Shown piece after piece: positions 1 through 64,000 of a stretch of 64,000 nt of DNA. Position numbers and translations under genes: made by a program. How positions within the stretch are numbered: position 1 is the first letter of the stretch; the number at the start of each line of letters is the position of its first letter. Origin of the DNA: Bacteroidia bacterium (GTDB taxonomy: Bacteria; Bacteroidota; Bacteroidia; Flavobacteriales_D; Sanyastnellaceae); contig JAUICJ010000001.1 in NCBI GenBank assembly GCA_030427925.1, positions 235,388-299,387 of the forward strand. Direction: 5' to 3'. Under the pieces are notes generated by a model, which was not told where the DNA came from, did no database searches, and saw only the letters and a program-made list of their open reading frames with translations.

Positions 1-18
1 GCGTCAACTCGAATTCGA

Positions 19-1278
19 ATGGGTGGAATGAAGGCAATCGGGGCGGTGATTGCGGTGGTCTGCGCGGCTTCTGCGGGCGCTCAGGTCCATTTCCCGCCAG
101 CCGACGGCCTATGGGAAACGGTGGACCCGGTGGATTTGGGCTGGTGCCCCGAGGCCGTGGACAGCTTGGTGGCGTTTGCGGATGCGCGGGACTCGAAGGC
201 GCTGATCGTGTTGCACCAAGGCCGGATCGCGGTCGAGCACTACGCTCCGGACTTCGGGCCGGACAGCGTTTGGTACTGGGCGTCGGCGGGGAAGTCGGTG
301 CTTTCGACGCTCGTGGGCCTCGCCGAAGCGGAGGGGCTGTTGGGGCTGGACGATGCCATGAGCGCGCACCTTGGAACGGGCTGGACGTCGCTGGATTCGG
401 CGAGCGAGTGGTCGATTTCCGTGGAGCACGCGCTGTCGATGGCCACGGGGTTGGACGACGGCGTGGAGCAACCGGATTGCACCGACCCGGAGTGCTTGGT
501 GGGGCTCGCCGATCCGGGGACGCGGTGGGCGTATCACAACGGGCCGTACACGTTGCTCCACGAGGTGCTGGCTTCGGCGGTCGGGATGGGGGTGAATCCG
601 TGGTTGTGGACGCGGCTTTTCCAGCCCATCGGGGCAGCCGGGGCGTATTCGACGGTTCCGAGTTCGCCGTACAACCGGGTGTTGTTCAGCACGGCCCGGG
701 ACATGGCGCGGTTTGGGTTGTTGGTGTCCGCAGGGGGCAATTGGGATGGCGAGCAAGTGATTCCCTCGGGCTACCTGACGGACATGTTGCAGCCGCATCA
801 GCCGCTGAACCCCTGTTACGGGTGGTTGTGGTGGCTCAATTCGGGCGGATCGCACATGCTGCCGCAGCTGCAGTGGACGTTCGATGGGCCGCTGGTGGAG
901 GGGGCGCCGGCGGATTTGGTCATGGCCCTCGGGAAGAATGACCAAAAACTGCACATCTATCCCTCGCTGGACCTCGTGGTCGTGCGCATGGGCAACCCGA
1001 CGTCCTTGTCCACGTTGGCCCCATCGGCCTTCGATGCGTTGCTGTGGGAGCGCATTGCGGCGTTGCCTTGTCCCCAGAGCGTGGAGGCGCTCGACGTTTC
1101 CCAGCCCTGGCCCAACCCGGTGCGCGCGGGAAGCCCCGTGCACGGCTTGTCTCCCGGGCCGTGGACGTGGTTCGGATGGGACGGCCGCGCGGTCCAATCA
1201 GGAACGGTGGCACCGGATGTCCCCGGGGTTTATGTGCTCCGGTCGGATGGGGTGGCGCACCGCTTTGTTGTGAACTGA
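19..1278 (+). CDS. Secreted serine hydrolase (class C beta-lactamase/PBP-like fold) with T9SS C-terminal sorting domain
   Basis: 419-aa ORF starting at an ATG. It has a signal-peptide-like N-terminus (AVIAVVCAASAGAQ) and S-x-x-K (SAGK) and Y-x-N (YHN) motifs. The C-terminal ~70 aa, starting WPNPV and ending VLRSDGVAHRFVVN, resembles Por/T9SS CTDs. Confidence 0.8.
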   Translation: MGGMKAIGAVIAVVCAASAGAQVHFPPADGLWETVDPVDLGWCPEAVDSLVAFADARDSKALIVLHQGRIAVEHYAPDFGPDSVWYWASAGKSVLSTLVGLAEAEGLLGLDDAMSAHLGTGWTSLDSASEWSISVEHALSMATGLDDGVEQPDCTDPECLVGLADPGTRWAYHNGPYTLLHEVLASAVGMGVNPWLWTRLFQPIGAAGAYSTVPSSPYNRVLFSTARDMARFGLLVSAGGNWDGEQVIPSGYLTDMLQPHQPLNPCYGWLWWLNSGGSHMLPQLQWTFDGPLVEGAPADLVMALGKNDQKLHIYPSLDLVVVRMGNPTSLSTLAPSAFDALLWERIAALPCPQSVEALDVSQPWPNPVRAGSPVHGLSPGPWTWFGWDGRAVQSGTVAPDVPGVYVLRSDGVAHRFVVN

Positions 1279-1409
1279 ACGGGCGGATTTTTTGGTCCGC
1301 TCGAATTGAAATCCCCAAATTCAGCCTGAATTCGCAAAAAGCAGGGAGGCCGACCGAGCATTCGGCGCCTTTTCTGGCCAAAGTGGGGATTACAATCCCA
1401 GCGGGCCAC

Positions 1410-3701
1410 TCAATGCCGGTGCGGCACCACGTTCATGGGGACGAACTTCGAGGTCGGCGTGTTGCTCTTGCGCGCGACTCGGTCGATGGGCACAAGGACG
1501 TTCGCTTCGGGGAAGTACGTGGCAGCGCAGCCCCGCGGGATGTTGTACGGCACAACGATGAACAGCCGCGCGACCCGTTCGCGTCCGCCGCTCCGGTTGA
1601 TGAGGTCCACGAGGTCGCCCTCCTTCCAGCCGCGTTCCGCGCACTCGTCCTCGTTCAGGAAGACGACGCGGCGTTCGTTGCGGACCCCGCGGTACCGGTC
1701 GTCCAGCCCGTAAATGGTCGTGTTGAACTGGTCGTGGCTGCGCAGGGTCATCATGATGAAGTCGTGCCCTTCGAGGTCGAGGGGCTCGGCGACCGAAACG
1801 GTGAAGTTTGCCTTGCCCGTGCTGGCCGTCGGGAAATCGCCGATGCGGGCGGAATTGGGGAGGTAGAAGCCGCCCCGTTCGCGGACGCGCGCGTTGTAGT
1901 TTTCGAAGCCGGGGATGGTGCGCTCGATGAGGTTGCGGATTTGGTCGTAATCGTCCGCGAGCTCGGTCCACGGCACCGGCGCAGCCCCCAACGTCGCTTC
2001 CGCCAGCCGGCAGACGATGGCGGGTTCGCTGAGGAGCTCGTCCGACACCGGCCGCAGGTTGCCCTTCGAAGCCTGCACCACGCCCATGGAATTTTCGGTC
2101 GTCACGAACTGCCGTTCGCCCGCTGAATTCAAGTCTTCGTCCGTCCGCGCGAGGCAGGGCAGGATCATCGCTTCCTCCCCCGTCACGAGGTGCGACCGGT
2201 TCAATTTCGTCGAAACGTGGACGGTCAAGGCACACCGTTCCAGGGCTTCCGCCGTGTAGTGCGTGTCGGGCGTGGCGCTCAGGAAGTTCCCGCCCATCGC
2301 GAAGAACACGCGGATGCGCCCGTCGTGCATGGCGCGGATGCCGTCCACGACGTCGAGGCCGTGCTCGCGGGGCGGGGAGAACTTGAATTCCCGCTCGAGC
2401 GCGTCGAGCAAGGCCGCGGGCGGCTTCTCGAAGATGCCCATGGTGCGGTCGCCCTGCACGTTCGAATGGCCGCGCACGGGGCAGGTGCCGGCGCCGGGTT
2501 TGCCGATGCTGCCCTTCGCCAGCAGGAGGTTCACGACTTCTTGGATGGTCGCCACCGCGTTGCGCTGTTGGGTCAGCCCCATCGCCCAGCACGCGATGAT
2601 GCGCTTGCGCCCGCGCAGCAGTTCGAAGGCCGCCATGACGTCTTCGCGCGGGACGCCGCTGTCGGCGATGAGGTCGTCGAGCGAGGCCGCTTCGAGGTGC
2701 GCTTTCCAGGCGTCGAAGCCGTGGGTTTTCGAGGCGATGAAGTCGGGGTCGATGGCGCCGGCTTCCAGGAGGAGCTTCGAGAGGGCTTGGAGGAGCGGCA
2801 GGTCGCCGTTGATGCGGACTTGAAGGTACAGGTCGGTGAGCCGCGCTTTGAGGCCGATGGCGCCGCGCACTTGCTGCGGGTTCTTGAAGGCCACCAGGCC
2901 GGCTTCGATGAGCGGATTGACCGACAGGATGACCGCGCCGTTTTCTTTGGCTTTTTGGAGGGCGGACAGCATGCGCGGGTGGTTGGTGCCTGGGTTTTGG
3001 CCCAAAATCACAATCGCCTCCGCCTCGTAAAAGTCCTCCAACTTCACACTGCCCTTGCCGATGCCCAGCGACTCGCCCAGCGCCACGCCACTCGACTCGT
3101 GGCACATGTTGCTGCAATCCGGCAGGTTGTTCGTCCCGAACGCCCGCACGAACAGCTGGTACAAAAACGCCGCCTCGTTGCTCGTCCGCCCGCTCGTATA
3201 GAACAGCGCTTCATGCGGCGAAGCGCAGGCCTTCAAGTGCCCGGCAATCCGCTCGAACGCTTGCTCCCAGCTGATCGGCGTGTAGTGGTTCGCGCCCTTT
3301 TCGAGCACCATCGGCTGGGCGATGCGGCCCTTCTTGCCGATTTCATAATCGTTCAGTTCCGCCAAAGACGCCACGTCGTGTTCCGCGAAAAACGCGGGTG
3401 TGAGGCGCTTGCTCGTCGCCTCCTCCGCGATGGCCTTCGCCCCGTTCTCGCAGTACTCCCCGAGCCGCGAACGCTCGTCGTCCGGGTCGGGCCAAGCGCA
3501 TCCCGGGCAGTCCACCCCGCCGTGCTGGTTCAGGGAAAACAGCGATTTGACGCCCCGCGCCACGGGCATTTCCGAGAAGACGTGCTGGACGGCCACGGCC
3601 ACTCCGGTCGCGCCCGCAGCGGAATCGTCCGGAGCGCTGCGCTTGAGATCGAGCAGCTCTTCCGGCGGTTCGGGGTTCGCGCGTTTGCGGTGAGGGGCCA
3701 T
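1410..3701 (-). CDS. FdhF/YdeP-family molybdopterin oxidoreductase
   Basis: It has an N-terminal Cys cluster (GGVDCPGCAWPDPDD) followed by a typical molybdopterin oxidoreductase body and a C-terminal molydopterin-binding barrel. The 987-aa track ORF was trimmed to the ATG at 3701 (MAPHRKR...). The upstream 224 codons are Pro/Ser/Arg-rich junk overlapping fdhD and a small ORF. The start overlaps the upstream stop (TGATG). Confidence 0.85.
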   Translation of the reverse strand: MAPHRKRANPEPPEELLDLKRSAPDDSAAGATGVAVAVQHVFSEMPVARGVKSLFSLNQHGGVDCPGCAWPDPDDERSRLGEYCENGAKAIAEEATSKRLTPAFFAEHDVASLAELNDYEIGKKGRIAQPMVLEKGANHYTPISWEQAFERIAGHLKACASPHEALFYTSGRTSNEAAFLYQLFVRAFGTNNLPDCSNMCHESSGVALGESLGIGKGSVKLEDFYEAEAIVILGQNPGTNHPRMLSALQKAKENGAVILSVNPLIEAGLVAFKNPQQVRGAIGLKARLTDLYLQVRINGDLPLLQALSKLLLEAGAIDPDFIASKTHGFDAWKAHLEAASLDDLIADSGVPREDVMAAFELLRGRKRIIACWAMGLTQQRNAVATIQEVVNLLLAKGSIGKPGAGTCPVRGHSNVQGDRTMGIFEKPPAALLDALEREFKFSPPREHGLDVVDGIRAMHDGRIRVFFAMGGNFLSATPDTHYTAEALERCALTVHVSTKLNRSHLVTGEEAMILPCLARTDEDLNSAGERQFVTTENSMGVVQASKGNLRPVSDELLSEPAIVCRLAEATLGAAPVPWTELADDYDQIRNLIERTIPGFENYNARVRERGGFYLPNSARIGDFPTASTGKANFTVSVAEPLDLEGHDFIMMTLRSHDQFNTTIYGLDDRYRGVRNERRVVFLNEDECAERGWKEGDLVDLINRSGGRERVARLFIVVPYNIPRGCAATYFPEANVLVPIDRVARKSNTPTSKFVPMNVVPHRH

Positions 3702-4063
3702 CAGCAGTGCGGGTTGGGGTTGGGGAAGAGGTCGCTTTCGTCTTCGTCGCGGTCGGGGGCGAGGCACTGGAAGTCCTTCTCGATGAGGAGCTTGACTTCG
3801 GTGCCGTCCTCGAGGACGAGGGGGGAGGAGAGGCTGACTTGGTCGCTTTCGGCCCATTTGGTGGCGACGGCTTCGGGGACCTGGACGGTGAGGGTGGAGC
3901 CGTCGAGGTGCGCCGCGTAGTCGGGGCCGGCTTGAAGGGCGTAGGTGAAGGTGCCGCCGGGGAGGGGGGTGGCTTCGGCGCACCGGCCGGTGGCGGCGAG
4001 GGTGCGGACTTCGGTTTGGGAGAGGCGCAGGCGGACGGACGGGCCTTTGATCCGGAGTTTCAT
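3701..4063 (-). CDS. Conserved-looking hypothetical protein (120 aa) coupled between fdhD and the YdeP-type gene
   Basis: The ORF is clean with non-biased composition. ATGA overlap with the fdhD stop at 4060-4063 and TGATG overlap with the downstream start at 3701. I recognise no motif. Confidence 0.6.
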   Translation of the reverse strand: MKLRIKGPSVRLRLSQTEVRTLAATGRCAEATPLPGGTFTYALQAGPDYAAHLDGSTLTVQVPEAVATKWAESDQVSLSSPLVLEDGTEVKLLIEKDFQCLAPDRDEDESDLFPNPNPHC

Positions 4064-4869
4064 GGGCGTTCGGGTTCGATGCGGTGGGCTCCGGAATAGA
4101 CGTTGAAGCGGTCGTTCCGGACAAATCCCGCAAGGGTGAGGTTGCCGTCCGCGGCCAATTCGACCGCGAGGCTGGAGGGCGCGCCGACGGCCGCAACGAT
4201 GGCGGCGCCGGCGAGCCGGGCTTTTTGGATGAGTTCGAAGCTGGCGCGCCCGCTGAGGAGCACGATGCCGGGGGCGAGGGGGATGTTGCCTTCGTGGAGG
4301 AGGCGGCCGATGAGCTTGTCGAGGGCGTTGTGGCGGCCGACGTCCTCGGCGTGGGCGAGGAGCGTGCCGTCAAGGGCGAACCAGCCGGCTGCGTGGATGC
4401 CGCCGGTGGTGGCGAAGGCGCGTTGGGCTTGCCGGAGCCGATCGGGCAGGGAGCGCAACACGGCGGGGGCGACGGTGCATTCGGGGGCCGGGTAGGCGCA
4501 GGTTTGGCGCACCGCGTCGAGGGAGGTTTTGCCGCAAACGCCGCAGGATGAACTCACATAGACGTGCCGTTCGAGCTGCGCCCAGTCGGCGCGCAGTGGG
4601 GTGCGCAGGTGGACGTCGACGGCGTGGGGCTGCTCGTGGATTTGGCCCAATGCATCGGCCGTCGCAATCGCGCCTTCCGTGAAGAGGAAGCCACGGGCCA
4701 AATCCGCATCCGCCCCCGGCGTGCGCATCGTCACCGAAAGCGTCCGGCGCTCGCCCCCCTCCACGACGCGGATTTCCAACGGCTCCTCCACCGCCACCAC
4801 ATCGTCCACCGCCGTCCGCTCACCCGCCGCAAAGCAGCGCACCACGGGCGTGTTCCACGTTCCTTCCAT
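4060..4869 (-). CDS. fdhD: Formate dehydrogenase accessory sulfurtransferase FdhD
   Basis: 269 aa, with the SSCGVCGK motif and a GGIHAAG...GRHNALDK core typical of the FdhD/NarQ family. Confidence 0.88.
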   Translation of the reverse strand: MEGTWNTPVVRCFAAGERTAVDDVVAVEEPLEIRVVEGGERRTLSVTMRTPGADADLARGFLFTEGAIATADALGQIHEQPHAVDVHLRTPLRADWAQLERHVYVSSSCGVCGKTSLDAVRQTCAYPAPECTVAPAVLRSLPDRLRQAQRAFATTGGIHAAGWFALDGTLLAHAEDVGRHNALDKLIGRLLHEGNIPLAPGIVLLSGRASFELIQKARLAGAAIVAAVGAPSSLAVELAADGNLTLAGFVRNDRFNVYSGAHRIEPERP

Positions 4870-4889
4870 TCCCCCGAAAGTACGCGATT

Positions 4890-5921
4890 TCAGCCCAAAT
4901 CCTTCCCGCGCGGCTCATCCACGCTCACCACCCCCAACCGCGGATCGTGCGGCAACGCACACACCGCGCACTGCTCCAAAAACTTCCTCAGCGACTCCCG
5001 CCCCTCCGCGAACCAACCCCGCAGTTCGGCGAGGTCCTCCTTGCGGTAAATGGCGACCAGCGGTTCCACGCCGTCCCCTTCCGCTTGACGAAAGCACGTG
5101 CTTTTCCCAGTCAGCATGCGCCCCACGGTAAGCCGCTGCAGCGCTTCGGGCTTCAAGTCGGGATAATCCACCCCCAGCACGAACAAGTCGTGGTCGGGAA
5201 ACCGCTGGGCCGCGGAGAGCACGCCGCTCAGCGGACCGCAGCCCGCAAACTCAGGAGCATCGGGCAGGCCCTCGAACGGTGGATATTCCTGAGGACCGCT
5301 GATGAGCAGCGTTTCGCAATGGGGCGCAAGAAGCGCTGCGGTGTGGGCGTAGGCGGGAATTCCGGACCGCAGCAGGAAGGCCTTGTCGCGGCCCATCCTG
5401 CGGCTTTCGCCTCCCGCGAGAACGAGGCCCACCCGGGGCGGAAGCGGTTCGAAAAGTTCGGGCCGGTTTGCGGGTTCTGCGTGAAGTTGCCAGCGCTGGC
5501 GGGCCTCCTCCAACAGGAAGTCACGGATGACGAGGAAGGTCACAACGTCCTCGCGGGCCTTGGCGGCTTGAATGAAGGCGTCGATGCCGGGGGCGAACCC
5601 GCGGTTTTGGCGCACTTCGAGGGGACCGAGTTCGTCGACCAAGAGGATCCGGCATTCGGGGTGATCGAGGGCGGTCATGAGGTGCTCCAAGCCTTGATGG
5701 AACGCATTGGGATTGAGGCGAAACCGTCCGATTTCGATGGCGGGTGCACCGGGTGCGGCCGCGTAAGGCACCTCGGTTCCGGAGGGCAACAGCCGCAGCA
5801 CGCGGTGGGCGGGGTCGCCGGGCGTCAAGAAGCCGAACACATCGGACCGCTGACCGAATTGCTCCTGGAGCCAGGTGGTTTTGCCCGACTGCACCGGGAA
5901 GGACAACAACTCAATCGGCAT
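4890..5921 (-). CDS. mobA: P-loop NTPase (DUF2478/THEP1-like) fused to molybdenum cofactor guanylyltransferase MobA
   Basis: The N-terminal half has Walker A (VQSGKTT) and Walker B (ILLVDELGPLE) motifs. The C-terminal half has the MobA signature LVLAGGESRRMGRDKAFL. It sits in a molybdoenzyme operon. Confidence 0.75.
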   Translation of the reverse strand: MPIELLSFPVQSGKTTWLQEQFGQRSDVFGFLTPGDPAHRVLRLLPSGTEVPYAAAPGAPAIEIGRFRLNPNAFHQGLEHLMTALDHPECRILLVDELGPLEVRQNRGFAPGIDAFIQAAKAREDVVTFLVIRDFLLEEARQRWQLHAEPANRPELFEPLPPRVGLVLAGGESRRMGRDKAFLLRSGIPAYAHTAALLAPHCETLLISGPQEYPPFEGLPDAPEFAGCGPLSGVLSAAQRFPDHDLFVLGVDYPDLKPEALQRLTVGRMLTGKSTCFRQAEGDGVEPLVAIYRKEDLAELRGWFAEGRESLRKFLEQCAVCALPHDPRLGVVSVDEPRGKDLG

Positions 5922-6933
5922 CGGGCGGCAGGACCAGGTTCAACAAGATCCAATGCTCGAGCCCCACCAGCGGCAAGCGCCAAACAGGGTGCAGCCGCCG
6001 AGCGCGCAGAAAGGCCCACTGAAACCGCCTCCGCTGTTCACTGAACGTCGCGATGAGCTGCAAGGCCAAACCCCGTCGCGCCGCACTCGCTCGCCGCTCC
6101 ACCGCCCACCGAACGAGCGGCCCCACCCCCCAAAACAACACCCCGGTGATGACGACCGTCCGCACCACCAGCCAACCCAGTTCGTTCCAGCCCGCTCCTG
6201 CCGCGGCCAACACGGCAACCAACACAAAGAGCACGCCCCACCCTCCGCGGCGCTTCTTCCGTTCCGCAACGTTCGGCTCTTCGAACTCCGAATTGTGCCA
6301 TGCCACGGCGAGTTCAGCTCCGAGCGTTTGGGCCCGTTCAGGCCAACGACCGACCGTGGCACCGAGGAGCAGGCCCCACCCGGAATACAGGGCGAGGAAC
6401 AGGCCGAGCAGGATGGAACTTGAGAGGGGCAGTTGAAGCCCTGTGGCTGCGATTTGGCCGGATGCATAGCCGGTCAGCGCATCGAGGGCATCGATGAAGG
6501 CGTGGCCGTACACCAGGACCATCATGAGCAACTTCTGCGTCGCCGATTCGATCATCGCCAGCAAGGCAAACAGCACGGCGGCCCACCGAAACGAAGGGAC
6601 CATGCGGAACAGCAATGCCGCCACAACTCCTTGGAACGCGACCGCAACATAGGCGGTGACGGGGGAATGGGGACTGGCCAACGCCTTGATGAGCAGGATG
6701 GTCGCCGTGACTTCGAGCAGCAGCCTCGTGGACCGCTTGCTGGAAGGCGAGGTTCCGTAGAGCCCGCGTTCGTGGGCGGCCAGCACGATGAGGACGGCGA
6801 CGGCAACGCCTCCGACGGTCAATCCGGTGAACGGCAGCTTGAGCCCGTGCATGACCCCGCCCAATCCGGCCTCGGCAACGCCCCAAACCGAAGCCAATCC
6901 CCAAACCGCTGGTTGCCATCTTGCGCGCGACAT
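5911..6933 (-). CDS. Polytopic integral membrane protein, unknown function
   Basis: 340 aa with several hydrophobic helices and an ATG start at 6933. It overlaps the mobA-fusion start by 11 nt. Family not recognised. Confidence 0.6.
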   Translation of the reverse strand: MSRARWQPAVWGLASVWGVAEAGLGGVMHGLKLPFTGLTVGGVAVAVLIVLAAHERGLYGTSPSSKRSTRLLLEVTATILLIKALASPHSPVTAYVAVAFQGVVAALLFRMVPSFRWAAVLFALLAMIESATQKLLMMVLVYGHAFIDALDALTGYASGQIAATGLQLPLSSSILLGLFLALYSGWGLLLGATVGRWPERAQTLGAELAVAWHNSEFEEPNVAERKKRRGGWGVLFVLVAVLAAAGAGWNELGWLVVRTVVITGVLFWGVGPLVRWAVERRASAARRGLALQLIATFSEQRRRFQWAFLRARRLHPVWRLPLVGLEHWILLNLVLPPDAD

Positions 6934-7004
6934 GGGTGCAAGCTACATCACGCGTGGGGATGTTGGAAACGTTGGCGGCTGCGCTATTTTTGGCCTTCGT
7001 CATT

Positions 7005-7078
7005 GCGCCTATAGCTCAGTTGGTTAGAGCAGTGGACTCATAATCCATTGGTCGCAGGTTCAAGTCCTGCTGGGCGCA
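7005..7078 (+). tRNA. tRNA with CAU anticodon (elongator Met or lysidine-modified Ile2)
   Basis: The cloverleaf was read by eye. Acceptor GCGCCTA/TGGGCGC, D-arm TAGCTCAGTTGGTTAGAGC, anticodon stem GTGGA/TCCAT with loop CTCATAA (CAT at 7039-7041), T-arm GCAGGTTCAAGTCCTGC. It lacks initiator features (no GGG/CCC anticodon stem). CCA is not encoded. Confidence 0.9.
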
Positions 7079-7090
7079 CAGCGGAGAGCA

Positions 7091-7117
7091 ACCCCGGAGA
7101 GATCCGGGGTTTTTTTA
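7091..7117 (+). terminator. Rho-independent terminator after the tRNA
   Basis: CCCCGGA-GAGA-TCCGGGG hairpin (7092-7109) followed by T7. Confidence 0.75.
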
Positions 7118-7244
7118 TTTCATGATGGCACAAAAATTAAGTGACACGTGTTTGAAAGGATGTGATATGATATATTTGTGAAATACACTGTACGTTTTGA
7201 AATTCACGTCAAAATCATCGCATTCACTTGATTTCAGTTCGTCC

Positions 7245-8585
7245 ATGCTCCGATTGATTTTCATGGTTTGGGTGTTCTGCACAGGAGCTGTAGCCCCTTT
7301 GTTCGCTCAGGTTGAGGAGGTGAATCCGGTTGCGCTTCCTCAACGTGATGCCGATCGAATGATTGATAAATTACGTGACACGACGTTGCTTCCGGTCCTG
7401 GCTGAATGGCGTTTGAGTGAATTGCGGATTGCGGAGGGCCGTTCGAATTTGGCACATTGGTTTTTTGGTTTGGACACCATTTTTTGGGTGGATGGTCGGC
7501 ACGACGCCGTCAGCTGGAACACCGGATCGAAGTCCCGTTCAACTGAACAAGCCGTTGGCGTCAACCAGGGGGCATACGCCACCATGCGCCAAGGCAAGTT
7601 GTACACGCTGGGGGGGACGGGCATCTACAAGAACCACTCGAATTTGTTTGTTTTCAACGTGTTGAAGGGTTGGGATTTGTTGAAGGTGAAGGGTTTGGAA
7701 CCGGCTGCTGCTCACAACCGACGCATCGTGAATGTCGGTGAGAACGAGTGGTGGATGTTGGGGAATTTGGTGGAGCAGCAAGATGAACGCGGGGAAGTCA
7801 TTTCTCCTCGGACCATTTGGAGTTTGAACTTGGTGGATTTGCAGTGGAGTCGGGTGGCCAACATGCCCGAAAAGTTGTCGGAACTGTTGGGGGACTTTCA
7901 CGTGTACGATGCGGAGGAGTTTGCCCTCATTTTCGGGGTGTCAACCGGTGGCGTCCTGAATGTGAACTCCCGTGAATTTGTCGAAATCCCGCAGTATACC
8001 TTGGCGCGTGTGCCGCTGCACGACGCTTGGGGAGTTCGGGGTGATGTCATTCACTGGATGGTTCGGGATCCAAGAGGGGATTGGCAGGTGGATCGATTGG
8101 ACTTGAAGCAGCAGTTCGAAAATTCGAAGTCCCATCCGTTTTTCGAGCCGTTGGAACAGCAACATGCTGCATCGTGGAGGATGTATGCAGGGGGTGCTGG
8201 ATTGGTGTTGCTGGCTTTGGGCGTAGGCGGGTGGTTGAGGTTTCGAAAACAACCGAAGTCGGTGGAGGCGCCCGTGGTTGAGGGGGGGCAACAAAAGGCT
8301 AAGCCGACCAAGGTGGTTGAGGTCGATGAAGACGCTGATTACGAATTGGTGGAGCAGCTGTTGGCTCAACCCAAGCGGTTGATGAATGCGTTGGAGATGA
8401 ATGAATTGTTGGGAATCGGGCCGGAAGTATCGGAAGATTCTCAACGCAGCCGCAGGGCACGAGCCATTCGGCGGATGAATGCGGCCTTCCAATCGCGTCA
8501 CGGGGTGGCCTTCATCACGCGCGAACGCGATGCGCAAGATCGGCGACACTTGTTGTACAAGTTGGGCGACGTTCCGGAGCGATGA
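7245..8585 (+). CDS. Single-pass membrane protein: exported beta-rich (Kelch-like?) domain, TM helix, basic cytoplasmic HTH-like tail
   Basis: The track ORF starts at a TTG (7197). I prefer the ATG at 7245, which gives a signal-like MLRLIFMVWVFCTGAVAPLFAQ. A TM segment GGAGLVLLALGVGGWL lies near residue 340. The C-terminal tail is LMNALEMNELLGIGPEV...RRARAIRRMNAAF. The gene is visibly more AT-rich than its neighbours. Confidence 0.6.
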   Translation: MLRLIFMVWVFCTGAVAPLFAQVEEVNPVALPQRDADRMIDKLRDTTLLPVLAEWRLSELRIAEGRSNLAHWFFGLDTIFWVDGRHDAVSWNTGSKSRSTEQAVGVNQGAYATMRQGKLYTLGGTGIYKNHSNLFVFNVLKGWDLLKVKGLEPAAAHNRRIVNVGENEWWMLGNLVEQQDERGEVISPRTIWSLNLVDLQWSRVANMPEKLSELLGDFHVYDAEEFALIFGVSTGGVLNVNSREFVEIPQYTLARVPLHDAWGVRGDVIHWMVRDPRGDWQVDRLDLKQQFENSKSHPFFEPLEQQHAASWRMYAGGAGLVLLALGVGGWLRFRKQPKSVEAPVVEGGQQKAKPTKVVEVDEDADYELVEQLLAQPKRLMNALEMNELLGIGPEVSEDSQRSRRARAIRRMNAAFQSRHGVAFITRERDAQDRRHLLYKLGDVPER

Positions 8586-8628
8586 ACTAATTTTGCGGCC
8601 GTGCCACGCGCGCTGAAGTGGTGGATTG

Positions 8629-8703
8629 GGCCCCGTAGTTCAATGGATAGAATAGGAGTTTCCTAAACTCTAGATCCGAGTTCGATTCTCGGCGGGGCTA
8701 CCA
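8629..8703 (+). tRNA. tRNA-Arg (CCU)
   Basis: Acceptor GGCCCCG/CGGGGCT, anticodon stem GGAGT/ACTCT with loop TTCCTAA (anticodon CCT), T-arm CCGAGTTCGATTCTCGG, discriminator A. CCA is encoded at 8701-8703. Confidence 0.88.
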
Positions 8704-8801
8704 TGCTGATTGTACAAGCCGAGCAAAGCCCATCGGAATTTCGTGGGTGAGCCCGGCTTCCTTGGGTGTTCCTCCTGGATGTGCCATCCGGCTGGCTGGG
8801 C

Positions 8802-9665
8802 TTACAAGGGATCTTCGTTGGCCAAAATGCAACGCACCGACAAGCCGTTCAGTTTGTTCCATTGCCCTTTGATGACCTGATCCGATTCAGTGCTGAGCAT
8901 GCGGTTGTTCACATAGAACCCGGCCGTTGTGGTGCTCCAAAAGCCCGTGCCCGAACCGAGCGCTGTGAATCCACCGGCCACGGCTCTTCTTCCAACAGGC
9001 AGGGCGTTGAAGCCCGATGAATTCAGGCCATTCCATCCGGCAGATGACTTCATTTGTGCCCCTTGATTTGTGCCCCTTAGGCCGACGGTTGCGACTTCTC
9101 CTGCGTCCATTCCCAGATGCAGTTCCAAGGTTTGCCATTCCGTTTCCGAGGGCACGTGCCAACCTGAAGGGCACAGGCCACGCGCATCCGCGACCGCATA
9201 CCAATTGTACAGGCGGCCGGAACTTGCGAAGTTGCTGATGCTGTCCAGGTTGTAAATGGCTTGCGCGCCATAGTCGGCCTCGGACCACGTGGTTGCGTCC
9301 AGGTTTCCAAGAATGGGGTCGCCATTGGTGTACGATGCGGACCGAAGGTTTTCCGCAAACCAACATTGTTCGCCCACCGCAACGGTGGCGTAGGTGTGGT
9401 TTTGGTAGGACAGCAAATCGCCGCAGGCCCACGGTTCGGCTTGCGGTTCGGCTGTTTGCAGGCGAGCGATTTGCGCGAAAAGGCTGTCCGTCCGAGTGAA
9501 GAGCGAGTCGAAAGCGGCTTCCATCAATTCCGGACGGAACTGCAAGGAGGAACGGTCATCGCTTTCGCAGCCGACGAGGCAATGGTGGGCTGGGTTTTGG
9601 CCTGAAGCAATCGCTGAGAACCCACCGAAGAGCCCTAGGAAAACAAGTTGATGAAGGCTCCTCAT
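8802..9665 (-). CDS. FISUMP (Fibrobacter succinogenes major paralogous) domain protein, secreted
   Basis: Signal peptide, then the characteristic CWFAENLRS...YTNGDPI...LYNWYAV.D.RGLCPSGWHVPS..EW core and a C-terminal GLSVRCI. Confidence 0.85.
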   Translation of the reverse strand: MRSLHQLVFLGLFGGFSAIASGQNPAHHCLVGCESDDRSSLQFRPELMEAAFDSLFTRTDSLFAQIARLQTAEPQAEPWACGDLLSYQNHTYATVAVGEQCWFAENLRSASYTNGDPILGNLDATTWSEADYGAQAIYNLDSISNFASSGRLYNWYAVADARGLCPSGWHVPSETEWQTLELHLGMDAGEVATVGLRGTNQGAQMKSSAGWNGLNSSGFNALPVGRRAVAGGFTALGSGTGFWSTTTAGFYVNNRMLSTESDQVIKGQWNKLNGLSVRCILANEDPL

Positions 9666-9666
9666 C

Positions 9667-10491
9667 TCAGTTCACTTCATCTTGAATGCAACGAATGGAG
9701 AGCCCCGCCGATTTGTCGCCCGAATCGGAATAATAGACGTCGATGAACCCCCGCCACTGCGCGGTAGTTTCGGAGGTTTCCGTGCGGGTCCAGAGGTAAC
9801 CGTAGGTGTTGCCCCATTCAAACCCTTCTGTCGTGACTCGGCCTCCAGGCAACATGGAAAATCCGCTGGAATTGGTTCCAGACCAAGGCAGCACATCACT
9901 GGGGGAGGATAAGTAGTCCGCGTATTCCAACCCAGGGACTTCGCTGTCCGAGGGCACCTGCCAACCCGTCGGGCACAGGCCGCGCTCATCCTCTACGGCA
10001 AACCAATTGTAAAGCCGGCCGTATGGGCATCCGAAGTTGATGGGGTTGCTTTCGTAATGCACTTGGCCCCCCTCGTTCAGTGACAGCCAATCCTCTACGT
10101 TCGATGCCGTGGCAATGGCGTCCCCGTTCGCATAATGGGTGCTCCTCAAATTCTCCGCGAACCAACACCGCCCGGCAATTTCAACCGTGCGGTAAGCGTA
10201 TCCATCGAACTCGATGCGGGAAGTTCCACAAGCGAAGGCTCCGTTGCCTTCCGCGAACGCTCCGCTTTCCGCCAACGAATCAAGCAAGGTCTCCAATTGA
10301 GTGACCCGATTGAACAAGGTGTCGAAGGCCACCTCGGCTCGCAGGGGATCGAACCGAACGGAACTGCGCGTGCCATCCTCGCAACCAGATAAGCAATGGC
10401 TTTGAGCGGATGATTCGGAGCTGGCGAACAGGATCGCTGCGCAACAAATGACCATCGATTGCGCAGTGAAAGCGGCAAGTTGGATTTTCAT
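9667..10491 (-). CDS. FISUMP domain protein, secreted (tandem paralogue)
   Basis: It has the same motifs (CWFAENLRSTHYANGD, LYNWFAVEDERGLCPTGWQVPS, GLSIRCI). The N-terminal HCLSGCED...FDTLFNRV region is shared with the neighbouring paralogue. There is a 1-nt gap to that gene. Confidence 0.85.
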   Translation of the reverse strand: MKIQLAAFTAQSMVICCAAILFASSESSAQSHCLSGCEDGTRSSVRFDPLRAEVAFDTLFNRVTQLETLLDSLAESGAFAEGNGAFACGTSRIEFDGYAYRTVEIAGRCWFAENLRSTHYANGDAIATASNVEDWLSLNEGGQVHYESNPINFGCPYGRLYNWFAVEDERGLCPTGWQVPSDSEVPGLEYADYLSSPSDVLPWSGTNSSGFSMLPGGRVTTEGFEWGNTYGYLWTRTETSETTAQWRGFIDVYYSDSGDKSAGLSIRCIQDEVN

Positions 10492-10780
10492 GATTGAGAT
10501 GACAAATGCGTTTCATCAAATTTATTCGCCCATTCATCGGTTTTTTGTTGAGAATGGGCGCCATGGAATGTGTGATGGCTCTATCTTCTTTGTCAGGAAG
10601 GCCGATGGGCCTCATTCAATCGATTAGCAATCAAATGAGTAACCTGTAGCTGAGCGGGGGAGCGTTGCGATTTCCCCTGAGGGCTTTTGCATGCCGTTTG
10701 GGAGAATAAAACAATGTGGAGTGCGGTTCTTGGGAATTCATTTCACCTAATTTTTGGCGTGCACTCAAGAACTTTGTGTC

Positions 10781-12109
10781 ATGAACTTCGCCCGCGCTTG
10801 CCTGTTGAGCTGTTTGTTGGCCTCCATCGGCACCGTGCAGGGGCAGGACGCTTGCGGTGAGCTGACGCTTCAGGATTTGATCAAGTCCGAGCAGTGCATC
10901 GCGCGGTACCCAACGCACCGTGATTGCGACAGCTTGCGGAATGCATTGCAAGTGCGCATGCTTGCAATGCGCCAGCTCAAGCCCGAGGGGTGGGCGACGA
11001 TGGATCCATGGGCGGGGGTGAAGGCCGCGGATTGTTTGGACAGGTCGGGTCAAGCGGAGTGGTGGTTTGCCCTCGGCGTGTTTTACATGGAGCAGCTTGA
11101 TTTTACGTCGGCAATGGGGGCGTTCGAGGAGGTCATGGCGCTTTCTGATTGGGAGGAACATGTGGGTAAGGCCCAAATCATGAAGGCCATTTGCGAGTCC
11201 GAGTTGGGCCAGCACGACGCGGCGCTTGCGTCGTGTGCTTCGGCCATAGCACGGTGGGGTGAGGGGGAGATTCCGCCGTTGTATGGTTTGAATTTGGCGC
11301 ACGTGCTGCAGGCAGCAGGTTGGCATCACACGGCCTTGAATTGGCTGATTCATTCGATGGGTCGCGCGCTGCATGGGCCCTCGGATGAAGTGCCGGGATT
11401 GCAAAACGCGCTGGCCGAGGCCATTCTTGAAAGTGCGTTTCATGCGGGCCGCTGCGATGTTGCAGAAAGGGCAATCGGTTCGTTGGAGTTGCCGATGGCG
11501 AATTGGGAGCGCCTTGAACAATCGGGCATCCTGCAATGGTTGGCGTTGGATTGCCAATTGGCATTTCAGCAACCTGCCGGGAAGAAGACACCGGCATTTG
11601 AAGGCAACGGTCCAAGGCGCGAGGCCGTCCACGATGTTTCGGTTGCCATTCAAGGACCGGTGTCCGTTCCGTTCTTTGCGAAGCCCCCATCGGGCCTCCT
11701 ATTCGTGCCCGTGCTCGTGTTCGTCGCGTGGATCGTCGTTCGAACAGTTCGGCGAAGCGGGGAAGCGGTTACCCTTGAAGCGTGTTTCCGGCGCATGCCG
11801 AGCCTGATTTTGGAAGGCCAAACCAGCATGGAGTTGTCCGAAACGTGGTCTCAAATTGAACGGCGGCTTCCCGCCGCGCTCCTCAGTGAATTGAACGAGG
11901 ACCCGGTTTTGGAGCGGCTCACCGAGCGTGAGTTGGAGGTGCTTCAGTTGGCCATGGTGGGGATGATGCCGAAGCAGATTGCGGTGGAGCTGGAGTTGTC
12001 GCCGAAATACATTTACAACATCTTCTCGGAATTGCGTCAGAAACTGGATTTGGATCGCGACCAAAGCTTGCAAGCTTGGCGTGAACAAGAAGCGGAGGGC
12101 AAGTCATGA
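10781..12109 (+). CDS. Membrane-anchored TPR-like sensor with C-terminal LuxR/GerE-type HTH
   Basis: The ATG at 10781 gives a signal-like MNFARACLLSCLLASIGTVQG. This is followed by a helical-repeat region, a TM segment (LLFVPVLVFVAWIVV), then LTERELEVLQLAMVGMMPKQIAVELELSPKYIYNIFSELRQKL, a classic LuxR-family HTH. Confidence 0.75.
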   Translation: MNFARACLLSCLLASIGTVQGQDACGELTLQDLIKSEQCIARYPTHRDCDSLRNALQVRMLAMRQLKPEGWATMDPWAGVKAADCLDRSGQAEWWFALGVFYMEQLDFTSAMGAFEEVMALSDWEEHVGKAQIMKAICESELGQHDAALASCASAIARWGEGEIPPLYGLNLAHVLQAAGWHHTALNWLIHSMGRALHGPSDEVPGLQNALAEAILESAFHAGRCDVAERAIGSLELPMANWERLEQSGILQWLALDCQLAFQQPAGKKTPAFEGNGPRREAVHDVSVAIQGPVSVPFFAKPPSGLLFVPVLVFVAWIVVRTVRRSGEAVTLEACFRRMPSLILEGQTSMELSETWSQIERRLPAALLSELNEDPVLERLTERELEVLQLAMVGMMPKQIAVELELSPKYIYNIFSELRQKLDLDRDQSLQAWREQEAEGKS

Positions 12110-12693
12110 ATGCGTTTCCACTTCCTCCAACGCCGCAAGGGGTTCACTGGTCGTGGTGGGCGTTCGTGGGATGCTGCGTGCTTGCGGGGGCCGTTGCAGG
12201 GTGGTCCCATTGGCGGGCACGGCAACGGGCGGTTGAGGGTCGGAGGGCCAAATTGCTGCCCAGCTTCGAACGCGAGTGCCGCATCATTCGGGCGTATGTT
12301 CAAGGGAAACCCGACGTGCGGATGCAGGATGCCGCCGATGCGTTGCGGCGGCTGCATTTGAAAACAGCGGTCCGATTGATTCAAGGTGAGTTTGCTTTTC
12401 GAGGGGGCACGGTGCGATTGCCATCGAGCGTGCTGCAGGTTGCCGTGGGCGTTTTTTGGGGGTTGAGCTCGAGCGATTTGGCCTTGCTCCTGAACATCAG
12501 CAAGAGCTACGTATATCGGCAACGGAAGGAGTTGCGGGACGCGCTGCAACTTCGGGATGACGAGTCCCTAGAATCCGCGGTCCTTGAATTGTTCGGCAGC
12601 GGTGACCCGGTCAAATACCGGATGCCATTCGGGCAGCCGCTCACATTCGACCTTCCCCCTCAAGCCGCCCTCCAAAAGAAGTCATCGAAATAG
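12106..12693 (+). CDS. Small membrane-anchored protein with HTH-like segment
   Basis: ATGA overlap with the upstream regulator gene. N-terminal TM segment (WWAFVGCCVLAGAVAGW) and an HTH-like LSSSDLALLLNISKSYVYRQRKELRDAL. Confidence 0.6.
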   Translation: MNAFPLPPTPQGVHWSWWAFVGCCVLAGAVAGWSHWRARQRAVEGRRAKLLPSFERECRIIRAYVQGKPDVRMQDAADALRRLHLKTAVRLIQGEFAFRGGTVRLPSSVLQVAVGVFWGLSSSDLALLLNISKSYVYRQRKELRDALQLRDDESLESAVLELFGSGDPVKYRMPFGQPLTFDLPPQAALQKKSSK

Positions 12694-12699
12694 GACGGC

Positions 12700-12720
12700 C
12701 CGACGCGTCTCCCGCGTCGG
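12700..12720 (+). terminator. GC-rich hairpin after the regulator pair (possible terminator)
   Basis: CCGACGCG-TCTCC-CGCGTCGG immediately after the stop at 12693. It has no T tract, so this is weak. Confidence 0.3.
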
Positions 12721-12819
12721 GACGCCCGGTCCACGGGAGAATCGAGGCCAGCCTCAACGTGGGGAACGGTTGAGTCTGCGGATCTTCTGTTACCTTTCCG
12801 TACCTGATCTTCAAAGAAC

Positions 12820-14184
12820 ATGAAACGAAACCGCCCTACCGCCGTCCTTTCCGTGTGCTCATTCGTGATCTCGAATGCCCTGCTGGCCCAGTTGGAACCC
12901 ACCGCCATCGCGCCCATGATGGATTACCGGGAAGCGCACGCCATGGTGCCCTTAGGGTCGGGCATGCTGGTCATTGGAGGCTTTGATGGTGGGGCGACAA
13001 CGGCCGCTTGTGAATGGTATGACCCGGAGATGGACGATTGGACGAGCGTGGCTTCTTTGCCTGAACCCCGGCAGGACGCCACGGCGCACAGCGTAGCGGA
13101 AGGCGTCTTCGTCATCGGTGGATGGGATGGCGGGGCGACGAATTTCGATGACATCCTGCGGTATGACGCAGAATTGGATGAGTGGACCGCTGTGGCGACG
13201 ATGGGCCAAGGAAGAAGTGGCCACGCGAGCGTGGTCACTCCGGAGGGCATTTTCATTTGTGGAGGATACAACGGCAGCATTGACCTTGCCGAATGCGATG
13301 TGTTCGACGTGAACTCGTACGAAGTCACGCCCATGCCCGCGATGGGGGTGGCGCGTTCCAGTTTTGCCATGATGCAGTTCGACCATGCCGGCACCCCGCT
13401 CACGTTGGTGGCGGGCGGCTTCAATCCCGGTGCGGGATTTCAGTTGGCAGCCTGTGAGGTGTTTGACGGTGCGGCGTGGGTTCCCGCGGCGGATTTGCCC
13501 TGGGGAGTGGACAATTTGGCCGGGGCGGTGATGGGGGGCGGTTCGGTTCCCGTTGTGACGGGGGGACGGGTGTTCAATGGCGTGGCCAACTTGTTCGAAG
13601 GCATGGACCAAGGGGCCGTTTACGATGCGGGTTCGGATGCTTGGGTGGCGTTCGATTTGGCCGGACCACACAGTTACCACGGCATGGCGGTGGGGCCCGA
13701 CTCCCGCATTTGGATCAGCGGAGGCGCGAATGAAACCGGAAACGGCGTGAGCACCACGTTCTCCTTTGCGGAACAGGGTCAGCTGGAGGCGGCATCGGTG
13801 GTGCAGCCTTTTGCGAGCGCGATGGAGCCCGGGGAGTGCGCAGGACGGTTTCGAGCGGCCGTGGCGACGGATGGGGACTGGGTGGTGGTGACGGGTGGAG
13901 ATGCAGCCATGGTGGGCACGGGATACCGGGTGGCTTGGGGCGGGCCAAGTGCGGTTTCTGCGCCGATCAATCCGTCCGATTTGAGCGTTTTCCCGAATCC
14001 GTGCGTGGGGCGAGCGGTGCTCGTGGGCGCCGATGCTTCCGAGCCGTGGCAGGTGTTTGATCGGAATGGTCGGTTGGTGCTGGAAGGCCGAGGGCCGGGG
14101 GTGGATTTGGCACCCTTGACCAACGGATGGTACACCGTGCGTGTTGCAGGAGGGCGCAAGGCGGCCGTCATCCTCCAAAAATGA
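12820..14184 (+). CDS. Kelch-repeat (beta-propeller) protein with T9SS C-terminal sorting domain
   Basis: Signal peptide, then repeated GG(F/W/Y)DG... Kelch-like units. The C-terminus LSVFPNPCVGRAVLV...GWYTVRVAGGRKAAVILQK is typical of a T9SS CTD. Confidence 0.8.
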   Translation: MKRNRPTAVLSVCSFVISNALLAQLEPTAIAPMMDYREAHAMVPLGSGMLVIGGFDGGATTAACEWYDPEMDDWTSVASLPEPRQDATAHSVAEGVFVIGGWDGGATNFDDILRYDAELDEWTAVATMGQGRSGHASVVTPEGIFICGGYNGSIDLAECDVFDVNSYEVTPMPAMGVARSSFAMMQFDHAGTPLTLVAGGFNPGAGFQLAACEVFDGAAWVPAADLPWGVDNLAGAVMGGGSVPVVTGGRVFNGVANLFEGMDQGAVYDAGSDAWVAFDLAGPHSYHGMAVGPDSRIWISGGANETGNGVSTTFSFAEQGQLEAASVVQPFASAMEPGECAGRFRAAVATDGDWVVVTGGDAAMVGTGYRVAWGGPSAVSAPINPSDLSVFPNPCVGRAVLVGADASEPWQVFDRNGRLVLEGRGPGVDLAPLTNGWYTVRVAGGRKAAVILQK

Positions 14185-14298
14185 GCCGCACGCCGGTTGC
14201 CGCTTCCGTGGAAAGGTGACGCTGCCCCCGAGCGCGATGAGCCGGCGCTCAGGTATGCTGAGGCGGCTCCATCGCGCTGGACCTGAGGAGTGCCGAAC

Positions 14299-15183
14299 TT
14301 AGAACTTGCGGCGCTCGAGGTGGTCCCAAATGCCCCAAAACGCACCCACGCTGCCCTCCGCGCCGACCTTCCACGCTTCGTCAAAGGCCGCGAAGTAGAA
14401 CATGGGGATGTCCTCTTTTTGGGACCAGCTCTGGGCGTTGATGAAGTACTTCAGGGCGTTTTCGTAACCGGGTTCGGCCGCGCCGAGGGATTCGCCCGAG
14501 CTGGGCCATCCGGTTTCGGTGATGATGACGGGCTTGGAGCCGGCTGCTTGTTTGGCCTGATAGTACATCTGCTTCATGTACAGCAGGGAATAGTCGATGT
14601 GGCAGCCCTCCCAATACGGGTAGCAATTCGCGAGGATCACGTCGCACGCTTCCGTGATCAGCGGGCGGTTGGTGAACTCGTAGTAAGCGTCCACGTAGCC
14701 CACGGGAAGGTTCGGCAGGGCGGCTTTCACGCGTTGGATGTAGTCGATCAGCTCGGCTTCTTCGAGTTCCTTTCGGTACATCACTTCGTTGCCGACTGCC
14801 GCGATGTCCACGTAGCCGTCGCGAGCCAACTCCACCAGCCGTTGGATTTCTTCCTCGTTCTTTTCCTTGTCGTCGCCCAACCAGGCGCCCACGAGGGTCT
14901 TGAAGCCGTATTCGCGGGCGAGGATGGGGATTTGGTCGTTGCCTTCGGTGCACGAGAAGACGCGGATCCACTTCGCATGCGGTGCGAGGAGCGCCAGTTT
15001 GCGGCGGATTTGTTCTTCGGAAATGGGGTCGCCCGGCTCTTGTTCGCCCTCGTACGGGCTGAAGCAAATGCCGTGCATCTTTTCATTCAGGTGCAGCGCA
15101 CATTGCTCCTGCAAGGCACTGCGATCGAGTCCGTTGACTTCCGTTCCCGTCAGCGACAGGACTTTTTCTTTCCGGTAAGACAT
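14299..15183 (-). CDS. Glycoside hydrolase family 17 (beta-1,3-glucanase/transglycosylase type), no signal peptide
   Basis: GICFSPY, AVGNEV (acid/base), ITETGWPS (nucleophile) and FYFAAFDEAWK motifs. 294 aa. Confidence 0.85.
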   Translation of the reverse strand: MSYRKEKVLSLTGTEVNGLDRSALQEQCALHLNEKMHGICFSPYEGEQEPGDPISEEQIRRKLALLAPHAKWIRVFSCTEGNDQIPILAREYGFKTLVGAWLGDDKEKNEEEIQRLVELARDGYVDIAAVGNEVMYRKELEEAELIDYIQRVKAALPNLPVGYVDAYYEFTNRPLITEACDVILANCYPYWEGCHIDYSLLYMKQMYYQAKQAAGSKPVIITETGWPSSGESLGAAEPGYENALKYFINAQSWSQKEDIPMFYFAAFDEAWKVGAEGSVGAFWGIWDHLERRKF

Positions 15184-15189
15184 GGGGCG

Positions 15190-16620
15190 TTATCCGTTGT
15201 TTTCGTTGCGTTGTGCGGCGAGTTGGGCCTTGATTTGGTCCGCTTTCTCCTCGGTGATGTCGTAGTTCTTGATGATCAAAACGGCGCCCAGCACCCCGGC
15301 GATCGGCAGGAACGTGTAGAACAGGCGCATGCCCGTGATGGACGATTCGGTCACGTTCTCGGCATCGAATCCCACGACGGACAAGATGAAGCCGCCCAGC
15401 AGCGCAGCCACACCGAAGCCGAGCTTCACCATCCACCAATACACCGCACCGAGCACGCCCTCGCGCCGCTTCCCGGTTTGGAGTTCATCCAAATCGCACA
15501 CGTCCGCCGTCATGCTCATCATGATGGTGAACAGGCTGCCGATGCCAAACGAATGGAACGGCAAGGCATACAAGAAAAGGTGCGGCTTTCCCGGAACGAA
15601 CAGGAACCAAAACAGCACGTATCCGACGATGGAAATGAGCTGTGCCGTGATGAACGCGCGCTTCTTGCCCATGCGCTTCGACATCTGCGCGACGAGGGGA
15701 ATGACGAGGAAGGTCGTGACCAGCGCGCCCACCGAACCGTGCAATGCGGGCCAGTAGCCGGCGCTTGCGGGATCGCTGTTGAACAGGTAGTGCACGATGA
15801 TGAGGAACGTGTACGCCGCGATGACATTGAAGGAGTTGAAAATCAGGAAGGTCGCACCGGCGATTTGGCGGAATTGCTTGATGCGAAACGCTTCGAACGC
15901 CGAAACGAAGATCTCCTTTACGCTGAGGACCACGCGCTTGGCACTGATCGGAACGAAGTCCGTGCGGTCGAGCGTGGACTTGCTCCGGATGAACAAGGCG
16001 GGGATGAGGGCGAAGAACGTGCACGGGATGGCCACCCAAATCGACAATTCCCGCACCCCGTGATCCGCCCCTTCCGGGAACCAAGCCGGATCGTACAAGA
16101 TGACCCAAAACCACGGCGCAATCACCCACGCCCACTGGCCGATGAATTGCGAGATGGCCATGATTTGCGTCCGCTCGTGGAAGTCCTCGCTGATTTCGTA
16201 GCCCATCGCCACGTAGGGCACGCTGAAGATGGTCAGGCCGAGGTAGAAGACGAGCGACCAGCTCAGGAAGTAAATGAAGTTGAACGTGACCCCATCGGCT
16301 TTGTCCAGTTGCCACATGGCGACGTAGGCAAGGCCCATGATGAGGGCGCCGATGAACACGTATTGCCGGCGGCGGCCCCACTTCGAGCGGGTGTTGTCCG
16401 AGATGAAGCCCATGATGGGGTCCGTGACGGCGTCGAAGATGCGGGGGACAAATTGGATGATGCCCCAAAGAAGGGCGGCGAATCCGAGGTCTTGGACGAG
16501 CACGATGATGAAGACGCCGAGGGCTGCGGGGAACATTTGGTTCGCGAGCATGCCGAAGCCAAAGGCGATTTTCTGGCCCATCGGGACGCCCTGCGTTGGA
16601 GGCGATGTGAGTTCACTCAT
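15190..16620 (-). CDS. GPH/MFS-family glycoside:cation symporter
   Basis: 476 aa with 12 predicted TM-like segments. The N-terminal motif DAVTDPIMGFISDNTRSKWGRRR is typical of glycoside-pentoside-hexuronide transporters. ATGA overlap with the upstream GH30 stop. Confidence 0.85.
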   Translation of the reverse strand: MSELTSPPTQGVPMGQKIAFGFGMLANQMFPAALGVFIIVLVQDLGFAALLWGIIQFVPRIFDAVTDPIMGFISDNTRSKWGRRRQYVFIGALIMGLAYVAMWQLDKADGVTFNFIYFLSWSLVFYLGLTIFSVPYVAMGYEISEDFHERTQIMAISQFIGQWAWVIAPWFWVILYDPAWFPEGADHGVRELSIWVAIPCTFFALIPALFIRSKSTLDRTDFVPISAKRVVLSVKEIFVSAFEAFRIKQFRQIAGATFLIFNSFNVIAAYTFLIIVHYLFNSDPASAGYWPALHGSVGALVTTFLVIPLVAQMSKRMGKKRAFITAQLISIVGYVLFWFLFVPGKPHLFLYALPFHSFGIGSLFTIMMSMTADVCDLDELQTGKRREGVLGAVYWWMVKLGFGVAALLGGFILSVVGFDAENVTESSITGMRLFYTFLPIAGVLGAVLIIKNYDITEEKADQIKAQLAAQRNENNG

Positions 16621-18065
16621 GATTCAAGGGGTTTCAGAAGGAGGGTTTGGAGGGTTTGTGCGCCGACGACCACGCGGAACGCATCCTCGGCAAGGCCTTC
16701 GATGCGCAAGGTACGGGGGGAGTCGCTCGGGTTGAAGCAGACGATCGCATGGGATCCGTCGGGGGTTTCGGCGGCCACGGCCACGACATCGAGGTCGCTG
16801 CAGGTGCTTCCCAGAACGGTCGCACCGGGGCGCAGGAATTTGCTGAAATGGCACATCACGTCGTAGAGCGGCGTGAAGTAGACTTCGTCGCGCTCGGGGT
16901 CGACGATGACCGGCGCGACGCACCAGTTTTCGAACCAGTTGGGGCCGCCTTGCCGGTCGAGCACGAGGTTCCAGTCGATCCACCCGTCCACCCAGTGGTT
17001 GAGGCAGCCGATGAGGTCCCGGGCGTAGCGGTGGACCGGCGCATACTTCGGGTGCAGGTGCTTTTTCTCGGGTTCCCGCCACGTGTAGCCCCAATCGGTC
17101 GCTTCCGCGCGCCAGTACCAGTCGTCGTCTTGCCAAACCGGAACCTGCGCGTCGCAACAGGCTTCGGTTTGGATGAGGAACTTGTCGGGAGCCGCCTCGT
17201 GGGCGCGGTCGAGGGCGTCGGGGAAGTGGTCGATGGTGCTTTCGTACCAGTGCACCGCCGTCCCCGCGAAGTGCTCGCTGGGGTACATGACGGAGACCCA
17301 TTCGTCGAGGCCTTCTCGGTTTTGGTCATAGCCCAAAACGTGGAGGTGGCCCAACCCATTTGCCTCGAGCGTCGGCCCCAAATGCTGCTCCACGAAATCG
17401 GTCATCTCCTGGGGCGAATACAGCATGCTCTCCCAGTTGTCCCCGTTTCCATGCGGCTCGTTTTCAACGGTATACCCCCAAATCGACACGCCTTCCGCGG
17501 CATACGCCTGCGCGTGCTTGACGAAAAAGTTCGCCCAGGTCGGCCGCAACTCGGGCCGCAGCCGCCCGCCCACCCACGCGCGGTTGTCCTTCATCCACGG
17601 CGGAGCGGTCCACGGCGATGCGATGACCTTGAACCCGTCCGTCGAAATCGCCTGCGCTTCCCGAATCATCGGCAGCAGGTACTCGCGGTCCGGGTGAATG
17701 CTGAAGTGCACGAGGTCCACGTCGCCTTCCACCGGCGCGTAACTGTACTGAAACCGCGAAAAGTCGCACGAATTCATGTGCGTCCGGGTGAGGGAATAGT
17801 GCGCGCCGTCCTCGTGGAAGTACGCCTCCAGGATGCGCTGCCGCTGCGCCGGACTCAACTGGTAGACGAGGTAGGCCGAGGCATCCGTGAAGGACCCGCC
17901 AAATCCCGTAACGCGCTGCTTCCGCTGGGCCGCATCCACCCGCAACGTCGCTTCGTCCGCCACGGGCTGGTCCCACGCCGCGATCGTTTCCTGCGGCACG
18001 GCATGAAACCGCCCCCCGTGCCGGGACGTCTCAAAGGCCGCAAGGTGGAACCGCTCCATCGACAT
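16617..18065 (-). CDS. Glycoside hydrolase family 30 (glucosylceramidase-like; probable beta-1,6-glucanase), no signal peptide
   Basis: GFGGSFTDASAY near the N-terminus, TVENEP (acid/base), and a TEAC region. The overall length of 482 aa is typical of GH30. Confidence 0.8.
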   Translation of the reverse strand: MSMERFHLAAFETSRHGGRFHAVPQETIAAWDQPVADEATLRVDAAQRKQRVTGFGGSFTDASAYLVYQLSPAQRQRILEAYFHEDGAHYSLTRTHMNSCDFSRFQYSYAPVEGDVDLVHFSIHPDREYLLPMIREAQAISTDGFKVIASPWTAPPWMKDNRAWVGGRLRPELRPTWANFFVKHAQAYAAEGVSIWGYTVENEPHGNGDNWESMLYSPQEMTDFVEQHLGPTLEANGLGHLHVLGYDQNREGLDEWVSVMYPSEHFAGTAVHWYESTIDHFPDALDRAHEAAPDKFLIQTEACCDAQVPVWQDDDWYWRAEATDWGYTWREPEKKHLHPKYAPVHRYARDLIGCLNHWVDGWIDWNLVLDRQGGPNWFENWCVAPVIVDPERDEVYFTPLYDVMCHFSKFLRPGATVLGSTCSDLDVVAVAAETPDGSHAIVCFNPSDSPRTLRIEGLAEDAFRVVVGAQTLQTLLLKPLES

Positions 18066-18070
18066 GGCGC

Positions 18071-19090
18071 TTATTCAGCCGGGTTCCACGCATGGTAAAA
18101 CGTCCGGACGACCTCGAAGGCCGCCTTCGGTTGCCGGTGGACGTCCACCAAGCCCCAGTACTCCTCGTTCGCCGTTCCGTCGTATGGCACCCCGCTGCTG
18201 CCCGGCGCCCACCCGCCCGCGTCTTGCTGGTCGGGCTGTCCGGCCTTCCACCAACCGTCGGTGAAGGAGAACACCGCCACGCCCGCAGCGCGGGGATTTT
18301 CCGTGAGGATGTTGCCGAGCATCTTCTCCGTCGCGTCCGCTTGAGCGCGCTCGTTGTCGCCGGCTTCGTAGCCCAATTTCGCCACGGTCATGTAGCTGTC
18401 CGCCCCGAGTTCCGAGAAGTAAACCGGCTTGTCGCTGCGTTCGGCAAAGTCGGTGAGGGCGGTGTGGGACTCGTCCCAGCGGTAGACGTTCAGCCCCCAC
18501 AGGTCGATGTCCGGCAGCGCGTCGATCAATTCGGCTTCCGGCACCTCGCCGTGCGCGGTGGCCACGGGGTGGTGGGCATCTTCGGCTTGGATCGCCGCCG
18601 CCGCTTCCCCCAATGCGCCGTACCAGGTGTCCAGCGAACCGCCGAACCATTCGGGGTGGTAATTGTATTCGTTGCCGAGTTCCCAAAAGAGGATCGCCGG
18701 GTGCGATTTGAACCGCTTCACGTAGTCCAAATACGTTCCGGACAACAAATCGTACACCCCGCCTTGGTTGTACCCAAACCCGATGATGACCCGCAGGCCC
18801 GCTTCGGCGATGGCGTCGAGCACCGCCTCGTCGGCAATGGGCTCGTAGACGCGGAGGGTGTTCGCCCCCAGTTCGCGCATCAGCTCGAGGTCTGTGGCGA
18901 GCGTTTCGAAGCTGCGCGTGTCGCTGCCGATGGCCACCGGGTGGTAGCAAACGCCCTTGATGAGGTGGGGGCCTTCTGCCGTTTGAAGCCGCCCGTTTTC
19001 GACCCAAACCCCAGGCCGGGGCGCACACCCCAGCACCCCGATCAACAGGGCCAGCACAGCGAATTGCAGGGAGTTCGTGAAGGCGCGCAT
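18071..19090 (-). CDS. Clan GH-A (beta/alpha)8 glycosidase lipoprotein, family uncertain (GH5/GH2-TIM/GH72-like motifs)
   Basis: Trimmed to the ATG at 19090 (MRAFTNSLQFAVLALLIGVLGC, a lipoprotein signal), which overlaps the stop of the upstream gene. Motifs: IKGVCYHP, TLRVY, WELGNEYNY (acid/base) and VYFSELGAD (nucleophile). Confidence 0.65.
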   Translation of the reverse strand: MRAFTNSLQFAVLALLIGVLGCAPRPGVWVENGRLQTAEGPHLIKGVCYHPVAIGSDTRSFETLATDLELMRELGANTLRVYEPIADEAVLDAIAEAGLRVIIGFGYNQGGVYDLLSGTYLDYVKRFKSHPAILFWELGNEYNYHPEWFGGSLDTWYGALGEAAAAIQAEDAHHPVATAHGEVPEAELIDALPDIDLWGLNVYRWDESHTALTDFAERSDKPVYFSELGADSYMTVAKLGYEAGDNERAQADATEKMLGNILTENPRAAGVAVFSFTDGWWKAGQPDQQDAGGWAPGSSGVPYDGTANEEYWGLVDVHRQPKAAFEVVRTFYHAWNPAE

Positions 19091-20343
19091 CAGGGGTTCG
19101 GTTGCAAAACGTGGCGGTCCAACAGCTGGCGCTGCCCTTCGTAACTGCTGCGAATGGCGTTTCCTCCCCGGGTCAACCCGTCGAACACGCCTTGCTCCAC
19201 GAGGGACCAAAGCGCGTACTTCGCTTGGCCATCGGCCGTGAACAGCCCGAAGTGGTTTTCCGAATCGGTGGGGTTTGCCGCGCTCTTCCACGGTTCATCG
19301 AACGCTTCGAAGTAGAAGCAGCTGATGCCGGAGCTTTGGGTCCACTTCCGCATGCCGTGGTAGAAGAGGGCCTGCTTCAGCTCGTCCGCTGCGCGCGAGC
19401 CCTCTGGGCCGTAGAAGCCGTCGGAGAGGCTGGCCCAGCCGGTTTCGCCGATGTGCACCGGCTTATCGGGGTCCACGCTGTGAACGTACTTCACCACGGA
19501 GGCGTATTGGTTTTGGCTGTAAGCGAGGGCTTGCTGCATGGCCTGCTCGATGCCGCCGTCCGCCGCCGTCGAATCGCCCGTCCAAAACACCGGGTTGTAA
19601 TGCGTGTCGTGGAAGGGATACGTGTGCATCGAGACGAAATCCACCGCGCGAATGAGCGCGTTCAAGTCGTCGTTGTGGTATTCGGCACCGCCGCCGCCCC
19701 ACGAGGCGAAGTTGTCCGAGCTGGTGATCCACAGGTCGGCCGGCAAAGCGCCCTTCGCTTTCAAATCTTGAAGGTGGTTCACCCAATGCAAGATGACGCC
19801 GGGGGCGACGAAATAAGACGCCGCCCAATGCACCATCGCTTCGTTTCCGACGGCAATGACCTTGATGATGTCCGGGTATTGCTTCGCCAGCGCCACCGCC
19901 CGCTCGATTTCGGCCTCGTTCGACGCGTAATCCTGCTCGGTGTGGTTGGGCAAATCGGTCCACGCACCCGCGCAGTCGATCCACGCTCCCAGCATGACGT
20001 ACATTTCAAACTGCGCGTCTTCCTGCTTCAATTCGCGGATGGCCTTCACCACGTTCGAGGCGTGCGGCAGCTGCACGTTGTAGGTGCGCAAGAAGCGGAT
20101 GCCCATGGCGTGCAAAATCCGCAGGTCTTCCTTCAATTGAGCAACGGTCGGCTGCTCCGTTCGGCTCGTTCCCCGATAGCCGCCAAAGCTCATGGCGGTG
20201 AAGGCGGGGTTGCCCAAAAGTTCAGATGCCGTTCGGTCGGTCATGGTTTCGTGCTGGGTTGGTTGTCCGCAAGAAGCGACGATCAAGGAGATGAGCGCCG
20301 CTGCGAGTCGTGCTGAACGAAGTGAGGGGGTGAACTTCCGCAT
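19090..20343 (-). CDS. Glycoside hydrolase family 17 lipoprotein
   Basis: Lipoprotein signal (LISLIVASC), AVGNEAMV, HIGETGWAS and CFYFEAFDEPWK motifs. 417 aa. Confidence 0.85.
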   Translation of the reverse strand: MRKFTPSLRSARLAAALISLIVASCGQPTQHETMTDRTASELLGNPAFTAMSFGGYRGTSRTEQPTVAQLKEDLRILHAMGIRFLRTYNVQLPHASNVVKAIRELKQEDAQFEMYVMLGAWIDCAGAWTDLPNHTEQDYASNEAEIERAVALAKQYPDIIKVIAVGNEAMVHWAASYFVAPGVILHWVNHLQDLKAKGALPADLWITSSDNFASWGGGGAEYHNDDLNALIRAVDFVSMHTYPFHDTHYNPVFWTGDSTAADGGIEQAMQQALAYSQNQYASVVKYVHSVDPDKPVHIGETGWASLSDGFYGPEGSRAADELKQALFYHGMRKWTQSSGISCFYFEAFDEPWKSAANPTDSENHFGLFTADGQAKYALWSLVEQGVFDGLTRGGNAIRSSYEGQRQLLDRHVLQPNP

Positions 20344-20346
20344 GGG

Positions 20347-23300
20347 TCAGGCGATGACCGTGAGTTGGGCGATTTCGTGGGTGCGGCGGAAGATGTGGGT
20401 GCTCCGTTCGCGGTCCAAAACCGAGCCGTCAATCCGCTCGGTGCGCCCGTCGGTGTAGGCGATTTCGATTTGGGCTGCATCCCCGCGCACGTGCACCACC
20501 GGCACCTGGCAAACGGTGTAGGCCAAACTGTCCGCAGTCAGCTCAATCGTCCGGCGCTGCTGCTTCACGTCCACGTACTCGAAAGTCGCCGCCTCGGTCA
20601 GGAACTCGCCTTCGTGCATCAGGGCGCGGTCGAAGTGCAGCTGCCCCGCGGTCACGCGCACGCCGAGCTCGCCAAACCGGCACAGCAAGTCCTCCTTCAC
20701 TTGGCCGGTCATGCCGGGCTGTTGCGCGCCCTTGCCGCCCGGCGTGTGCGAATACGGGTCGGTGGGGAAGGCGCCGTACAACTCGGGCGATTTGTGCGCC
20801 CCGATGCCGGCATTGATCTCGAAATAGTGGTCGAAGAGGCGCCCCACCACCTCCGGCGATGCGCCTTGCTCCAACGCATCCTTCGTGACCTCGAACACGG
20901 CCAACCGCAGCTTCGACACCATGTGCCAGTAAATCGATCCCAGTCCTTCGTATCCGAAGAACGTGCCCGACCGGCCGGTGAACGACTTGTGGTTGAACGT
21001 GGCTTCGTACAGCGCCTCCACCTGCTTCGCGTCCTCGGCGACGAGGGCGTCGTACTGGCGGGGCAGGTTGCGGAGAGCGGCCTTGAGGGCGTTGCCGTTG
21101 TTGAAGTTCCCGTTGAAGTGGAAGCCGCCGGTGCAATCCCGGGTCACGATGTCCATGTTGCCGTCGGCCACGAGTTGGGCCAGCAGCTTGGATCCGGCCA
21201 CCGCACTCGGGTCGAGGTTGTTCTTCTCGAGGAAACGCGGGAGCTCCTTGTTCGGGTAGAGGACATAGCTGTATTGGTCGTCGCGGAACAACGCGCTGGC
21301 CTTCAGTGCGTCGAGCACGCCGAGGCTTTCAGCGGGGTTGAGCAGTCCGGAGCTCAGGACCGCGACTTGGCCTTCGAGCATTTCCGGCAATTCGGTGATT
21401 TCGATGCCGCCGTCGGGTTCGATGGTCATGAGGTTGTACGCGTGGTACAGCCCGTCTTTGCGCTTGTTCGCGTGGATCGAGTGCTCGAGGTGTTCGAGCG
21501 CTACGTCGACGAAGCTGGCGAGGTCCGACAGGTTCAGCGGGGCTTTGCGTCCGGAGAAGTCCTGGTCGTAGATGGTTTGGCGGTAATCGCTGGACGCGCG
21601 GCCGAGGCCGTCGAGGATGGCGCGCCGGTCCGCGTTGGAAATCCGTCCGGAGGTCAGGCCGCGGGTCGCGTTGAGCGTCTCGTGCATGCGGGTGAAGCAG
21701 GCGAGCAACTCCTCGGAAATGTGGACTTCGCGGTGGTTGGTTTGGGCCAAAACCCCTTGGAAATAAACCAAAAACCGGCGCAAGTAATACAGCGTCACCA
21801 TCGACACGCCGTTGCCCACGAGCGCATTGTTCGCATCGTTCCACTCCGGGCGCTGGGTGTTCATCCAAATGCCGCCCTCCGGAATGAAGTTCGCCACCTT
21901 CGCGAGCATCGTGGCCATGATCTTCTCGATGAAATTCACCTTGTAAATGAAGACGTGGGCCTCCCGCAAGAGCGCGCCATCGCCCCCGATTTCCTCCTTC
22001 TTGAAGGCGATTTTCTCCTCGCGGGCGTGGTCGAAGTCGATGGTGTTCTTCGGGTCTTCGAGCAGTGCGTCGTACGGCTTGATGCGGTAGGGGACGTTCG
22101 CGTAAACGAAGGAGTTGTTTTCGAAGTACGATTCGAGCTTTTCCGGATAATGGTCGCGGAGGAACTCGAGGAATTTCAGGAGGTAGATGATTTGGTGATC
22201 GCCCCAATACCCGATGTACGACCACGGGTTGTCCGGCTCAATGGTCTCCCATTCGAAGCCGTCCTTGAACACCCGGTAGGGGTTGTAGCCGTCGAACGTG
22301 GTGGCGTTCAGGAACTTGAAAATCATGCCCTCGATGAACTCGGGGTAGGCGTGCACCAGCGCTTCCCAGTTCTGGAAGATGTCCCGCCAGTTCCCTTGGT
22401 AGTCCAGGATTTTCGAGCCGTCGTCCTCGTTCCGGAGGTTGATGGAGAAGCGGTTCCACGGGCGGCTGGGGTCGCCGTGCCGCCGGCTGAACTTGAGCGG
22501 CAGGTACTCGGCGCACAGGCGCTTGAAGTTGAGGTCGTCGTCCTGATCCGCCTGCGCTTGAAGGAAGAACAAATCGAATTGCTCAGGCCAAGCCGCCATC
22601 GCTTCCTCCTTCTTGAAGTACACCTTGTGGTTCGCCCGGTCGATGTAGGCCATGAAATCCCCCCGCTCGATGGTGTAGTTCTCGTCGAAAATGCCGCCCC
22701 GCATGATGTTGAACATCGTGTTGGCGAAGTGGCGGATGTTGCGGCGGCGGTCGGCGGTCAGTTGCAACCCGTCGCTTGCCGCGACCAGCTCGATGAGGTG
22801 GCTGGTTCCGGCTTCGACGTCGGCCAGCAGTTCCTGCTTGAGCTGGTCGGGCGATTGCAGGTCGCGCTTCAAGCGCACCACCCCGCGAATCGACTGCCCC
22901 AGGTTCGCCACGATCATCCAGTCCTTGCTCGCGCCGGGCGCCAAATCGAATTCCTCCTGAATGAAGTACGCGCCGCGTTCGGCCTTCACGTCGACCTCGG
23001 TCTCGAGGGCTTCGCCGGCCTTGAAGGCGTTGAGTTGCCGCGAGGACAGGAGCACGCGAGGCGCCTCGAAGCCGAGGGACCAAACCACGTTGGCCTTCAA
23101 CGATTCGCTCGGTTCCGCCTTGTCCGAAATGATGGCGCTCAGCGCATAGACCCCGAGGTTTCCTTCCTCCAACTCGCACTTCTTGTAGGCATCGACGAGG
23201 TTGCTGCTGCCGCGTTGCAGGCCTTCCGGCACGCCATAGGGCAATACGTTTTGGATGCCGTCGAGCACGCTGACTCGCGTGGCCGTGGATCCAGTGGAAT

Positions 23301-23856
23301 GAAGCGTTGCGTGGCGCACAAACCCGAAGCGCTCGCTTGAAGCCCACTCGTAGCAGAAGGTCAACCCCAAGTCGTGGTTGACCTCCTCGAACCGCACCTT
23401 GTTGCCATAAGCGTTTTTGTACAGGTTCCGCTCGATGCGGTAGACCCCGCGATTCGATTCCGAGAAGGGCTGCCAAAGTGAGCGGCGGTCATCGGCTTCC
23501 ACCAGAATGACGGTCTTGCTGCCCGTGTGCTCCGCGGATTCCGTGATCTTGTCGTCGGTGTAGTAGGGGAACAGAGCGAAGTCGCTGTTGACCCTTCCTG
23601 CGGTCAATCCGCCGTTGCTGGCCAAAAACATCCAGTGGTCCGAATGGCTCACGATGCTCATGAAAAACGGCCGCATCCGATCCACCGCTTGGATCTTGTA
23701 GTAGGTCTCGCCATCGACGGTGACCTCCTCGCCATGGGTGGGTGCATTGGAAACGTGGAAGGGCTGCTGCCCCAAGTAAATCGGTTTGCGGTTCACGGTC
23801 TCGCTCATGTCAACGTGGTCGTAGGTTCTGGTGTGGTCGTTCGTCTCGGTCTGCAT
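20347..23856 (-). CDS. Large cytoplasmic glycoside phosphorylase-like protein, probable GH149 beta-1,3-glucan phosphorylase
   Basis: Trimmed to the ATG at 23856 (MQTETNDH...), giving 1169 aa with no signal peptide. The size and the beta-glucan operon context (GH17/GH30/GPH) match what is known for bacterial GH149 members. The family assignment rests on context and overall resemblance and was not verified by search. Confidence 0.55.
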   Translation of the reverse strand: MQTETNDHTRTYDHVDMSETVNRKPIYLGQQPFHVSNAPTHGEEVTVDGETYYKIQAVDRMRPFFMSIVSHSDHWMFLASNGGLTAGRVNSDFALFPYYTDDKITESAEHTGSKTVILVEADDRRSLWQPFSESNRGVYRIERNLYKNAYGNKVRFEEVNHDLGLTFCYEWASSERFGFVRHATLHSTGSTATRVSVLDGIQNVLPYGVPEGLQRGSSNLVDAYKKCELEEGNLGVYALSAIISDKAEPSESLKANVVWSLGFEAPRVLLSSRQLNAFKAGEALETEVDVKAERGAYFIQEEFDLAPGASKDWMIVANLGQSIRGVVRLKRDLQSPDQLKQELLADVEAGTSHLIELVAASDGLQLTADRRRNIRHFANTMFNIMRGGIFDENYTIERGDFMAYIDRANHKVYFKKEEAMAAWPEQFDLFFLQAQADQDDDLNFKRLCAEYLPLKFSRRHGDPSRPWNRFSINLRNEDDGSKILDYQGNWRDIFQNWEALVHAYPEFIEGMIFKFLNATTFDGYNPYRVFKDGFEWETIEPDNPWSYIGYWGDHQIIYLLKFLEFLRDHYPEKLESYFENNSFVYANVPYRIKPYDALLEDPKNTIDFDHAREEKIAFKKEEIGGDGALLREAHVFIYKVNFIEKIMATMLAKVANFIPEGGIWMNTQRPEWNDANNALVGNGVSMVTLYYLRRFLVYFQGVLAQTNHREVHISEELLACFTRMHETLNATRGLTSGRISNADRRAILDGLGRASSDYRQTIYDQDFSGRKAPLNLSDLASFVDVALEHLEHSIHANKRKDGLYHAYNLMTIEPDGGIEITELPEMLEGQVAVLSSGLLNPAESLGVLDALKASALFRDDQYSYVLYPNKELPRFLEKNNLDPSAVAGSKLLAQLVADGNMDIVTRDCTGGFHFNGNFNNGNALKAALRNLPRQYDALVAEDAKQVEALYEATFNHKSFTGRSGTFFGYEGLGSIYWHMVSKLRLAVFEVTKDALEQGASPEVVGRLFDHYFEINAGIGAHKSPELYGAFPTDPYSHTPGGKGAQQPGMTGQVKEDLLCRFGELGVRVTAGQLHFDRALMHEGEFLTEAATFEYVDVKQQRRTIELTADSLAYTVCQVPVVHVRGDAAQIEIAYTDGRTERIDGSVLDRERSTHIFRRTHEIAQLTVIA

Positions 23857-24261
23857 TTTTCCTTCACAGGTTGCGGCGCAACGATGGATGTTCCAAGACG
23901 GCGGAAGCGAATTTAACCCTTGAGTTTGGAAGTCGTCGCATGTCGAAAACAACGCAATGGCCGATTGGGTCATTCCCCGCCGCCTTTTTTTCAGTGTACA
24001 TGGGACATGGCGGGCGGAACGCGCGGGCAGGGGGTTCGGGTGTTGTTGGGGTGCGGTAGCGTTAATGTGCAGGTGATGCGAAGGAAGTTTAATCGAATTT
24101 GCGCCCAAAAGCGAGGGGGGCTGAGTAGTGTTCGTCCGCTCATTGTAGAGGAATGCCCTCGTGATTGAGTGTGTGAGGCGCGGGGCGGTCGGGGACACAC
24201 TTGGCGGAAATCAGCGGGACGGACGCATGGATTTCAAAGCAAATGGATGCAACTTTCGTCC

Positions 24262-24630
24262 ATGGCCTCCACCGCTCACCACGACGATCGCATTGCCGCG
24301 ATGACCTTCGCATCCGTCTACCCCCATTACGTTGCGAAGGTGGAACGGAAGGGCCGATCGGAGGCCGAGTTGATGGCGGTCATCACGTGGCTGACCGCGT
24401 TGAGCGAGACGGAAGTGATGCGCCACTTGGAGGGGCGCAGCACGTTTGCGGAACTTTTTACCGCGGCGCCCATGGCGGAAGGCGCCCACCTGATTACTGG
24501 AGTCATTTGCGGCTACCGCGTGGAGGAAATCGAGAACGCGTTGACGCAAAAGGTGCGGTGGTTGGACAAGGTCGTCGATGAATTGGCCCGGGGAAAGGCC
24601 ATCGAGAAGATCTGCCGCCAGCCCCATTGA
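24262..24630 (+). CDS. DUF2200-family protein
   Basis: MTFASVYPHYVAKVERKGRSEAEL... is the recognisable DUF2200 core. The start was chosen at the ATG at 24262; 24247 is an alternative. Confidence 0.7.
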   Translation: MASTAHHDDRIAAMTFASVYPHYVAKVERKGRSEAELMAVITWLTALSETEVMRHLEGRSTFAELFTAAPMAEGAHLITGVICGYRVEEIENALTQKVRWLDKVVDELARGKAIEKICRQPH

Positions 24631-24666
24631 CCGCTGTGTCCGCAAGGAAATGCGTACCTTGAAAGC

Positions 24667-25341
24667 ATGATTCAACTCCTGAAAACGGGAGCGGTGATGG
24701 GGGCGTTGGTGCTTACCGGATTCGCCCGAGGTCAAGAACCGTGGCCGGCCATTCCGGGCATTGATGAAGGGGCGGCGTCCGTACACAGCCAGGCGACGTT
24801 CGTGCCGACCCTGGGGCTCGCGGCCTTGAGCTACGGGCTGGCCCGTTGGGTGGACGACGCCGAGCGGGCGCATCGCATGCAGGTGCGCTTCGGGGTGTAC
24901 GGCCTCCAAGACCACCTCGTCTTCAACCAAGCCGTGGGGGTGGAGCAGCAGGTGGCGCCGTGGTTTTCATTGAGTTGGGAAGTGCTCGTGCAGGAGTGGC
25001 GTGCGGATTTGGCCACCGACAACGCGCACGGCATCGGGGTCGGCCTCAACCCGTGGGCCAAATGGACCGCCTTCCCCGCCCGCAAGCTGTCGCCCTTCGT
25101 GGAGGCCGGCACCGGCGCGTTCTACGGTTTCACCCGGTTCCCCGCCGCCGGCACCCGGTTCACGTTTCATTTGAACACGAATTTGGGTTTGGAGTGGGAC
25201 CTCGAGGGCGGCGATGGCGTGCGCCTCACCTACGGTCACTTGCACCAATCGAACAACGGACTCGGCGAGCGCAACCCCGGCATTGTCGGCAATGGGCTGA
25301 CCGTCAGCTGGTCGCGCCGCTTTGCATCGGAACGCCCATGA
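24667..25341 (+). CDS. Acyloxyacyl hydrolase / PagL-like outer-membrane lipid deacylase
   Basis: Signal peptide and beta-barrel-like alternation. The C-terminal motif LTYGHLHQSNNGLGERNPG is typical of the acyloxyacyl hydrolase family. Confidence 0.7.
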   Translation: MIQLLKTGAVMGALVLTGFARGQEPWPAIPGIDEGAASVHSQATFVPTLGLAALSYGLARWVDDAERAHRMQVRFGVYGLQDHLVFNQAVGVEQQVAPWFSLSWEVLVQEWRADLATDNAHGIGVGLNPWAKWTAFPARKLSPFVEAGTGAFYGFTRFPAAGTRFTFHLNTNLGLEWDLEGGDGVRLTYGHLHQSNNGLGERNPGIVGNGLTVSWSRRFASERP

Positions 25342-26537
25342 CCATCATTTTGTACGCCATTCCTGTGTTCCTGGCGCTCCTCGGCCTCGAGGTGTGGTGG
25401 GATGCCCGTGGGCAGCGGGGGGTGTACCGGATGGGGGATACGTTGGCGAATTTGGGGTGCGGCATCATGGACCAAACCACCGGGCTGCTCGCAAAGTTGG
25501 CCACGGTCGCTGCCTTCACGGGGGTCTACGCGCTCGGTGCGGAGTGGCGCGGGGATTGGGCGTGGCCGGAGACGGCGGGCGGGTTTGCGGCGGCGTTCGT
25601 GCTGGGGGATTTTGCGTATTACTGGTCGCACCGGTGGTCGCATCGGGTGAACGTGTTTTGGATCGGCCACGTCGTGCACCACCAGTCGGAGGATTACAAT
25701 TTGGGCGTGGCGTTGCGCCAGAGTGCAGCCCAAAAGCTGTTGATGATGTGGGTCTACTGGCCGCTCGCTTGGGCGGGGGTTCCGCCGTGGATGTTCGCCA
25801 GTGCGATGGCGCTGAATTTGGTCTACCAATTCTGGATCCACACGGAGGCCATTCGGCACCTCGGGCCGCTGGAATGGGTGCTGAATACGCCGTCGCACCA
25901 CCGCGTGCACCACGGGCGCGACCCGGAGTACATCGACAAGAACCACGGGGGCGTGTTCATCGTTTGGGACCGGTTGTTTGGGACGTTTCAGCGGGAGCGG
26001 CAGGCGCCGACGTATGGCATCACGACGCCGGCGGCGACCTTCAATCCGGTGCGGGCCCAAGTCCAGCCCTGGGTGCGGTTGTGGCGCGGGGTGCAAGCGA
26101 TGCCGACCCTGGGGCTGAAGCTGCGTTACCTGTTCGCCCCGCCTGGCTGGACGCCGGACGGGGTGGTGCCTCCGCCCGCCATCACCGGGACGGAGCGCAA
26201 GTTCGAAGCGGAACCGCCGCGCGCGTTGCTCGGGCCGTTGCTCGCGCGCTGGGTTGTGACCTTGGTTGGCGCTTTCGGGTTGCTCCTTGCTGAACGGGCG
26301 TTGCCGATGCCGTTGGTGCTGGCGGGCATCGCGTGGGTGCTGTGGAACCTGTGGTGGGTGGGAGCGACGTGGGACGGGGACGGGCCCGGCGATGCGTTGA
26401 GCGGAATCGGCGATGCGGCGTTGGTGGTGTGGGCAGCACTGGCGATGGGCGTGCCGGTGGCGTTGGGCGTGGCGGCGCTGTTGGGTGGGCTGCAGGTGTG
26501 GACGTGGGTCAGCGCAGGGACTCGCCGTGCTGGCTGA
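25338..26537 (+). CDS. Fatty acid hydroxylase / sterol desaturase superfamily membrane protein with C-terminal TM extension
   Basis: ATG at 25338 in an ATGA overlap with the upstream stop. Histidine boxes HRWSH, HVVHHQSEDYN and HHRVHHG, plus WDRLFGTF. Confidence 0.8.
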   Translation: MTIILYAIPVFLALLGLEVWWDARGQRGVYRMGDTLANLGCGIMDQTTGLLAKLATVAAFTGVYALGAEWRGDWAWPETAGGFAAAFVLGDFAYYWSHRWSHRVNVFWIGHVVHHQSEDYNLGVALRQSAAQKLLMMWVYWPLAWAGVPPWMFASAMALNLVYQFWIHTEAIRHLGPLEWVLNTPSHHRVHHGRDPEYIDKNHGGVFIVWDRLFGTFQRERQAPTYGITTPAATFNPVRAQVQPWVRLWRGVQAMPTLGLKLRYLFAPPGWTPDGVVPPPAITGTERKFEAEPPRALLGPLLARWVVTLVGAFGLLLAERALPMPLVLAGIAWVLWNLWWVGATWDGDGPGDALSGIGDAALVVWAALAMGVPVALGVAALLGGLQVWTWVSAGTRRAG

Positions 26538-27792
26538 GGTCGAGGCCGCGTTCTTCCTGCTCCTGCGTGACGCGCACCGGTAGGGCCGCGTTGACGAGGA
26601 GGAACAGGACGTAGGCGCCGCCGAACGTGAACAGGATGACGCCGACGAGGGCCGCGAGGTGCACGGCGAAGGGACCCCAGCCGCCGCCGTGGACGAGGCC
26701 GACGTCCCGGGCGAACAGGGCCGTCATGAGCATGCCCACGATGCCACCCACGCCATGGCTGGGGAAGACGTCGAGGGTGTCGTCGATTTGGGTTTGGGGC
26801 CAAAACCGAATCGCCGCATTGCTCACCAGCGCCGCCACCAGTCCGATGAGCATGCTCTCCCCGAGCGTCACGAAACCGGCCGCGGGCGTGATGGCCACCA
26901 GCCCGACGATGGCGCCGATGCACGCGCCCACCGCCGACATCTTCCGCCCCATGAACCGCTCGTAGAACATCCAGGCGATCATGGCCGTGGCCGAAGCGAG
27001 GTTCGTGTTCGCGAAGGCGAGGACCGCGTCGCCGTTCGCGCCGAAGGCGCTGCCCGCGTTGAAGCCGAACCACCCGAACCACAGGAGGCCCGTGCCGAGG
27101 ATGACGAACGGGATGTTCGCCGGTTCCTCCTCGCGCGGGTTTTGGCGCTTCCCGAGGAAGACCGCTCCCGCAAGCGCGGCCAGCCCCGCCGACATGTGCA
27201 CCACCGTGCCGCCCGCGAAGTCCAGCACCCCCGCCTGGCGCAGCAGCCCGTCCGGGTGCCACGTCATGTGGGCGAGCGGCGCGTAAATGAGCAGGCTGAA
27301 CAGCACCATGAACAGGATGTAGCTCCGGAACCGCAGGCGTCCCGCGAGGCTCCCGGTGATGAGCGCCGGCGTGATGATCGCGAATTTGAGCTGGAACAGG
27401 GCGAAGAGGAGGAAGGGAATTGTGGGGGCGAAATCGGGGTTTGGCTTGAGCCCCACGCCGTTGAAGGCCAAAAACGTCATCGGATTCCCGACCACGCCCC
27501 CCACGCTCTCCCCGAAGCACAGGCTGAAGCCGACGACGACCCAAACGACGCTGACCACGCCGAGCGCCACGAAGCTTTGCAACATGGTGCTGATGATGTG
27601 CTTGCGGTGCACCATGCCGCCGTAAAAGAACGCGAGCCCCGGCGTCATCAGCAGGACGAACGCGCTCGCCACGAGCATCCACGCGGTGTCGCCGGAGTCG
27701 ATGCCTTCGGCGGGGGCGAGTTCAGCCCCGCCCGCGAGCCAGGCGATGAGCACGAAAAGGAGGAGGAAAATGAAGTTCAGGCGGCGTCCCAT
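26509..27792 (-). CDS. amt: Ammonium transporter (Amt family)
   Basis: DTAWMLVASAFVLLMTPGLAFFYGGMV and the later AGGTVVHMSAG and GVGGIVG motifs. I prefer the ATG at 27792; the track start at 27813 is a TTG lying inside the 108-bp repeat. Confidence 0.88.
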   Translation of the reverse strand: MGRRLNFIFLLLFVLIAWLAGGAELAPAEGIDSGDTAWMLVASAFVLLMTPGLAFFYGGMVHRKHIISTMLQSFVALGVVSVVWVVVGFSLCFGESVGGVVGNPMTFLAFNGVGLKPNPDFAPTIPFLLFALFQLKFAIITPALITGSLAGRLRFRSYILFMVLFSLLIYAPLAHMTWHPDGLLRQAGVLDFAGGTVVHMSAGLAALAGAVFLGKRQNPREEEPANIPFVILGTGLLWFGWFGFNAGSAFGANGDAVLAFANTNLASATAMIAWMFYERFMGRKMSAVGACIGAIVGLVAITPAAGFVTLGESMLIGLVAALVSNAAIRFWPQTQIDDTLDVFPSHGVGGIVGMLMTALFARDVGLVHGGGWGPFAVHLAALVGVILFTFGGAYVLFLLVNAALPVRVTQEQEERGLDLSQHGESLR

Positions 27793-27812
27793 GGCGTTGA
27801 GTTTGGCGTTCA

Positions 27813-27920
27813 ACCGGACCGGGTCATTGCCGTCGGTGGGCGCAAATTAAAACGCAGTGCGCTGAAAATCAATTGATGTCCCGGGGACACGTCAAAGCGC
27901 GGCGAGCTGGGCGCGGGCGG
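27813..27920. repeat. 108-bp direct repeat, copy A
   Basis: Aligned by eye to 30606-30713 at a constant offset of 2,793 bp. 102 of 108 positions are identical, with a perfect 51-bp core at 27837-27887. Confidence 0.9.
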
Positions 27921-29193
27921 GATTCCTCGTGCCCGCGCCGCAATGAGTTCGCCAGTCGGTTGCGTCTGAAGTCAACATGCGGGAGCAAGGGGGCTTGCGC
28001 ATGAATACAAGGAACGGTTTAACGGTTTGGAGCGCAACCAGCTGTGAATACGGGCTTTTCGGCAAGAGTGCCATCCTTGAAAGGACGCTTGAAGGACATG
28101 GGTTGGAGTGGTTGCGCCGGTTGAAGCGGTAGTTGAATTCGTCGAGGGTTGATTGGAGGTGAGCTCCTGAGATTTTGTGGTGAATGCCTCGAATCCAGTT
28201 CTTTAGGGTGAAGATGTACCCGGGGAGTTCCCGGAAATTGGCTCCATCCTCGCTGCATTCGATGTTGTGCCATTTGCCGTCTGTTGCCTTTTGATCGCCG
28301 CGCCAGCCATCCGATGTGATGACGGCTTTTTCATGGACCATGTGATCAAGGGCTTCTTTGATGGAGTTCGATGTGGCGTCTTTCAAAACTCGGGCGTCGG
28401 CATTTTTGATCCTTCCGCGGCGCTTACCATCCATCGGGTATTCCACTTCGACGCACACTTGGACAAACTGCTTATTCCCTTTCGATCGTCCTGGCTTCCC
28501 AGGCTCAAAACCACCGATGAAGGTCTCATCGGCCTCCACATTTTCTTTGAGTTTGGCCCTTGGAAAACTGTTCAGCGCTCGCTGCACTCTGCGTTTGAAA
28601 AACCAAGCAGTCTCCTGGTGAATCCCGAAATGTCGGGCAAGTTCGCATGAGCTAACTCCTTTGCGCATAGTGGATAACACGTAAACCATGGCGAAAGCAT
28701 GCTCGATCGGAAACTTCAGTTTGTGGAAGATGGTGTGCGCTGTTGGAGACTCGTCGGAGAGGCACTTTTGGCAACGACGGTGCAGCGCCTTTTTGCCTTT
28801 GATCGAGGATTCAAGCGGCGACACCGCACCGGCAACAAACAGGAAGAAGCGCGTGACCTGGAAGTTGGGTTTGCACCAATGGCGGTAAAAACCCCAAATC
28901 ACGTAACGCCTCCACCAATCGCGGTTGGATTCATGGCCTATTGATTGTTTGGAGTTGGAAAGCGTTCGGAGGATGTCTTTTTCGTCCATGCAGCGTTCCC
29001 CCGCTTCTTCGATGACCACTTCCAACCATTTCCCTTCTGTGTAATGGTCGGTCAGGCGGTTGTGACAACTCAACTTCTGGCTCTTTTCTCGCAGGATGTT
29101 GCGAACGAGGTTCACGAAGGCCTCCTTACTTTTCTCGGTTTTCGGTGACTTTGAGGACGAGTTGGAATGTGGACTGCTCATCTTTCCCAGCAA
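27892..29193 (-). CDS. IS1595-family (ISXO2-like) DDE transposase, with N-terminal extension and borrowed C-terminus
   Basis: Zn-ribbon/HTH region (RRCQKCL...FHKLKFPIEHAFAMVYVLS...SSCELARHFGIHQETAWFFKRRV), a DDE region with VEADETFIGG, and the EFNYRFNRR motif. The gene is AT-richer than its surroundings. The last ~9 codons and the stop lie inside repeat copy A. Confidence 0.8.
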   Translation of the reverse strand: MLGKMSSPHSNSSSKSPKTEKSKEAFVNLVRNILREKSQKLSCHNRLTDHYTEGKWLEVVIEEAGERCMDEKDILRTLSNSKQSIGHESNRDWWRRYVIWGFYRHWCKPNFQVTRFFLFVAGAVSPLESSIKGKKALHRRCQKCLSDESPTAHTIFHKLKFPIEHAFAMVYVLSTMRKGVSSCELARHFGIHQETAWFFKRRVQRALNSFPRAKLKENVEADETFIGGFEPGKPGRSKGNKQFVQVCVEVEYPMDGKRRGRIKNADARVLKDATSNSIKEALDHMVHEKAVITSDGWRGDQKATDGKWHNIECSEDGANFRELPGYIFTLKNWIRGIHHKISGAHLQSTLDEFNYRFNRRNHSNPCPSSVLSRMALLPKSPYSQLVALQTVKPFLVFMRKPPCSRMLTSDATDWRTHCGAGTRNPARAQLAAL

Positions 29194-30605
29194 AAAGGAG
29201 CTTTATGGCCATCATATTCTGCCCGAATTCGAGAAGTTGTCGCCAAAAAACGGGTCGGTCAAGATCATCGCTTGACCCAACCTGCTTTTGCGGAAATCAA
29301 TCACGCCCTCTCCGTAGAAAAACGTCGGCGAAGAGTGCACAGAACTGATATCATCGCACATCACGCGCCCATCATCCCAAGGGGCTTTCCTTCTTGTTGT
29401 TCTGATTCCGGGTTGTCCGTAAACAACTGGAAACAAACGGAATAAACTCTCTTGTCGCGGATTTTCCAGAAGTGTGATATTGAATGATTTAATTTTGGAC
29501 GAGTAAAATAACATGCTCATCTATTTTTATACTCAAACGACACAGTCATGTTTAACGTCAATTTCTGTCGACTCCTTTTTGTTTTTGCTTTGGCATCGGG
29601 CGCATTGTCCCTCCAAGCCCAACAGGTTAATCGAGTTGAACTTTCCAACGACAAGAACTATTCCCGACTTGAGGTTGAGGAATTGCAACGCACCTTGGAT
29701 TCATTGAATGCCAGGGTCGACAGATTGATGAACCCCAGTTCAGGCGGATCGTCAGGAAGCGAAACAGCGACCCTTCCGACTTCTGGTCCTGAAGTGGAGA
29801 GAATCCTGACAGCCATCCACAACTGCGGCGATTCGTTGACGTATCAAGGCGAGAAATATGCTACCCGCCGGTTTGGCGCTCAATGCTGGTTTACGCAGAA
29901 CTTGCGAACGACGACTTTTTTGAATGGCGATGCATTGACTGAATTGACGTCAGACAACTACTCTCAAGTGCATTCACTTGGTTGGGAGAACCTCTACGTT
30001 TCACCGCCAAGTGAAGATGTTGAGGCCTATGGACATTATTATTCACCCGCTTCTGGTCGGGATGAGCGAGGTCTTTGCCCCAGCGGCTGGCACACGCCGG
30101 ATTCGTTGGATTGGGTGCGGCTCTTTGTCTACACGGGCGTGTCAGGTATCTCGGGGGCCAATAAACTGAAATCAGAAGAAGATAACGGCTGGGATGATTT
30201 CGGATTCAATTGGCGAATGGCAGGTCGTTCAGACCAATTTGCCGTCTTCAGTTTCGTCGGCGATGGCGGTTTTATCGCTTCATCGTCCGTATCTGCTGAA
30301 ACAGGCTATCACCAGGTGATGTATGTGGATCCTTACGGTAATGGTCTGGAGTGGGGTGATTTTTATCCGAGCGAATACGTATCCATGCGGTGCTTGAAAG
30401 ACTGATGTCTCAATGCACAGGCCATGCCGCTTTCTTCGTCAGAATTTGCGCTTCGCTTCGTGGTCGCAAAGCCCCCACAGGGCCCCGCTGCCGACACCTT
30501 CCACCCTTCGTCAAACGCGGAGAAGTAGAACATTTGAATGTCCTCCTTTTGCGACCGGCCTTGGGTTCTGATGAAGCACCTCAGGACGTTGTCGTAGTCG
30601 GGGTT
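27921..30605. mobile_element. Inserted AT-richer segment (IS1595-type transposase + FISUMP gene + GH17 relic) between the 108-bp repeats
   Basis: It is bracketed by near-identical 108-bp direct repeats. The composition shift is visible by eye, and it carries a transposase gene. I could not find terminal inverted repeats. Confidence 0.6.
29548..30405 (+). CDS. FISUMP domain protein, secreted (third paralogue)
   Basis: Signal peptide, CWFTQNLRTTTFLNGD, ERGLCPSGWHTPDSLDW, and a C-terminal VSMRCL. Confidence 0.8.
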   Translation: MFNVNFCRLLFVFALASGALSLQAQQVNRVELSNDKNYSRLEVEELQRTLDSLNARVDRLMNPSSGGSSGSETATLPTSGPEVERILTAIHNCGDSLTYQGEKYATRRFGAQCWFTQNLRTTTFLNGDALTELTSDNYSQVHSLGWENLYVSPPSEDVEAYGHYYSPASGRDERGLCPSGWHTPDSLDWVRLFVYTGVSGISGANKLKSEEDNGWDDFGFNWRMAGRSDQFAVFSFVGDGGFIASSSVSAETGYHQVMYVDPYGNGLEWGDFYPSEYVSMRCLKD

Positions 30606-30633
30606 ACCGGACCGGGTCACTGCCGCTGATGGG
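30439..30633 (-). pseudogene. 5'-truncated, frame-disrupted relic of a GH17 gene (3' end only)
   Basis: The reverse-strand translation GNPDYDNVLRCFIRTQGRSQKEDIQMFYFSAFDEGWKV parallels AEPGYENALKYFINAQSWSQKEDIPMFYFAAFDEAWKV of the GH17 at 14299-15183. The terminal GSGALWGLCDHEAKRKF-stop (compare GSVGAFWGIWDHLERRKF-stop) is in a different frame. Confidence 0.8.
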
Positions 30634-30713
30634 CGCAAATTAAAACGCAGTGCGCTGAAAATCAATTGATGTCCCGGGGAAACGTCAGAGCGCGGCGAGC
30701 TGGGCGCGGGCGG
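30606..30713. repeat. 108-bp direct repeat, copy B
   Basis: This is the partner of 27813-27920. It contains the last codons and stop (30685-30687) of the gene at 30685-31911 plus the downstream intergenic sequence. Confidence 0.9.
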
Positions 30714-31911
30714 CGTCGGGGTCGAGGCGGACGAGGAGGCGGAAGGCTTCGTCGAGGAGGGTTTGGGCTTCGGGGTCGCCGGCGTGGGCCTTGCGGGCGA
30801 GGTAGAGTTCGTGGATGAGCTCGAGCTCGGGGAGGCCGTAGGCGACGCCGGTGAAGCCCTGCACGGTTTCGAGGGGGCTGAAGCCGAATTCGTGCGTGGG
30901 TTCGATCATCGTGCCCTCGCCGAAGTCGTTCCAGGTCGCGAGTTGGAGGGCGTCGAGGTCGGCGTTGGAGGCGATTTCGAGGAGGTCGATCAGGGTTTGG
31001 CCTTGAAGGTGAGCGATTTCCCAGCCCAAACCAGCGCCCCACCCGCCGTCCGCGTAAAAGTCCTTGAACCCCGGATACGCCACGCCCGTCCGCGCCCCCG
31101 GCCCCTCGCTGAACGCCGCGACCGCCGCCAAATGATCCACGCCCCCACCGCCCCAAATCCACGCAAACTCACCGTCCGCCCCCATCTCGGCGCCCTCCCC
31201 CCAAATCGCATGCGTCCGCCCGCTCACCCCCACGTCCGCCCACTCCTCGGGCGTCTCCAACTCAATCGGCCCAAACACCCCCACCCACGGCTCGCCCTCC
31301 ACCCGGAAATACGCGGTGTCCGTGAAATGTCGCCCCGCGATGTGCGCCCAATCCAGCGCAGCCTGCCCGGCCGGCACGTTCGCCAACGTGCGGTCCTCGT
31401 ACATCAACGCATACTCCAGCCCGGCCCTGCGCAACGCGGCAATGAGCGCCTCCGTGGCCTCGTCGATGCGCCCATAATCCAGCACCCCGCTCGTGCCATA
31501 CCAGTCGATGATGGCCCCGTCGATCCCGCTGTACTTCATCAGCAACGTGTGGTACTCCAGCACGTCCTCGTCGAAGCTGGAATACGGGCCGATGAGGGGA
31601 TGGTAATGCGACGCGACGTCCGGCAATCCGTCGGCGCCGGTCGTCCACGGCTGGGCGTTGGCCATGGTCCAGTGGTGGCCCCAGGCGCCGTCGTGTTGAA
31701 GCGTTTCGAACCACGGCATGACGTGGGCGAGGACGGGGAGGGGGTTCGACTTCGCGACGGCGAGCGGGGCGGTGGGGCCGGCGGCGGCGGGCTCCTCCTC
31801 GCGACAGCCGCTTAACCAACTTAAAATACAAAAGGACAATACCAGGGCACTGTTCTTTCTCAGAAACAAGATTTGCTGAATGCCGTATCCCGATGAATGT
31901 TTTGGTGTCAT
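30685..31911 (-). CDS. Putative glycoside hydrolase lipoprotein (GH99/GH71-like TIM barrel; family uncertain)
   Basis: The ATG at 31911 gives a lipoprotein signal (LVLSFCILSWLSGC). HYHPLIGPYSSFDEDVLEYHTLLMKYSGIDGAIIDWYG resembles the GH99-like signature. The track start at 31944 is a TTG. Confidence 0.55.
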   Translation of the reverse strand: MTPKHSSGYGIQQILFLRKNSALVLSFCILSWLSGCREEEPAAAGPTAPLAVAKSNPLPVLAHVMPWFETLQHDGAWGHHWTMANAQPWTTGADGLPDVASHYHPLIGPYSSFDEDVLEYHTLLMKYSGIDGAIIDWYGTSGVLDYGRIDEATEALIAALRRAGLEYALMYEDRTLANVPAGQAALDWAHIAGRHFTDTAYFRVEGEPWVGVFGPIELETPEEWADVGVSGRTHAIWGEGAEMGADGEFAWIWGGGGVDHLAAVAAFSEGPGARTGVAYPGFKDFYADGGWGAGLGWEIAHLQGQTLIDLLEIASNADLDALQLATWNDFGEGTMIEPTHEFGFSPLETVQGFTGVAYGLPELELIHELYLARKAHAGDPEAQTLLDEAFRLLVRLDPDAARAQLAAL

Positions 31912-31984
31912 GAGTTCCTTAGGATGAAAATGGTCTTTCGTCAATTGCTGAATCCGGGAATTAGCATGAGCGTGACACTTTTTC

Positions 31985-33289
31985 TCAAATTTTCACCTTT
32001 GTAACCACGGTGCTCGGCCGGTTCTTCTTCTTGTCAAATCCTTCCGTCACCTGATACCGGACGCGTTGTGATTTCATGTCCTCGGTGAGGCCGTTGCGGA
32101 ACAGCGTGGAACGAGCGAAGGCGTTGTCGCTGCCGTGGGGTCCTTTGATGAAGGCGGCTTTGAGGTTGGGGAGGACGCTGACGATGGTGCCTTCGAACCA
32201 CGGTTGCTGATCGGAAAGGGTGCGGTTGATTTCGGTTTGGAGGGCTTTGCGTGCTTGGGCGATGGTTGGGATGTCGGGGTTGTTGGGGTCGAGGTCGAGG
32301 CGGGAGAGGAGGGTGCGAAGTTCGAGCGGGATTTTCCAGCCCTTTTCGGTGCGGATGGCGAGGGAGGCAAGGGCGAGGGCTTTTGCGAGCGGGATTTGGC
32401 CTTCATCGATGAGTACCTCGCTGAGCTGCGCCCAGAAGGAAATCTTCATCTCGTCCCAGCCCGGAAGCGCCCGGAAATAGGCATCCAACGCCTCCTCCCG
32501 CCGGTTCAACTTCATCAGCACGTCGCCCAATTCGTCCCAAAGAAACCAGTCCCCCTTTTCGAGCGCAATCCGCTTCATTTCCTCGGCCGCTTGCTCTCCG
32601 TCGCCCAGTTCGATTTCGCAGAGCACTTTGCGTCGGCGCCACCAAATGTTGTTGTTATAATGCGGTTTCGTGACCGTTCGCAGCGCCTCATCGCACGCTG
32701 AGATGCAGTCTTCGTAGCGGCCGGCTTCGAGCAGGGCCTTCGTGAGGTGGGCGTAATATGCCTCTTGGTCGCTCGCCTGTTCCACTTTGCGACCGCCGGC
32801 CTCGAATTGCTTGCTGCGCGTGGAAAGGCGACTGGCATCCAGGGTTTCGAGCCATTCAATTGCCTCTTCCGCGTGATTCCCTTGTTGGTCCTCAAGGGCA
32901 TCGACAAGTTTGAAAAGTGCGGCCAAATGCGGACTGTACTCGTCATAAGGCTCTGCCAATCGCGCAATGCCTTTCATCGCATTCCTCAAGGTATTGATCG
33001 GTGTGGGCTGCTTCGCTAAGAACTGGGACTTGAAAATCGTCCAAGCATACAGGTTGCGGTTTGCGCTGTGATCCGGGTCAAGAGTGTACACTTCGCGGCA
33101 AATGGCCAACGCCTCATCGAGCCGATTCAACTTGTAATGCGCTTGGGCCAAACGCCACCCATCCCAAGCGTCCCGTTCTCCCTCCACGGACCAAAGTTGC
33201 TCAAATGCACGCGCCGCCTCGTCCCATTGTTTTACCTGCACAGCCTGCATCCCGGCTTCTCGCAGCTCAGTTTCTTGTTGTTCCGTCAT
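31985..33289 (-). CDS. TPR-repeat protein with C-terminal cold-shock/OB-like domain
   Basis: Trimmed to the ATG at 33289 (MTEQQETEL), which forms an ATGA overlap with the upstream helicase stop. Helical TPR-like repeats run throughout. The last ~70 aa (FEGTIVSVLPNLKAAFIKGPHGSDNAFARSTLF...VRYQVTEGFDKKKNRPSTVVTKV) follow the CSD pattern. Confidence 0.65.
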   Translation of the reverse strand: MTEQQETELREAGMQAVQVKQWDEAARAFEQLWSVEGERDAWDGWRLAQAHYKLNRLDEALAICREVYTLDPDHSANRNLYAWTIFKSQFLAKQPTPINTLRNAMKGIARLAEPYDEYSPHLAALFKLVDALEDQQGNHAEEAIEWLETLDASRLSTRSKQFEAGGRKVEQASDQEAYYAHLTKALLEAGRYEDCISACDEALRTVTKPHYNNNIWWRRRKVLCEIELGDGEQAAEEMKRIALEKGDWFLWDELGDVLMKLNRREEALDAYFRALPGWDEMKISFWAQLSEVLIDEGQIPLAKALALASLAIRTEKGWKIPLELRTLLSRLDLDPNNPDIPTIAQARKALQTEINRTLSDQQPWFEGTIVSVLPNLKAAFIKGPHGSDNAFARSTLFRNGLTEDMKSQRVRYQVTEGFDKKKNRPSTVVTKVKI

Positions 33290-35391
33290 TGCAATTGAAT
33301 GTTCAATGCGCGCAGCACCAGTTGGACCAAACTCGAATCCGACAGAGGAAGGGGAATCTCCTTGGATTTCTGCCCGTTTCCTTTGAAATAAAAGGCGAAC
33401 GTTGCCTCGCGATTTCCCCAATGAAATCGGTAATCGTCTTGGTAGGGAAGCGTCCGGACGAGTTCTACGTTCATGTCCGTTCCGATGAGCCGCTCTTTCA
33501 GGGCATCGAGGAAAACACCGCGAAGGAGCGGGGTGGAGGCCGAAGTGGGCAGGACCACGGCCGAATCATCGAAAGACCCTGCGCCATCATTGAACCGCAG
33601 CGGTTTTTTCACCAAAGGAGCGAGCAGCGCCTTGACCTGTTCGTCCGCGCACGTCACCTTCGAAATTTGAAACTTCCCATTGTAATGCACTTCCACCAAA
33701 GCCACGGATAAGGGAAATCGAATGAGGTAGTTGTGGAAAACGGGCCGATGCAGTTTGGGGCAGTGCCCTTCGAGTGCGTTCAAGACGGCTGCAGCAACGA
33801 GTTCCTGAGAAGCGGGCGCAAGCGGCAATGCCCAATCATCGAAGACCGCAGGCCGCGTGACCTCGATGGCTTCATCTTGGGGAACCGGGACCACTTCTTC
33901 CTCCGGCAACCCGAGCAGGTGCAACGATTTCGAGGCCCGGGTCATCGCCGTGTACACCCACCGAAAGAAGTTCTCATTTTGGCTTCCAAGATGCGTTTGC
34001 TTCAGGTTCAGGTAAACGTGCGGCCATTCCCCACCTTGCGCTTTGTGGCAAGTCATGGCGTACCCAAATTTCGCTTGGACGCAGTTGTAGTAAGGGTCTG
34101 ACATCAACGCGTTTGCGTACGCCATCGTGGACGGCTTGAGGTTCGGATTCCGGATTTTAAAATCGATGTACAATGCCCGCTGCTCATCGAGGGTCAAGAC
34201 TTTGTTGGAGTTGAACAAATAGGGCCAAAAAATAAATTGCTCCTGCGCGTGCAGTTCCCCATCTTTCAGCAATTTCACCTTCTTGAATGCCAAATCCACC
34301 TTCTGCTCCTTCACCACATTCCCGACCTTGTTCTTCAAAGTAATCTTTCTCTGAACAAGCCCATCGGCCACGGCCACCACCCGCACCAATTCGCCATTCA
34401 TGAAGGATGCAGCGGTCGAATACACGTTGCTTGTCACGAGGAGCGTTTCGCCAGGGTGTAGCAGATCCAGTTCGTCAAAGCAGGCCGATCGTACCTCTTG
34501 GTTGAAGTTCCGGGCTTCCTCGTTGGAGTGGGTGATGACGATGCGGTCGTTCGGTGGTGGGGTGCCTCGCTCGAGGTGCCACAACGCTTGAAGACTCGCC
34601 TCCGGCAGCTCTTTCACCACATCTCGCCCGGGCTCAATTCGAAGGTTCCAATCCCGCTTTTCGATGCAGGCTCGGACGTGATTCGCTTGCCGAATGATGT
34701 TGGAGTCCTGCGCTTGGCGAACCACCTCCTTCAAGGTGAATTCGGTGCACTTCAAGCCAAAGTTTTGCTCCAAATACTGCGCGTCTTGGGCGGGGCTATT
34801 CGGCTCCCCGACCGGGGGCAACTGAGCGGGGTCACCCACGAAGATGGCTTTCCTGGAATTGGTTTTTCGACCGATTTCCGTTCGTTTCACCCAATCCTCA
34901 AGCAATCGGCCAGTCCCGAATTTGATGTGTTCTTGCTCGTGTTTGGCAGCTGGAAACATGGACGCTTCATCGACGATGGAACAGTGGTCCAACGTCAGGG
35001 AAGAACTGTCCTCAATGCCGAATTCCAAAACGAGCGATTCCGAATGCTTGACCTCCTTTTCCGACTTTTCTACTTGGGCGGTTTTCCGATACACAAAGCT
35101 GTGAATGGTGGAGGTGGCGAATCCCGTTTTTTGTCGAAGGATCAACGCCGCCCGCCCCGTGAAGGCCATCATGTTGGTGCTTTCAGGCGGGTCAGGCAAG
35201 CGCTCTTCCTTCTGCCGTTGCTTCAGCCACTTCGCGATGCCCCTGGTCATGAACGTCTTCCCCGTTCCCGCCGCTCCGAAGAGGAGAAACACCTCCTCGT
35301 CGCTTTGAAAAAAGGCCTCCAACGCATCGAGCAGCCCCCGCTGCGAGGCCGTCAAGGAATCCAAGTTAAAATGTTCGTGTATTCGTGTCAT
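33286..35391 (-). CDS. RecD-like SF1 helicase (AAA_30 + UvrD_C_2) with ~190-aa tandem-repeat C-terminal domain of unknown function
   Basis: Walker A FGAAGTGKTF, Walker B IVDEASMF, FVGDPAQLPPVG, and a C-terminal helicase motif YAMTCHKAQGGEW. I prefer the ATG at 35391 over the TTG at 35412. Confidence 0.8.
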   Translation of the reverse strand: MTRIHEHFNLDSLTASQRGLLDALEAFFQSDEEVFLLFGAAGTGKTFMTRGIAKWLKQRQKEERLPDPPESTNMMAFTGRAALILRQKTGFATSTIHSFVYRKTAQVEKSEKEVKHSESLVLEFGIEDSSSLTLDHCSIVDEASMFPAAKHEQEHIKFGTGRLLEDWVKRTEIGRKTNSRKAIFVGDPAQLPPVGEPNSPAQDAQYLEQNFGLKCTEFTLKEVVRQAQDSNIIRQANHVRACIEKRDWNLRIEPGRDVVKELPEASLQALWHLERGTPPPNDRIVITHSNEEARNFNQEVRSACFDELDLLHPGETLLVTSNVYSTAASFMNGELVRVVAVADGLVQRKITLKNKVGNVVKEQKVDLAFKKVKLLKDGELHAQEQFIFWPYLFNSNKVLTLDEQRALYIDFKIRNPNLKPSTMAYANALMSDPYYNCVQAKFGYAMTCHKAQGGEWPHVYLNLKQTHLGSQNENFFRWVYTAMTRASKSLHLLGLPEEEVVPVPQDEAIEVTRPAVFDDWALPLAPASQELVAAAVLNALEGHCPKLHRPVFHNYLIRFPLSVALVEVHYNGKFQISKVTCADEQVKALLAPLVKKPLRFNDGAGSFDDSAVVLPTSASTPLLRGVFLDALKERLIGTDMNVELVRTLPYQDDYRFHWGNREATFAFYFKGNGQKSKEIPLPLSDSSLVQLVLRALNIQLQ

Positions 35392-35487
35392 CAAAAGGGC
35401 GTCTATTGCCAAATATCGGAATCTTCACTCAGCGTCACGAATCGCTCGCGTTGTATTTTATATCTTCAAAATTCAAATCGAATCCTC
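35392..35487. promoter_or_regulatory. AT-rich divergent intergenic region between the two helicase operons
   Basis: A 96-bp AT-rich spacer (..ttgtattttatatcttcaaaattcaaatcg..) between divergent starts. No confident Bacteroidota -33/-7 match was identified. Confidence 0.3.
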
Positions 35488-37563
35488 ATGACGGAAGAGC
35501 AACGCGCCCTTCAACTGCTTGTCGCGGCCACGGGCAACCCCGCGGTTCAATTCCGACCCGGACAGCTCGAATCCATCATGCAACTCGTGAGCCACCCCAG
35601 CCGGCAGCTGGTGGTGCAACGAACGGGTTGGGGCAAAAGCGCCGTCTACTTCATCGCCTCGAAGCTCCTCTCCGAACGCGGCGAAGGCATTACCGTCCTC
35701 GTATCCCCCTTGCTCGCCCTCATGCGCAACCAAATCGCAGCGGCTGAACGCATGGGAGTCCGCGCCCTAACGATCAACTCCACGAACTTCGAGGAGTGGA
35801 GCGCAGTGGAACAGCGCATCTTGCGCGGGGACTGCGACGTCCTTATGATTTCGCCAGAGCGCCTGAACAACCAGCGGTTTCGGGATGGGGTTTGGAGCCA
35901 AATCTCCAGCCGCATCGCCCTCCTCGTCATCGACGAAGCGCACTGCATTTCCGACTGGGGACACGATTTCCGCCCGCATTACCGGCTCATCGAGCGCCTC
36001 CTGCGCAACCTCCCTTCCAACGTCCGCGTCCTCGCCACGACCGCCACCGCGAATGACCGCGTGGTCGAAGACCTCCGAACCGTACTCGGCGCCCAGCTCC
36101 GCATCCTGCGCGGGCCGCTTGAGCGCAAGGGCCTGAGCTTGCAAACGGTGAAATTGGCGGACTCGGCGGAGCGCTTGGTTTGGCTCGACCAGGCCTTGCG
36201 GGCCATCGACGGCTGCGGCATCATCTACGTCTTGACGGTTCGGGATGCGCGCAACGTGACGAACTGGCTGGTCAGCCGGGGCCACGCCGTGGAGGCTTAC
36301 ACGAGCCAAAGCGATGACCGCATTGAGCTGGAAGACAAGCTCTTGAACAACGAGGTCCGCGCACTGGTGGCGACCGTGGCGCTGGGCATGGGCTTTGATA
36401 AGCCGGACTTGGCCTTCGTTTTTCACTACCAAATGCCCGGTTCGGTGGTCGCTTACTACCAGCAAGTGGGCCGCGCGGGCCGGGGCATTGCTCAATCTCG
36501 TGGGGTGCTTCTGAGCGGGCGCGAGGACGATGAGATTTCCACGTTTTTCATCGAATCCGCCTTTCCGAAGCCAGAGGAGGTCGCCATCGTCTTGGACGAG
36601 TTGATGGAATCCGAGGAGGGCCTTTCGATTGCCGAGTTGGAGCGGCAGGTGAACTTGAAGCGGTCGGCCATCCAAAAGGTGCTGCTGCTTTTGTCGATTG
36701 AAGACCCTGCTCCGGTCGCGAAGGAGGGCTCGAAGTGGGTTCCGACCATTCACGATGTTCCCGCCGCGTTTTGGGAGCGGGCGCAGCGGCTGACGCGGTT
36801 GCGTTTCGAGGAGTTGGACCAAATGCGCGCCTACGTGGACCTCCCGCCCGGAGAGCACATGAAATTCCTCCTCGACGCGCTCGATGGCCCTGCCCCCACA
36901 GAATCGGGAGGACTTCCTCACTTGAACATCGTGCTCGACCCTTCCCTTGTCGAACAAGCCCAGCGGTTCTTGAGGCGCGCTTACTTGATTTTTGAGCCGC
37001 GAAAGCGCTGGCCATCCGGCGTGCGCCTTCACTCCTTGGGCGCATCCGGCTCCATTCCGGCCTCCCACCAATGCATGACGGGCCAAGCCCTCTGCATCTA
37101 CAACGATTCAGGCTGGGGCAGGGCCGTGAAGCGTGGCAAGTATGTGGAGGGAAGGTTTGACGACGCGTTGGTGGATGCGCTCGTGGATTTGGTGGGCTCC
37201 TTGCCCCGCAGCCAGCCGCCCACGTGGGTGACGTGCATTCCTTCGCACCGGCATCCGGATTTGGTCCCTGACCTCGCCCGGCGCTTTGCCCAACGCATGA
37301 ACCTGCCTTTCCACCCCCTCCTCGCCACACACGTTCCGCACGCGGAGCAAAAAACGATGGAGAACAGCGCTTACCAGTGCGAGAATTTGGATCAAGCCTT
37401 CCGCCTTTTAAGCGCGCCACCGGCAGGACCTGTTTATCTTGTCGATGATATGGTCGATTCTCGTTGGACGTTTACGGTCGCTGCACACCTCTTGCTTTCT
37501 GCAGGTTCAGGTTCCGTGCATCCCATTGCGCTGGCTTCTTCAATGAATTCTGCGAATGGTTGA
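35488..37563 (+). CDS. RecQ-family SF2 helicase fused to a C-terminal ComF/GntX-type phosphoribosyltransferase-like domain (degenerate)
   Basis: Trimmed to the ATG at 35488 (MTEEQRALQ). Helicase motifs: QRTGWGKSAVY, LLVIDEAHCISDWGHDFRPHY, ATTATA, and YYQQVGRAGRG. The C-terminus WVTCIPSHRHPDLV...NLDQAF...GPVYLVDDMVDSRWTFTVAAHLL matches ComF-type PRTase topology, but the TTG of the PRPP loop is replaced by SRW. There is no HRDC domain. Confidence 0.8.
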   Translation: MTEEQRALQLLVAATGNPAVQFRPGQLESIMQLVSHPSRQLVVQRTGWGKSAVYFIASKLLSERGEGITVLVSPLLALMRNQIAAAERMGVRALTINSTNFEEWSAVEQRILRGDCDVLMISPERLNNQRFRDGVWSQISSRIALLVIDEAHCISDWGHDFRPHYRLIERLLRNLPSNVRVLATTATANDRVVEDLRTVLGAQLRILRGPLERKGLSLQTVKLADSAERLVWLDQALRAIDGCGIIYVLTVRDARNVTNWLVSRGHAVEAYTSQSDDRIELEDKLLNNEVRALVATVALGMGFDKPDLAFVFHYQMPGSVVAYYQQVGRAGRGIAQSRGVLLSGREDDEISTFFIESAFPKPEEVAIVLDELMESEEGLSIAELERQVNLKRSAIQKVLLLLSIEDPAPVAKEGSKWVPTIHDVPAAFWERAQRLTRLRFEELDQMRAYVDLPPGEHMKFLLDALDGPAPTESGGLPHLNIVLDPSLVEQAQRFLRRAYLIFEPRKRWPSGVRLHSLGASGSIPASHQCMTGQALCIYNDSGWGRAVKRGKYVEGRFDDALVDALVDLVGSLPRSQPPTWVTCIPSHRHPDLVPDLARRFAQRMNLPFHPLLATHVPHAEQKTMENSAYQCENLDQAFRLLSAPPAGPVYLVDDMVDSRWTFTVAAHLLLSAGSGSVHPIALASSMNSANG

Positions 37564-38650
37564 TTTTCAGATTTCCCCCGATACCGAGGTGGCCTTGCTG
37601 CTCACATCGACGTTGAAGGCCAAACCCGATGCGCAGCCGCTGACCTTAACCGAGTACAACCGTGTGATGCGGGGGTTGGTTGAACGCGGCATGCGGCCAG
37701 CCGAGTTGTTGAACGGCATTCCAGACGGCCTGATGGAGGCGGCGGGCGACCGGCTGGCCCGCTTGCTCGGACGTGGCGTGGCACTTGCCGATGCCCGCGT
37801 GGCGTGGTCCAACCGAGGCATTTGGGTGGCAGGTCGCAGCGATGAGCATTACCCCCAACGCATCGCAGAACAACTGAAAAACCAGCGTCCCCCTTTGTTT
37901 TACGGCGTCGGAAATCCCGAGCTCATGAACCGGCCCAGTTTCGGCATGGTCGGTTCACGGGAAACTTCGGAGGATGTGTTGAATTGGGTGCAGGAATTGG
38001 CCGCCGAGCGCGTGGCGCTGGGCGAAGTGGTGGTATCGGGCGGCGCGAAGGGCGTGGATTTGGCGGCGATGGTGGGAGCGTTGGAAGCGGGGGGCGGCAG
38101 CATCGGATTGTTGGCAAATGATTTGGCCAAACTCGCCCTCTCCAAACCCTTCCGCACCCCCCTTCGCAACGGCAACCTGCTGCTCCTTTCCGCCTCGGAA
38201 CCCGAAGAGCGGTTCAAAGCATGGAAGGCCATGGAGCGCAATAAGTTCATCTACAGCATGTCCAAGCAGCTTGTGGTGGTCGCCTCCGCCTCGGGCAGTG
38301 GGGGTACGTGGGCGGGCGCGATGGAAAACCTCGAGCACCGCTTTTGCACGGCGACCTACTTGCGACATGATGTTGGAGATGCCGGGCTTTCTGCGCTTCA
38401 TCGGCTCGGAATTCCATGGTGGGGCGCAGTGGACGCCGCGCCCCAAATGACCGAGTGGGAGCGAATCCGGAAGCACCTCTTGAATCACGGGCCCGATGGC
38501 CTGAAGAACATTCGCAAGGCCATTGAGTTCCCCGGTAAGGAAGGAACCTTGAAGGGCCTTTTGTTGGAACGGGTTGAATCGGGGGATTTGGTCCGAAAAG
38601 GAATCAAATACGCGGTCAGCGATGGCCACCAAGGCACCTTGTTCGAATGA
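37556..38650 (+). CDS. DprA/Smf-like (SLOG/Rossmann) protein with C-terminal winged-helix-like region
   Basis: The ATG at 37556 overlaps the RecQ-like stop by 8 nt. The core is GMVGSRETSEDV...VVSGGAKGVDLAAMVGALEAGGGSIGLLANDL...RNKFIYSMS..VVVASASGSGGTWAGA. Confidence 0.8.
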   Translation: MVDFQISPDTEVALLLTSTLKAKPDAQPLTLTEYNRVMRGLVERGMRPAELLNGIPDGLMEAAGDRLARLLGRGVALADARVAWSNRGIWVAGRSDEHYPQRIAEQLKNQRPPLFYGVGNPELMNRPSFGMVGSRETSEDVLNWVQELAAERVALGEVVVSGGAKGVDLAAMVGALEAGGGSIGLLANDLAKLALSKPFRTPLRNGNLLLLSASEPEERFKAWKAMERNKFIYSMSKQLVVVASASGSGGTWAGAMENLEHRFCTATYLRHDVGDAGLSALHRLGIPWWGAVDAAPQMTEWERIRKHLLNHGPDGLKNIRKAIEFPGKEGTLKGLLLERVESGDLVRKGIKYAVSDGHQGTLFE

Positions 38651-39972
38651 AAATTGATAAAAAAAATCGGGAGTTTCAGGAAGCTGCCGACGCGGTGCTC
38701 CAAGGCACGGAATCGCTGTTTTTGACAGGCCGAGCTGGCACCGGAAAGACCACCTTTTTGAAGCACATCCGCTCGAGTGCCACCCGACGAACCGCAGTAG
38801 TCGCCCCGACGGGCATCGCGGCGTTGAATGCCGGAGGCATGACCATCCATTCACTCTTCGGCGTTTCGCCTTTTTGGGACCTCGCTACCATGACCCCCGA
38901 AGAAGCCGCGCGGGAAGTGCGCCTGTCTCCTCGGAAGCGCAAAGTGGTGGAAAAACTGGAGTTGCTCATCATCGACGAGGTTTCGATGGTAAGAGCAGAT
39001 TTATTGGACGTGGTGGATGCGGTTTTGCGCCGATACAGTACGCGCGCTGCGGGCAAGGTAATGCCGTTCGGCGGCGCGCAGGTGGTCATGATCGGCGACC
39101 CTTACCAGTTGCCTCCGGTGGTGAGGCGGGAACAACGCGAGGCGCTTTTGGCCCGTTACTCCAGCCCGTTTTTCTTCGATTCGGAGGCGTTTAAGCTGTT
39201 GGCCCCCCAAGTCATCGAACTCCAAAAGATCTATCGCCAAAGCGACCCCGAGTTCATCGGCTTGCTCAATTCCCTTCGCGATGGAGTGGTCACCGAATCC
39301 GCCCTGGCGCCCTTGAAATCCCGGGTTCAACCGGGTATCCTCGAATCCGTTCCAGAAGGCTACCTGACGCTCTGCACCCACCGCAACACCGCCGAAGAAA
39401 TCAATGATCGGGAACTGAGAAAACTGGACGGGAAGCAACGCACTTACGAGGGCAGTTTGAAGGACAAATTCAACGCTTCCGAGGCACCTGCCCCCGTTCA
39501 ATTGGAGTTGAAAGTTGGGGCTCAAGTGATGTTCGTGCGAAATGACCCCGACGAACAATACCAAAACGGCTCCCTGGCCGAGGTGCTCGAAGTCCACAAG
39601 CATCGGGTCAGGGTGCGATTGCTCAACCACCCAGATGAGGCGCCGTTCGACGTGGAGTCGGTGAAGTGGGAGAAGAAGGAACTCCAATTGGCCGATGGCA
39701 AGATGAAGGAGGAAGTCATCGGCACCTACACGCAGTTGCCTTTGCAATTGGCGTGGGCCATCACGGTGCACAAGAGCCAGGGCCTGACCTTGGACCACGT
39801 GGTCGCGGATGTTGCGCGCGCCTTCGATTCAGGCCAAACCTACGTCGCCCTCTCCCGCTGCACCTCCCTCGAAGGCCTCATCCTCCCCGCCATGCCCAGC
39901 CTCCGGTCCATCCGCGTCGCTCCCGAAGTGCGCGCCTTCATGTCCAATTCGAAGCGCTCTCTCGGTACTTGA
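38647..39972 (+). CDS. Pif1-family SF1 helicase
   Basis: ATGA overlap with the DprA-like stop. Motifs: LTGRAGTGKTTF, LLIIDEVSMV, VMIGDPYQLPPV, and AITVHKSQGLTLDHVV...YVALSRCTSLEGL. Confidence 0.85.
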   Translation: MKIDKKNREFQEAADAVLQGTESLFLTGRAGTGKTTFLKHIRSSATRRTAVVAPTGIAALNAGGMTIHSLFGVSPFWDLATMTPEEAAREVRLSPRKRKVVEKLELLIIDEVSMVRADLLDVVDAVLRRYSTRAAGKVMPFGGAQVVMIGDPYQLPPVVRREQREALLARYSSPFFFDSEAFKLLAPQVIELQKIYRQSDPEFIGLLNSLRDGVVTESALAPLKSRVQPGILESVPEGYLTLCTHRNTAEEINDRELRKLDGKQRTYEGSLKDKFNASEAPAPVQLELKVGAQVMFVRNDPDEQYQNGSLAEVLEVHKHRVRVRLLNHPDEAPFDVESVKWEKKELQLADGKMKEEVIGTYTQLPLQLAWAITVHKSQGLTLDHVVADVARAFDSGQTYVALSRCTSLEGLILPAMPSLRSIRVAPEVRAFMSNSKRSLGT

Positions 39973-40047
39973 GCCCATCCGTGAAGCGCCGTCGCGCATC
40001 CATGAACCCCGAATCCATCCCGGCGATGGAGGCCGTAAGTTCGCATC

Positions 40048-40482
40048 ATGGAACCCCGAAAGTCCCGCATGGAACTGCGCTCAGCGGCCTTCACCCGAGC
40101 GATCCGTCGCCTCGGGCAGGGCATCGACCGCGTGCCGCCTCGCGCCGACGATGAGGAGTTGACCATGGAAGAGGAAGGCCTGATCCAGCGCTTCGAGTAC
40201 TGCTTCGAATTGGGGTGGAAGCTCTTGCAGGATGTGGCGACGGACCTTCACGGTCAGCGGCTCGGTGGACCGCGGGCGGTCATCCGTTGGGCCACCGCGG
40301 AGGGCTGGGCGGAGGACGGGGAGGTGTGGTTGTCGATGTTGCAGAGCCGCAACGTGACGACGCACGTTTACGACCGGGCGACCATCCCGCCCGTGTTGCA
40401 GAAAATCCGGGGCGTGTATTTTAGGGCCTTACATGGACTTGAAGAAGCGGCTCGAAATCATTGCGCGCGCGGATCGGATTGA
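40048..40482 (+). CDS. HI0074-family nucleotidyltransferase substrate-binding (HEPN-like) protein
   Basis: GLIQRFEYCFELGWKLLQD...MLQSRNVTTHVYD is the recognisable family core. Confidence 0.8.
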   Translation: MEPRKSRMELRSAAFTRAIRRLGQGIDRVPPRADDEELTMEEEGLIQRFEYCFELGWKLLQDVATDLHGQRLGGPRAVIRWATAEGWAEDGEVWLSMLQSRNVTTHVYDRATIPPVLQKIRGVYFRALHGLEEAARNHCARGSD

Positions 40483-40486
40483 ACCG

Positions 40487-40825
40487 ATGCGGTGGGGCAT
40501 CGGTCAATCCTTTTGGGACGGGCTGTGTGAGGTGTTCGCCGCTCATCCGACCATCAAGGCGGTGGTGTTGTTTGGTTCCCGGGCTCGGGGGACCCAGCGC
40601 AAGGGTTCGGACGTGGATTTGTGCGTGTTCGGCCGCGAATTTTCATTCGATGACCGGCTCGCTGTCATGGACCAAATCGACGACCTCTGGTGGCCCTACC
40701 ACGTGGACATCATCCATTGGGAGTCGAGTCGCTCCCCGGAGTGGCGACAAAAAGTCCGCCTCGACGCCCGGCTCGTTTACCAGCGTTCCGGCTCCGCGGA
40801 ATTGCCCCCTCAATTGACGGCCTGA
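40487..40825 (+). CDS. Minimal nucleotidyltransferase (MNT, HI0073-like)
   Basis: VVLFGSRARGTQRKGSDVDLCVFG is the NTase GS...D.D motif. I chose the start at the ATG at 40487, 4 nt after the HEPN stop. The ATG at 40433 is an alternative. Confidence 0.8.
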   Translation: MRWGIGQSFWDGLCEVFAAHPTIKAVVLFGSRARGTQRKGSDVDLCVFGREFSFDDRLAVMDQIDDLWWPYHVDIIHWESSRSPEWRQKVRLDARLVYQRSGSAELPPQLTA

Positions 40826-43233
40826 CACCTCGCCACCGACTTCAAGCTCCGGGCCGTGTATTCCGCGGGCTTGCCCTGTTCAATTTCAAATGAAACGCGC
40901 CGGGTCTCACCGGGCTCAAGGGCGAATCCGTTGTCCTCGAACCACCCCGGCACATCGGCCTCCAATCGGACGACCGGAACGTAGTAAGGCGCGGTGACTT
41001 CGACGCCGCCGGGTACGCCGTGGATTTCGACCGGCGCATGCGGAGGCCGGAACTCCAACGGGTTGACGAACAAGGCCGTGCGGCGACCTTCGCTCGACGT
41101 CCAGCCGAGGTAGGTGTGCGCCGGATCGGCGGACCAGGGAGCCAACGCGTCGAGGACGATGGCGGTTTGGCTGTGGGGCGCCAAGTCGATGGCGCGCTGC
41201 ACCCTCCGCCGAACTTGCCCATCCGGTGTTTTCAATTCAAACTGAACCGTATCGCGCCACGGGGAAGGACCGTCGTTGAAGGCGATGAAGACCAGGGAGT
41301 CCGTGCGCTCGCGTTGCCAAAGGACTGCGCGGGGTGCGTTCGCGCGGCGGGCGGCGTAGTGGCCGAGTTTCCATCGCCCCGCCCAGTCCACGGTGGACCA
41401 GGAGACCGCGGGCCACACGTCGTTCAGGGACCAGTAGAGCGAACCGGCGTAGCGGCCGGCGCTGGTACGGTGGCGTTCGAGGGCGTGCTGGAGGCCCAGG
41501 GCTTGCGTGGTTTGGCTTCGGAAAATCCAGTCGTCCAAATCCCCGTCCGCCGGTGCCCCCACTGCCTTCCCCATGAAGTGCAGCATCATGTCCCACCCGT
41601 CGAACCCGGGCTCCAGCCAATCCATGCGGCTCCGCTGGCGGTACTGCAGCGCGGAATCCCCGAACGCCTCGACGCCCGCCTCCCGCAGCGTGTGCCGATC
41701 CGGTAAGCTCTGCAACCCGTACTCGCTCGCAAACCGCCCCCGGTGCCGGCTGTAGTAATCGAAATCCCCCAGCCCAAACCAAATGCCCCATGCGTGCTCG
41801 TCCCCGCCTTCCCCGCGGTTGGGCGACGACGGCCAGTAAAACGCATCGCTTTCGGCCGCCACCACGCGCGGTAACAGGTCATTGAACACCGTTTCGTAAT
41901 CCGCCCAAACCCGCGCGCTGTCCGCCCCATGCAGGCCATACAGGTCCTGCCACCCCCATTCGTACCACGCCCGTTCCACCTCGTTGTTGCCGCACCAAAG
42001 CGCGAGGCACGCGTGGTGCCGCAGCCGCCCCACTTGCTCGCGCGCCTCCGCTTCCAAGTTGGCCAGGAAGGCCGCATCGCCCGGCACCATGGAACAAGCA
42101 AAGGCGAAGTCCTGCCAAACCAGCACCCCCGCCTCATCGCACGCCTGATAAAACGACTCCGGCGGGTAGATGCCACCACCCCAAACCCGCAACATGTTCA
42201 TGTCCGCCGAAACCGCCTGCTCCACCGTTTCAATCCATTTTGAAGCGGCGCGCACCTCGTGGAAATCCGGCGGGACGATGTTCGCGCCGCGCGCGTGGAT
42301 TGGGACGCCGTTGACGTGCAGGGCGAATTGGGGGCCGAAAGCGTCGGGGGTTTGGACCCACTCGAGCGTGCGCAATCCGAGGCGAGTCGTGCGCTCTACC
42401 CCAGTGGCCTCGTGCCTCCACGGCAGGGTGTACAGCGGCTGATCGCCCATGCCAAGCGGCCACCACAGAGCCGGTTGCTCGATGACGAGCGTGTCGCCAT
42501 CCCAATTCCAGTCCCCTTGCAACGTCCAGCCAGCCCGGTTGTGCACCGCCACCCGAGCGGAGGCTGCGGAAGCCGTGAGCACTTCGCACCACGGCGTCGG
42601 CGCATCGGTCCAGCCGCCCGCCGCAGGGTTCACCCACCGCACCATCCCCGTGATGCCAGGGCCCGCAAGCCGCGGCCCCCAGTCCCAGCCGAACTGGTAA
42701 GGGGCCTTCCGCGTGTAGGGACTGCTCTGCTTACCGATGGGCCGGGGTTCATTGCCCGCGGGCAATGCCGCCGAACCCCCAGCGGCCTCAAGGCCACGGG
42801 CCGCCACCGGGTCGAAGCGCACCACCAGCTCGCGCTCCCCGTCGCCTGCCGGGAAATCCGCGCTGCGCCACGTCCGGAGCGCATTGTTCGCCTCGAGCAC
42901 CACCGCCCCATCCACTTCCACCGTCGCATACGTGTCCAGCCCGTCAAACACCAGGAACGTCGCATCGCCGGCGGACCAGCCTTCCGGCCGCACCAGCTCC
43001 AGCCGATACGTCCAAACCGAATCTTCGACCCATTGGACCGCCCCTTCGTTGGTCCCCAAAAACGCATTCGGAACCCGTCCGGCCCGCTCCAATTCCAGCA
43101 ACACATGCCCCGGCACTTCCGCCGATCCGATCCCATCGAGCACCCAGCCCGCCCGCAATTCCACGGCCTCCGGTGCCGCCGAGCGCCCGCATCCCAAACC
43201 GACGGCCAACGCCGCCCAAAGCCATCCTTTCAT
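40810..43233 (-). CDS. Glycoside hydrolase family 2 (beta-mannosidase-like)
   Basis: 807 aa with a signal or lipoprotein-like N-terminus (ALAVGLGC). It has the GH2 sugar-binding, Ig-like and TIM architecture with WCGNNEVERAW and WPSSP motifs. Confidence 0.75.
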   Translation of the reverse strand: MKGWLWAALAVGLGCGRSAAPEAVELRAGWVLDGIGSAEVPGHVLLELERAGRVPNAFLGTNEGAVQWVEDSVWTYRLELVRPEGWSAGDATFLVFDGLDTYATVEVDGAVVLEANNALRTWRSADFPAGDGERELVVRFDPVAARGLEAAGGSAALPAGNEPRPIGKQSSPYTRKAPYQFGWDWGPRLAGPGITGMVRWVNPAAGGWTDAPTPWCEVLTASAASARVAVHNRAGWTLQGDWNWDGDTLVIEQPALWWPLGMGDQPLYTLPWRHEATGVERTTRLGLRTLEWVQTPDAFGPQFALHVNGVPIHARGANIVPPDFHEVRAASKWIETVEQAVSADMNMLRVWGGGIYPPESFYQACDEAGVLVWQDFAFACSMVPGDAAFLANLEAEAREQVGRLRHHACLALWCGNNEVERAWYEWGWQDLYGLHGADSARVWADYETVFNDLLPRVVAAESDAFYWPSSPNRGEGGDEHAWGIWFGLGDFDYYSRHRGRFASEYGLQSLPDRHTLREAGVEAFGDSALQYRQRSRMDWLEPGFDGWDMMLHFMGKAVGAPADGDLDDWIFRSQTTQALGLQHALERHRTSAGRYAGSLYWSLNDVWPAVSWSTVDWAGRWKLGHYAARRANAPRAVLWQRERTDSLVFIAFNDGPSPWRDTVQFELKTPDGQVRRRVQRAIDLAPHSQTAIVLDALAPWSADPAHTYLGWTSSEGRRTALFVNPLEFRPPHAPVEIHGVPGGVEVTAPYYVPVVRLEADVPGWFEDNGFALEPGETRRVSFEIEQGKPAEYTARSLKSVARCQAVN

Positions 43234-43255
43234 GGCTCAATGATACGGAATCCCC

Positions 43256-43987
43256 TCAGCGCCCCTGCAGTTCCCGCAGCAGCATGCGTTTCGCGATGGG
43301 CAGCAAGGTCTCATGCAACGGAAAGCCCATCGACGCCCGCACGAGGTAGGTCGCGGGGTTGGGCAGGTCTTTGAACCGCCGAATCAGCCCCAGTTTCACG
43401 CTCTCAAAGGACTCGCTCAGCAGCTTGTACCGCTGTTCGATGGGCTCGAGCGACAGCTGAATCATCCGATCGTCGTCGAGTTGGATCCAGCTTTTGGCAT
43501 AGCGGTAGGTGCGCAGAAAATGCTGGCTCTCATCGTAGACCAAAACGTACCCATCCCCGCGATAAATCGGCACCACCCCCACCGGCATCACCTCCAAATG
43601 CTCCTCGATCCAGTCGAACAGCTCCCGGCCCTCCTCGAGCACGCGGTCCAACTCCGGCAGCGCGAACGCCAAACACGCCTCGAAGTACGCCTCCAATTCC
43701 GCATTGCCCATCGGCTCATCCTGTTCGAAAATGAGCCGAAGGTGCGCCCAATCGATGCCGGCGATGGAGCGGTTCGTCCCGGATTGCCAAGCCGCCCGCG
43801 CCCGCGCAAAGGCGTTCATAAACCGATGATGCTCAATGACTTCTCCGAGCGCAGGATAAACCCGCCCGGCGTCAAATTGCTGGCGAACGCGTTGCAACCA
43901 GGCCAAAAACAAGTACTGCTTGTACTCGACATCCAGCGCTCCTTGGGTCAACCATTGCGCTTGCAGGGTAGGGGAATGCAGTGTCAT
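43256..43987 (-). CDS. Hypothetical cytoplasmic protein (243 aa)
   Basis: Clean ORF with unbiased composition and an ATG start. Family not recognised. Confidence 0.55.
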   Translation of the reverse strand: MTLHSPTLQAQWLTQGALDVEYKQYLFLAWLQRVRQQFDAGRVYPALGEVIEHHRFMNAFARARAAWQSGTNRSIAGIDWAHLRLIFEQDEPMGNAELEAYFEACLAFALPELDRVLEEGRELFDWIEEHLEVMPVGVVPIYRGDGYVLVYDESQHFLRTYRYAKSWIQLDDDRMIQLSLEPIEQRYKLLSESFESVKLGLIRRFKDLPNPATYLVRASMGFPLHETLLPIAKRMLLRELQGR

Positions 43988-44096
43988 GCTCCGTGTTTAC
44001 GGAGGTGAATTGCAACAGGTTACGTGCGCGTTAACACGCGAGGCACTTGTCAGTTTACATTCCATGCTTATTTTCGTGCCCCATAAACTGCAAGAC

Positions 44097-44414
44097 ATGA
44101 AAAATTTGCTCTACACCCTCCTCGCAGCAGGAGTTGTCGTCATCGCGGGTTGCGGTGAGGACACGGTCGTCTGCGACGGCGACAAGGCGATCATCCGCGT
44201 TGTGAACAACACCGTTTGCACGCCGGACATCGAAATCGAAGGCGACCTGATGGAAGCCGACATGCCCATCCTCGACTCAGCTGAGTACGAAGTGGACGCT
44301 GGATCGTACACGGTCCGCGCGAAGATGGCGTTGATCTCAGCTTGCGAAGACCGTTCAGAGACGTTTGAAACCGAGTGCGGTGGCTTCTACCGCTTCGAAG
44401 TTTACGTCGACTGA
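44097..44414 (+). CDS. Small lipoprotein
   Basis: The ATG at 44097 gives MKNLLYTLLAAGVVVIAGC (lipobox). It is followed by a hairpin and T tract. Confidence 0.65.
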   Translation: MKNLLYTLLAAGVVVIAGCGEDTVVCDGDKAIIRVVNNTVCTPDIEIEGDLMEADMPILDSAEYEVDAGSYTVRAKMALISACEDRSETFETECGGFYRFEVYVD

Positions 44415-44447
44415 TTTCGTCTGAACTCCGATATTCAAAGCCCTCTG

Positions 44448-44474
44448 AGCCCCGTGCTCCGGGGGCTTTTTTTA
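44448..44474 (+). terminator. Rho-independent terminator
   Basis: AGCCCC...GGGGCT hairpin followed by T7. Confidence 0.6.
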
Positions 44475-44485
44475 TTCAATCGAAC

Positions 44486-44920
44486 ATGAAGTACACAGGG
44501 ATGGCCCTCATCGGGGCGCTGCTCCTCAGCACAGGGTGCGAAATCACCTACCGCGGATGCATGGATCCGGAAGCGACGAATTACGACGCCACGGCCGACA
44601 CGGATGACGGGTCGTGCACGTACGAAGGCCAGGCGGTTTTTTGGTACGGCTCGGCCGTTGCGCAGGATTTGGACGCATACCTCAGCGACACCTTGACCTT
44701 TTACGTTGAAGGTGAAGCCCAAATCGTCACCGCAACCGACATGTACTGGTCCGTCGCTCCCGACTGCGGGGAATACAACACCTACACGGTCACCGCCTCC
44801 TTGCCCGACGGCGAGCCGCGCGTCGTTTCCTACCAAGTCATCGACAACTTCGATGACGTGTTGTGGGACGGCATCGTGGCATTCAACCTGGGCGGCTGCA
44901 CGGCCATTGAATTGGAGTGA
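44486..44920 (+). CDS. Small lipoprotein carrying one Cys-rich CxDPxAxNY...DDGSCxY module
   Basis: The ATG at 44486 gives MKYTGMALIGALLLSTGC (lipobox). It contains GCMDPEATNYDATADTDDGSCTY. Confidence 0.65.
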   Translation: MKYTGMALIGALLLSTGCEITYRGCMDPEATNYDATADTDDGSCTYEGQAVFWYGSAVAQDLDAYLSDTLTFYVEGEAQIVTATDMYWSVAPDCGEYNTYTVTASLPDGEPRVVSYQVIDNFDDVLWDGIVAFNLGGCTAIELE

Positions 44921-44936
44921 GGCGCTCGACCCGAAG

Positions 44937-44971
44937 AAAAAAGGCCGGCTCCTCAACGAGCCGGCCTTTTT
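44937..44971. terminator. Bidirectional rho-independent terminator
   Basis: Perfect 9-bp stem GGCCGGCTC/GAGCCGGCC with a 6-nt loop, flanked by A6 and T5. It lies between convergent genes. Confidence 0.8.
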
Positions 44972-44974
44972 CAT

Positions 44975-47900
44975 TCACCAACAATCGGTTCCGAACGCCC
45001 CCAATAGCAAGAGCATGTCCGCCACGGTGGTGGTCCCGTCCCCGTTGAAATCCGCCAAACACGGCGGCTCCTCGCAACCGAAGTCGCTCAGGAGCAACAG
45101 CATGTCGCCGATTTCGACCAACCCGTTTTCGTTCAGGTCTTCCGGGCAGCTCGACAACGGATTCCCGTCGCAATCGAACCCGGATTCGGGCAGTTCGCAC
45201 CCCACGTTGTCCGTGGCGTTCTGGTTGTAATTGCACGCTTCGGGATCGGTGCAGCCGGGAACCTCCAACTCATCGCACACCCCGTCGCCGTCCGAGTCGT
45301 TCACGCAATCTCCGGTGCACGTGAAGTAATTCGGCGCATACGTGCACGAACTGTCTTCCACCGTCGCCGTCGCATTGTAATTGCACGCGTTGGGATCGGT
45401 GCATCCGGGCACCAAGTTCGCTGTGCAAATCCCGTTGAAGGTAAACGCCACGTCGTACGCGACGTTTGCGCTGGTCACCCATCCGTTGACCACTTCGAAC
45501 GTCCAGTTGCCCGTTCCCGTCAGTCCTGATGCCGACAAATCGATGGTGGCCGTGTAGGTCCCCGCGGTGGTCACGTCCCATTCAGCCGGCCAATCGCCCA
45601 ACACCGTGTAGTCCAACGTCACGTTGTACCCGCCAATTTCCCCGCACGTCCCATCGGGCGAGCAAATGCCCAACAGCAGGTCGCTCGGCCAGCTCGACCC
45701 GTTCGGCGTGAATTCCACCGTCACGTCCACCGACTCCAAGTCACCGGAAACGAAGGAGTTCAGGGTGGTCGAAGCCCCTCCCGCGAGCGTTTCATTCACT
45801 GCGGCGTCCAAGAAGCAATCGCATCCAACGACCGGGTCCGGGTACGTGCACGACCCGTCATCGAAGGCAACCGTGGAATCGAAATTGCAGGCCGTTTCAT
45901 CCGTGCAGCCGCAGTTGGCACACCCTTCGAAACATCCGGTGTTGAAGTTCGTCGTTTCGACATCGTTGGAAGCGTTTTCATCGGTCGCCCCCACCACCGC
46001 CACGCTGACCTCCAGCGTGTGCGCTCCCGCAGTGGCGGTCAGGCAGCCCGATCCGGCGCACGCCGCAACGTCCACGCTTTCCAAGTACGCCAACGACCCC
46101 GTCCAATTCACCGTCACCTCGTCCGCCCCACCATCCACGGAGAAGGTCACATCGAACGCCGTAAGCGGTTCGCTGCCGAGGTTCGTGATGGTCGCCACGG
46201 GTTCAATGGCCTCGCCGCAGACATCGCCCGTTGCCCCGGACACGTCCGACAGCCAAGCATCCACCGCCGCGGGGTTGGCAGCCGCGGTGATGGTGAAGTT
46301 GTTGTCCGAGATGTCAAAGAAGTAGTTGTCGCTCGCCTTCACCTTGATCCGGGCGCTCGAAGTGGGCACGTTGGGGAAAACGATGGTCGCCGCGCCGTCG
46401 TTGGGTTCGTTGTCGGCCAACAAGTAGGGCCACGTGAACCCACCGTCCGTGGAAAGCCAAAGGTCCACTTCCGAGCAGCTCACCGGCGGCGCATTGGTCC
46501 CCGCCACCGACCAAATCACCGAGGTCGGCACGCCCGCCTCCAAGTTGTTGAACCCACTCGGGCTGATGAGGAAGAACGGCCCACTGTTCCCGTCCACTTC
46601 GAAGGTGATCTCCGCGTCGTTGACCCCGCCGGTGGTTTGGTTGTCGCGCACCGTGCAGCGGAAATTCATTTCCCGCCCGTAAGTGGGCAGCAATTCACCG
46701 ATGGTGCTGGTGCCGTTGACCAAATCCGTGATCCGCGGAAACACCCGCGTCGGCGAGCTTTCCGACGGCCACGACTGCATGATGGGCTGGGTGCCGCTCG
46801 GGTTCGTCAAGTTGTTGTCGCCCGTGGCGGTCTGCGGTCCGAGGTCGTATTCTTCCCAGTTGTATGTCAATTCAGCTGCAGCATCGGGGTCCGAAGCGAT
46901 GGCCGTCAATTCGAAGGGCGTGGACTTGGGAATGGTCTTGCCGGAAGGCCCGACAACGAGCGTCGGAGGCGTGTTGTTAGAAGCCGTCACCACCGCGCAC
47001 GCGTTCCCCGAACCGTTGACGCTGAATGCCACCATTTCGTTGATGCTGTGCACGTGGAAGTGATCGTCGGAATTGCTTTGGAGGTTGGGGGCACAAATGC
47101 CTGCGTAGCCCATGATGGTGCTCGCGCTTCCCGGTTCAAATGCCGCGCTGCTGGCCCGGTTGCACGGGTTGTTTTGTGTGTGGTTCGCCCCGAATTGGTG
47201 GCCCATTTCGTGGCACACGTAGTCGATGTCGAACGGGTCGCCCACGGGGCTGCCTCCGCCGGTAACCCCTCCGGCCTTGATGCTCGAACACGGCGACTGC
47301 AAATAAGCGACGCCCCCACCGCCGGTGGAGAAGACGTGCCCGATGTCGTAGTTCGAGAATCCGATGACCGCATCGATGGTGTTCTGGTTCTCGCTCAGCA
47401 TCGCCCCGCCGTTGTTGTTGGTGTAGGGGTCCGTGGAGCCGTTGAGGTAGATGATTTGGTCGTTGTTCGCGATGAGCTCCATGTGGATGGCGACATCCCG
47501 GTGGTACACGCCGTTGATGCGCACCATGGAGGTCGCCATGGCAGACAGGGCGCCCGAAAGGGTTCCGCCGTGGAATTGGGCGTACTCGCCGGTGCAGGCC
47601 AACGCGAGCCGGTACGTGCGCAATTGCGAGCCGTTGGGCGTCAACGCCGAAGCCGCCGTGCTGCGCTCAACGGGCCGCTGACCCGGTTCGCGCACATCGA
47701 CGCCCATCCGCAACCCCTTCAACGGCATGTCCCCATGTTCGCGCACTTCGCAACCCGTGCGCACCTTATCGGTCGTCGCGAAGAACGCGCTTCGGGTGTA
47801 GGCCAAATACAGCCCCATCGCCCCATCCCGATCCACCGGATCGATGTAGACCGTCTCCGCCCCAGGCGTCAACAGCATCGCGTGGAAGCCGCGCTCTGTG

Positions 47901-48277
47901 ACATCGAAATGCACCGTTCCCCCCAACCCGTCAGCCGCCGCCCCGACGAACGTACGAATCTGTGGATAACGCGCTTGAAGTTCCGCCGCCATGACCCGTT
48001 CCTCGACCACCCGGTAATCCCGCCACAAGCCGTCCGGCGTCGGGAACCGCAAGATCGAAGCCGACCGCTCCGGCACCGCCCCATGAGCCGGGACCCCTTC
48101 GAGCCAATCGTGCAGCGCCGGCACATCCACTTCCAAGGAGCGAAACCGTGCAGGAGCGATGACCGGTTCGACGTCAGCGGGAAGCACCACGTCGTTCCAA
48201 GCGGTGAACTGCGCCCAAGTGGGCATGGACCCCAGCAGCATCGCCGCCAAGCATCCGAGGGTACGGAAAGTTTTCAT
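44975..48277 (-). CDS. Secreted reprolysin-like (M12B/metzincin) zinc metalloprotease with multiple beta-domains, Cys-rich modules and dockerin-like C-terminal repeats
   Basis: The ATG at 48277 gives the signal peptide MKTFRTLGCLAAMLLGSMPTWAQ. Metzincin motif HEMGHQFGANH. Three CTDxxACN(Y/F)...D(D/S)SC modules. The C-terminal DLNENGLVEIGDMLLLLSDFG and DFNGDGTTTVADMLLLLGAFG resemble dockerin/EF-hand repeats. Confidence 0.8.
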   Translation of the reverse strand: MKTFRTLGCLAAMLLGSMPTWAQFTAWNDVVLPADVEPVIAPARFRSLEVDVPALHDWLEGVPAHGAVPERSASILRFPTPDGLWRDYRVVEERVMAAELQARYPQIRTFVGAAADGLGGTVHFDVTERGFHAMLLTPGAETVYIDPVDRDGAMGLYLAYTRSAFFATTDKVRTGCEVREHGDMPLKGLRMGVDVREPGQRPVERSTAASALTPNGSQLRTYRLALACTGEYAQFHGGTLSGALSAMATSMVRINGVYHRDVAIHMELIANNDQIIYLNGSTDPYTNNNGGAMLSENQNTIDAVIGFSNYDIGHVFSTGGGGVAYLQSPCSSIKAGGVTGGGSPVGDPFDIDYVCHEMGHQFGANHTQNNPCNRASSAAFEPGSASTIMGYAGICAPNLQSNSDDHFHVHSINEMVAFSVNGSGNACAVVTASNNTPPTLVVGPSGKTIPKSTPFELTAIASDPDAAAELTYNWEEYDLGPQTATGDNNLTNPSGTQPIMQSWPSESSPTRVFPRITDLVNGTSTIGELLPTYGREMNFRCTVRDNQTTGGVNDAEITFEVDGNSGPFFLISPSGFNNLEAGVPTSVIWSVAGTNAPPVSCSEVDLWLSTDGGFTWPYLLADNEPNDGAATIVFPNVPTSSARIKVKASDNYFFDISDNNFTITAAANPAAVDAWLSDVSGATGDVCGEAIEPVATITNLGSEPLTAFDVTFSVDGGADEVTVNWTGSLAYLESVDVAACAGSGCLTATAGAHTLEVSVAVVGATDENASNDVETTNFNTGCFEGCANCGCTDETACNFDSTVAFDDGSCTYPDPVVGCDCFLDAAVNETLAGGASTTLNSFVSGDLESVDVTVEFTPNGSSWPSDLLLGICSPDGTCGEIGGYNVTLDYTVLGDWPAEWDVTTAGTYTATIDLSASGLTGTGNWTFEVVNGWVTSANVAYDVAFTFNGICTANLVPGCTDPNACNYNATATVEDSSCTYAPNYFTCTGDCVNDSDGDGVCDELEVPGCTDPEACNYNQNATDNVGCELPESGFDCDGNPLSSCPEDLNENGLVEIGDMLLLLSDFGCEEPPCLADFNGDGTTTVADMLLLLGAFGTDCW

Positions 48278-48340
48278 CAGCAAAAAGGTGGAACGTTGTC
48301 GTTCCACCTTTCCAAGTTAGTGCTTTTGAAGGGATGTCCG

Positions 48341-49429
48341 TCAAGCGGTTTGGCCCAGCGTGCGCAACATCCTCGTGTGAACGCGCAAGGCTGTCCAGAA
48401 CGTGGTTTGCGAGTTGTACGGAAGGCCGAATTCCCGAGCGGTTTTCTCCACAATCGGTGCCAGTTTGCGGTGGTGCACGTGGCAGATGTTCGGGAACAAG
48501 TGGTGTTCAATTTGGTGGTTCAACCCCCCGCTCAACCACGTGAGGAGGCGCGACCGGGTTCCGAAGTTCGCCGTGGTTTGGAGCTGGTGAGCCATCGGAT
48601 CCGCTTCCATGACCTCGCCCTTCACCGCTTGCGGGAAGGTGTGGTGTTCCATGACGTGGGCCAATTGGAAAATCGAGGCCAAAGCCAATCCCGCAACAGC
48701 GTGCATCACGCCCCATCCCACCAACACCTGCCACCACACCAAGTCCGAGAAGATCAAGGGGAGGGCGAACATGTAGAAGAAGTGCAGGGATTTGGTGATG
48801 ACCAAATACGTGATGAGCTTCCCTTTCGTCGTGCCCGAACGCTCGATCAAGCCCTTCTTTTCGTACCGGCTGATGGCGATCCAGTCCTTCGCGGTGATCC
48901 AAAACAGCGACATGATGGCGTAAAAGAACCACGCATAAATGTGCTGGAATCGGTGCCACGGCTTCAACGGACGCTGCGGAGTGAACCGCAGCAGGCCGGG
49001 CGTGTCAATGTCCTCATCCAACCCATCGATGTTGGTGAACGTGTGGTGCAACACGTTGTGCTGGATGCGCCACAAGGCCGCATTGCCTCCCACGAGGTCC
49101 AGCGTTCGCCCGAGCAGGTCGTTGACCATTTTGGACTTGGAAAACGCGCCGTGGTTGGCGTCGTGCATGACGTTCAGGCCGATGCCAGCCAATCCCAATC
49201 CCATCACCAATTCCGCCACCCAAAACCACACTCCCGTTCCCGTCACCCCGAAGGTGAACAGGGCCCAAGGAACGAAATACAACGCCAGCATAACGCTGGT
49301 TTTCAAGTACATCCGCCAATCGCCGGTGCGGCTGAGGTTGTTTTCTTTGAAGTAGGAGTCGACGCGTTGGCGAAGGGTGCGCGTAAAGGCCGAAGTGTCG
49401 CGCGGAAATCGAACGGTGGGTATTTGCAT
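48341..49429 (-). CDS. Membrane fatty acid desaturase
   Basis: Histidine boxes HDANHG, HNVLHH and HQIEHHLFP. ATG at 49429. Confidence 0.85.
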   Translation of the reverse strand: MQIPTVRFPRDTSAFTRTLRQRVDSYFKENNLSRTGDWRMYLKTSVMLALYFVPWALFTFGVTGTGVWFWVAELVMGLGLAGIGLNVMHDANHGAFSKSKMVNDLLGRTLDLVGGNAALWRIQHNVLHHTFTNIDGLDEDIDTPGLLRFTPQRPLKPWHRFQHIYAWFFYAIMSLFWITAKDWIAISRYEKKGLIERSGTTKGKLITYLVITKSLHFFYMFALPLIFSDLVWWQVLVGWGVMHAVAGLALASIFQLAHVMEHHTFPQAVKGEVMEADPMAHQLQTTANFGTRSRLLTWLSGGLNHQIEHHLFPNICHVHHRKLAPIVEKTAREFGLPYNSQTTFWTALRVHTRMLRTLGQTA

Positions 49430-49563
49430 AAGGCTGCTTAGAAGGCGAAAGATACAACGCATCGAGAAAATTGGTTCGCGCCCCTTGTTTTTAATCGTTC
49501 TAAATAAAAATACCGCATTTGCGCGATTGCAAAACGCGGGTTCCCGGGCGGAATTTTGGCCCC

Positions 49564-51774
49564 ATGAAATGGATTGTGATTGCGGCCGGTTTGGCCTCCC
49601 TCACTGGGCAAGCGCAGGACTCGCTCAGCACGATGACCTCCATGTGGCATGGACTTCCGGAAGCCGAGGTGAGCGCGCTGGAATTGGCAGCGGGCGCGCG
49701 CGGAGCCGATGAGGTGACTGGCGCGTTGACGGTGCTGACATCCCGCGAATTGCAGCGCTTCCGTTACGCAGACCCCATGCAAGCGCTGCGAAGCGTGGCC
49801 GGGGTGAATTTGCAGGAGGAGGACGGCTTCGGCTTGCGCCCCAACATCGGATTGCGGGGTTCCGGCGCATCGCGTTCCGCCCGCATTACGTTGATGGAGG
49901 ACGGCATCCTCGTGGCACCGGCGCCGTATGCCGCGCCCGCCGCGTATTACTTCCCGACCATCGCGCGGATGGCATCGGTGGAGGTCATGAAAGGCAGCAG
50001 CCAAATCGCGTTCGGACCCGCCACGTCAGGCGGGGCCTTGAATTTGGTGTCCACGCCCATTCCCGAGGTTCCGTTGGCGGCTCGGTTGGATTTGGAGGCT
50101 GGGGCGTTTGGTGGGCGGCGGGCGCAGGTGATGGTCGGGGGATTGCAGGAGGTGGGGAAAGGGGATTTGGCCTACCTCGTGGAGTGGGTGGACCAATCCA
50201 GCGACGGATTCAAGGCGGTGGACAACGGGTCGACCAGCGGTTTCAGCAAAGCCGATCGGCTGTTGAAGCTCGCGTGGAGGCCAAATCGTGAGGCCAGCCA
50301 CCGGTGGGTGCTGCGGGCCAGCGATGTCGGCGAAGTGAGCAACGAGACCTACCTCGGGTTGACCGACTCCGATTTTGCGGCCACCCCGTTTCGGCGGTAT
50401 GCGGCCACCGCAGAGGACGTCATGCGCGCGGAGCAAACCCAGTTGAGCTTGGGCTACGAGGTCAACCGGGGACGTTGGGAATCGACGACCACGATTTACC
50501 GCACCACCTTTCACCGCAACTGGTACAAGTTGGACGGCTTGCGCGATTCGACGGGGGCCTCGGTGTCGTTGGGCGATGTGGTGTCGAATCCGGAGGATTG
50601 GGCGCGCTCGTTCGACGTGTTGACCGGAGCGTCCACCGCGGGTGCGGAACGGTTGATTGTGAAGGCGAACAACCGCGATTACTTCGCGGAGGGCTTGCAG
50701 CACCGGGGGATGTGGACGTGGGGCGATCCGCTGCGCATCACGTATGGTCTGCGCGCGCACCGCGATGCTGCGGACCGGTTTCAGTGGCAAGACGACTTCG
50801 AAATGGTGGAAGGCCAAATGCACCAGCGCACCTCAGGCACGCCGGGCACAGCCGGCAACCGCATCGACGGGGCGGCAGCTTTGGCGGGCTTTGTTCGGGC
50901 TGCAGTGAAGGCGGGCCGTTGGACCTTCACGCCGGGGCTTCGCCACGAGTCCATTCGCATGGAACGGCGCGCCTTCGCTTCCGACGACCTGGCCCGGGAG
51001 GAGGCGGAGGTCCGGACGAATGCCGTTTCCGTTTGGCTCCCTGGGGCGGGTGTGAACTGGTCCATCCGCGAGGATTTGGGCCTGTTCGCGGGGCTCCACC
51101 GCGGGTTCATCCCGCCCGGTTCATCGCCCGGAAGCCGCGCCGAGCAGAGCTGGAACAGCGAGCTGGGCGTCCGGTTGTCCCAAGCCAGTTTCTCAGCCCA
51201 AATCGTGGCCTACCACACAGCATTCGGCAACCTCCTTGGAACCGATCACACCGCTGCCGGGGGCACCGGTTCGGGGGATACCTTCAACGGCGGCAGCGCT
51301 GCGGCTCAGGGGGTGGAAGTCGAATGGGCTTGGGATCCGCTCCATGGATCGCGTTCAGGCTGGGCACTGCCCATCCGAGGGGTGTACACGTTCACGCATG
51401 CGGTCTTCACCGAGTCGTTCGACAGCGATTTCGAGCCTTGGAGCACCGTGGATGAAGGCGATTTCATGCCCTACCTCGCTCCACACACGGGCTCACTGGG
51501 AGCAAGCTTGGAAAAGGACGCGCTCCATTTCGATGTGAATGTGCGGTACACGGCTGCCATGCGCACCGAGGCCAGCCAAGGGATGGCCGGGGAATGGACC
51601 GATGACGCGTTGGTCGTCGATGCCGGAGTGCGGAGCCAACTCGGCGACCGCCTCACCATGCGGTTGGCGGTGACGAATGCTGCGGACGCGGTGTATTCGG
51701 TGGCCCGCAGGCCTTTCGGTTTGCGTCCGGGCGCGCCGCGCATGCTCCGGTTGGGGTGCAGCTGGTCGCTCTGA
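49564..51774 (+). CDS. TonB-dependent outer-membrane receptor
   Basis: ATG at 49564 with a signal peptide. Plug-domain motifs (LRSVAGVNLQEEDGFGLRPNIGLRGSG) and a C-terminal beta-barrel ending in an aromatic-rich strand. Confidence 0.85.
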   Translation: MKWIVIAAGLASLTGQAQDSLSTMTSMWHGLPEAEVSALELAAGARGADEVTGALTVLTSRELQRFRYADPMQALRSVAGVNLQEEDGFGLRPNIGLRGSGASRSARITLMEDGILVAPAPYAAPAAYYFPTIARMASVEVMKGSSQIAFGPATSGGALNLVSTPIPEVPLAARLDLEAGAFGGRRAQVMVGGLQEVGKGDLAYLVEWVDQSSDGFKAVDNGSTSGFSKADRLLKLAWRPNREASHRWVLRASDVGEVSNETYLGLTDSDFAATPFRRYAATAEDVMRAEQTQLSLGYEVNRGRWESTTTIYRTTFHRNWYKLDGLRDSTGASVSLGDVVSNPEDWARSFDVLTGASTAGAERLIVKANNRDYFAEGLQHRGMWTWGDPLRITYGLRAHRDAADRFQWQDDFEMVEGQMHQRTSGTPGTAGNRIDGAAALAGFVRAAVKAGRWTFTPGLRHESIRMERRAFASDDLAREEAEVRTNAVSVWLPGAGVNWSIREDLGLFAGLHRGFIPPGSSPGSRAEQSWNSELGVRLSQASFSAQIVAYHTAFGNLLGTDHTAAGGTGSGDTFNGGSAAAQGVEVEWAWDPLHGSRSGWALPIRGVYTFTHAVFTESFDSDFEPWSTVDEGDFMPYLAPHTGSLGASLEKDALHFDVNVRYTAAMRTEASQGMAGEWTDDALVVDAGVRSQLGDRLTMRLAVTNAADAVYSVARRPFGLRPGAPRMLRLGCSWSL

Positions 51775-51776
51775 GG

Positions 51777-53168
51777 TCAGTGGTGCTTCACCCGCACGTC
51801 TTCCCGTTGCAACCGCAAGCGCAACCACTCTGCGATGCGGATTTGGGCCGCCATCCGCTCCGGAGTGGAGTCCACGTCCCAAACGATGTCCACCCACGGA
51901 ACGCGCTCGCTGCTTTCGTTCGATCGACGCCGTTCAGCGACCATGCCGGCATGGACTTCCAAGATGCCCGGGTCTTGCAGCAAGACCTCTCCGGGAAGGG
52001 AGTTGGGGAGGAGCTCGCCGTCGAGGGCGTTCCGCGTTGCGGCGAGTTCGTCGTTCAGCCGGCGGATTTCCGCATCGCGATCGGCCAAGTCCGAGCGGCC
52101 GGCTGAATACAGGTCCACGAGCCGCTGCATTTCGTCCAATCCGGCATCGGAGGGTCGGTTTTGGACCACCTTGAGGGTGGCATCCGCGACCACGCCCGCG
52201 AGGCCGCTCTGCCATTCGCTCAACAGCGCGTCAGGCACGTGTTCGCCGAGGAGGACCAAATCCACATGCGGGTGGCCGTCTTCGTACCGGATTTCTTGCT
52301 TCACCACCTCCATTCCGGGGTAGCGCACGTGTTCGGTCAGGTATTCTGTGATTTGGCCTGAATGGATGCCTTCGGTCACCGTCCGGTAAAAAATCCACCC
52401 CGAAGGCAGCACGAGCGCCAGCAAGGCGAGGGCGAAATACCGCTTGTACTTCCGCTCCTTCGTGGCATCGGGCAGGGTCACCATGGGGAACCGCAAGTAG
52501 CGCACGACCAGCGTGGTCGCCGTGGCAATCAGGATGGCGTTGATGAGGAACAGGTAGAAGGCCCCGAGGAAGAAGTGCCAATCGCCGTGGGCCAAACCAA
52601 AGCCGGCCGTGCACAGCGGCGGCATGAGCGCCGTCGCGATGGCGACCCCGGGGATCACGTTGTTCTTCTCCTTGCGCGACCCCGCCAGGATCCCGGTCAA
52701 GCCGCCAAAGAGCGCAATGAGCACGTCGAGCAGCGTGGGATTCGTCCGAGCGAAGAGTTCGTTGGAGGGTGCGTCGAGCGGGGAAATGAGGAAGTACACC
52801 GCGCTCGCGGCGATGGAGATGCCTGCCGCCACGCCGAGGTTGAGCACCGATTTGCGGACCATGGACAAATCGTTGATGCCCACGCCCAAACCGAATCCCA
52901 TGATGGGACCCATGAGCGGGGAAATCAACATCGCGCCGATGACCACCGCCGTCGAGTCCACGTTGAGGCCGATGGACGCGATGACGATGGCAAAACCGAG
53001 GATCCACACGTTGAATCCTTTGAACTCGATGTCCTTTTGGATGCCGGCGATGGTGGACTCGGGTTCCGCCAAATCCACGATGCTCAACCGGTCGACCACG
53101 ATGGGCCGCAAAATCGCCAAGATCCGAGTGAACGGGTTGACGCGGGGCGTTTCAGGAGCAGTTTCCAT
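51777..53168 (-). CDS. DUF389-family membrane protein
   Basis: GLNVDSTAVVIGAMLISPLMGPIMGFGLG is the recognisable DUF389 core, followed by a soluble C-terminal domain. Confidence 0.75.
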   Translation of the reverse strand: METAPETPRVNPFTRILAILRPIVVDRLSIVDLAEPESTIAGIQKDIEFKGFNVWILGFAIVIASIGLNVDSTAVVIGAMLISPLMGPIMGFGLGVGINDLSMVRKSVLNLGVAAGISIAASAVYFLISPLDAPSNELFARTNPTLLDVLIALFGGLTGILAGSRKEKNNVIPGVAIATALMPPLCTAGFGLAHGDWHFFLGAFYLFLINAILIATATTLVVRYLRFPMVTLPDATKERKYKRYFALALLALVLPSGWIFYRTVTEGIHSGQITEYLTEHVRYPGMEVVKQEIRYEDGHPHVDLVLLGEHVPDALLSEWQSGLAGVVADATLKVVQNRPSDAGLDEMQRLVDLYSAGRSDLADRDAEIRRLNDELAATRNALDGELLPNSLPGEVLLQDPGILEVHAGMVAERRRSNESSERVPWVDIVWDVDSTPERMAAQIRIAEWLRLRLQREDVRVKHH

Positions 53169-53489
53169 GGGTCGAATGTAGAACGGCCACAGAACTGAAA
53201 TTCAATGGCCTGAATTTTTTTTTTCGCGCGGAGTGGAAATCATTGGGGATTTCGGGATTTGTTCCGAATGTTGCACCGCGAAATGCACGTCCGACGATGA
53301 ACTTGACCTCCCATGCAGCACCGGCTTTGAACGGCTGGTTGGCGCGCTTCCTCCAACGCGGTTGGGGGTGGCGGGGCATGCGCGCGTTCATCATCCGGCT
53401 CTGAATCGACGGGGTCAACACGCGAGGTGCGAGGGAACTCGTGCGCGCGGCCGTCTGCATCTCAAGCATTCACCCCCGATTCCCTTTCC

Positions 53490-55013
53490 ATGAAACTGAA
53501 ATACATCGACCTCGTTGAGCAGACCTTTGACTGGCCTCAAGAGGAATTCAACATCGACACGCACGGGCAACTGGCCTTCCATGGCATCCCCATGCGCGAC
53601 CTGATCGAGCGGTTTGGGACGCCGCTCCGGTTCACGTACTTGCCGAAGATTGGGCAGAACATTGATTTGGCCCAAACCTGGTTCCGCCAAGCGATGGAAA
53701 AACTCCATTACAAAGGCGCTTACCACTACTGCTACGTGACGAAAAGCAGCCACTTCCGGCACGTGACCGAAGAAGTGCTGAAGCACGGCGCGCACATCGA
53801 GACCAGCTCGCCGTTCGACCTGGACATCGTGGCGGCGCTCGAACGCAGCGGCCACTTCAACCGGCCGTCCACCGTCATCTGCAACGGCTTCAAAACCGCG
53901 GCCTACATCGATCGCATCGTGAACATGCGGCGCGACGGCTTCACCGGCATCCTGCCCGTGCTCGACAACGAGCAGGAGTTCGCCCGCCTCAACGCCGTAG
54001 TCCGCGAGCCGATGGACGTGGGATTGCGCATCGCGTCCGAGGAAGAGCCGAAGTTCGAATTCTACACCTCGCGGCTCGGCATCGGCTACAAGCGCATCAT
54101 GCCGTTCTACCGCGAGCGCATCGAGCACCACCCGTTCATGCGGTTGCGCATGCTGCACTTCTTCGTGAACACGGGCATCCGCGACACGGCGTACTACTGG
54201 AACGAGCTCAACAAGGCGCTCAAAGTGTACTGCGACCTGCGCAAGGTCTGCCCGCACTTGACGGCGCTGAACATCGGCGGGGGCTTGCCAATCAAGAACT
54301 CCCTCGCGTTTTCGTACGACTACGCTTACATGGTCGAGGCCATCCTTGAGCAGGTGCAGGCGGCGTGCGCGGAAGCGGGGGTGCCGGAGCCGGACATTTA
54401 CACGGAATTCGGGTCGTTCACGGTGGGAGAGGCCGGGGGCACGCTGTACAAGGTGTTGTACCAAAAGGCCCAAAACGACCGAGAAGCTTGGAACATCATC
54501 GATTCCTCGTTCATGACGACCCTGCCGGACACCTGGGCCATCAACCGGCGGTTCCTCATGCTGCCCATCAACCGGTGGGAGAGCCCGTACGAGCGGGTGT
54601 TCTTGGGCGGTTTGACCTGTGACAGCGACGACTACTACAACTCGGAGCAGCACCTCAACGCGATTTACCTGCCGAAGTACAAGGCGTCCGACGACCTGTA
54701 CATCGGCTTCTTCAACACGGCCGCGTACCAAGACAACATCGGCGGGCACGGCGGCGTGCACCACTGCCTGATCCCGGGGCCGAAGCACGTGCTCATCGAC
54801 CGGGACGAGTCGGGCGAACTGACGTACGAGGTGTTTGCGGAGGAACAGCACGCGCAGCAGATGCTGTCCTTGCTCGGGTACGACATGTCGGGCGCGGAGC
54901 CGCCCCCCCCGCCGACCTCGGTGGAGGCGGATGACATGGTGGTGCCCCGGGCGCAGCGAAACCAGGAGGTGCCGGTGGTGAAGAAACGTGGAACTTCAAC
55001 AACGCGACAATGA
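53490..55013 (+). CDS. speA: Arginine decarboxylase (fold-type III PLP enzyme)
   Basis: ATG at 53490 (MKLKYIDL). The Orn/DAP/Arg decarboxylase layout includes YCYVTKSSHF (PLP-Lys region) and NIGGGLP. It lies in an operon with agmatinase. Confidence 0.8.
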   Translation: MKLKYIDLVEQTFDWPQEEFNIDTHGQLAFHGIPMRDLIERFGTPLRFTYLPKIGQNIDLAQTWFRQAMEKLHYKGAYHYCYVTKSSHFRHVTEEVLKHGAHIETSSPFDLDIVAALERSGHFNRPSTVICNGFKTAAYIDRIVNMRRDGFTGILPVLDNEQEFARLNAVVREPMDVGLRIASEEEPKFEFYTSRLGIGYKRIMPFYRERIEHHPFMRLRMLHFFVNTGIRDTAYYWNELNKALKVYCDLRKVCPHLTALNIGGGLPIKNSLAFSYDYAYMVEAILEQVQAACAEAGVPEPDIYTEFGSFTVGEAGGTLYKVLYQKAQNDREAWNIIDSSFMTTLPDTWAINRRFLMLPINRWESPYERVFLGGLTCDSDDYYNSEQHLNAIYLPKYKASDDLYIGFFNTAAYQDNIGGHGGVHHCLIPGPKHVLIDRDESGELTYEVFAEEQHAQQMLSLLGYDMSGAEPPPPPTSVEADDMVVPRAQRNQEVPVVKKRGTSTTRQ

Positions 55014-55906
55014 GCGAAATGACGTTTGGGCCGGACCGGGTGTTTGCCGGGGTGGAGGCCGAATTTGGGGAGCGCGCGAGCGCTCGGGCGGTGCTGATTC
55101 CGGTGCCGTATGACGGAACTTCCACGTGGGGCAAGGGCGCGGATGCGGGCCCGGCGGCTTTGCTGGACGCGGCCGACAACATGGAGTTGTACGACATCGA
55201 AACGGGCACGGAAGTGTACCGCGAGGGCGTGCACCTCGCAGCCGCCGTCACCGAGGCGAGCAGCCCTGAAGCGATGACGGATGCCGTGCGCGCTGCGGTG
55301 GCGGAAGTCCTGAGCGAAGGCAAGGTGCCCGTGGTGCTCGGCGGGGAACACAGCGTGTCCATCGGCGCGATCCAAGCGGCGGCGGCGAAGCACCCTGACC
55401 TCACGGTGCTGCACCTCGATGCGCACGCGGACTTGCGTTCCGCCTACCTCGGTTCGGCGTGCAACCACGCGTGTGCGCTGCATTGGGCGTCCCGGAACTG
55501 CAACCTCGTGCAGGTGGGCATTCGTTCGATGGACGTGAGCGAACGGGAGTTCGAGCAACCCGGAAACGTGTTCTACGGGCAGGACTGTGCCGAGCGCCCA
55601 GACGACGAATGGATGGAGGCGGCGCTGGCGGCCCTCGGTGCGCCCGGCACGCCCATGTACTTGACGATTGACCTCGACGCGTTCGACCCGGCGTTTGTGC
55701 CCGACACGGGGACGCCGGAACCGGGCGGGCTCAGCTGGTATCAGGTGACGCGCCTGTGCCGGATGGCCATGGAGCGCTTCCACATCGTGGGCTTCGATGT
55801 GGTCGAATTGGCGGCGCATGCCGGCAGCAAGCCCAGTGATTTTCTCGCGGCCAAATTGGTCTACAAACTCCTCACCTACGCCCTCCGCCCGGAGCCGGTG
55901 AAGTAA
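55010..55906 (+). CDS. speB: Agmatinase (ureohydrolase family)
   Basis: ATGA overlap with speA. Motifs GGEHSVS, LHLDAHADL, and DLDAFDPAFVPDTGTPEPGG. Confidence 0.85.
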   Translation: MSEMTFGPDRVFAGVEAEFGERASARAVLIPVPYDGTSTWGKGADAGPAALLDAADNMELYDIETGTEVYREGVHLAAAVTEASSPEAMTDAVRAAVAEVLSEGKVPVVLGGEHSVSIGAIQAAAAKHPDLTVLHLDAHADLRSAYLGSACNHACALHWASRNCNLVQVGIRSMDVSEREFEQPGNVFYGQDCAERPDDEWMEAALAALGAPGTPMYLTIDLDAFDPAFVPDTGTPEPGGLSWYQVTRLCRMAMERFHIVGFDVVELAAHAGSKPSDFLAAKLVYKLLTYALRPEPVK

Positions 55907-55918
55907 CCCCTCAGCATC

Positions 55919-56899
55919 ATGGAATCAACCGGATTCATCCGCTCGTTCACGGAGCGACACTACAAGCACTTCAACGCCGCCGTGGTCCCCGAGGCCGCAG
56001 CCGCTTACGAAGCCCACCTCACCGCAGGGGGCAAAATGATGGTCACCCTCGCTGGGGCGATGAGCACCGCTGAATTGGGCAAATCCCTCGCCGAGATGAT
56101 CCGCCAGGACAAAGTGCACATCATATCGTGCACGGGCGCCAACCTCGAGGAAGACATCATGAACCTCGTGGCGCACAGCCACTATGCGCGGGTGCCGCAC
56201 TACCGCGACCTCACGCCGCAGGAAGAGCAGGACTTGCTCGACCGGGGCATGAACCGCGTGACCGACACGTGCATCCCGGAGGAGGAGGCGTTCCGCCGGC
56301 TCGAAGACCACATGGTCGACCTGTGGAAGGCTGCGGAGGCGGAGGGCCGTCGGCATTTTCCGCACGAGTACTTCTACCAAGCCCTGAACAGCGGGGTGCT
56401 GGAGCAGTACTATGAAATCGATCCGAAGGACAGCTGGATGGTGGCGGCCGCGGAGAAGGGATTGCCCATCATTTGCCCCGGTTGGGAGGACAGCACGCTC
56501 GGGAACATCTTTGCCGCGCATTGCATTGCGGGGGACGTGGTGCCTGCGACGGTGAAGAGTGGCATCGAGTACATGATTTGGCTTGCGGACTGGTACACGG
56601 AGACCACGTCGGACGGCACGACCATCGGGTTCTTCCAGGTGGGCGGGGGCATTGCGGGCGATTTCCCGATTTGCGTGGTGCCGATGCTGCACCAGGATTT
56701 GGGCCGAGAAGAGGTGCCGCTGTGGGCCTACTTCTGCCAAATCTCCGACTCCACCACCTCCTACGGCAGCTACTCCGGCGCCGTTCCCAACGAGAAGATC
56801 ACGTGGGGCAACCTGGGCATCGACACGCCCAACTTCATCATCGAATCCGACGCGACCATCGTGGCTCCGCTCGTGTTCGGCTGGCTGCTCAACTGGTGA
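55919..56899 (+). CDS. Deoxyhypusine synthase-like protein (probable homospermidine synthase role)
   Basis: The DHS-family core is TLAGAMSTAELG...IISCTGANLEEDI...GGGIAGDFP. It lies in the polyamine operon. Confidence 0.8.
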   Translation: MESTGFIRSFTERHYKHFNAAVVPEAAAAYEAHLTAGGKMMVTLAGAMSTAELGKSLAEMIRQDKVHIISCTGANLEEDIMNLVAHSHYARVPHYRDLTPQEEQDLLDRGMNRVTDTCIPEEEAFRRLEDHMVDLWKAAEAEGRRHFPHEYFYQALNSGVLEQYYEIDPKDSWMVAAAEKGLPIICPGWEDSTLGNIFAAHCIAGDVVPATVKSGIEYMIWLADWYTETTSDGTTIGFFQVGGGIAGDFPICVVPMLHQDLGREEVPLWAYFCQISDSTTSYGSYSGAVPNEKITWGNLGIDTPNFIIESDATIVAPLVFGWLLNW

Positions 56900-57192
56900 T
56901 GGCTCCTTCCAATTCCACCCCCATGCGCCGCGTCATCAAAAACTACACGAACATCGAAAAGCGCCACATCGACTTGATTTCGGCGGCTTTTCCGGAAGGG
57001 TTTAGCGATGACGATTTGCAGTTGCTGACCATGCCCAACGGCCAGTACCTGCGCGCGCTCGAAGTCCGAACGGACGACACGGTCTACCTCTTCCGCATCG
57101 ACTCGGAGATGATGGAAGTCCTCGAGGAAGCGACGGACGACGACTTCACGATGGACGTCGACAGCGAGCTGCCGGAGGACGACGAGGATTGA
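56899..57192 (+). CDS. Small acidic hypothetical protein (97 aa)
   Basis: The ATG at 56899 overlaps the DHS-like stop by 1 nt (TGATG). Very acidic C-terminus (DDDFTMDVDSELPEDDED). Confidence 0.55.
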   Translation: MAPSNSTPMRRVIKNYTNIEKRHIDLISAAFPEGFSDDDLQLLTMPNGQYLRALEVRTDDTVYLFRIDSEMMEVLEEATDDDFTMDVDSELPEDDED

Positions 57193-57204
57193 CCGCAGTC
57201 GCTC

Positions 57205-59385
<2,181 letters not shown>

Positions 59386-59558
59386 GGACCAAATGTACCA
59401 ACCCCTCCCCGGACCCCCCGACGCAATTTGCAGGCGCATGCAACGAATTCACAAGCGCTACGCCACGCGCCGGCTGCGAATTTTTTCAGCATTTGGTGAA
59501 CGGTCGACGCGTGGAATGGCTATCTTTGTCCTCGCTTCGGAAGAAGCACCAGCATTGA

Positions 59559-59632
<74 letters not shown>

Positions 59633-59637
59633 CTTAT

Positions 59638-59672
59638 AAAGCCCCGTTCGCCATCCGTGAACGGGGCTTTTT
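59638..59672 (+). terminator. Rho-independent terminator after tRNA-Val
   Basis: AAAGCCCCGTTC...GAACGGGGCTTT hairpin followed by a T run. Confidence 0.75.
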
Positions 59673-59701
59673 GATTGCGGTTCGTGACCTAACTTGGCCG
59701 G

Positions 59702-61762
59702 GTGAAAGTGATTCGAAGCGTTGAACGGGCCTTGGATGTCAGCTTGGTTGCGGCCGGGGTGGGGATGTGGTTGGCGTGGTTTGGGCCGCTGTTTCAGCGC
59801 CTCGGCTCGGTGATTCTGAGCCCAGAGGGGGATGGGTTGAAGAACACGTTTACGTTCGTTTGGCAAGTGGTGCACGGGGACTCCTACACGGAGTTTTCGG
59901 GGATGAACGCACCTTTCGGAGAGCACATCTGCTACACCGATGGCCATCCTTGGCTTGCGGCGTTGATGCAGGCGACGGGACCCTGGTCCACTGAGCAGGC
60001 ATTGGCGGTGCTGAATGGGTTCACGTTGTTGTCGGTGCCGTTGAGTGCTTTGGCCTTTTTCATGCTCTTTCGCACTTTTGGAGAACGCCGATTGGCGCGG
60101 GCCCTTCCGGCCGCGATTGCATTGTCCTTCATGCAGCCTGCGGTGATGCGCTTGGGGGGACATTACGCCTTGAACCACGTGTGGATGTTCGTTGGCTGTT
60201 GGGCGCTGTTGCGCGTGGCCCGCTCTCTCGCTCGGCCCCAAGGGGCTTTCATTGCGCTCTTTTTACTTCAAAGCCTCGCCTGGTTCACGCACGCCTACCT
60301 CGGGGCCATGAGCAGCGGCTTTGTTTTGCTGGTGAGCGGGTTCGAGGCGGCGCACCGGCGGACGTGGCGATTCGCCGTGCCCGCCTGGATCAGTTTGTGT
60401 TCTGTGGCCTTGTTCAGGGGCTTCATTGCGGTTACGGATCGCCATGAAGGGCGGATTGAGCATCCGACGGGGTTTTGGCGAGGGCACGGGGAGTTGCAGG
60501 ATTGGGTGGTGCCAGTGGTAGGGCCGATGCGTTCGTTGGTGGATGGGTTGGGGAGGGTGAGCTTGACGTGGGAGGCTTCGGCGTATATCGGGGTCGGAAC
60601 GATGGCCGTGTTGGTGGGTTTGGCCGTGAGGCGACGTGGGGCGGGCGTTGGACAGTATGAGGTGTTGGCGGCGATGGCGTTGGGCTTGGTGGCGCTGGGG
60701 TTGCCGTGGCGGTGGGTTCCGGAGGCGTTGGAGGCCCTGCCCGTTTTCAAGCAGTTCCGGGCGGTGGGTCGGTTTGCCTGGCCGCTGGCGGCCGTGGCGG
60801 GTGTGGCGGCGTTTGGGGCGGTTCGGAATCGGCCGTGGTTGCTTCGGTTGTTGGTGGTCAGCTGGTTGGTGGAAGGTGGGGCTGTGCTGCGGATGGCGTC
60901 GACATGGTCGGCTCCGTCGCCTTTTTTGGACCAAACCCTTCCCGTCCCACCCGACGTCCACGCCATCCTTCCTTTGCCGTTCACGCACTACGGTTCGGAG
61001 GCGCATTCCTTACCGCGCCGGGAAGAGGCGATGCGGGTGGCGACGGTGGTGGCGCAAGCAACGGGCATTCCGATGATGGCTGCGAACCTGACCCGGGTTG
61101 CGGTGCCTGAGGCCCGGGCGCAGCTCGCTCAGTTTGGCCGGCCGGGTGGGACGCGGTTTGGACTTCCCTTGGATGCGCCGGTTTGGGTAGTGCGTTCTTC
61201 AGAGCCGCTCCGAGACCACGAAGCGCGACGTTTTCTCGATCGCCCCGATTCGGTACGCACCCCGTTGCCCGTCGAAGGATGCACCGACGCTTACCGATGG
61301 GAGCCGGCGCGCTGGGATTCTCGGGAATGGGTGGAAGGGCCGGAGATTTGGTCCGAGGAATTCGAAGGCCTACCAGGGGGTTGCTGGAGCGGAAGCCCGC
61401 AAGGCCAAATCCCCATCGCCCGCATCCCTTGCGATTCGTTGCCTCCGGGTCGGTATGCCGTTTCAACTTGGTGGTCCACCACAGAACCGGGAGGCTTCAA
61501 TAACCGATTCGCTTGGCAACTGATGCGCGGGAAACGCAAGGTGGCGTGGGCCTTCCCGGAAGAAGCGGTTACATTCAACGCCGCTTGGTGTGAGTCCGTC
61601 ACAGAATTCGACCACCGCAACGGGGTGCAACCAGGCTTGGATTTGGTGCTCGCAGCGGGACCGCATCACAACGCGGAACTCCATTTGCACCGAATCACGT
61701 TGCGACGGGTGTCCCCAAAGCCTCCGCCAGATCGAACTCTCCCACTCACTCCCTGGCGATGA
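59702..61762 (+). CDS. Large polytopic membrane protein with C-terminal soluble domain, unknown function
   Basis: 686 aa with a GTG start. There are about 10 or more hydrophobic segments in the first 400 aa. It may be related to glycosyltransferase or polymerase-like proteins, but the family was not recognised. Confidence 0.6.
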   Translation: MKVIRSVERALDVSLVAAGVGMWLAWFGPLFQRLGSVILSPEGDGLKNTFTFVWQVVHGDSYTEFSGMNAPFGEHICYTDGHPWLAALMQATGPWSTEQALAVLNGFTLLSVPLSALAFFMLFRTFGERRLARALPAAIALSFMQPAVMRLGGHYALNHVWMFVGCWALLRVARSLARPQGAFIALFLLQSLAWFTHAYLGAMSSGFVLLVSGFEAAHRRTWRFAVPAWISLCSVALFRGFIAVTDRHEGRIEHPTGFWRGHGELQDWVVPVVGPMRSLVDGLGRVSLTWEASAYIGVGTMAVLVGLAVRRRGAGVGQYEVLAAMALGLVALGLPWRWVPEALEALPVFKQFRAVGRFAWPLAAVAGVAAFGAVRNRPWLLRLLVVSWLVEGGAVLRMASTWSAPSPFLDQTLPVPPDVHAILPLPFTHYGSEAHSLPRREEAMRVATVVAQATGIPMMAANLTRVAVPEARAQLAQFGRPGGTRFGLPLDAPVWVVRSSEPLRDHEARRFLDRPDSVRTPLPVEGCTDAYRWEPARWDSREWVEGPEIWSEEFEGLPGGCWSGSPQGQIPIARIPCDSLPPGRYAVSTWWSTTEPGGFNNRFAWQLMRGKRKVAWAFPEEAVTFNAAWCESVTEFDHRNGVQPGLDLVLAAGPHHNAELHLHRITLRRVSPKPPPDRTLPLTPWR

Positions 61763-62309
61763 ACGCTTCACCGATGGGAGCGTGGCATGCACGGTGCGAT
61801 TTCCCGAATGGGCACCCTCAGGGCTGACGCACCCAGAACTGCAGGTCGGTGTCCATGGGAACGGTCTGACCGCAGGGACCTGTTGGGCATCCGTGTCATG
61901 CGTGGGCATGACGTCGTTTTGCCAAAGGATCGTTCACACCGCCCATCAAACTCCTGTTTTTCATCAATGAGCGCCAAAGTCAAGGCTGTCCAGGTGGTTG
62001 CGATGCGCCCATCGTTTGGGTTCGATCGGACTGCCAACCGTTGAACACGCGGTAAACGCCGCTCCCGGTGTTTTGCGCAAAACCAAGCCACATCTTCGAA
62101 GCATTCGTTGTCGAAGCGCAACGATTCCGATGTTAGTCCCCGTTTTCAGGCGAACAAATGCTCAACACTGACTGACCGATGCGAAATGCCTACCACCGAT
62201 TCATTCGGAATCAATGCCCGAATCTGGACGTCATTTTTGATTGACAGGAGATGAGGAATACCTGATTTGCGCGATGTTCTTGACAGGGAATCGGTCCTAT
62301 TTTTGGGCC

Positions 62310-62594
62310 ATGTTAGTGCGCTTGAGCGAGATGAAACCGATGCAACACGGCACCATAGAGCGGGTGAACCGTCCAGAAATGGTGTTGGCCTTGATCGAGA
62401 TGGGCTGTGGAATCGGTGAGCGGGTAGAGGTGGCACACACCACGCCAGGGCGAGGTCCGATGGCGATTTTTTCTTGTGGCAGGAAACTCGCGTTGCGCCG
62501 AGAAGCGGCCAACGAGCTTTGGGTTCGGGTCGGTGGTGTTGAGGCGGTCGAACGCGCAGAGCCTGTGGTTGCTTCGGTGACCCGTGTCAGCTAA
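62310..62594 (+). CDS. feoA: FeoA-domain protein
   Basis: The ATG at 62310 gives MLVRLSEMKPMQHGTIERV...LIEMGCGIGERVEVAHTTPGRGPMAIFSCGRKLALRREAANELWV, the FeoA SH3-like pattern. Confidence 0.75.
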   Translation: MLVRLSEMKPMQHGTIERVNRPEMVLALIEMGCGIGERVEVAHTTPGRGPMAIFSCGRKLALRREAANELWVRVGGVEAVERAEPVVASVTRVS

Positions 62595-64000
62595 GGAGCT
62601 GGTAAACAACGAACGCAGCGAAGTAGGCAAAAGCCGAAAAACCGATGGCCTGCCCCAGCGCCCAGGTCCACGATTTCAATTCCCGCTGTACGATGGCGAC
62701 GGTGCTCATGCATTGCATCGCGAAGAGGTAGAACACGATGAGCGATGCCGCGGAAGCGACGTTGAGCAGGGGCTTGCCGGTACGGGGGTGGACTTCGGTG
62801 GAGAGGCGGGCTTGCAAGGCCGTGATGCTCCCGTATTCACTTCCTGGTGTGGGGTAGAGCGTGCTGAGGGTGCCGACGAAGACTTCGCGGGCGGCGAAGG
62901 AAGTGAGGATGGCGATGCCGAGGCGGCCGTCGTAGCCGAGGGGGCGGACGGCGGGCTCGATGAAGGAACCGATTTGGCCCATCCACGAGGCTTCCATCAA
63001 CGCTGCTTCTTTTTCTGCGGGCGTGCCTTCAACGGCGCGCGCAGCGGCCATTTCGTCCGATGGGCCGAAGCGCCCCAGCACCCACAGGACAAGGGAGACG
63101 ACCAGGATGACGCGGCCAGCGGAGTGAACGAAGGTCCAGCCCTTGCTCACCATTTCGTGCAGGACCGAGGTCCATTGTGGCCAGCGGTAGACCGGCCATT
63201 CCAGGGTGAAGCCGCCTTCATTGCGTTTGGGGAGGGTGCGGTGCAGCAGGGCCGCTAAGGCGAGTGCGGCCAATGAACTCACGACGTACAAGCCGAAGAG
63301 GAAGAGGCCTTGCAGGTTGAAGAGGCCGGCTACGGTTTGGTCCGGAACGATGAACGCGATGAGGAAGGCGTAGACGGGCAGGCGGGCGCTGCAGGTCATC
63401 AGCGGTGTGACGAGGATCGTCAGCAGCCGCTCCCGCTTGCCGGGAATGGAACGGGCGGCCAACACCGCGGGCACCGCGCACGCCATGCCACTGACGAGGG
63501 GAACGAGGGATCGCCCGGTCAGGCCGAGCCGCTGCAAGAAGCGGTCGCCGAGGAAGCCCACGCGCGCCATGTAGCCCGTCGATTCGAGGATGGCGGTGAG
63601 GCCGAAGAGGATCATGATTTGGGGCACAAACACGACGATGCCCGCGATGCCCGCGAACAAGCCGTCCACCAACAAGCTGCGCCACCACGTGTCTGGCAGG
63701 CGTTCCCCCGCCCATTGCATCCCCCGCGAGAACAGGGCGTCGACGGCGTCCATCGGCCAAGCGGCCCACGCATAAACGGCTTGGAAAATGCCGAAGAACA
63801 CGAGCGCGACGATGGCGTGGCCCCAAATGGGATGGGTCAGGATGGCGTCCACGCGGGTGGTTCGGGAGGCCGCTTGCGCATCGGTTTGTTGTGGCGTGTC
63901 CGGGACGAGCGGACGAAGAAGGGCCATGCGGGCGCCGACTTCATGCAATTGCAGGCCGGCGGGAGTGGCGGGGGTGCCGTCCTCGTTGAGGAGCAGGTTG
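62587..64000 (-). CDS. feoB: Ferrous iron transporter FeoB, C-terminal membrane part (partial; continues beyond the window)
   Basis: Gate and nucleoside-recognition-type membrane motifs (VVFVPQIMILFGLTAILESTGYMARV, LVSGMACAVPAVLAAR, TPLMTCSARLPVY). The reading frame stays open to position 64000. Confidence 0.85.
   Translation of the reverse strand, partial: NLLLNEDGTPATPAGLQLHEVGARMALLRPLVPDTPQQTDAQAASRTTRVDAILTHPIWGHAIVALVFFGIFQAVYAWAAWPMDAVDALFSRGMQWAGERLPDTWWRSLLVDGLFAGIAGIVVFVPQIMILFGLTAILESTGYMARVGFLGDRFLQRLGLTGRSLVPLVSGMACAVPAVLAARSIPGKRERLLTILVTPLMTCSARLPVYAFLIAFIVPDQTVAGLFNLQGLFLFGLYVVSSLAALALAALLHRTLPKRNEGGFTLEWPVYRWPQWTSVLHEMVSKGWTFVHSAGRVILVVSLVLWVLGRFGPSDEMAAARAVEGTPAEKEAALMEASWMGQIGSFIEPAVRPLGYDGRLGIAILTSFAAREVFVGTLSTLYPTPGSEYGSITALQARLSTEVHPRTGKPLLNVASAASLIVFYLFAMQCMSTVAIVQRELKSWTWALGQAIGFSAFAYFAAFVVYQLLS

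Follow-up and report, generated by a model that had tools for sequence, protein, structure and literature searches.

The window analysed here, a stretch of 64,000 nucleotides from a Bacteroidia bacterium, contains between positions 31985 and 40825 seven open reading frames (genes A to G), all of which were recovered at the coordinates given below by an open reading frame check and, on an identical metagenome contig, by a separate gene call. They lie between two minus-strand glycosidase genes of core context, a GH99-like lipoprotein gene on the left (30685-31911), 95 to 97% identical in a near-identical strain (loci L165 and L166), and a GH2 beta-mannosidase gene on the right (40810-43233). The GC content of the cluster is 0.584 (0.578 for 31985-38650) against 0.62 in the rest of the window and 0.66 to 0.67 in the two glycosidase genes; the AT-rich deviation described in a first-pass annotation of the sequence is thus real but modest. 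Every enzyme of the island has intact catalytic motifs. The open reading frame coordinates, the independent gene call, and matches to Pfam, PADLOC, and NCBIfam models bear out the seven genes, overlaps, operon structure, and domain calls of that annotation, and the PADLOC and Pfam matches to defence families agree with its view of the region as a defence or conflict island.

The leftward operon consists of gene A (33286-35391, minus strand, 701 aa) and gene B (31985-33289, minus strand, 434 aa), coupled by an ATGA overlap between the gene B start (33289) and the gene A stop codon (33286-33288). Gene A encodes an SF1B helicase of the Dda/RecD2/Pif1-like type that ends in a tandem TBP-like region. 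It matches PADLOC PDC-M16A (E 3e-151) and the Pfam families AAA_30, UvrD_C_2, and TBP-TOTE, the last at aa 627-694 with 44 bits (cut-off 27) and again, weakly, at about aa 554-580. An AlphaFold model (pLDDT 83) places two alpha/beta repeats beyond residue 525, the top Foldseek matches to this model are T4 Dda, RecD2, and Pif1, and every sequence in the family alignment retains the Walker A, Walker B, and arginine residues. A RecD-like SF1 helicase followed by a TPR-cold-shock gene had been correctly recognized at first; the tandem C-terminal domain, then listed as unknown, corresponds to TBP-TOTE in Pfam.

Gene B starts with TPRs, continues with a TPR-like DUF7017 region (aa 216-333), and ends in a cold-shock/OB domain (about aa 360-432). 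Pfam reports TPR_2 and DUF7017, and PADLOC reports a weak match to PDC-M16B and an end-to-end match to PDLC01170, a fusion of a TPR protein and a cold-shock OB fold (E 3e-48). When the C terminus was compared as a profile with the PDB, all 19 of 19 matches were cold-shock proteins (best E 0.0045), and gene B matched none of the S1CSD-TOTE models in the Pfam search. In 41 of 44 loci tested, the open reading frame directly 3' of the TOTE helicase carries DUF7017 together with a PDC-M16B match, a count that becomes 42 of 45 sequences with gene B of the window included; S1CSD-TOTE domains occur in 21 to 30 of these 45. Neither PsyrT nor PsyrA, the pair discussed below, was present in any of 80 loci anchored on the TOTE helicase, and contigs bearing gene A at 67 to 69% identity contain the A and B pair without a divergent PsyrT. 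The TOTE pair is therefore an autonomous two-gene module that, nearly everywhere it occurs, does so without PsyrTA.

On the basis of these profile matches, genes A and B can be assigned to the already described TOTE or PADLOC PDC-M16 pair. TOTE stands for TPR, OB, TBP, and Effector (Aravind, Iyer & Burroughs 2022, as cited in PMC12458937), and the likeness extends to the TBP-TOTE domain of the helicase, the DUF7017 TPR region and cold-shock/OB domain of its translationally coupled partner, and the two-gene layout common to the loci surveyed. The pair also departs from the family: its OB domain resembles generic cold-shock proteins rather than S1CSD-TOTE, and it lacks a separate effector domain, where relatives of approximately 900 aa have an N-terminal DUF4145 and the published description names RNase H domains. 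It may be that the TPR-cold-shock protein and the TBP tail would sense single-stranded or structured nucleic acid of an invader and that the 5'-3' helicase of gene A would act as the output; this version has neither a separate nuclease nor a HEPN effector domain. TOTE/PDC-M16 has been described computationally, with Pfam and PADLOC models; as the literature searched yielded no experimental test of the family, its role in defence rests on domain logic and PADLOC candidate status.

The rightward operon begins with gene C (35488-37563, plus strand, 691 aa), in which a RecQ-like SF2 helicase (Pfam DEAD and Helicase_C) is joined to a C-terminal PRTase-type domain, the PsyrT C-terminal domain. Residues 2-687 align with positions 2-686 of the 689 in the PADLOC PsyrT model (E 1e-253), and the score lies above the NCBIfam recQ_fam subfamily cut-off but below the recQ equivalog cut-off. 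The protein is 55 to 59% identical to homologs of about 690 aa in several phyla, including Proteobacteria and Bacteroidota. GWGKS, DEAH, QQVGRAGR, and LVDDMVDSRWT are invariant in the PsyrT alignment (n=20), and the PRTase domain is accordingly not degenerate, contrary to what had been supposed, since LVDDMVDSRWT is retained in all 20 sequences. Gene D (37556-38650, plus strand, 364 aa), which overlaps gene C by 8 nt (37556-37563), encodes a DprA-like protein matching PADLOC PsyrA (E 2e-87), ShosA (E 6e-19), and Pfam DNA_processg_A (E 2e-32), with 86 bits against the 191 of the dprA equivalog cut-off. The RecQ-like helicase-PRTase fusion and overlapping DprA/Smf-like gene first noted here are thus matched by PsyrT and PsyrA.

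Judged from these end-to-end model matches, genes C and D are PsyrTA/RqlHI, a toxin-antitoxin system for defence that has been validated by experiment (Sberro 2013; Russell & Mulvey 2015, PMC4670107) and protects against phage (Millman et al. 2022, bioRxiv 10.1101/2022.05.11.491447). Toxin length, domain order, and an overlapping DprA-like antitoxin immediately 3' all agree with that system; as differences, the PsyrA model covers residues 6-294 of gene D, leaving the last approximately 70 residues outside, and the antitoxin stop codon is overlapped by a Pif1 gene, an arrangement seen in none of the other PsyrT loci surveyed. ShosTA likewise pairs a PRTase toxin with a DprA-like antitoxin, and the PsyrT C terminus matches ShosT (E 3e-6), but ShosT lacks a helicase domain, the two systems have different family models, and those for PsyrTA give far higher scores. 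In RqlHI, the PRTase domain is the toxic domain of RqlH, and RqlI binds RqlH (PMC4670107). The PRTase domain of PsyrT would similarly be genotoxic and restrained by the overlapping PsyrA; by analogy with RqlHI and ShosTA (PMC11961720, PMC12961424), infection would lift this restraint, and the freed toxin would interfere with nucleotide and DNA metabolism so that infection aborts. A PsyrA homolog lies directly 3' of PsyrT in 47 of 80 other loci from many phyla, and none of the 80 has a homolog of gene A, B, E, F, or G within 10 kb; the same holds for viral PsyrT loci on IMG/VR contigs (n=6-7), and a TOTE or Pif1 gene was found in none of the approximately 86 PsyrT loci from other organisms. PsyrTA is likewise an autonomous two-gene module, nearly everywhere without TOTE.

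Gene E (38647-39972, plus strand, 441 aa) abuts this operon, sharing an ATGA overlap with gene D (38647-38650). The initial call of a Pif1-like SF1 helicase is supported by Pfam PIF1 (E 2e-30), and many Pif1 proteins, among them several of Bacteroidota, are approximately 45% identical to it. Like the Bacteroides sp. Pif1 (PDB 5FHD), it is a compact protein with a PIF1 domain and all SF1B motifs; the HRDC or HTH_40 extensions found at the C terminus of many homologs are missing from it. Its classification as an accessory island gene does not hold. The syntenic locus of a relative (L002) contains, in order, a GH99 remnant, a 72% identical Pif1, an MNT pseudogene, and a 68% identical GH2 gene, remains collinear with the window past GH2 to approximately position 50350, and has neither TOTE nor PsyrTA; nor does PsyrA precede Pif1 at any of four other orthologs, including L168, L169, and L003. 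Gene E is therefore an ordinary bacterial Pif1 and a resident chromosomal gene, with its island-like GC content (0.58) and its overlap with psyrA as counterpoints.

The GH99-Pif1 intergenic region spans 205 bp in the relative, and the corresponding position here is occupied by the TOTE and PsyrTA block of approximately 6.7 kb (31985-38650). Either this lineage acquired the block by insertion or the relative lost it by deletion. Pif1 would have been there first, with the block now filling the gap and the ATGA overlap arising as a by-product of the junction; the first six codons of gene E are AT-rich and unlike those of the L002 ortholog, a pattern that fits an insertion junction. Given the overlap, read-through from the PsyrTA operon now probably covers Pif1.

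Downstream lie gene F (40048-40482, plus strand, 144 aa) and gene G (40433-40825, plus strand, 130 aa), which overlap by 50 nt (40433-40482) and had been annotated, correctly according to Pfam and NCBIfam, as an HI0074-family HEPN gene followed by an MNT gene. Gene F, a putative RNase toxin of the HI0074/NTase_sub_bind family, matches PF08780 (E 4e-26) and passes TIGR01987 (68.9 bits, cut-off 55.8), with an RX4H motif, RNVTTH, at residues 101-106 followed by VY. Gene G, a minimal nucleotidyltransferase and putative antitoxin, matches Polbeta (E 5e-17) and NTP_transf_2 and has a GSX10DXD motif at residues 48-62. These motifs and the gene overlap recall HepT/MntA type VII toxin-antitoxin pairs and H. 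influenzae HI0073/HI0074, in which case the MNT would neutralize the HEPN RNase. The pair differs in that gene G reaches 51.4 bits, under the MntA_antitoxin equivalog cut-off of 60, and in gene order, as the MNT gene comes first in characterised HEPN/MNT pairs and the HEPN gene does so here. The MNT pseudogene of L002 occupies the equivalent position and is 44% identical to gene G.

Comparison with the L165/L166 strain, which is elsewhere 96 to 99% identical, identifies a divergent allele in the interior of gene A (33330-35040, minus strand, approximately aa 119-685). Nucleotide identity there is approximately 0.8, against 0.95 to 1.0 on either side, and dS is 0.71, against 0.06 to 0.18 for genes B, C, and D, with a dN/dS of 0.19. 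These values mark this part of the TOTE helicase gene as a recombination patch. An IS-associated insertion is also present near the island. Such an allelic patch and nearby insertion are typical defence-gene behaviour.

It is conceivable, if rather improbable, that a single two-module cassette, with Pif1 outside it, unites the TOTE pair with PsyrTA, moves as a unit, and cooperates, for instance by way of a control region common to the two divergent operons or through titration of the DprA-like antitoxin by ssDNA from the TOTE helicase. The two operons diverge from a 96-bp intergenic region (35392-35487), and both occupy a single gap relative to L002. Outside the window, the divergent adjacency, with spacers of 96 to 100 bp, was found only in L165/L166 and, very probably, on the short contig L167, where a 71% identical PsyrT is preceded at approximately 100 bp by the start of a 24-aa divergent open reading frame matching the TOTE helicase N terminus. 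By eye, the spacers of the window and L167 have in common a CAAATATCG motif approximately 20 nt from the helicase start. Within 35392-35487, no Shine-Dalgarno sequences are visible and no sigma-70-type promoter was matched, scan matches being no more numerous than in shuffled sequence. This adjacency makes joint transfer or functional cooperation possible, but L167 may be the orthologous locus of a related organism, the nearest TOTE pairs beyond this clade lack PsyrT, neither module occurs at the 80 genome loci (nor TOTE at the viral loci) surveyed for the other, and published assays show PsyrTA working as two genes.

The same survey speaks still more strongly against a single integrated, undescribed defence system made up of all five genes (two SF1 helicases, RecQ-PRTase, DprA-like, and TPR-cold-shock), as first proposed. 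Tight packing and translational coupling, seen in the psyrA/pif1 overlap and the short divergent spacer, would favour such a system, as would the gene order kept in L165. However, L165 is 96 to 99% identical in every gene but A, and its gene order thus amounts to vertical conservation only; Pif1 orthologs are also encountered between GH99 and GH2 where the other four genes are missing, and the two pairs each fit, end-to-end, a family model already established for them. The five genes do not co-travel, as none of approximately 166 other loci combines these components, and the neighbourhood data already largely refute the five-gene system, which now seems very unlikely. Nor is the composition without a described counterpart, PsyrTA being validated and TOTE/PDC-M16 described computationally. 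That the genes serve housekeeping recombination, repair, or competence (RecQ, DprA, RecD, Pif1), unrelated to defence, is the least credible reading of all: recQ_fam, dprA, and RecD2 matches show family resemblance and Pif1 resembles a chromosomal gene, but PsyrT, PsyrA, and gene A fall far under the RecQ, DprA, and RecD2 equivalog cut-offs while matching defence-specific models end-to-end, the canonical RecQ noted in the first annotation has RQC, HRDC, and Zn-binding domains and lies at 57205-59439 (minus strand), the TOTE and PsyrTA block is missing from L002, and the patchy distribution of PsyrTA across phyla at 55 to 59% identity points to horizontal spread.

In conclusion, the locus is best read, with a probability of roughly 0.8, as a small defence island in which independent, described modules (TOTE/PDC-M16, PsyrTA, and HEPN-MNT) were inserted around a resident Pif1 gene. 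Rather than a new five-gene system, it is an island of the ordinary kind, its modules belonging to known families.

The helicase-rich cluster lying between a GH99-like gene on one side and a GH2 beta-mannosidase gene on the other is a patchwork of a PsyrTA pair (RqlHI), a TOTE (TPR, OB, TBP, Effector) or PDC-M16 pair, a HEPN/MNT pair, and a resident Pif1 gene. The region is an ordinary defence island, and its modules belong to already known kinds. All seven ORFs described in the first-pass annotation are there as described, with identical gene calls on an identical metagenome contig, and the canonical RecQ that it placed elsewhere in the window is present at 57205-59439 on the minus strand, with RQC, HRDC, and Zn-binding domains. 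Beyond HRDC, this RecQ additionally carries a C-terminal HTH_40 domain, which many of the Pif1 homologs also have as a fusion. The island was also described as AT-richer, and it is, though only modestly: its GC content is 0.58, whereas the remainder of the window has 0.62 and the two glycosidase genes have 0.66-0.67. The helicase/NTP-binding motifs of genes A, C, and E, the PRTase loop of gene C, and the catalytic motifs of the HEPN and MNT proteins are all intact in sequence.

Genes C (35488-37563, plus strand, 691 aa) and D (37556-38650, plus strand, 364 aa), which overlap by 8 nt, are assigned here as PsyrTA from their sequences. Gene C shows the ~690-aa toxin-type architecture, in which a RecQ-like SF2 helicase at the N terminus is joined to a PRTase-type domain at the C terminus, and matches the PADLOC PsyrT model with an E value of 1e-253, residues 2-687 falling on profile positions 2-686 of 689. 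Its helicase motifs and the motif LVDDMVDSRWT are invariant in an alignment of 20 homologs. Pfam Pribosyltran gave no match in gene C, isolated sub-regions included, and a match is precomputed for some homologs; the earlier description of the PRTase as degenerate is rejected, as the motif is invariant family-wide. Directly downstream on the same strand, the DprA-like gene D matches PADLOC PsyrA (E 2e-87). Toxicity of RqlH has been located to the PRTase domain, and RqlH is bound by RqlI (PMC4670107), while PsyrTA confers phage protection (bioRxiv 10.1101/2022.05.11.491447). ShosT, which is related to PsyrT, binds PRPP and disturbs purine metabolism, and the DprA-like ShosA requires ssDNA binding and has an ssDNA-sensitive interaction with RecA (PMC11961720, PMC12961424). 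At this locus, it could be envisaged that PsyrA holds back PsyrT until it is perturbed by infection, upon which released PsyrT would cause DNA and nucleotide stress and abort the infection.

Genes A (33286-35391, minus strand, 701 aa) and B (31985-33289, minus strand, 434 aa) are likewise classified as the TOTE helicase and its TOTE partner. TOTE is understood here as it is presented in a citing paper (PMC12458937) and in the names of Pfam models. Gene A matches PADLOC PDC-M16A (E 3e-151) and carries a TBP-like domain at amino acids 627-694 (Pfam TBP-TOTE, PF22721; 44 bits, cut-off 27), with a weak match to a second copy (E 0.012). Its AlphaFold model (pLDDT 83) has an SF1B core nearest to T4 Dda, RecD2, and Pif1, and behind this core come two alpha/beta repeats that fit a tandem TBP-like tail; in the whole-model Foldseek search, the helicase core dominates the matches, which are uninformative on this tail. 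Gene B, joined to gene A by an ATGA overlap in a conserved helicase-TPR gene pair, contains DUF7017 (PF22860; 42 bits, cut-off 27.5) and matches end to end the PADLOC model for a fusion of a TPR protein with a cold-shock OB fold (E 3e-48). The assignment of its C terminus as a cold-shock domain is moderately supported by sequence comparison. A four-sequence profile of this region, used because a single-sequence AlphaFold model fell below pLDDT 50 and was unusable, matched only cold-shock proteins in the PDB, the best E value being only 0.0045. Pfam S1CSD-TOTE-1/2 and CSD did not match gene B, CSD also with isolated sub-regions, and phmmer with the C terminus alone gave no match in the PDB.

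The only candidate effector component in this pair is the SF1B helicase; genes A and B contain no nuclease, HEPN, or DUF4145 domain, unlike ~900-aa relatives. Nucleic-acid sensing and adaptor functions may fall to the TPR-CSD protein together with the TBP tail, and the SF1B helicase would be the output. We found no published experimental test of TOTE/PDC-M16 in the literature.

Gene E (38647-39972, plus strand, 441 aa) encodes a Pif1-family helicase (E 2e-30); bacterial Pif1 is widespread, and many members occur in Bacteroidota. Comparison with contig L002, from a syntenic relative, indicates that this Pif1 gene is a resident and not part of the inserted block. L002 holds the nearest Pif1 beyond the clade (72% identical), and 205 bp away from it lies a divergent remnant of the same GH99 gene. 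Past Pif1, L002 continues with an MNT pseudogene, the same GH2 gene (68% identical), and a gene of 243 aa that is 74% identical. Additional collinear matches extend across the remaining locus, up to about position 50350 of the window. No TOTE or PsyrTA genes are found in L002, and PsyrA was absent upstream of the further Pif1 orthologs (58-73% identity) in which it was looked for. Relative to L002, the TOTE and PsyrTA genes together form a 6.7-kb block (31985-38650) that occupies the GH99-Pif1 intergenic region and leaves a residual spacer of 73 bp at the GH99 side and 0 at the Pif1 side. Pif1 opens with six AT-rich codons that differ from those in L002, which suggests that the insertion junction falls there. 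As the block leaves no spacer on the Pif1 side and the first codons differ, the ATGA overlap between psyrA and pif1 would be a by-product of this junction, and Pif1 would now be cotranscribed with PsyrTA. A search for terminal direct or inverted repeats at the ends of the 31985-38650 block found none, and no tRNA or Rfam element lies inside or adjoining it.

Behind Pif1, the HEPN gene F (40048-40482, plus strand, 144 aa) matches TIGR01987, the HI0074 family, at 68.9 bits (cut-off 55.8) and has the RX4-6H motif RNVTTH at residues 101-106. The MNT gene G (40433-40825, plus strand, 130 aa) has the GSX10DXD motif and a Pfam Polbeta match (E 5e-17), and scores 51.4 bits against NCBIfam MntA, under the cut-off of 60. 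In HepT/MntA-type pairs the MNT gene usually comes first; here, in contrast to HepT/MntA and HI0073/HI0074, HEPN lies ahead of MNT. The HEPN RNase would presumably be neutralised by the MNT protein. In L002, the slot between Pif1 and GH2 (10759-11142) is filled by an MNT homolog (44% identical) that contains two in-frame stops and lacks a HEPN partner, so that decay of the toxin-antitoxin pair seems to be under way in this relative. MNT, or the whole HEPN/MNT pair, is older than the split from L002, and its acquisition was a separate one.

The occurrence of these modules elsewhere agrees with such a division. Among 80 PsyrT-anchored loci from many phyla, PsyrA directly follows PsyrT in 47, and no homolog of gene A, B, E, F, or G was found within the 10-kb flanks of any; nor do IMG/VR contigs with PsyrTA carry another island module alongside. 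Conversely, neither PsyrT nor PsyrA occurs in any of 80 metagenome loci anchored on helicase A. The next ORF downstream of the TOTE helicase matches DUF7017 and PDC-M16B in 41 of 44 tested loci (42 of 45 counting gene B), and S1CSD-TOTE domains are also found in 21-30 of those 45 scanned sequences, gene B included. The nearest gene A homologs beyond the clade (67-69% identity) form pairs with gene B without a divergent PsyrT, and a scan of viral contigs for the TOTE helicase yielded nothing closer than distant SF1 helicases of at most 29% identity. Their separate occurrence in both anchored sets indicates that PsyrTA and the TOTE pair are each an autonomous two-gene module.

Both sets also contained variants of the individual modules. 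In a mainly actinobacterial PsyrT clade (L046-L084, 40-46% identity), most loci have no detectable PsyrA downstream, in agreement with the published remark that Gram-positive bacteria frequently have rqlH with no rqlI (PMC4670107). In MAGs with the labels Rhodothermales and Bacteroidetes, PsyrT is succeeded by a tandem of two PsyrA-like genes (L063, 12088-13890; L074, 12087-13899). In eight metagenome loci (L094, L098, L103, L109, L112, L118, L129, and L142), a retron-type reverse transcriptase with a YSRYADD motif, matching PADLOC RT models with E values as low as 1e-98, heads a co-directional cluster of about six genes in most cases (e.g., L098, 5237-13718), the last of which are an A-like SF1B helicase and a DUF7017 TPR protein. 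These clusters may represent an RT-associated TOTE variant.

Outside the window, the combination is seen only in a near-identical strain (L165/L166) and probably also in one short contig, L167. In L165/L166 the window gene order is kept, with identities of 98% for PsyrT, 97% for PsyrA, 99% for Pif1, 97% for gene B, 95-97% for GH99, and 96% for HEPN, and the same order is vertical conservation. In the 2.2-kb L167, PsyrT is only 71% identical to that of the window, and a divergent ORF starts about 100 bp upstream (L167 1-172); the 24 residues of this start align to TOTE helicase profile positions 3-21 at 5.9 bits, a score that none of 1,000 shuffles equalled. Joint acquisition or joint movement of TOTE and PsyrTA in a narrow clade is thus a possibility, and on this account a cooperating two-module cassette retains a low probability, which a five-gene system does not. 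In its full form, such a co-mobilised cassette would share ~100 bp of divergent control, would on insertion have drawn the resident Pif1 into the PsyrTA transcription unit, and would use the TOTE and/or Pif1 helicase to feed an ssDNA-sensitive DprA-like antitoxin switch; we regard this as very improbable. The first-pass annotation had proposed genes A to E as one undescribed composite system, an interpretation that, for all the accuracy of the underlying observation, is unsupported, with the combination in 0 of 80 PsyrT loci, 0 IMG/VR PsyrT loci, and 0 of 80 TOTE-helicase loci.

The divergent start region of genes A and C is a 96-bp spacer, and the motif CAAATATCG is common to this spacer and that of L167. 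Scans for sigma-70 promoters and terminators gave matches no more numerous than in shuffled sequence, and as this organism has no visible Shine-Dalgarno sequences, the models may not suit it. Elsewhere in the window, a 2.8-kb low-GC insertion (27813-30713) lies between 108-nt direct repeats (27813-27920 and 30606-30713; 94% identical) and holds genes for an IS1595-family transposase (27892-29193) and for a protein with a Fib_succ_major domain (29548-30405). The near-identical strain L166 lacks this insertion, and there an ammonium transporter gene adjoins GH99. A second stretch of lower GC (0.50-0.58), which may likewise be variable, lies at 7000-11000; it contains tRNA-Met (7005-7079), tRNA-Arg (8629-8703), a Kelch-like ORF (7197-8585), and, on the minus strand, two Fib_succ_major paralogs in tandem (8802-10491).

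The window and L165 share 95-100% nucleotide identity throughout, with the exception of about 33330-35040 (L165 about 5180-6880), where identity drops to about 80%. This patch is the interior of gene A (amino acids 119-685), where dS reaches 0.71, while genes B, C, and D have values of 0.06-0.18. The contrast in dS and identity points to a divergent allele imported through homologous recombination and not to acceleration in place; positive selection is rejected by a dN/dS of 0.19 and a dS 4-10 times that of neighbouring genes.

In conclusion, the analysis removes a false lead, as an apparent new five-gene system resolves into known parts, and the remaining value is modest. The locus illustrates how insertion of a defence cassette can couple the translation of a housekeeping helicase to that of an antitoxin gene. 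Between the near-identical strains, only the TOTE helicase has had its allele replaced, in keeping with a diversifying exchange of alleles among defence genes. The compact TOTE version described here lacks a separate effector domain and offers a clean pair of genes for experimental testing.

Follow-up and report, generated by a model that had tools for sequence, protein, structure and literature searches.

The psyrT–psyrA gene pair

Two overlapping genes, psyrT and psyrA, lie on the plus strand of the window, by which we mean the whole 64,000-nt stretch of DNA that was analyzed. They share a variable segment with a TOTE/PDC-M16 gene pair on the opposite strand and are followed by a gene for a Pif1-like helicase, which the original prediction did not mention (Table 1). 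Both open reading frames of the original prediction are present, with lengths of 691 aa (PsyrT) and 364 aa (PsyrA). The psyrT stop and the psyrA start, as read from the sequence, overlap by 8 nt (37556–37563).

Table 1. Features of the psyrTA locus and its surroundings, in window coordinates.
Feature	Coordinates	Strand	Protein residues	Basis or remarks
Variable segment, ~6.7 kb	31912–38646			psyrTA on the plus strand, TOTE/PDC-M16 pair on the minus strand
Presumed promoter region between the divergent psyrT and TOTE helicase genes	35413–35487			75 bp, sequence read
psyrT (rqlH-type toxin gene)	35488–37563	+		RecQ-like SF2 helicase with C-terminal PRTase
RecQ-type helicase core	35548–36534	+	21–349	Pfam, PDB profile, Foldseek
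Walker A TGWGKS (motif I)	35623–35640	+	46–51	In helicase core
DEAH (motif II)	35932–35943	+	149–152	In helicase core
Counterpart of the RecQ/RqlH tetracysteine zinc-binding module	36805–36987	+	440–500	0 Cys, 6-residue deletion
C-terminal type I PRTase-fold (ComF-like) domain	36973–37548	+	496–687	AF2 model, Foldseek, Pfam, PADLOC
PRPP-binding loop VYLVDDMVDSRWT	37432–37470	+	649–661	Alignment; acidic dyad D653-D654
psyrA (rqlI-type antitoxin gene)	37556–38650	+		DprA-like
DprA-type Rossmann (SLOG-like) domain	37808–38305	+	85–250	Pfam, PDB
Short C-terminal winged-helix-like tail	38438–38647	+	295–364	Alignment of homologues
Pif1-like SF1B helicase gene	38647–39972	+		4-nt ATGA overlap with psyrA stop

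The 691-aa protein matched the PADLOC profile PsyrT (PDLC03928) with an E-value of 1.2e-253 and 841.5 bits, and the alignment spanned the full length (aa 2–687 against profile positions 2–686 of 689). The 364-aa protein matched the profile PsyrA (PDLC03927) with an E-value of 2.1e-87 over aa 6–294 (profile positions 3–298 of 398). Both values are far beyond chance. On the same two profiles, the E. coli RqlH/RqlI-type pair used for comparison scored 1045 and 563 bits, and E. coli reference-type toxins reached 1019–1045 bits on the PsyrT profile. Pairwise alignments were run with E. coli RqlH/RqlI-type proteins, whose RqlH-type members were found by nucleotide search with a Providencia homologue and are not the exact F11/CFT073 RqlH sequences; identity was 48% over aa 1–685 of PsyrT and 38% over aa 6–260 of PsyrA.

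PsyrTA was defined operationally by profile matches plus adjacency. In most other paired loci, the toxin and antitoxin genes are tightly spaced, from a 4-nt overlap to a few nucleotides apart. The 8-nt overlap fits this spacing and was therefore counted in favor of PsyrTA identity. With matches to both PADLOC profiles and the identities to the E. coli pair, the predicted PsyrTA/RqlHI membership is upheld: judged from sequence, the two genes very probably form a PsyrTA (RqlHI) toxin–antitoxin pair, an abortive-infection module in a small variable defense segment. The suggestion that the locus might be a variant of the family was dropped, because the two-gene core shows no departure from PsyrTA apart from the subclade traits described below.

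Domains of PsyrT and PsyrA

The helicase core of PsyrT was recognized by Pfam (DEAD, 3.3e-22; Helicase_C, 2e-12; both above the cut-offs), by a PDB profile match to RecQ 1OYW (4.6e-60), and by a Foldseek match to the same structure (3.5e-22). The alignment with 27 homologues shows helicase motifs I, II, III, and VI to be intact and invariant. No HRDC, RQC, or RecQ zinc-binding domain was detected by Pfam at E ≤ 0.01, in agreement with the predicted complete set of RecQ motifs without HRDC. PsyrT scored above the cut-off of TIGR00614 recQ_fam (222.3 vs 219.8 bits) and below that of the RecQ equivalog TIGR01389 (252.7 vs 640.2 bits). Because of the latter score and the absence of RQC and HRDC, PsyrT was rejected as a canonical bacterial RecQ.

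Helicases swamped the PDB sequence search when the profile of the full-length protein was used, and the PRTase domain was searched and modeled separately. The AF2 model of the C-terminal 196 aa (pLDDT 89.2) matched only type I PRTase folds in Foldseek (APRT, PurF, ShosT 8ZVB/8ZVD, and H. pylori ComF 7P0H), which bears out the ComF-type PRTase-like domain of the original prediction. In this fold search, ShosT and ComF were nearest in coverage, with TMq values of 0.52 for 8ZVD and 0.51 for 7P0H. All 13 homologues examined matched Pfam Pribosyltran, with a best E-value of 5.2e-6.

The PRPP-binding loop had been read as a sign of a degenerate PRTase with lost or altered catalysis, which the comparisons contradict. 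Residues V649, D653, D654, D657, S658, W660, and T661 of VYLVDDMVDSRWT are invariant in 27 homologues, and the pattern LLVDDxxD[ST]xWT is kept in nearly all of 73 loci. The loop aligns with the loop ILIDDIIDTAGTIT of PRPP synthetase at an E-value of 2e-4 and is similar to the active DDIIDTAGT loop of that enzyme. By alignment, D654 is the counterpart of D663 in the E. coli F11 protein, and the RqlH loop mutations D663A and DIVD663EVME abolish toxicity in E. coli (PMC4670107). Mutation of the helicase, by contrast, does not abolish the toxicity of E. coli RqlH and may worsen it. The loop of PsyrT matches the consensus of the family, where it is strongly conserved, and is not degenerate. The locus is thus a clear case of the family's unusual PRPP loop being conserved, not decayed.

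A tetracysteine zinc-binding domain was defined for RqlH in PMC3378886. In the homologous segment, loci L001–L005 contain no cysteine, whereas nearly all of the remaining 68 RqlH/PsyrT loci have four to five; L081, the one most distantly related, has two. The pairwise alignment shows that the CGKCSSC knuckle of the E. coli protein is missing from PsyrT. The absence of zinc-ligand cysteines is common to the whole PsyrT subclade of at least 55% identity, and in the PRPP loop of this subclade Arg (R659 in PsyrT) replaces the Gly that is found in most PRTases and in the E. coli protein. Therefore, the biochemistry of the zinc-less, Arg-loop subclade may differ in detail from that of the characterized RqlH proteins. 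The tetracysteine module characterizes the founding RqlH proteins and lies outside the operational definition of PsyrTA, which includes the zinc-less subclade. A large PsyrT subclade without zinc-ligand cysteines is a useful by-product observation.

PsyrA matched Pfam DNA_processg_A (2.2e-32), the PDB structure of DprA 3UQZ (2.1e-9), and, weakly, SLOG LDcluster4 (6.3e-5). A DprA/Smf-fold second protein overlapping the stop of the first was thus correctly foreseen. The scores of PsyrA were below the cut-offs of the dprA equivalog TIGR00732 (85.8 vs 191.15 bits) and of PRK10736 (49.8 vs 495). Its C-terminal tail, which is shortened and divergent, lies outside the PADLOC PsyrA match, and this match extends no further than three quarters of the way along the profile; both points count against the PsyrTA reading. 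In an alignment of homologues from related loci, the tail corresponds to the C-terminal HTH of the longer proteins, whose low-complexity linker is absent from PsyrA. The HTH of E. coli RqlI is dispensable for antitoxin activity (PMC4670107).

Genomic neighborhood and alternative readings

Two further gene pairs make up the defense context of psyrTA: TOTE/PDC-M16 lies upstream and a pair of NTase type downstream. The TOTE/PDC-M16 pair was rejected as a conserved PsyrTA partner because a PDC-M16A homologue was found near none of the 80 other PsyrT loci. A search for direct or inverted repeats flanking the 31.9–38.65 kb region, as marks of a mobile element, returned only short ones at chance level. 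A scan for terminators and, among promoters, for the sigma-70 type gave counts not above those in shuffled sequence and no match upstream of psyrT. In the Rfam scan of the window, only three tRNAs were found, none of them near psyrTA. With a GC content of ~60% in the window and a host RecQ that shares only ~50% identity with named proteins from Bacteroidota and Ignavibacteria, the Bacteroidota host of the original prediction is no more than plausible; the host is described here as an uncultured FCB-group (Bacteroidota-like) bacterium.

The 4-nt overlap and common strand of psyrA and pif1 suggest co-transcription and translational coupling, and helicases are common as partners in defense systems. 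On these grounds, the Pif1-like SF1B helicase could act as the third functional part of a variant PsyrTA system. However, a Pif1 homologue within 8 kb was found in 0 of the 80 other RqlH/PsyrT loci, and the closest long-contig Pif1 relative (72% identity), which belongs to the syntenic relative L082, occurs without PsyrTA. L082 keeps the same downstream synteny (GH2 and neighbors, window 40843–48214) and, according to tblastx, blastn, and alignments, has ~230 bp in place of the ~6.7-kb segment. Homology with L082 is anchored at window 31686–31809 and then from 38647 onward, that is, it starts exactly at the pif1 ATG, upstream of which the sequences are unrelated. Moreover, distant Pif1 homologues (44–48% identity) are widespread in Bacteroidota-type genomes, and the alignment shows that PsyrA retains the family's native C-terminal ending (…LFx). 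A three-gene module is therefore very unlikely. Because pif1 is absent from the 80 other PsyrT loci and present without PsyrTA in the syntenic relative, it is, on this comparative evidence, a resident chromosomal gene and not a PsyrTA component, and it provides a worked example that a 4-nt gene overlap is no proof of system membership. In this lineage, the psyrTA cassette would have inserted such that the stop codon of psyrA came to overlap the start codon of the resident pif1. It is likewise very unlikely that pif1 is now co-translated with psyrTA and joins its action, for example by restricting or channeling the DNA damage caused by PsyrT or by helping to sense phage DNA; if it did, the locus would be a newly assembled PsyrTA variant of a three-helicase type. 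Separately, the zinc-less, Arg-loop subclade could be biochemically distinct from the characterized E. coli and mycobacterial proteins.

The other two readings concern the function of the pair itself. PsyrT could be a housekeeping DNA-repair/recombination helicase in the mycobacterial RqlH sense, assisted by PsyrA as an accessory DprA-like loader, with no toxin–antitoxin or defense role. M. smegmatis RqlH is indeed a bona fide 3′–5′ helicase in a genome without RecQ (PMC3378886), and roughly two thirds of the RqlH loci in the sample have no PsyrA partner. Because many RqlH homologues, mostly actinobacterial, are unpaired, helicase–PRTase proteins are not in every context toxins that need an antitoxin. 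The present host, however, already has a separate canonical RecQ in the window (57205–59439; TIGR01389, 721.7 bits vs a cut-off of 640), whose close homologues carry RQC, HRDC, and HTH_40. In addition, other conflict systems flank psyrTA, the syntenic relative lacks it, and the paired form is the one that is toxic and antitoxin-dependent in E. coli (PMC4670107). A housekeeping repair role is very improbable. The probability of a role in DNA uptake or competence, by analogy with ComFA (helicase), ComFC (PRTase), and DprA, is close to nil: the helicase is of RecQ type and not of ComFA type, PsyrA falls short of the DprA equivalog, no other competence genes were found among the neighbors checked, and the context is a variable defense segment. 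These observations outweigh the domain parallel pointed out in the original prediction and by Russell and Mulvey (PMC4670107), the fold likeness to H. pylori ComF, and the Pfam DNA_processg_A similarity.

Proposed mode of action and comparison with known systems

As a PsyrTA toxin–antitoxin module, the pair would employ PsyrT as the toxin, with a RecQ-type 3′–5′ DNA helicase motor and a ComF/ShosT-like type I PRTase whose PRPP-binding loop is intact. PsyrA, translated from the overlapping start, would be a DprA-like, ssDNA-binding Rossmann protein that restrains PsyrT, most likely by binding it directly. Titration or depletion of PsyrA would result from ssDNA or replication intermediates of the phage, or from the shut-off of host gene expression. 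Free PsyrT would then, via its PRTase, consume PRPP or move the phosphoribosyl group to an acceptor, and its helicase would engage DNA. The resulting DNA damage, induction of the SOS response, and arrest of growth would abort the infection. For this locus, we infer by homology the helicase activity, the PRTase-dependent genotoxicity, the RqlI-type neutralization and binding, and the protection against phage. Helicase activity was shown for M. smegmatis RqlH (PMC3378886). E. coli F11 RqlH exerts PRTase-dependent genotoxicity that is neutralized by RqlI, with which it interacts physically (PMC4670107), and PsyrTA protects against phage (Millman 2022). The trigger model is borrowed from ShosTA; according to a ShosTA mechanism paper, ShosA neutralizes the toxin without direct binding, via RecA.

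ShosTA resembles the locus in its PRTase-fold toxin, with a DD dyad required for toxicity, and in its DprA-like antitoxin. The PADLOC ShosT profile matched PsyrT with 2.6e-6 over aa 579–685 only, and ShosA matched the 364-aa protein with 6.4e-19, far behind the PsyrA profile. ShosT has an N-terminal pyrophosphatase/hydrolase domain and no helicase (PMC11961720), whereas the N-terminus of PsyrT is a RecQ helicase. Because of this N-terminus and the far better fit of the PsyrT and PsyrA profiles, ShosTA was rejected as the family of the locus. Of the predicted PsyrTA and ShosTA-related core, the PsyrTA part stands and ShosTA is left as a relative; PsyrA rather than ShosA appears to be the better assignment for the antitoxin, the fold being homologous. 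Likeness to the ComFA–ComFC–DprA set of natural transformation lies in the SF2 helicase, the ComF-type PRTase fold, and the DprA-type Rossmann domain. In contrast to that set, psyrTA has a RecQ-type helicase, is fused or paired as a toxin–antitoxin, misses the DprA equivalog threshold, and is located in a defense-island context.

M. smegmatis RqlH (Ordonez, Unciuleac & Shuman 2012) is also a RecQ-like protein of 691 aa with no HRDC and a ComF-like PRTase C-domain. Actinobacterial RqlH homologues are ~42–44% identical to PsyrT; the proteins of this clade contain the tetracysteine module, mostly have no DprA-like gene next to them, and are regarded as repair helicases. The helicase–PRTase fusion, which had been singled out as noteworthy, is the canonical RqlH/PsyrT architecture described in 2012 and 2015 (PMC3378886, PMC4670107) and is no local novelty. 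The rqlHI-type pair occurs in 1678 of 5426 complete E. coli genomes, and homologues in metagenomes number in the thousands. The locus adds an FCB-group example to this already widespread family and has little importance beyond correct annotation.

The RqlH/RqlI pair of E. coli F11 (Russell & Mulvey 2015), which is PsyrTA (Sberro 2013; Millman 2022), has the same overlapping two-gene layout. E. coli RqlH shares with PsyrT the domain order (RecQ core, linker, zinc-module homologue, PRTase) and the PRPP loop pattern VDDxVDSxWT, and RqlI is a DprA-like antitoxin with a C-terminal HTH-type tail, as is PsyrA. Compared to the E. coli proteins, PsyrT lacks the zinc-ligand cysteines, has a 6-residue deletion at that site, and carries the loop Arg in place of Gly, whereas PsyrA is shorter (364 aa vs 400–460 aa) and has no low-complexity linker; the host here is a presumed FCB-group bacterium.

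Family assignment of the psyrTA pair

Both open reading frames lie where the original prediction placed them and overlap as it described, with the psyrA ATG 8 nt upstream of the psyrT stop codon. PsyrT matched Pfam DEAD (3.3e-22) and Helicase_C (2e-12), but no HRDC, RQC or RecQ zinc-binding domain was detected at E ≤ 0.01, in agreement with its description as a RecQ-like helicase without HRDC. It narrowly passed TIGR00614, the RecQ-family subfamily model (222.3 bits, cut-off 219.8), but scored far below the RecQ equivalog cut-off (252.7 versus 640 bits). PsyrA matched DNA_processg_A (2.2e-32) and, below threshold, SLOG. The profile check for PsyrTA was run with PADLOC. PsyrT aligned with the PsyrT profile end to end (E 1.2e-253; aa 2-687 to profile 2-686 of 689), and aa 6-294 of PsyrA aligned with positions 3-298 of the 398-position PsyrA profile (E 2.1e-87). 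The ShosTA profiles came a distant second: ShosT reached 2.6e-6 and covered only aa 579-685 of PsyrT, and ShosA reached 6.4e-19 on PsyrA.

RqlH was defined as a 691-aa RecQ-like 3'-5' helicase with no HRDC, a tetracysteine zinc module and a ComF-like C-domain containing a PRTase module (Ordonez, Unciuleac and Shuman 2012, PMC3378886). In E. coli F11, RqlH is genotoxic without RqlI, and the PRTase domain is needed for this toxicity, as shown by deletion of aa 509-690 and by the D663A and DIVD663EVME mutations; RqlI, which is DprA-like and has a dispensable C-terminal HTH, interacts with RqlH (Russell and Mulvey 2015, PMC4670107). PsyrTA, which is the same system as RqlHI, protects against phage and resembles ShosTA in that its toxin contains a PRTase and its antitoxin is DprA-like (Millman et al. 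2022). Because of these papers, a helicase–PRTase fusion with a DprA-like partner is the textbook definition of the family and not a variant of it. The proposed PsyrTA/RqlHI assignment was right on profile, fold and literature evidence. The fusion is present but is the family's known architecture (PMC3378886, PMC4670107) and not peculiar to this locus. The pair is a member already known in kind, which PADLOC or DefenseFinder would call automatically.

Features of the psyrTA region and its surroundings (window positions)
Feature	Position	Strand	Details
GH149 beta-1,3-glucan phosphorylase	20347-24198	-	NF058639 1727 bits
408-aa protein, left edge of variable segment	30685-31911	-	
TPR–cold-shock/OB protein	31985-33421	-	PADLOC 'TPR fused to OB' 5e-48, PDC-M16B 2e-9
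SF1B RecD/Pif1-like helicase, C-terminal TBP-TOTE domain	33286-35412	-	PDC-M16A 2.9e-151; Pfam PF22721 1.7e-11
psyrT	35488-37563	+	691 aa
Zinc-module-homologous segment, PsyrT aa 440-500	36805-36987	+	
psyrA	37556-38650	+	364 aa
Pif1-like SF1B helicase gene (pif1)	38647-39972	+	441 aa; Pfam PIF1 1.9e-30
NTase substrate-binding-like (PF08780, 144 aa) and minimal nucleotidyltransferase (130 aa) genes, overlapping	40048-40825	+	
GH2-family glycosidase	40810-43233	-	
TonB-dependent receptor	49519-51774		
Canonical housekeeping RecQ	57205-59439	-	TIGR01389 721.7 bits

The PRPP loop and the zinc-binding module

In an alignment of 27 PsyrT homologues (A1, 55-70% identity), the PRPP-loop consensus was LLVDDMVDSRWT, with V649, D653, D654, D657, S658, W660 and T661 invariant. 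The motif LLVDDxxD[ST]xWT was almost universal in the 73 RqlH/PsyrT genes of 80 genome loci, and actinobacterial RqlH carried LLVDDxxD[ST]GWT. One loop change alone was specific to the sub-clade: Arg659 replaces the Gly of E. coli and classical PRTases. Pairwise alignment with the E. coli RqlH-type loop, LLVDDIVDSGWT, suggests that D654 is the counterpart of F11 D663, mutation of which abolishes RqlH toxicity (PMC4670107). When the last 196 aa were used as a profile, PRPP synthetases were the best sequence matches in the PDB, and the loop aligned with their ribose-phosphate loop ILIDDIIDTAGTIT (E 2e-4); because of this alignment, an Asp two residues past the DD dyad is normal in an active PRPP-binding loop. 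Pfam Pribosyltran was matched by all 13 homologues tested (best E 5.2e-6). Modelled with AF2 (pLDDT 89.2), the domain matched type I PRTase folds only; coverage was widest for ShosT (8ZVD, TMq 0.52) and for ComF of H. pylori (7P0H, TMq 0.51). With the loop conserved across the family and similar to that of PRPP synthetases, and with a PRTase fold, the earlier label 'degenerate' is unsupported.

No cysteine was found at aa 440-500 in the window PsyrT or its relatives of at least 55% identity, a group that takes in five of the compared loci (L001-L005) and the 27 sequences of A1, among them proteins named from Paraburkholderia, Stutzerimonas, Moraxella, Avibacterium and Fibrella. Of the 68 remaining loci, almost all had 4-5 cysteines in this segment; L081, the most distant, had 2. 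Judged from these alignments, none of the four zinc-ligand cysteines of the RecQ/RqlH module survives in this sub-clade, whereas they are kept in E. coli, Providencia and actinobacterial proteins; the CGKCSSC knuckle of the E. coli RqlH-type protein is deleted. We found no mention of this loss in the RqlH/PsyrTA literature searched. Thousands of ~692-aa proteins (~57% identity) from Proteobacteria and Bacteroidota belong to the sub-clade. The window PsyrA is a short one. It has no counterpart of the low-complexity linker seen in longer homologues, although its last ~70 aa align with their winged-helix tail. The corresponding tail is dispensable in E. coli RqlI (PMC4670107).

Genomic neighbourhood and alternative readings

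The start codon of pif1, a gene that the original prediction did not mention, shares bases with the psyrA stop codon (ATGA). A three-gene PsyrTA–Pif1 module is nevertheless very unlikely. PsyrA lay directly downstream of PsyrT in ~21 of the 80 other loci and upstream in one more (L011), but none of the 80 had a Pif1-like homologue within 8 kb. Among Pif1 relatives on long contigs, the closest (P0132, 72% identity) is encoded in L082, a syntenic relative from which the PsyrTA and TOTE genes are absent and whose contig carries a RecQ 67% identical to that of the window. Similarity begins precisely at the pif1 ATG and continues co-linearly through ~9 kb downstream (38647-39945 and 40843-48214, GH2 and neighbours). 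The distance from the left anchor (31686-31809) to pif1 is ~230 bp in L082 versus ~6.8 kb in the window. Because of this synteny, the absence from 80 loci and the family's usual …LFx terminus of psyrA, the overlap is best read as an accident of cassette position. By this comparison, pif1 is a resident gene and not part of PsyrTA; its expression by read-through from psyrTA is possible. Its product is compact, and many homologues of 44-48% identity are longer, with a C-terminal HRDC or HTH_40 that is missing here.

That PsyrT is a housekeeping RqlH-type repair helicase is barely credible, given the coupled antitoxin gene, the variable-island location and a separate RecQ, owing to which the host has both types. 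Close homologues of this RecQ carry RQC, HRDC and C-terminal HTH_40; the nearest named ones are from Bacteroidota and Ignavibacteria (~50% identity). The chance of a competence module is virtually negligible, as the helicase is RecQ-type and not ComFA-type, DprA scores of PsyrA are sub-threshold and the genomic context speaks against it.

Divergent from psyrT, within the same ~6.7-kb variable segment, the pair at 31985-35412 forms a conflict system of the TOTE type (TPR, OB, TBP, Effector), which PADLOC lists as candidate PDC-M16. The TBP-TOTE domain is TATA-binding-protein-like. Synteny with L082 stops left of the 408-aa protein gene. This protein matches an 81-aa protein (L082 7550-7795) in aa 34-75 and 376-408 only; therefore, ~300 internal residues were gained or lost in one genome. 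The NTase pair that separates pif1 from the GH2 gene looks like an MNT/HEPN-like toxin–antitoxin pair, and its 130-aa member matched NTP_transf_2/Polbeta and PDC-S09 (3e-9); L082 has only a weak uncalled remnant of the pair (tblastx 44% over 120 aa). The GH149, GH2 and TonB-dependent receptor genes indicate a polysaccharide-degrading lifestyle. Window GC is ~60%, and the host is an FCB-group organism, plausibly a member of the Bacteroidota.

Proposed mechanism and comparison with the E. coli pair

By homology, PsyrT would be a DNA-translocating helicase with its PRTase domain as the toxic effector, and PsyrA a co-translated DprA-like antitoxin that would restrain it, probably by binding it directly, as in E. 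coli. On infection, freed PsyrT would damage DNA, induce the SOS response and arrest growth. The trigger may resemble that of ShosTA, where ssDNA interferes with the ShosA–RecA axis and phage shut-off of host expression depletes the labile antitoxin.

A nucleotide search with a Providencia homologue as query located RqlH/RqlI-type pairs in 1678 of 5426 complete E. coli genomes. In the ST131 locus L086 (NZ_CP051609.1 3119517-3123034), rqlHI/psyrTA has been inserted into a type I restriction–modification operon, between hsdS and hsdR. The proposed alignment with the E. coli proteins upheld the relationship, at 48% identity for PsyrT (aa 1-685) and 38% for PsyrA (aa 6-260). On the same PADLOC profiles, the E. 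coli pair scored 1019-1045 bits (PsyrT) and 563-577 bits (PsyrA). These identities and scores make the window pair a genuine, though more divergent, member of the family.
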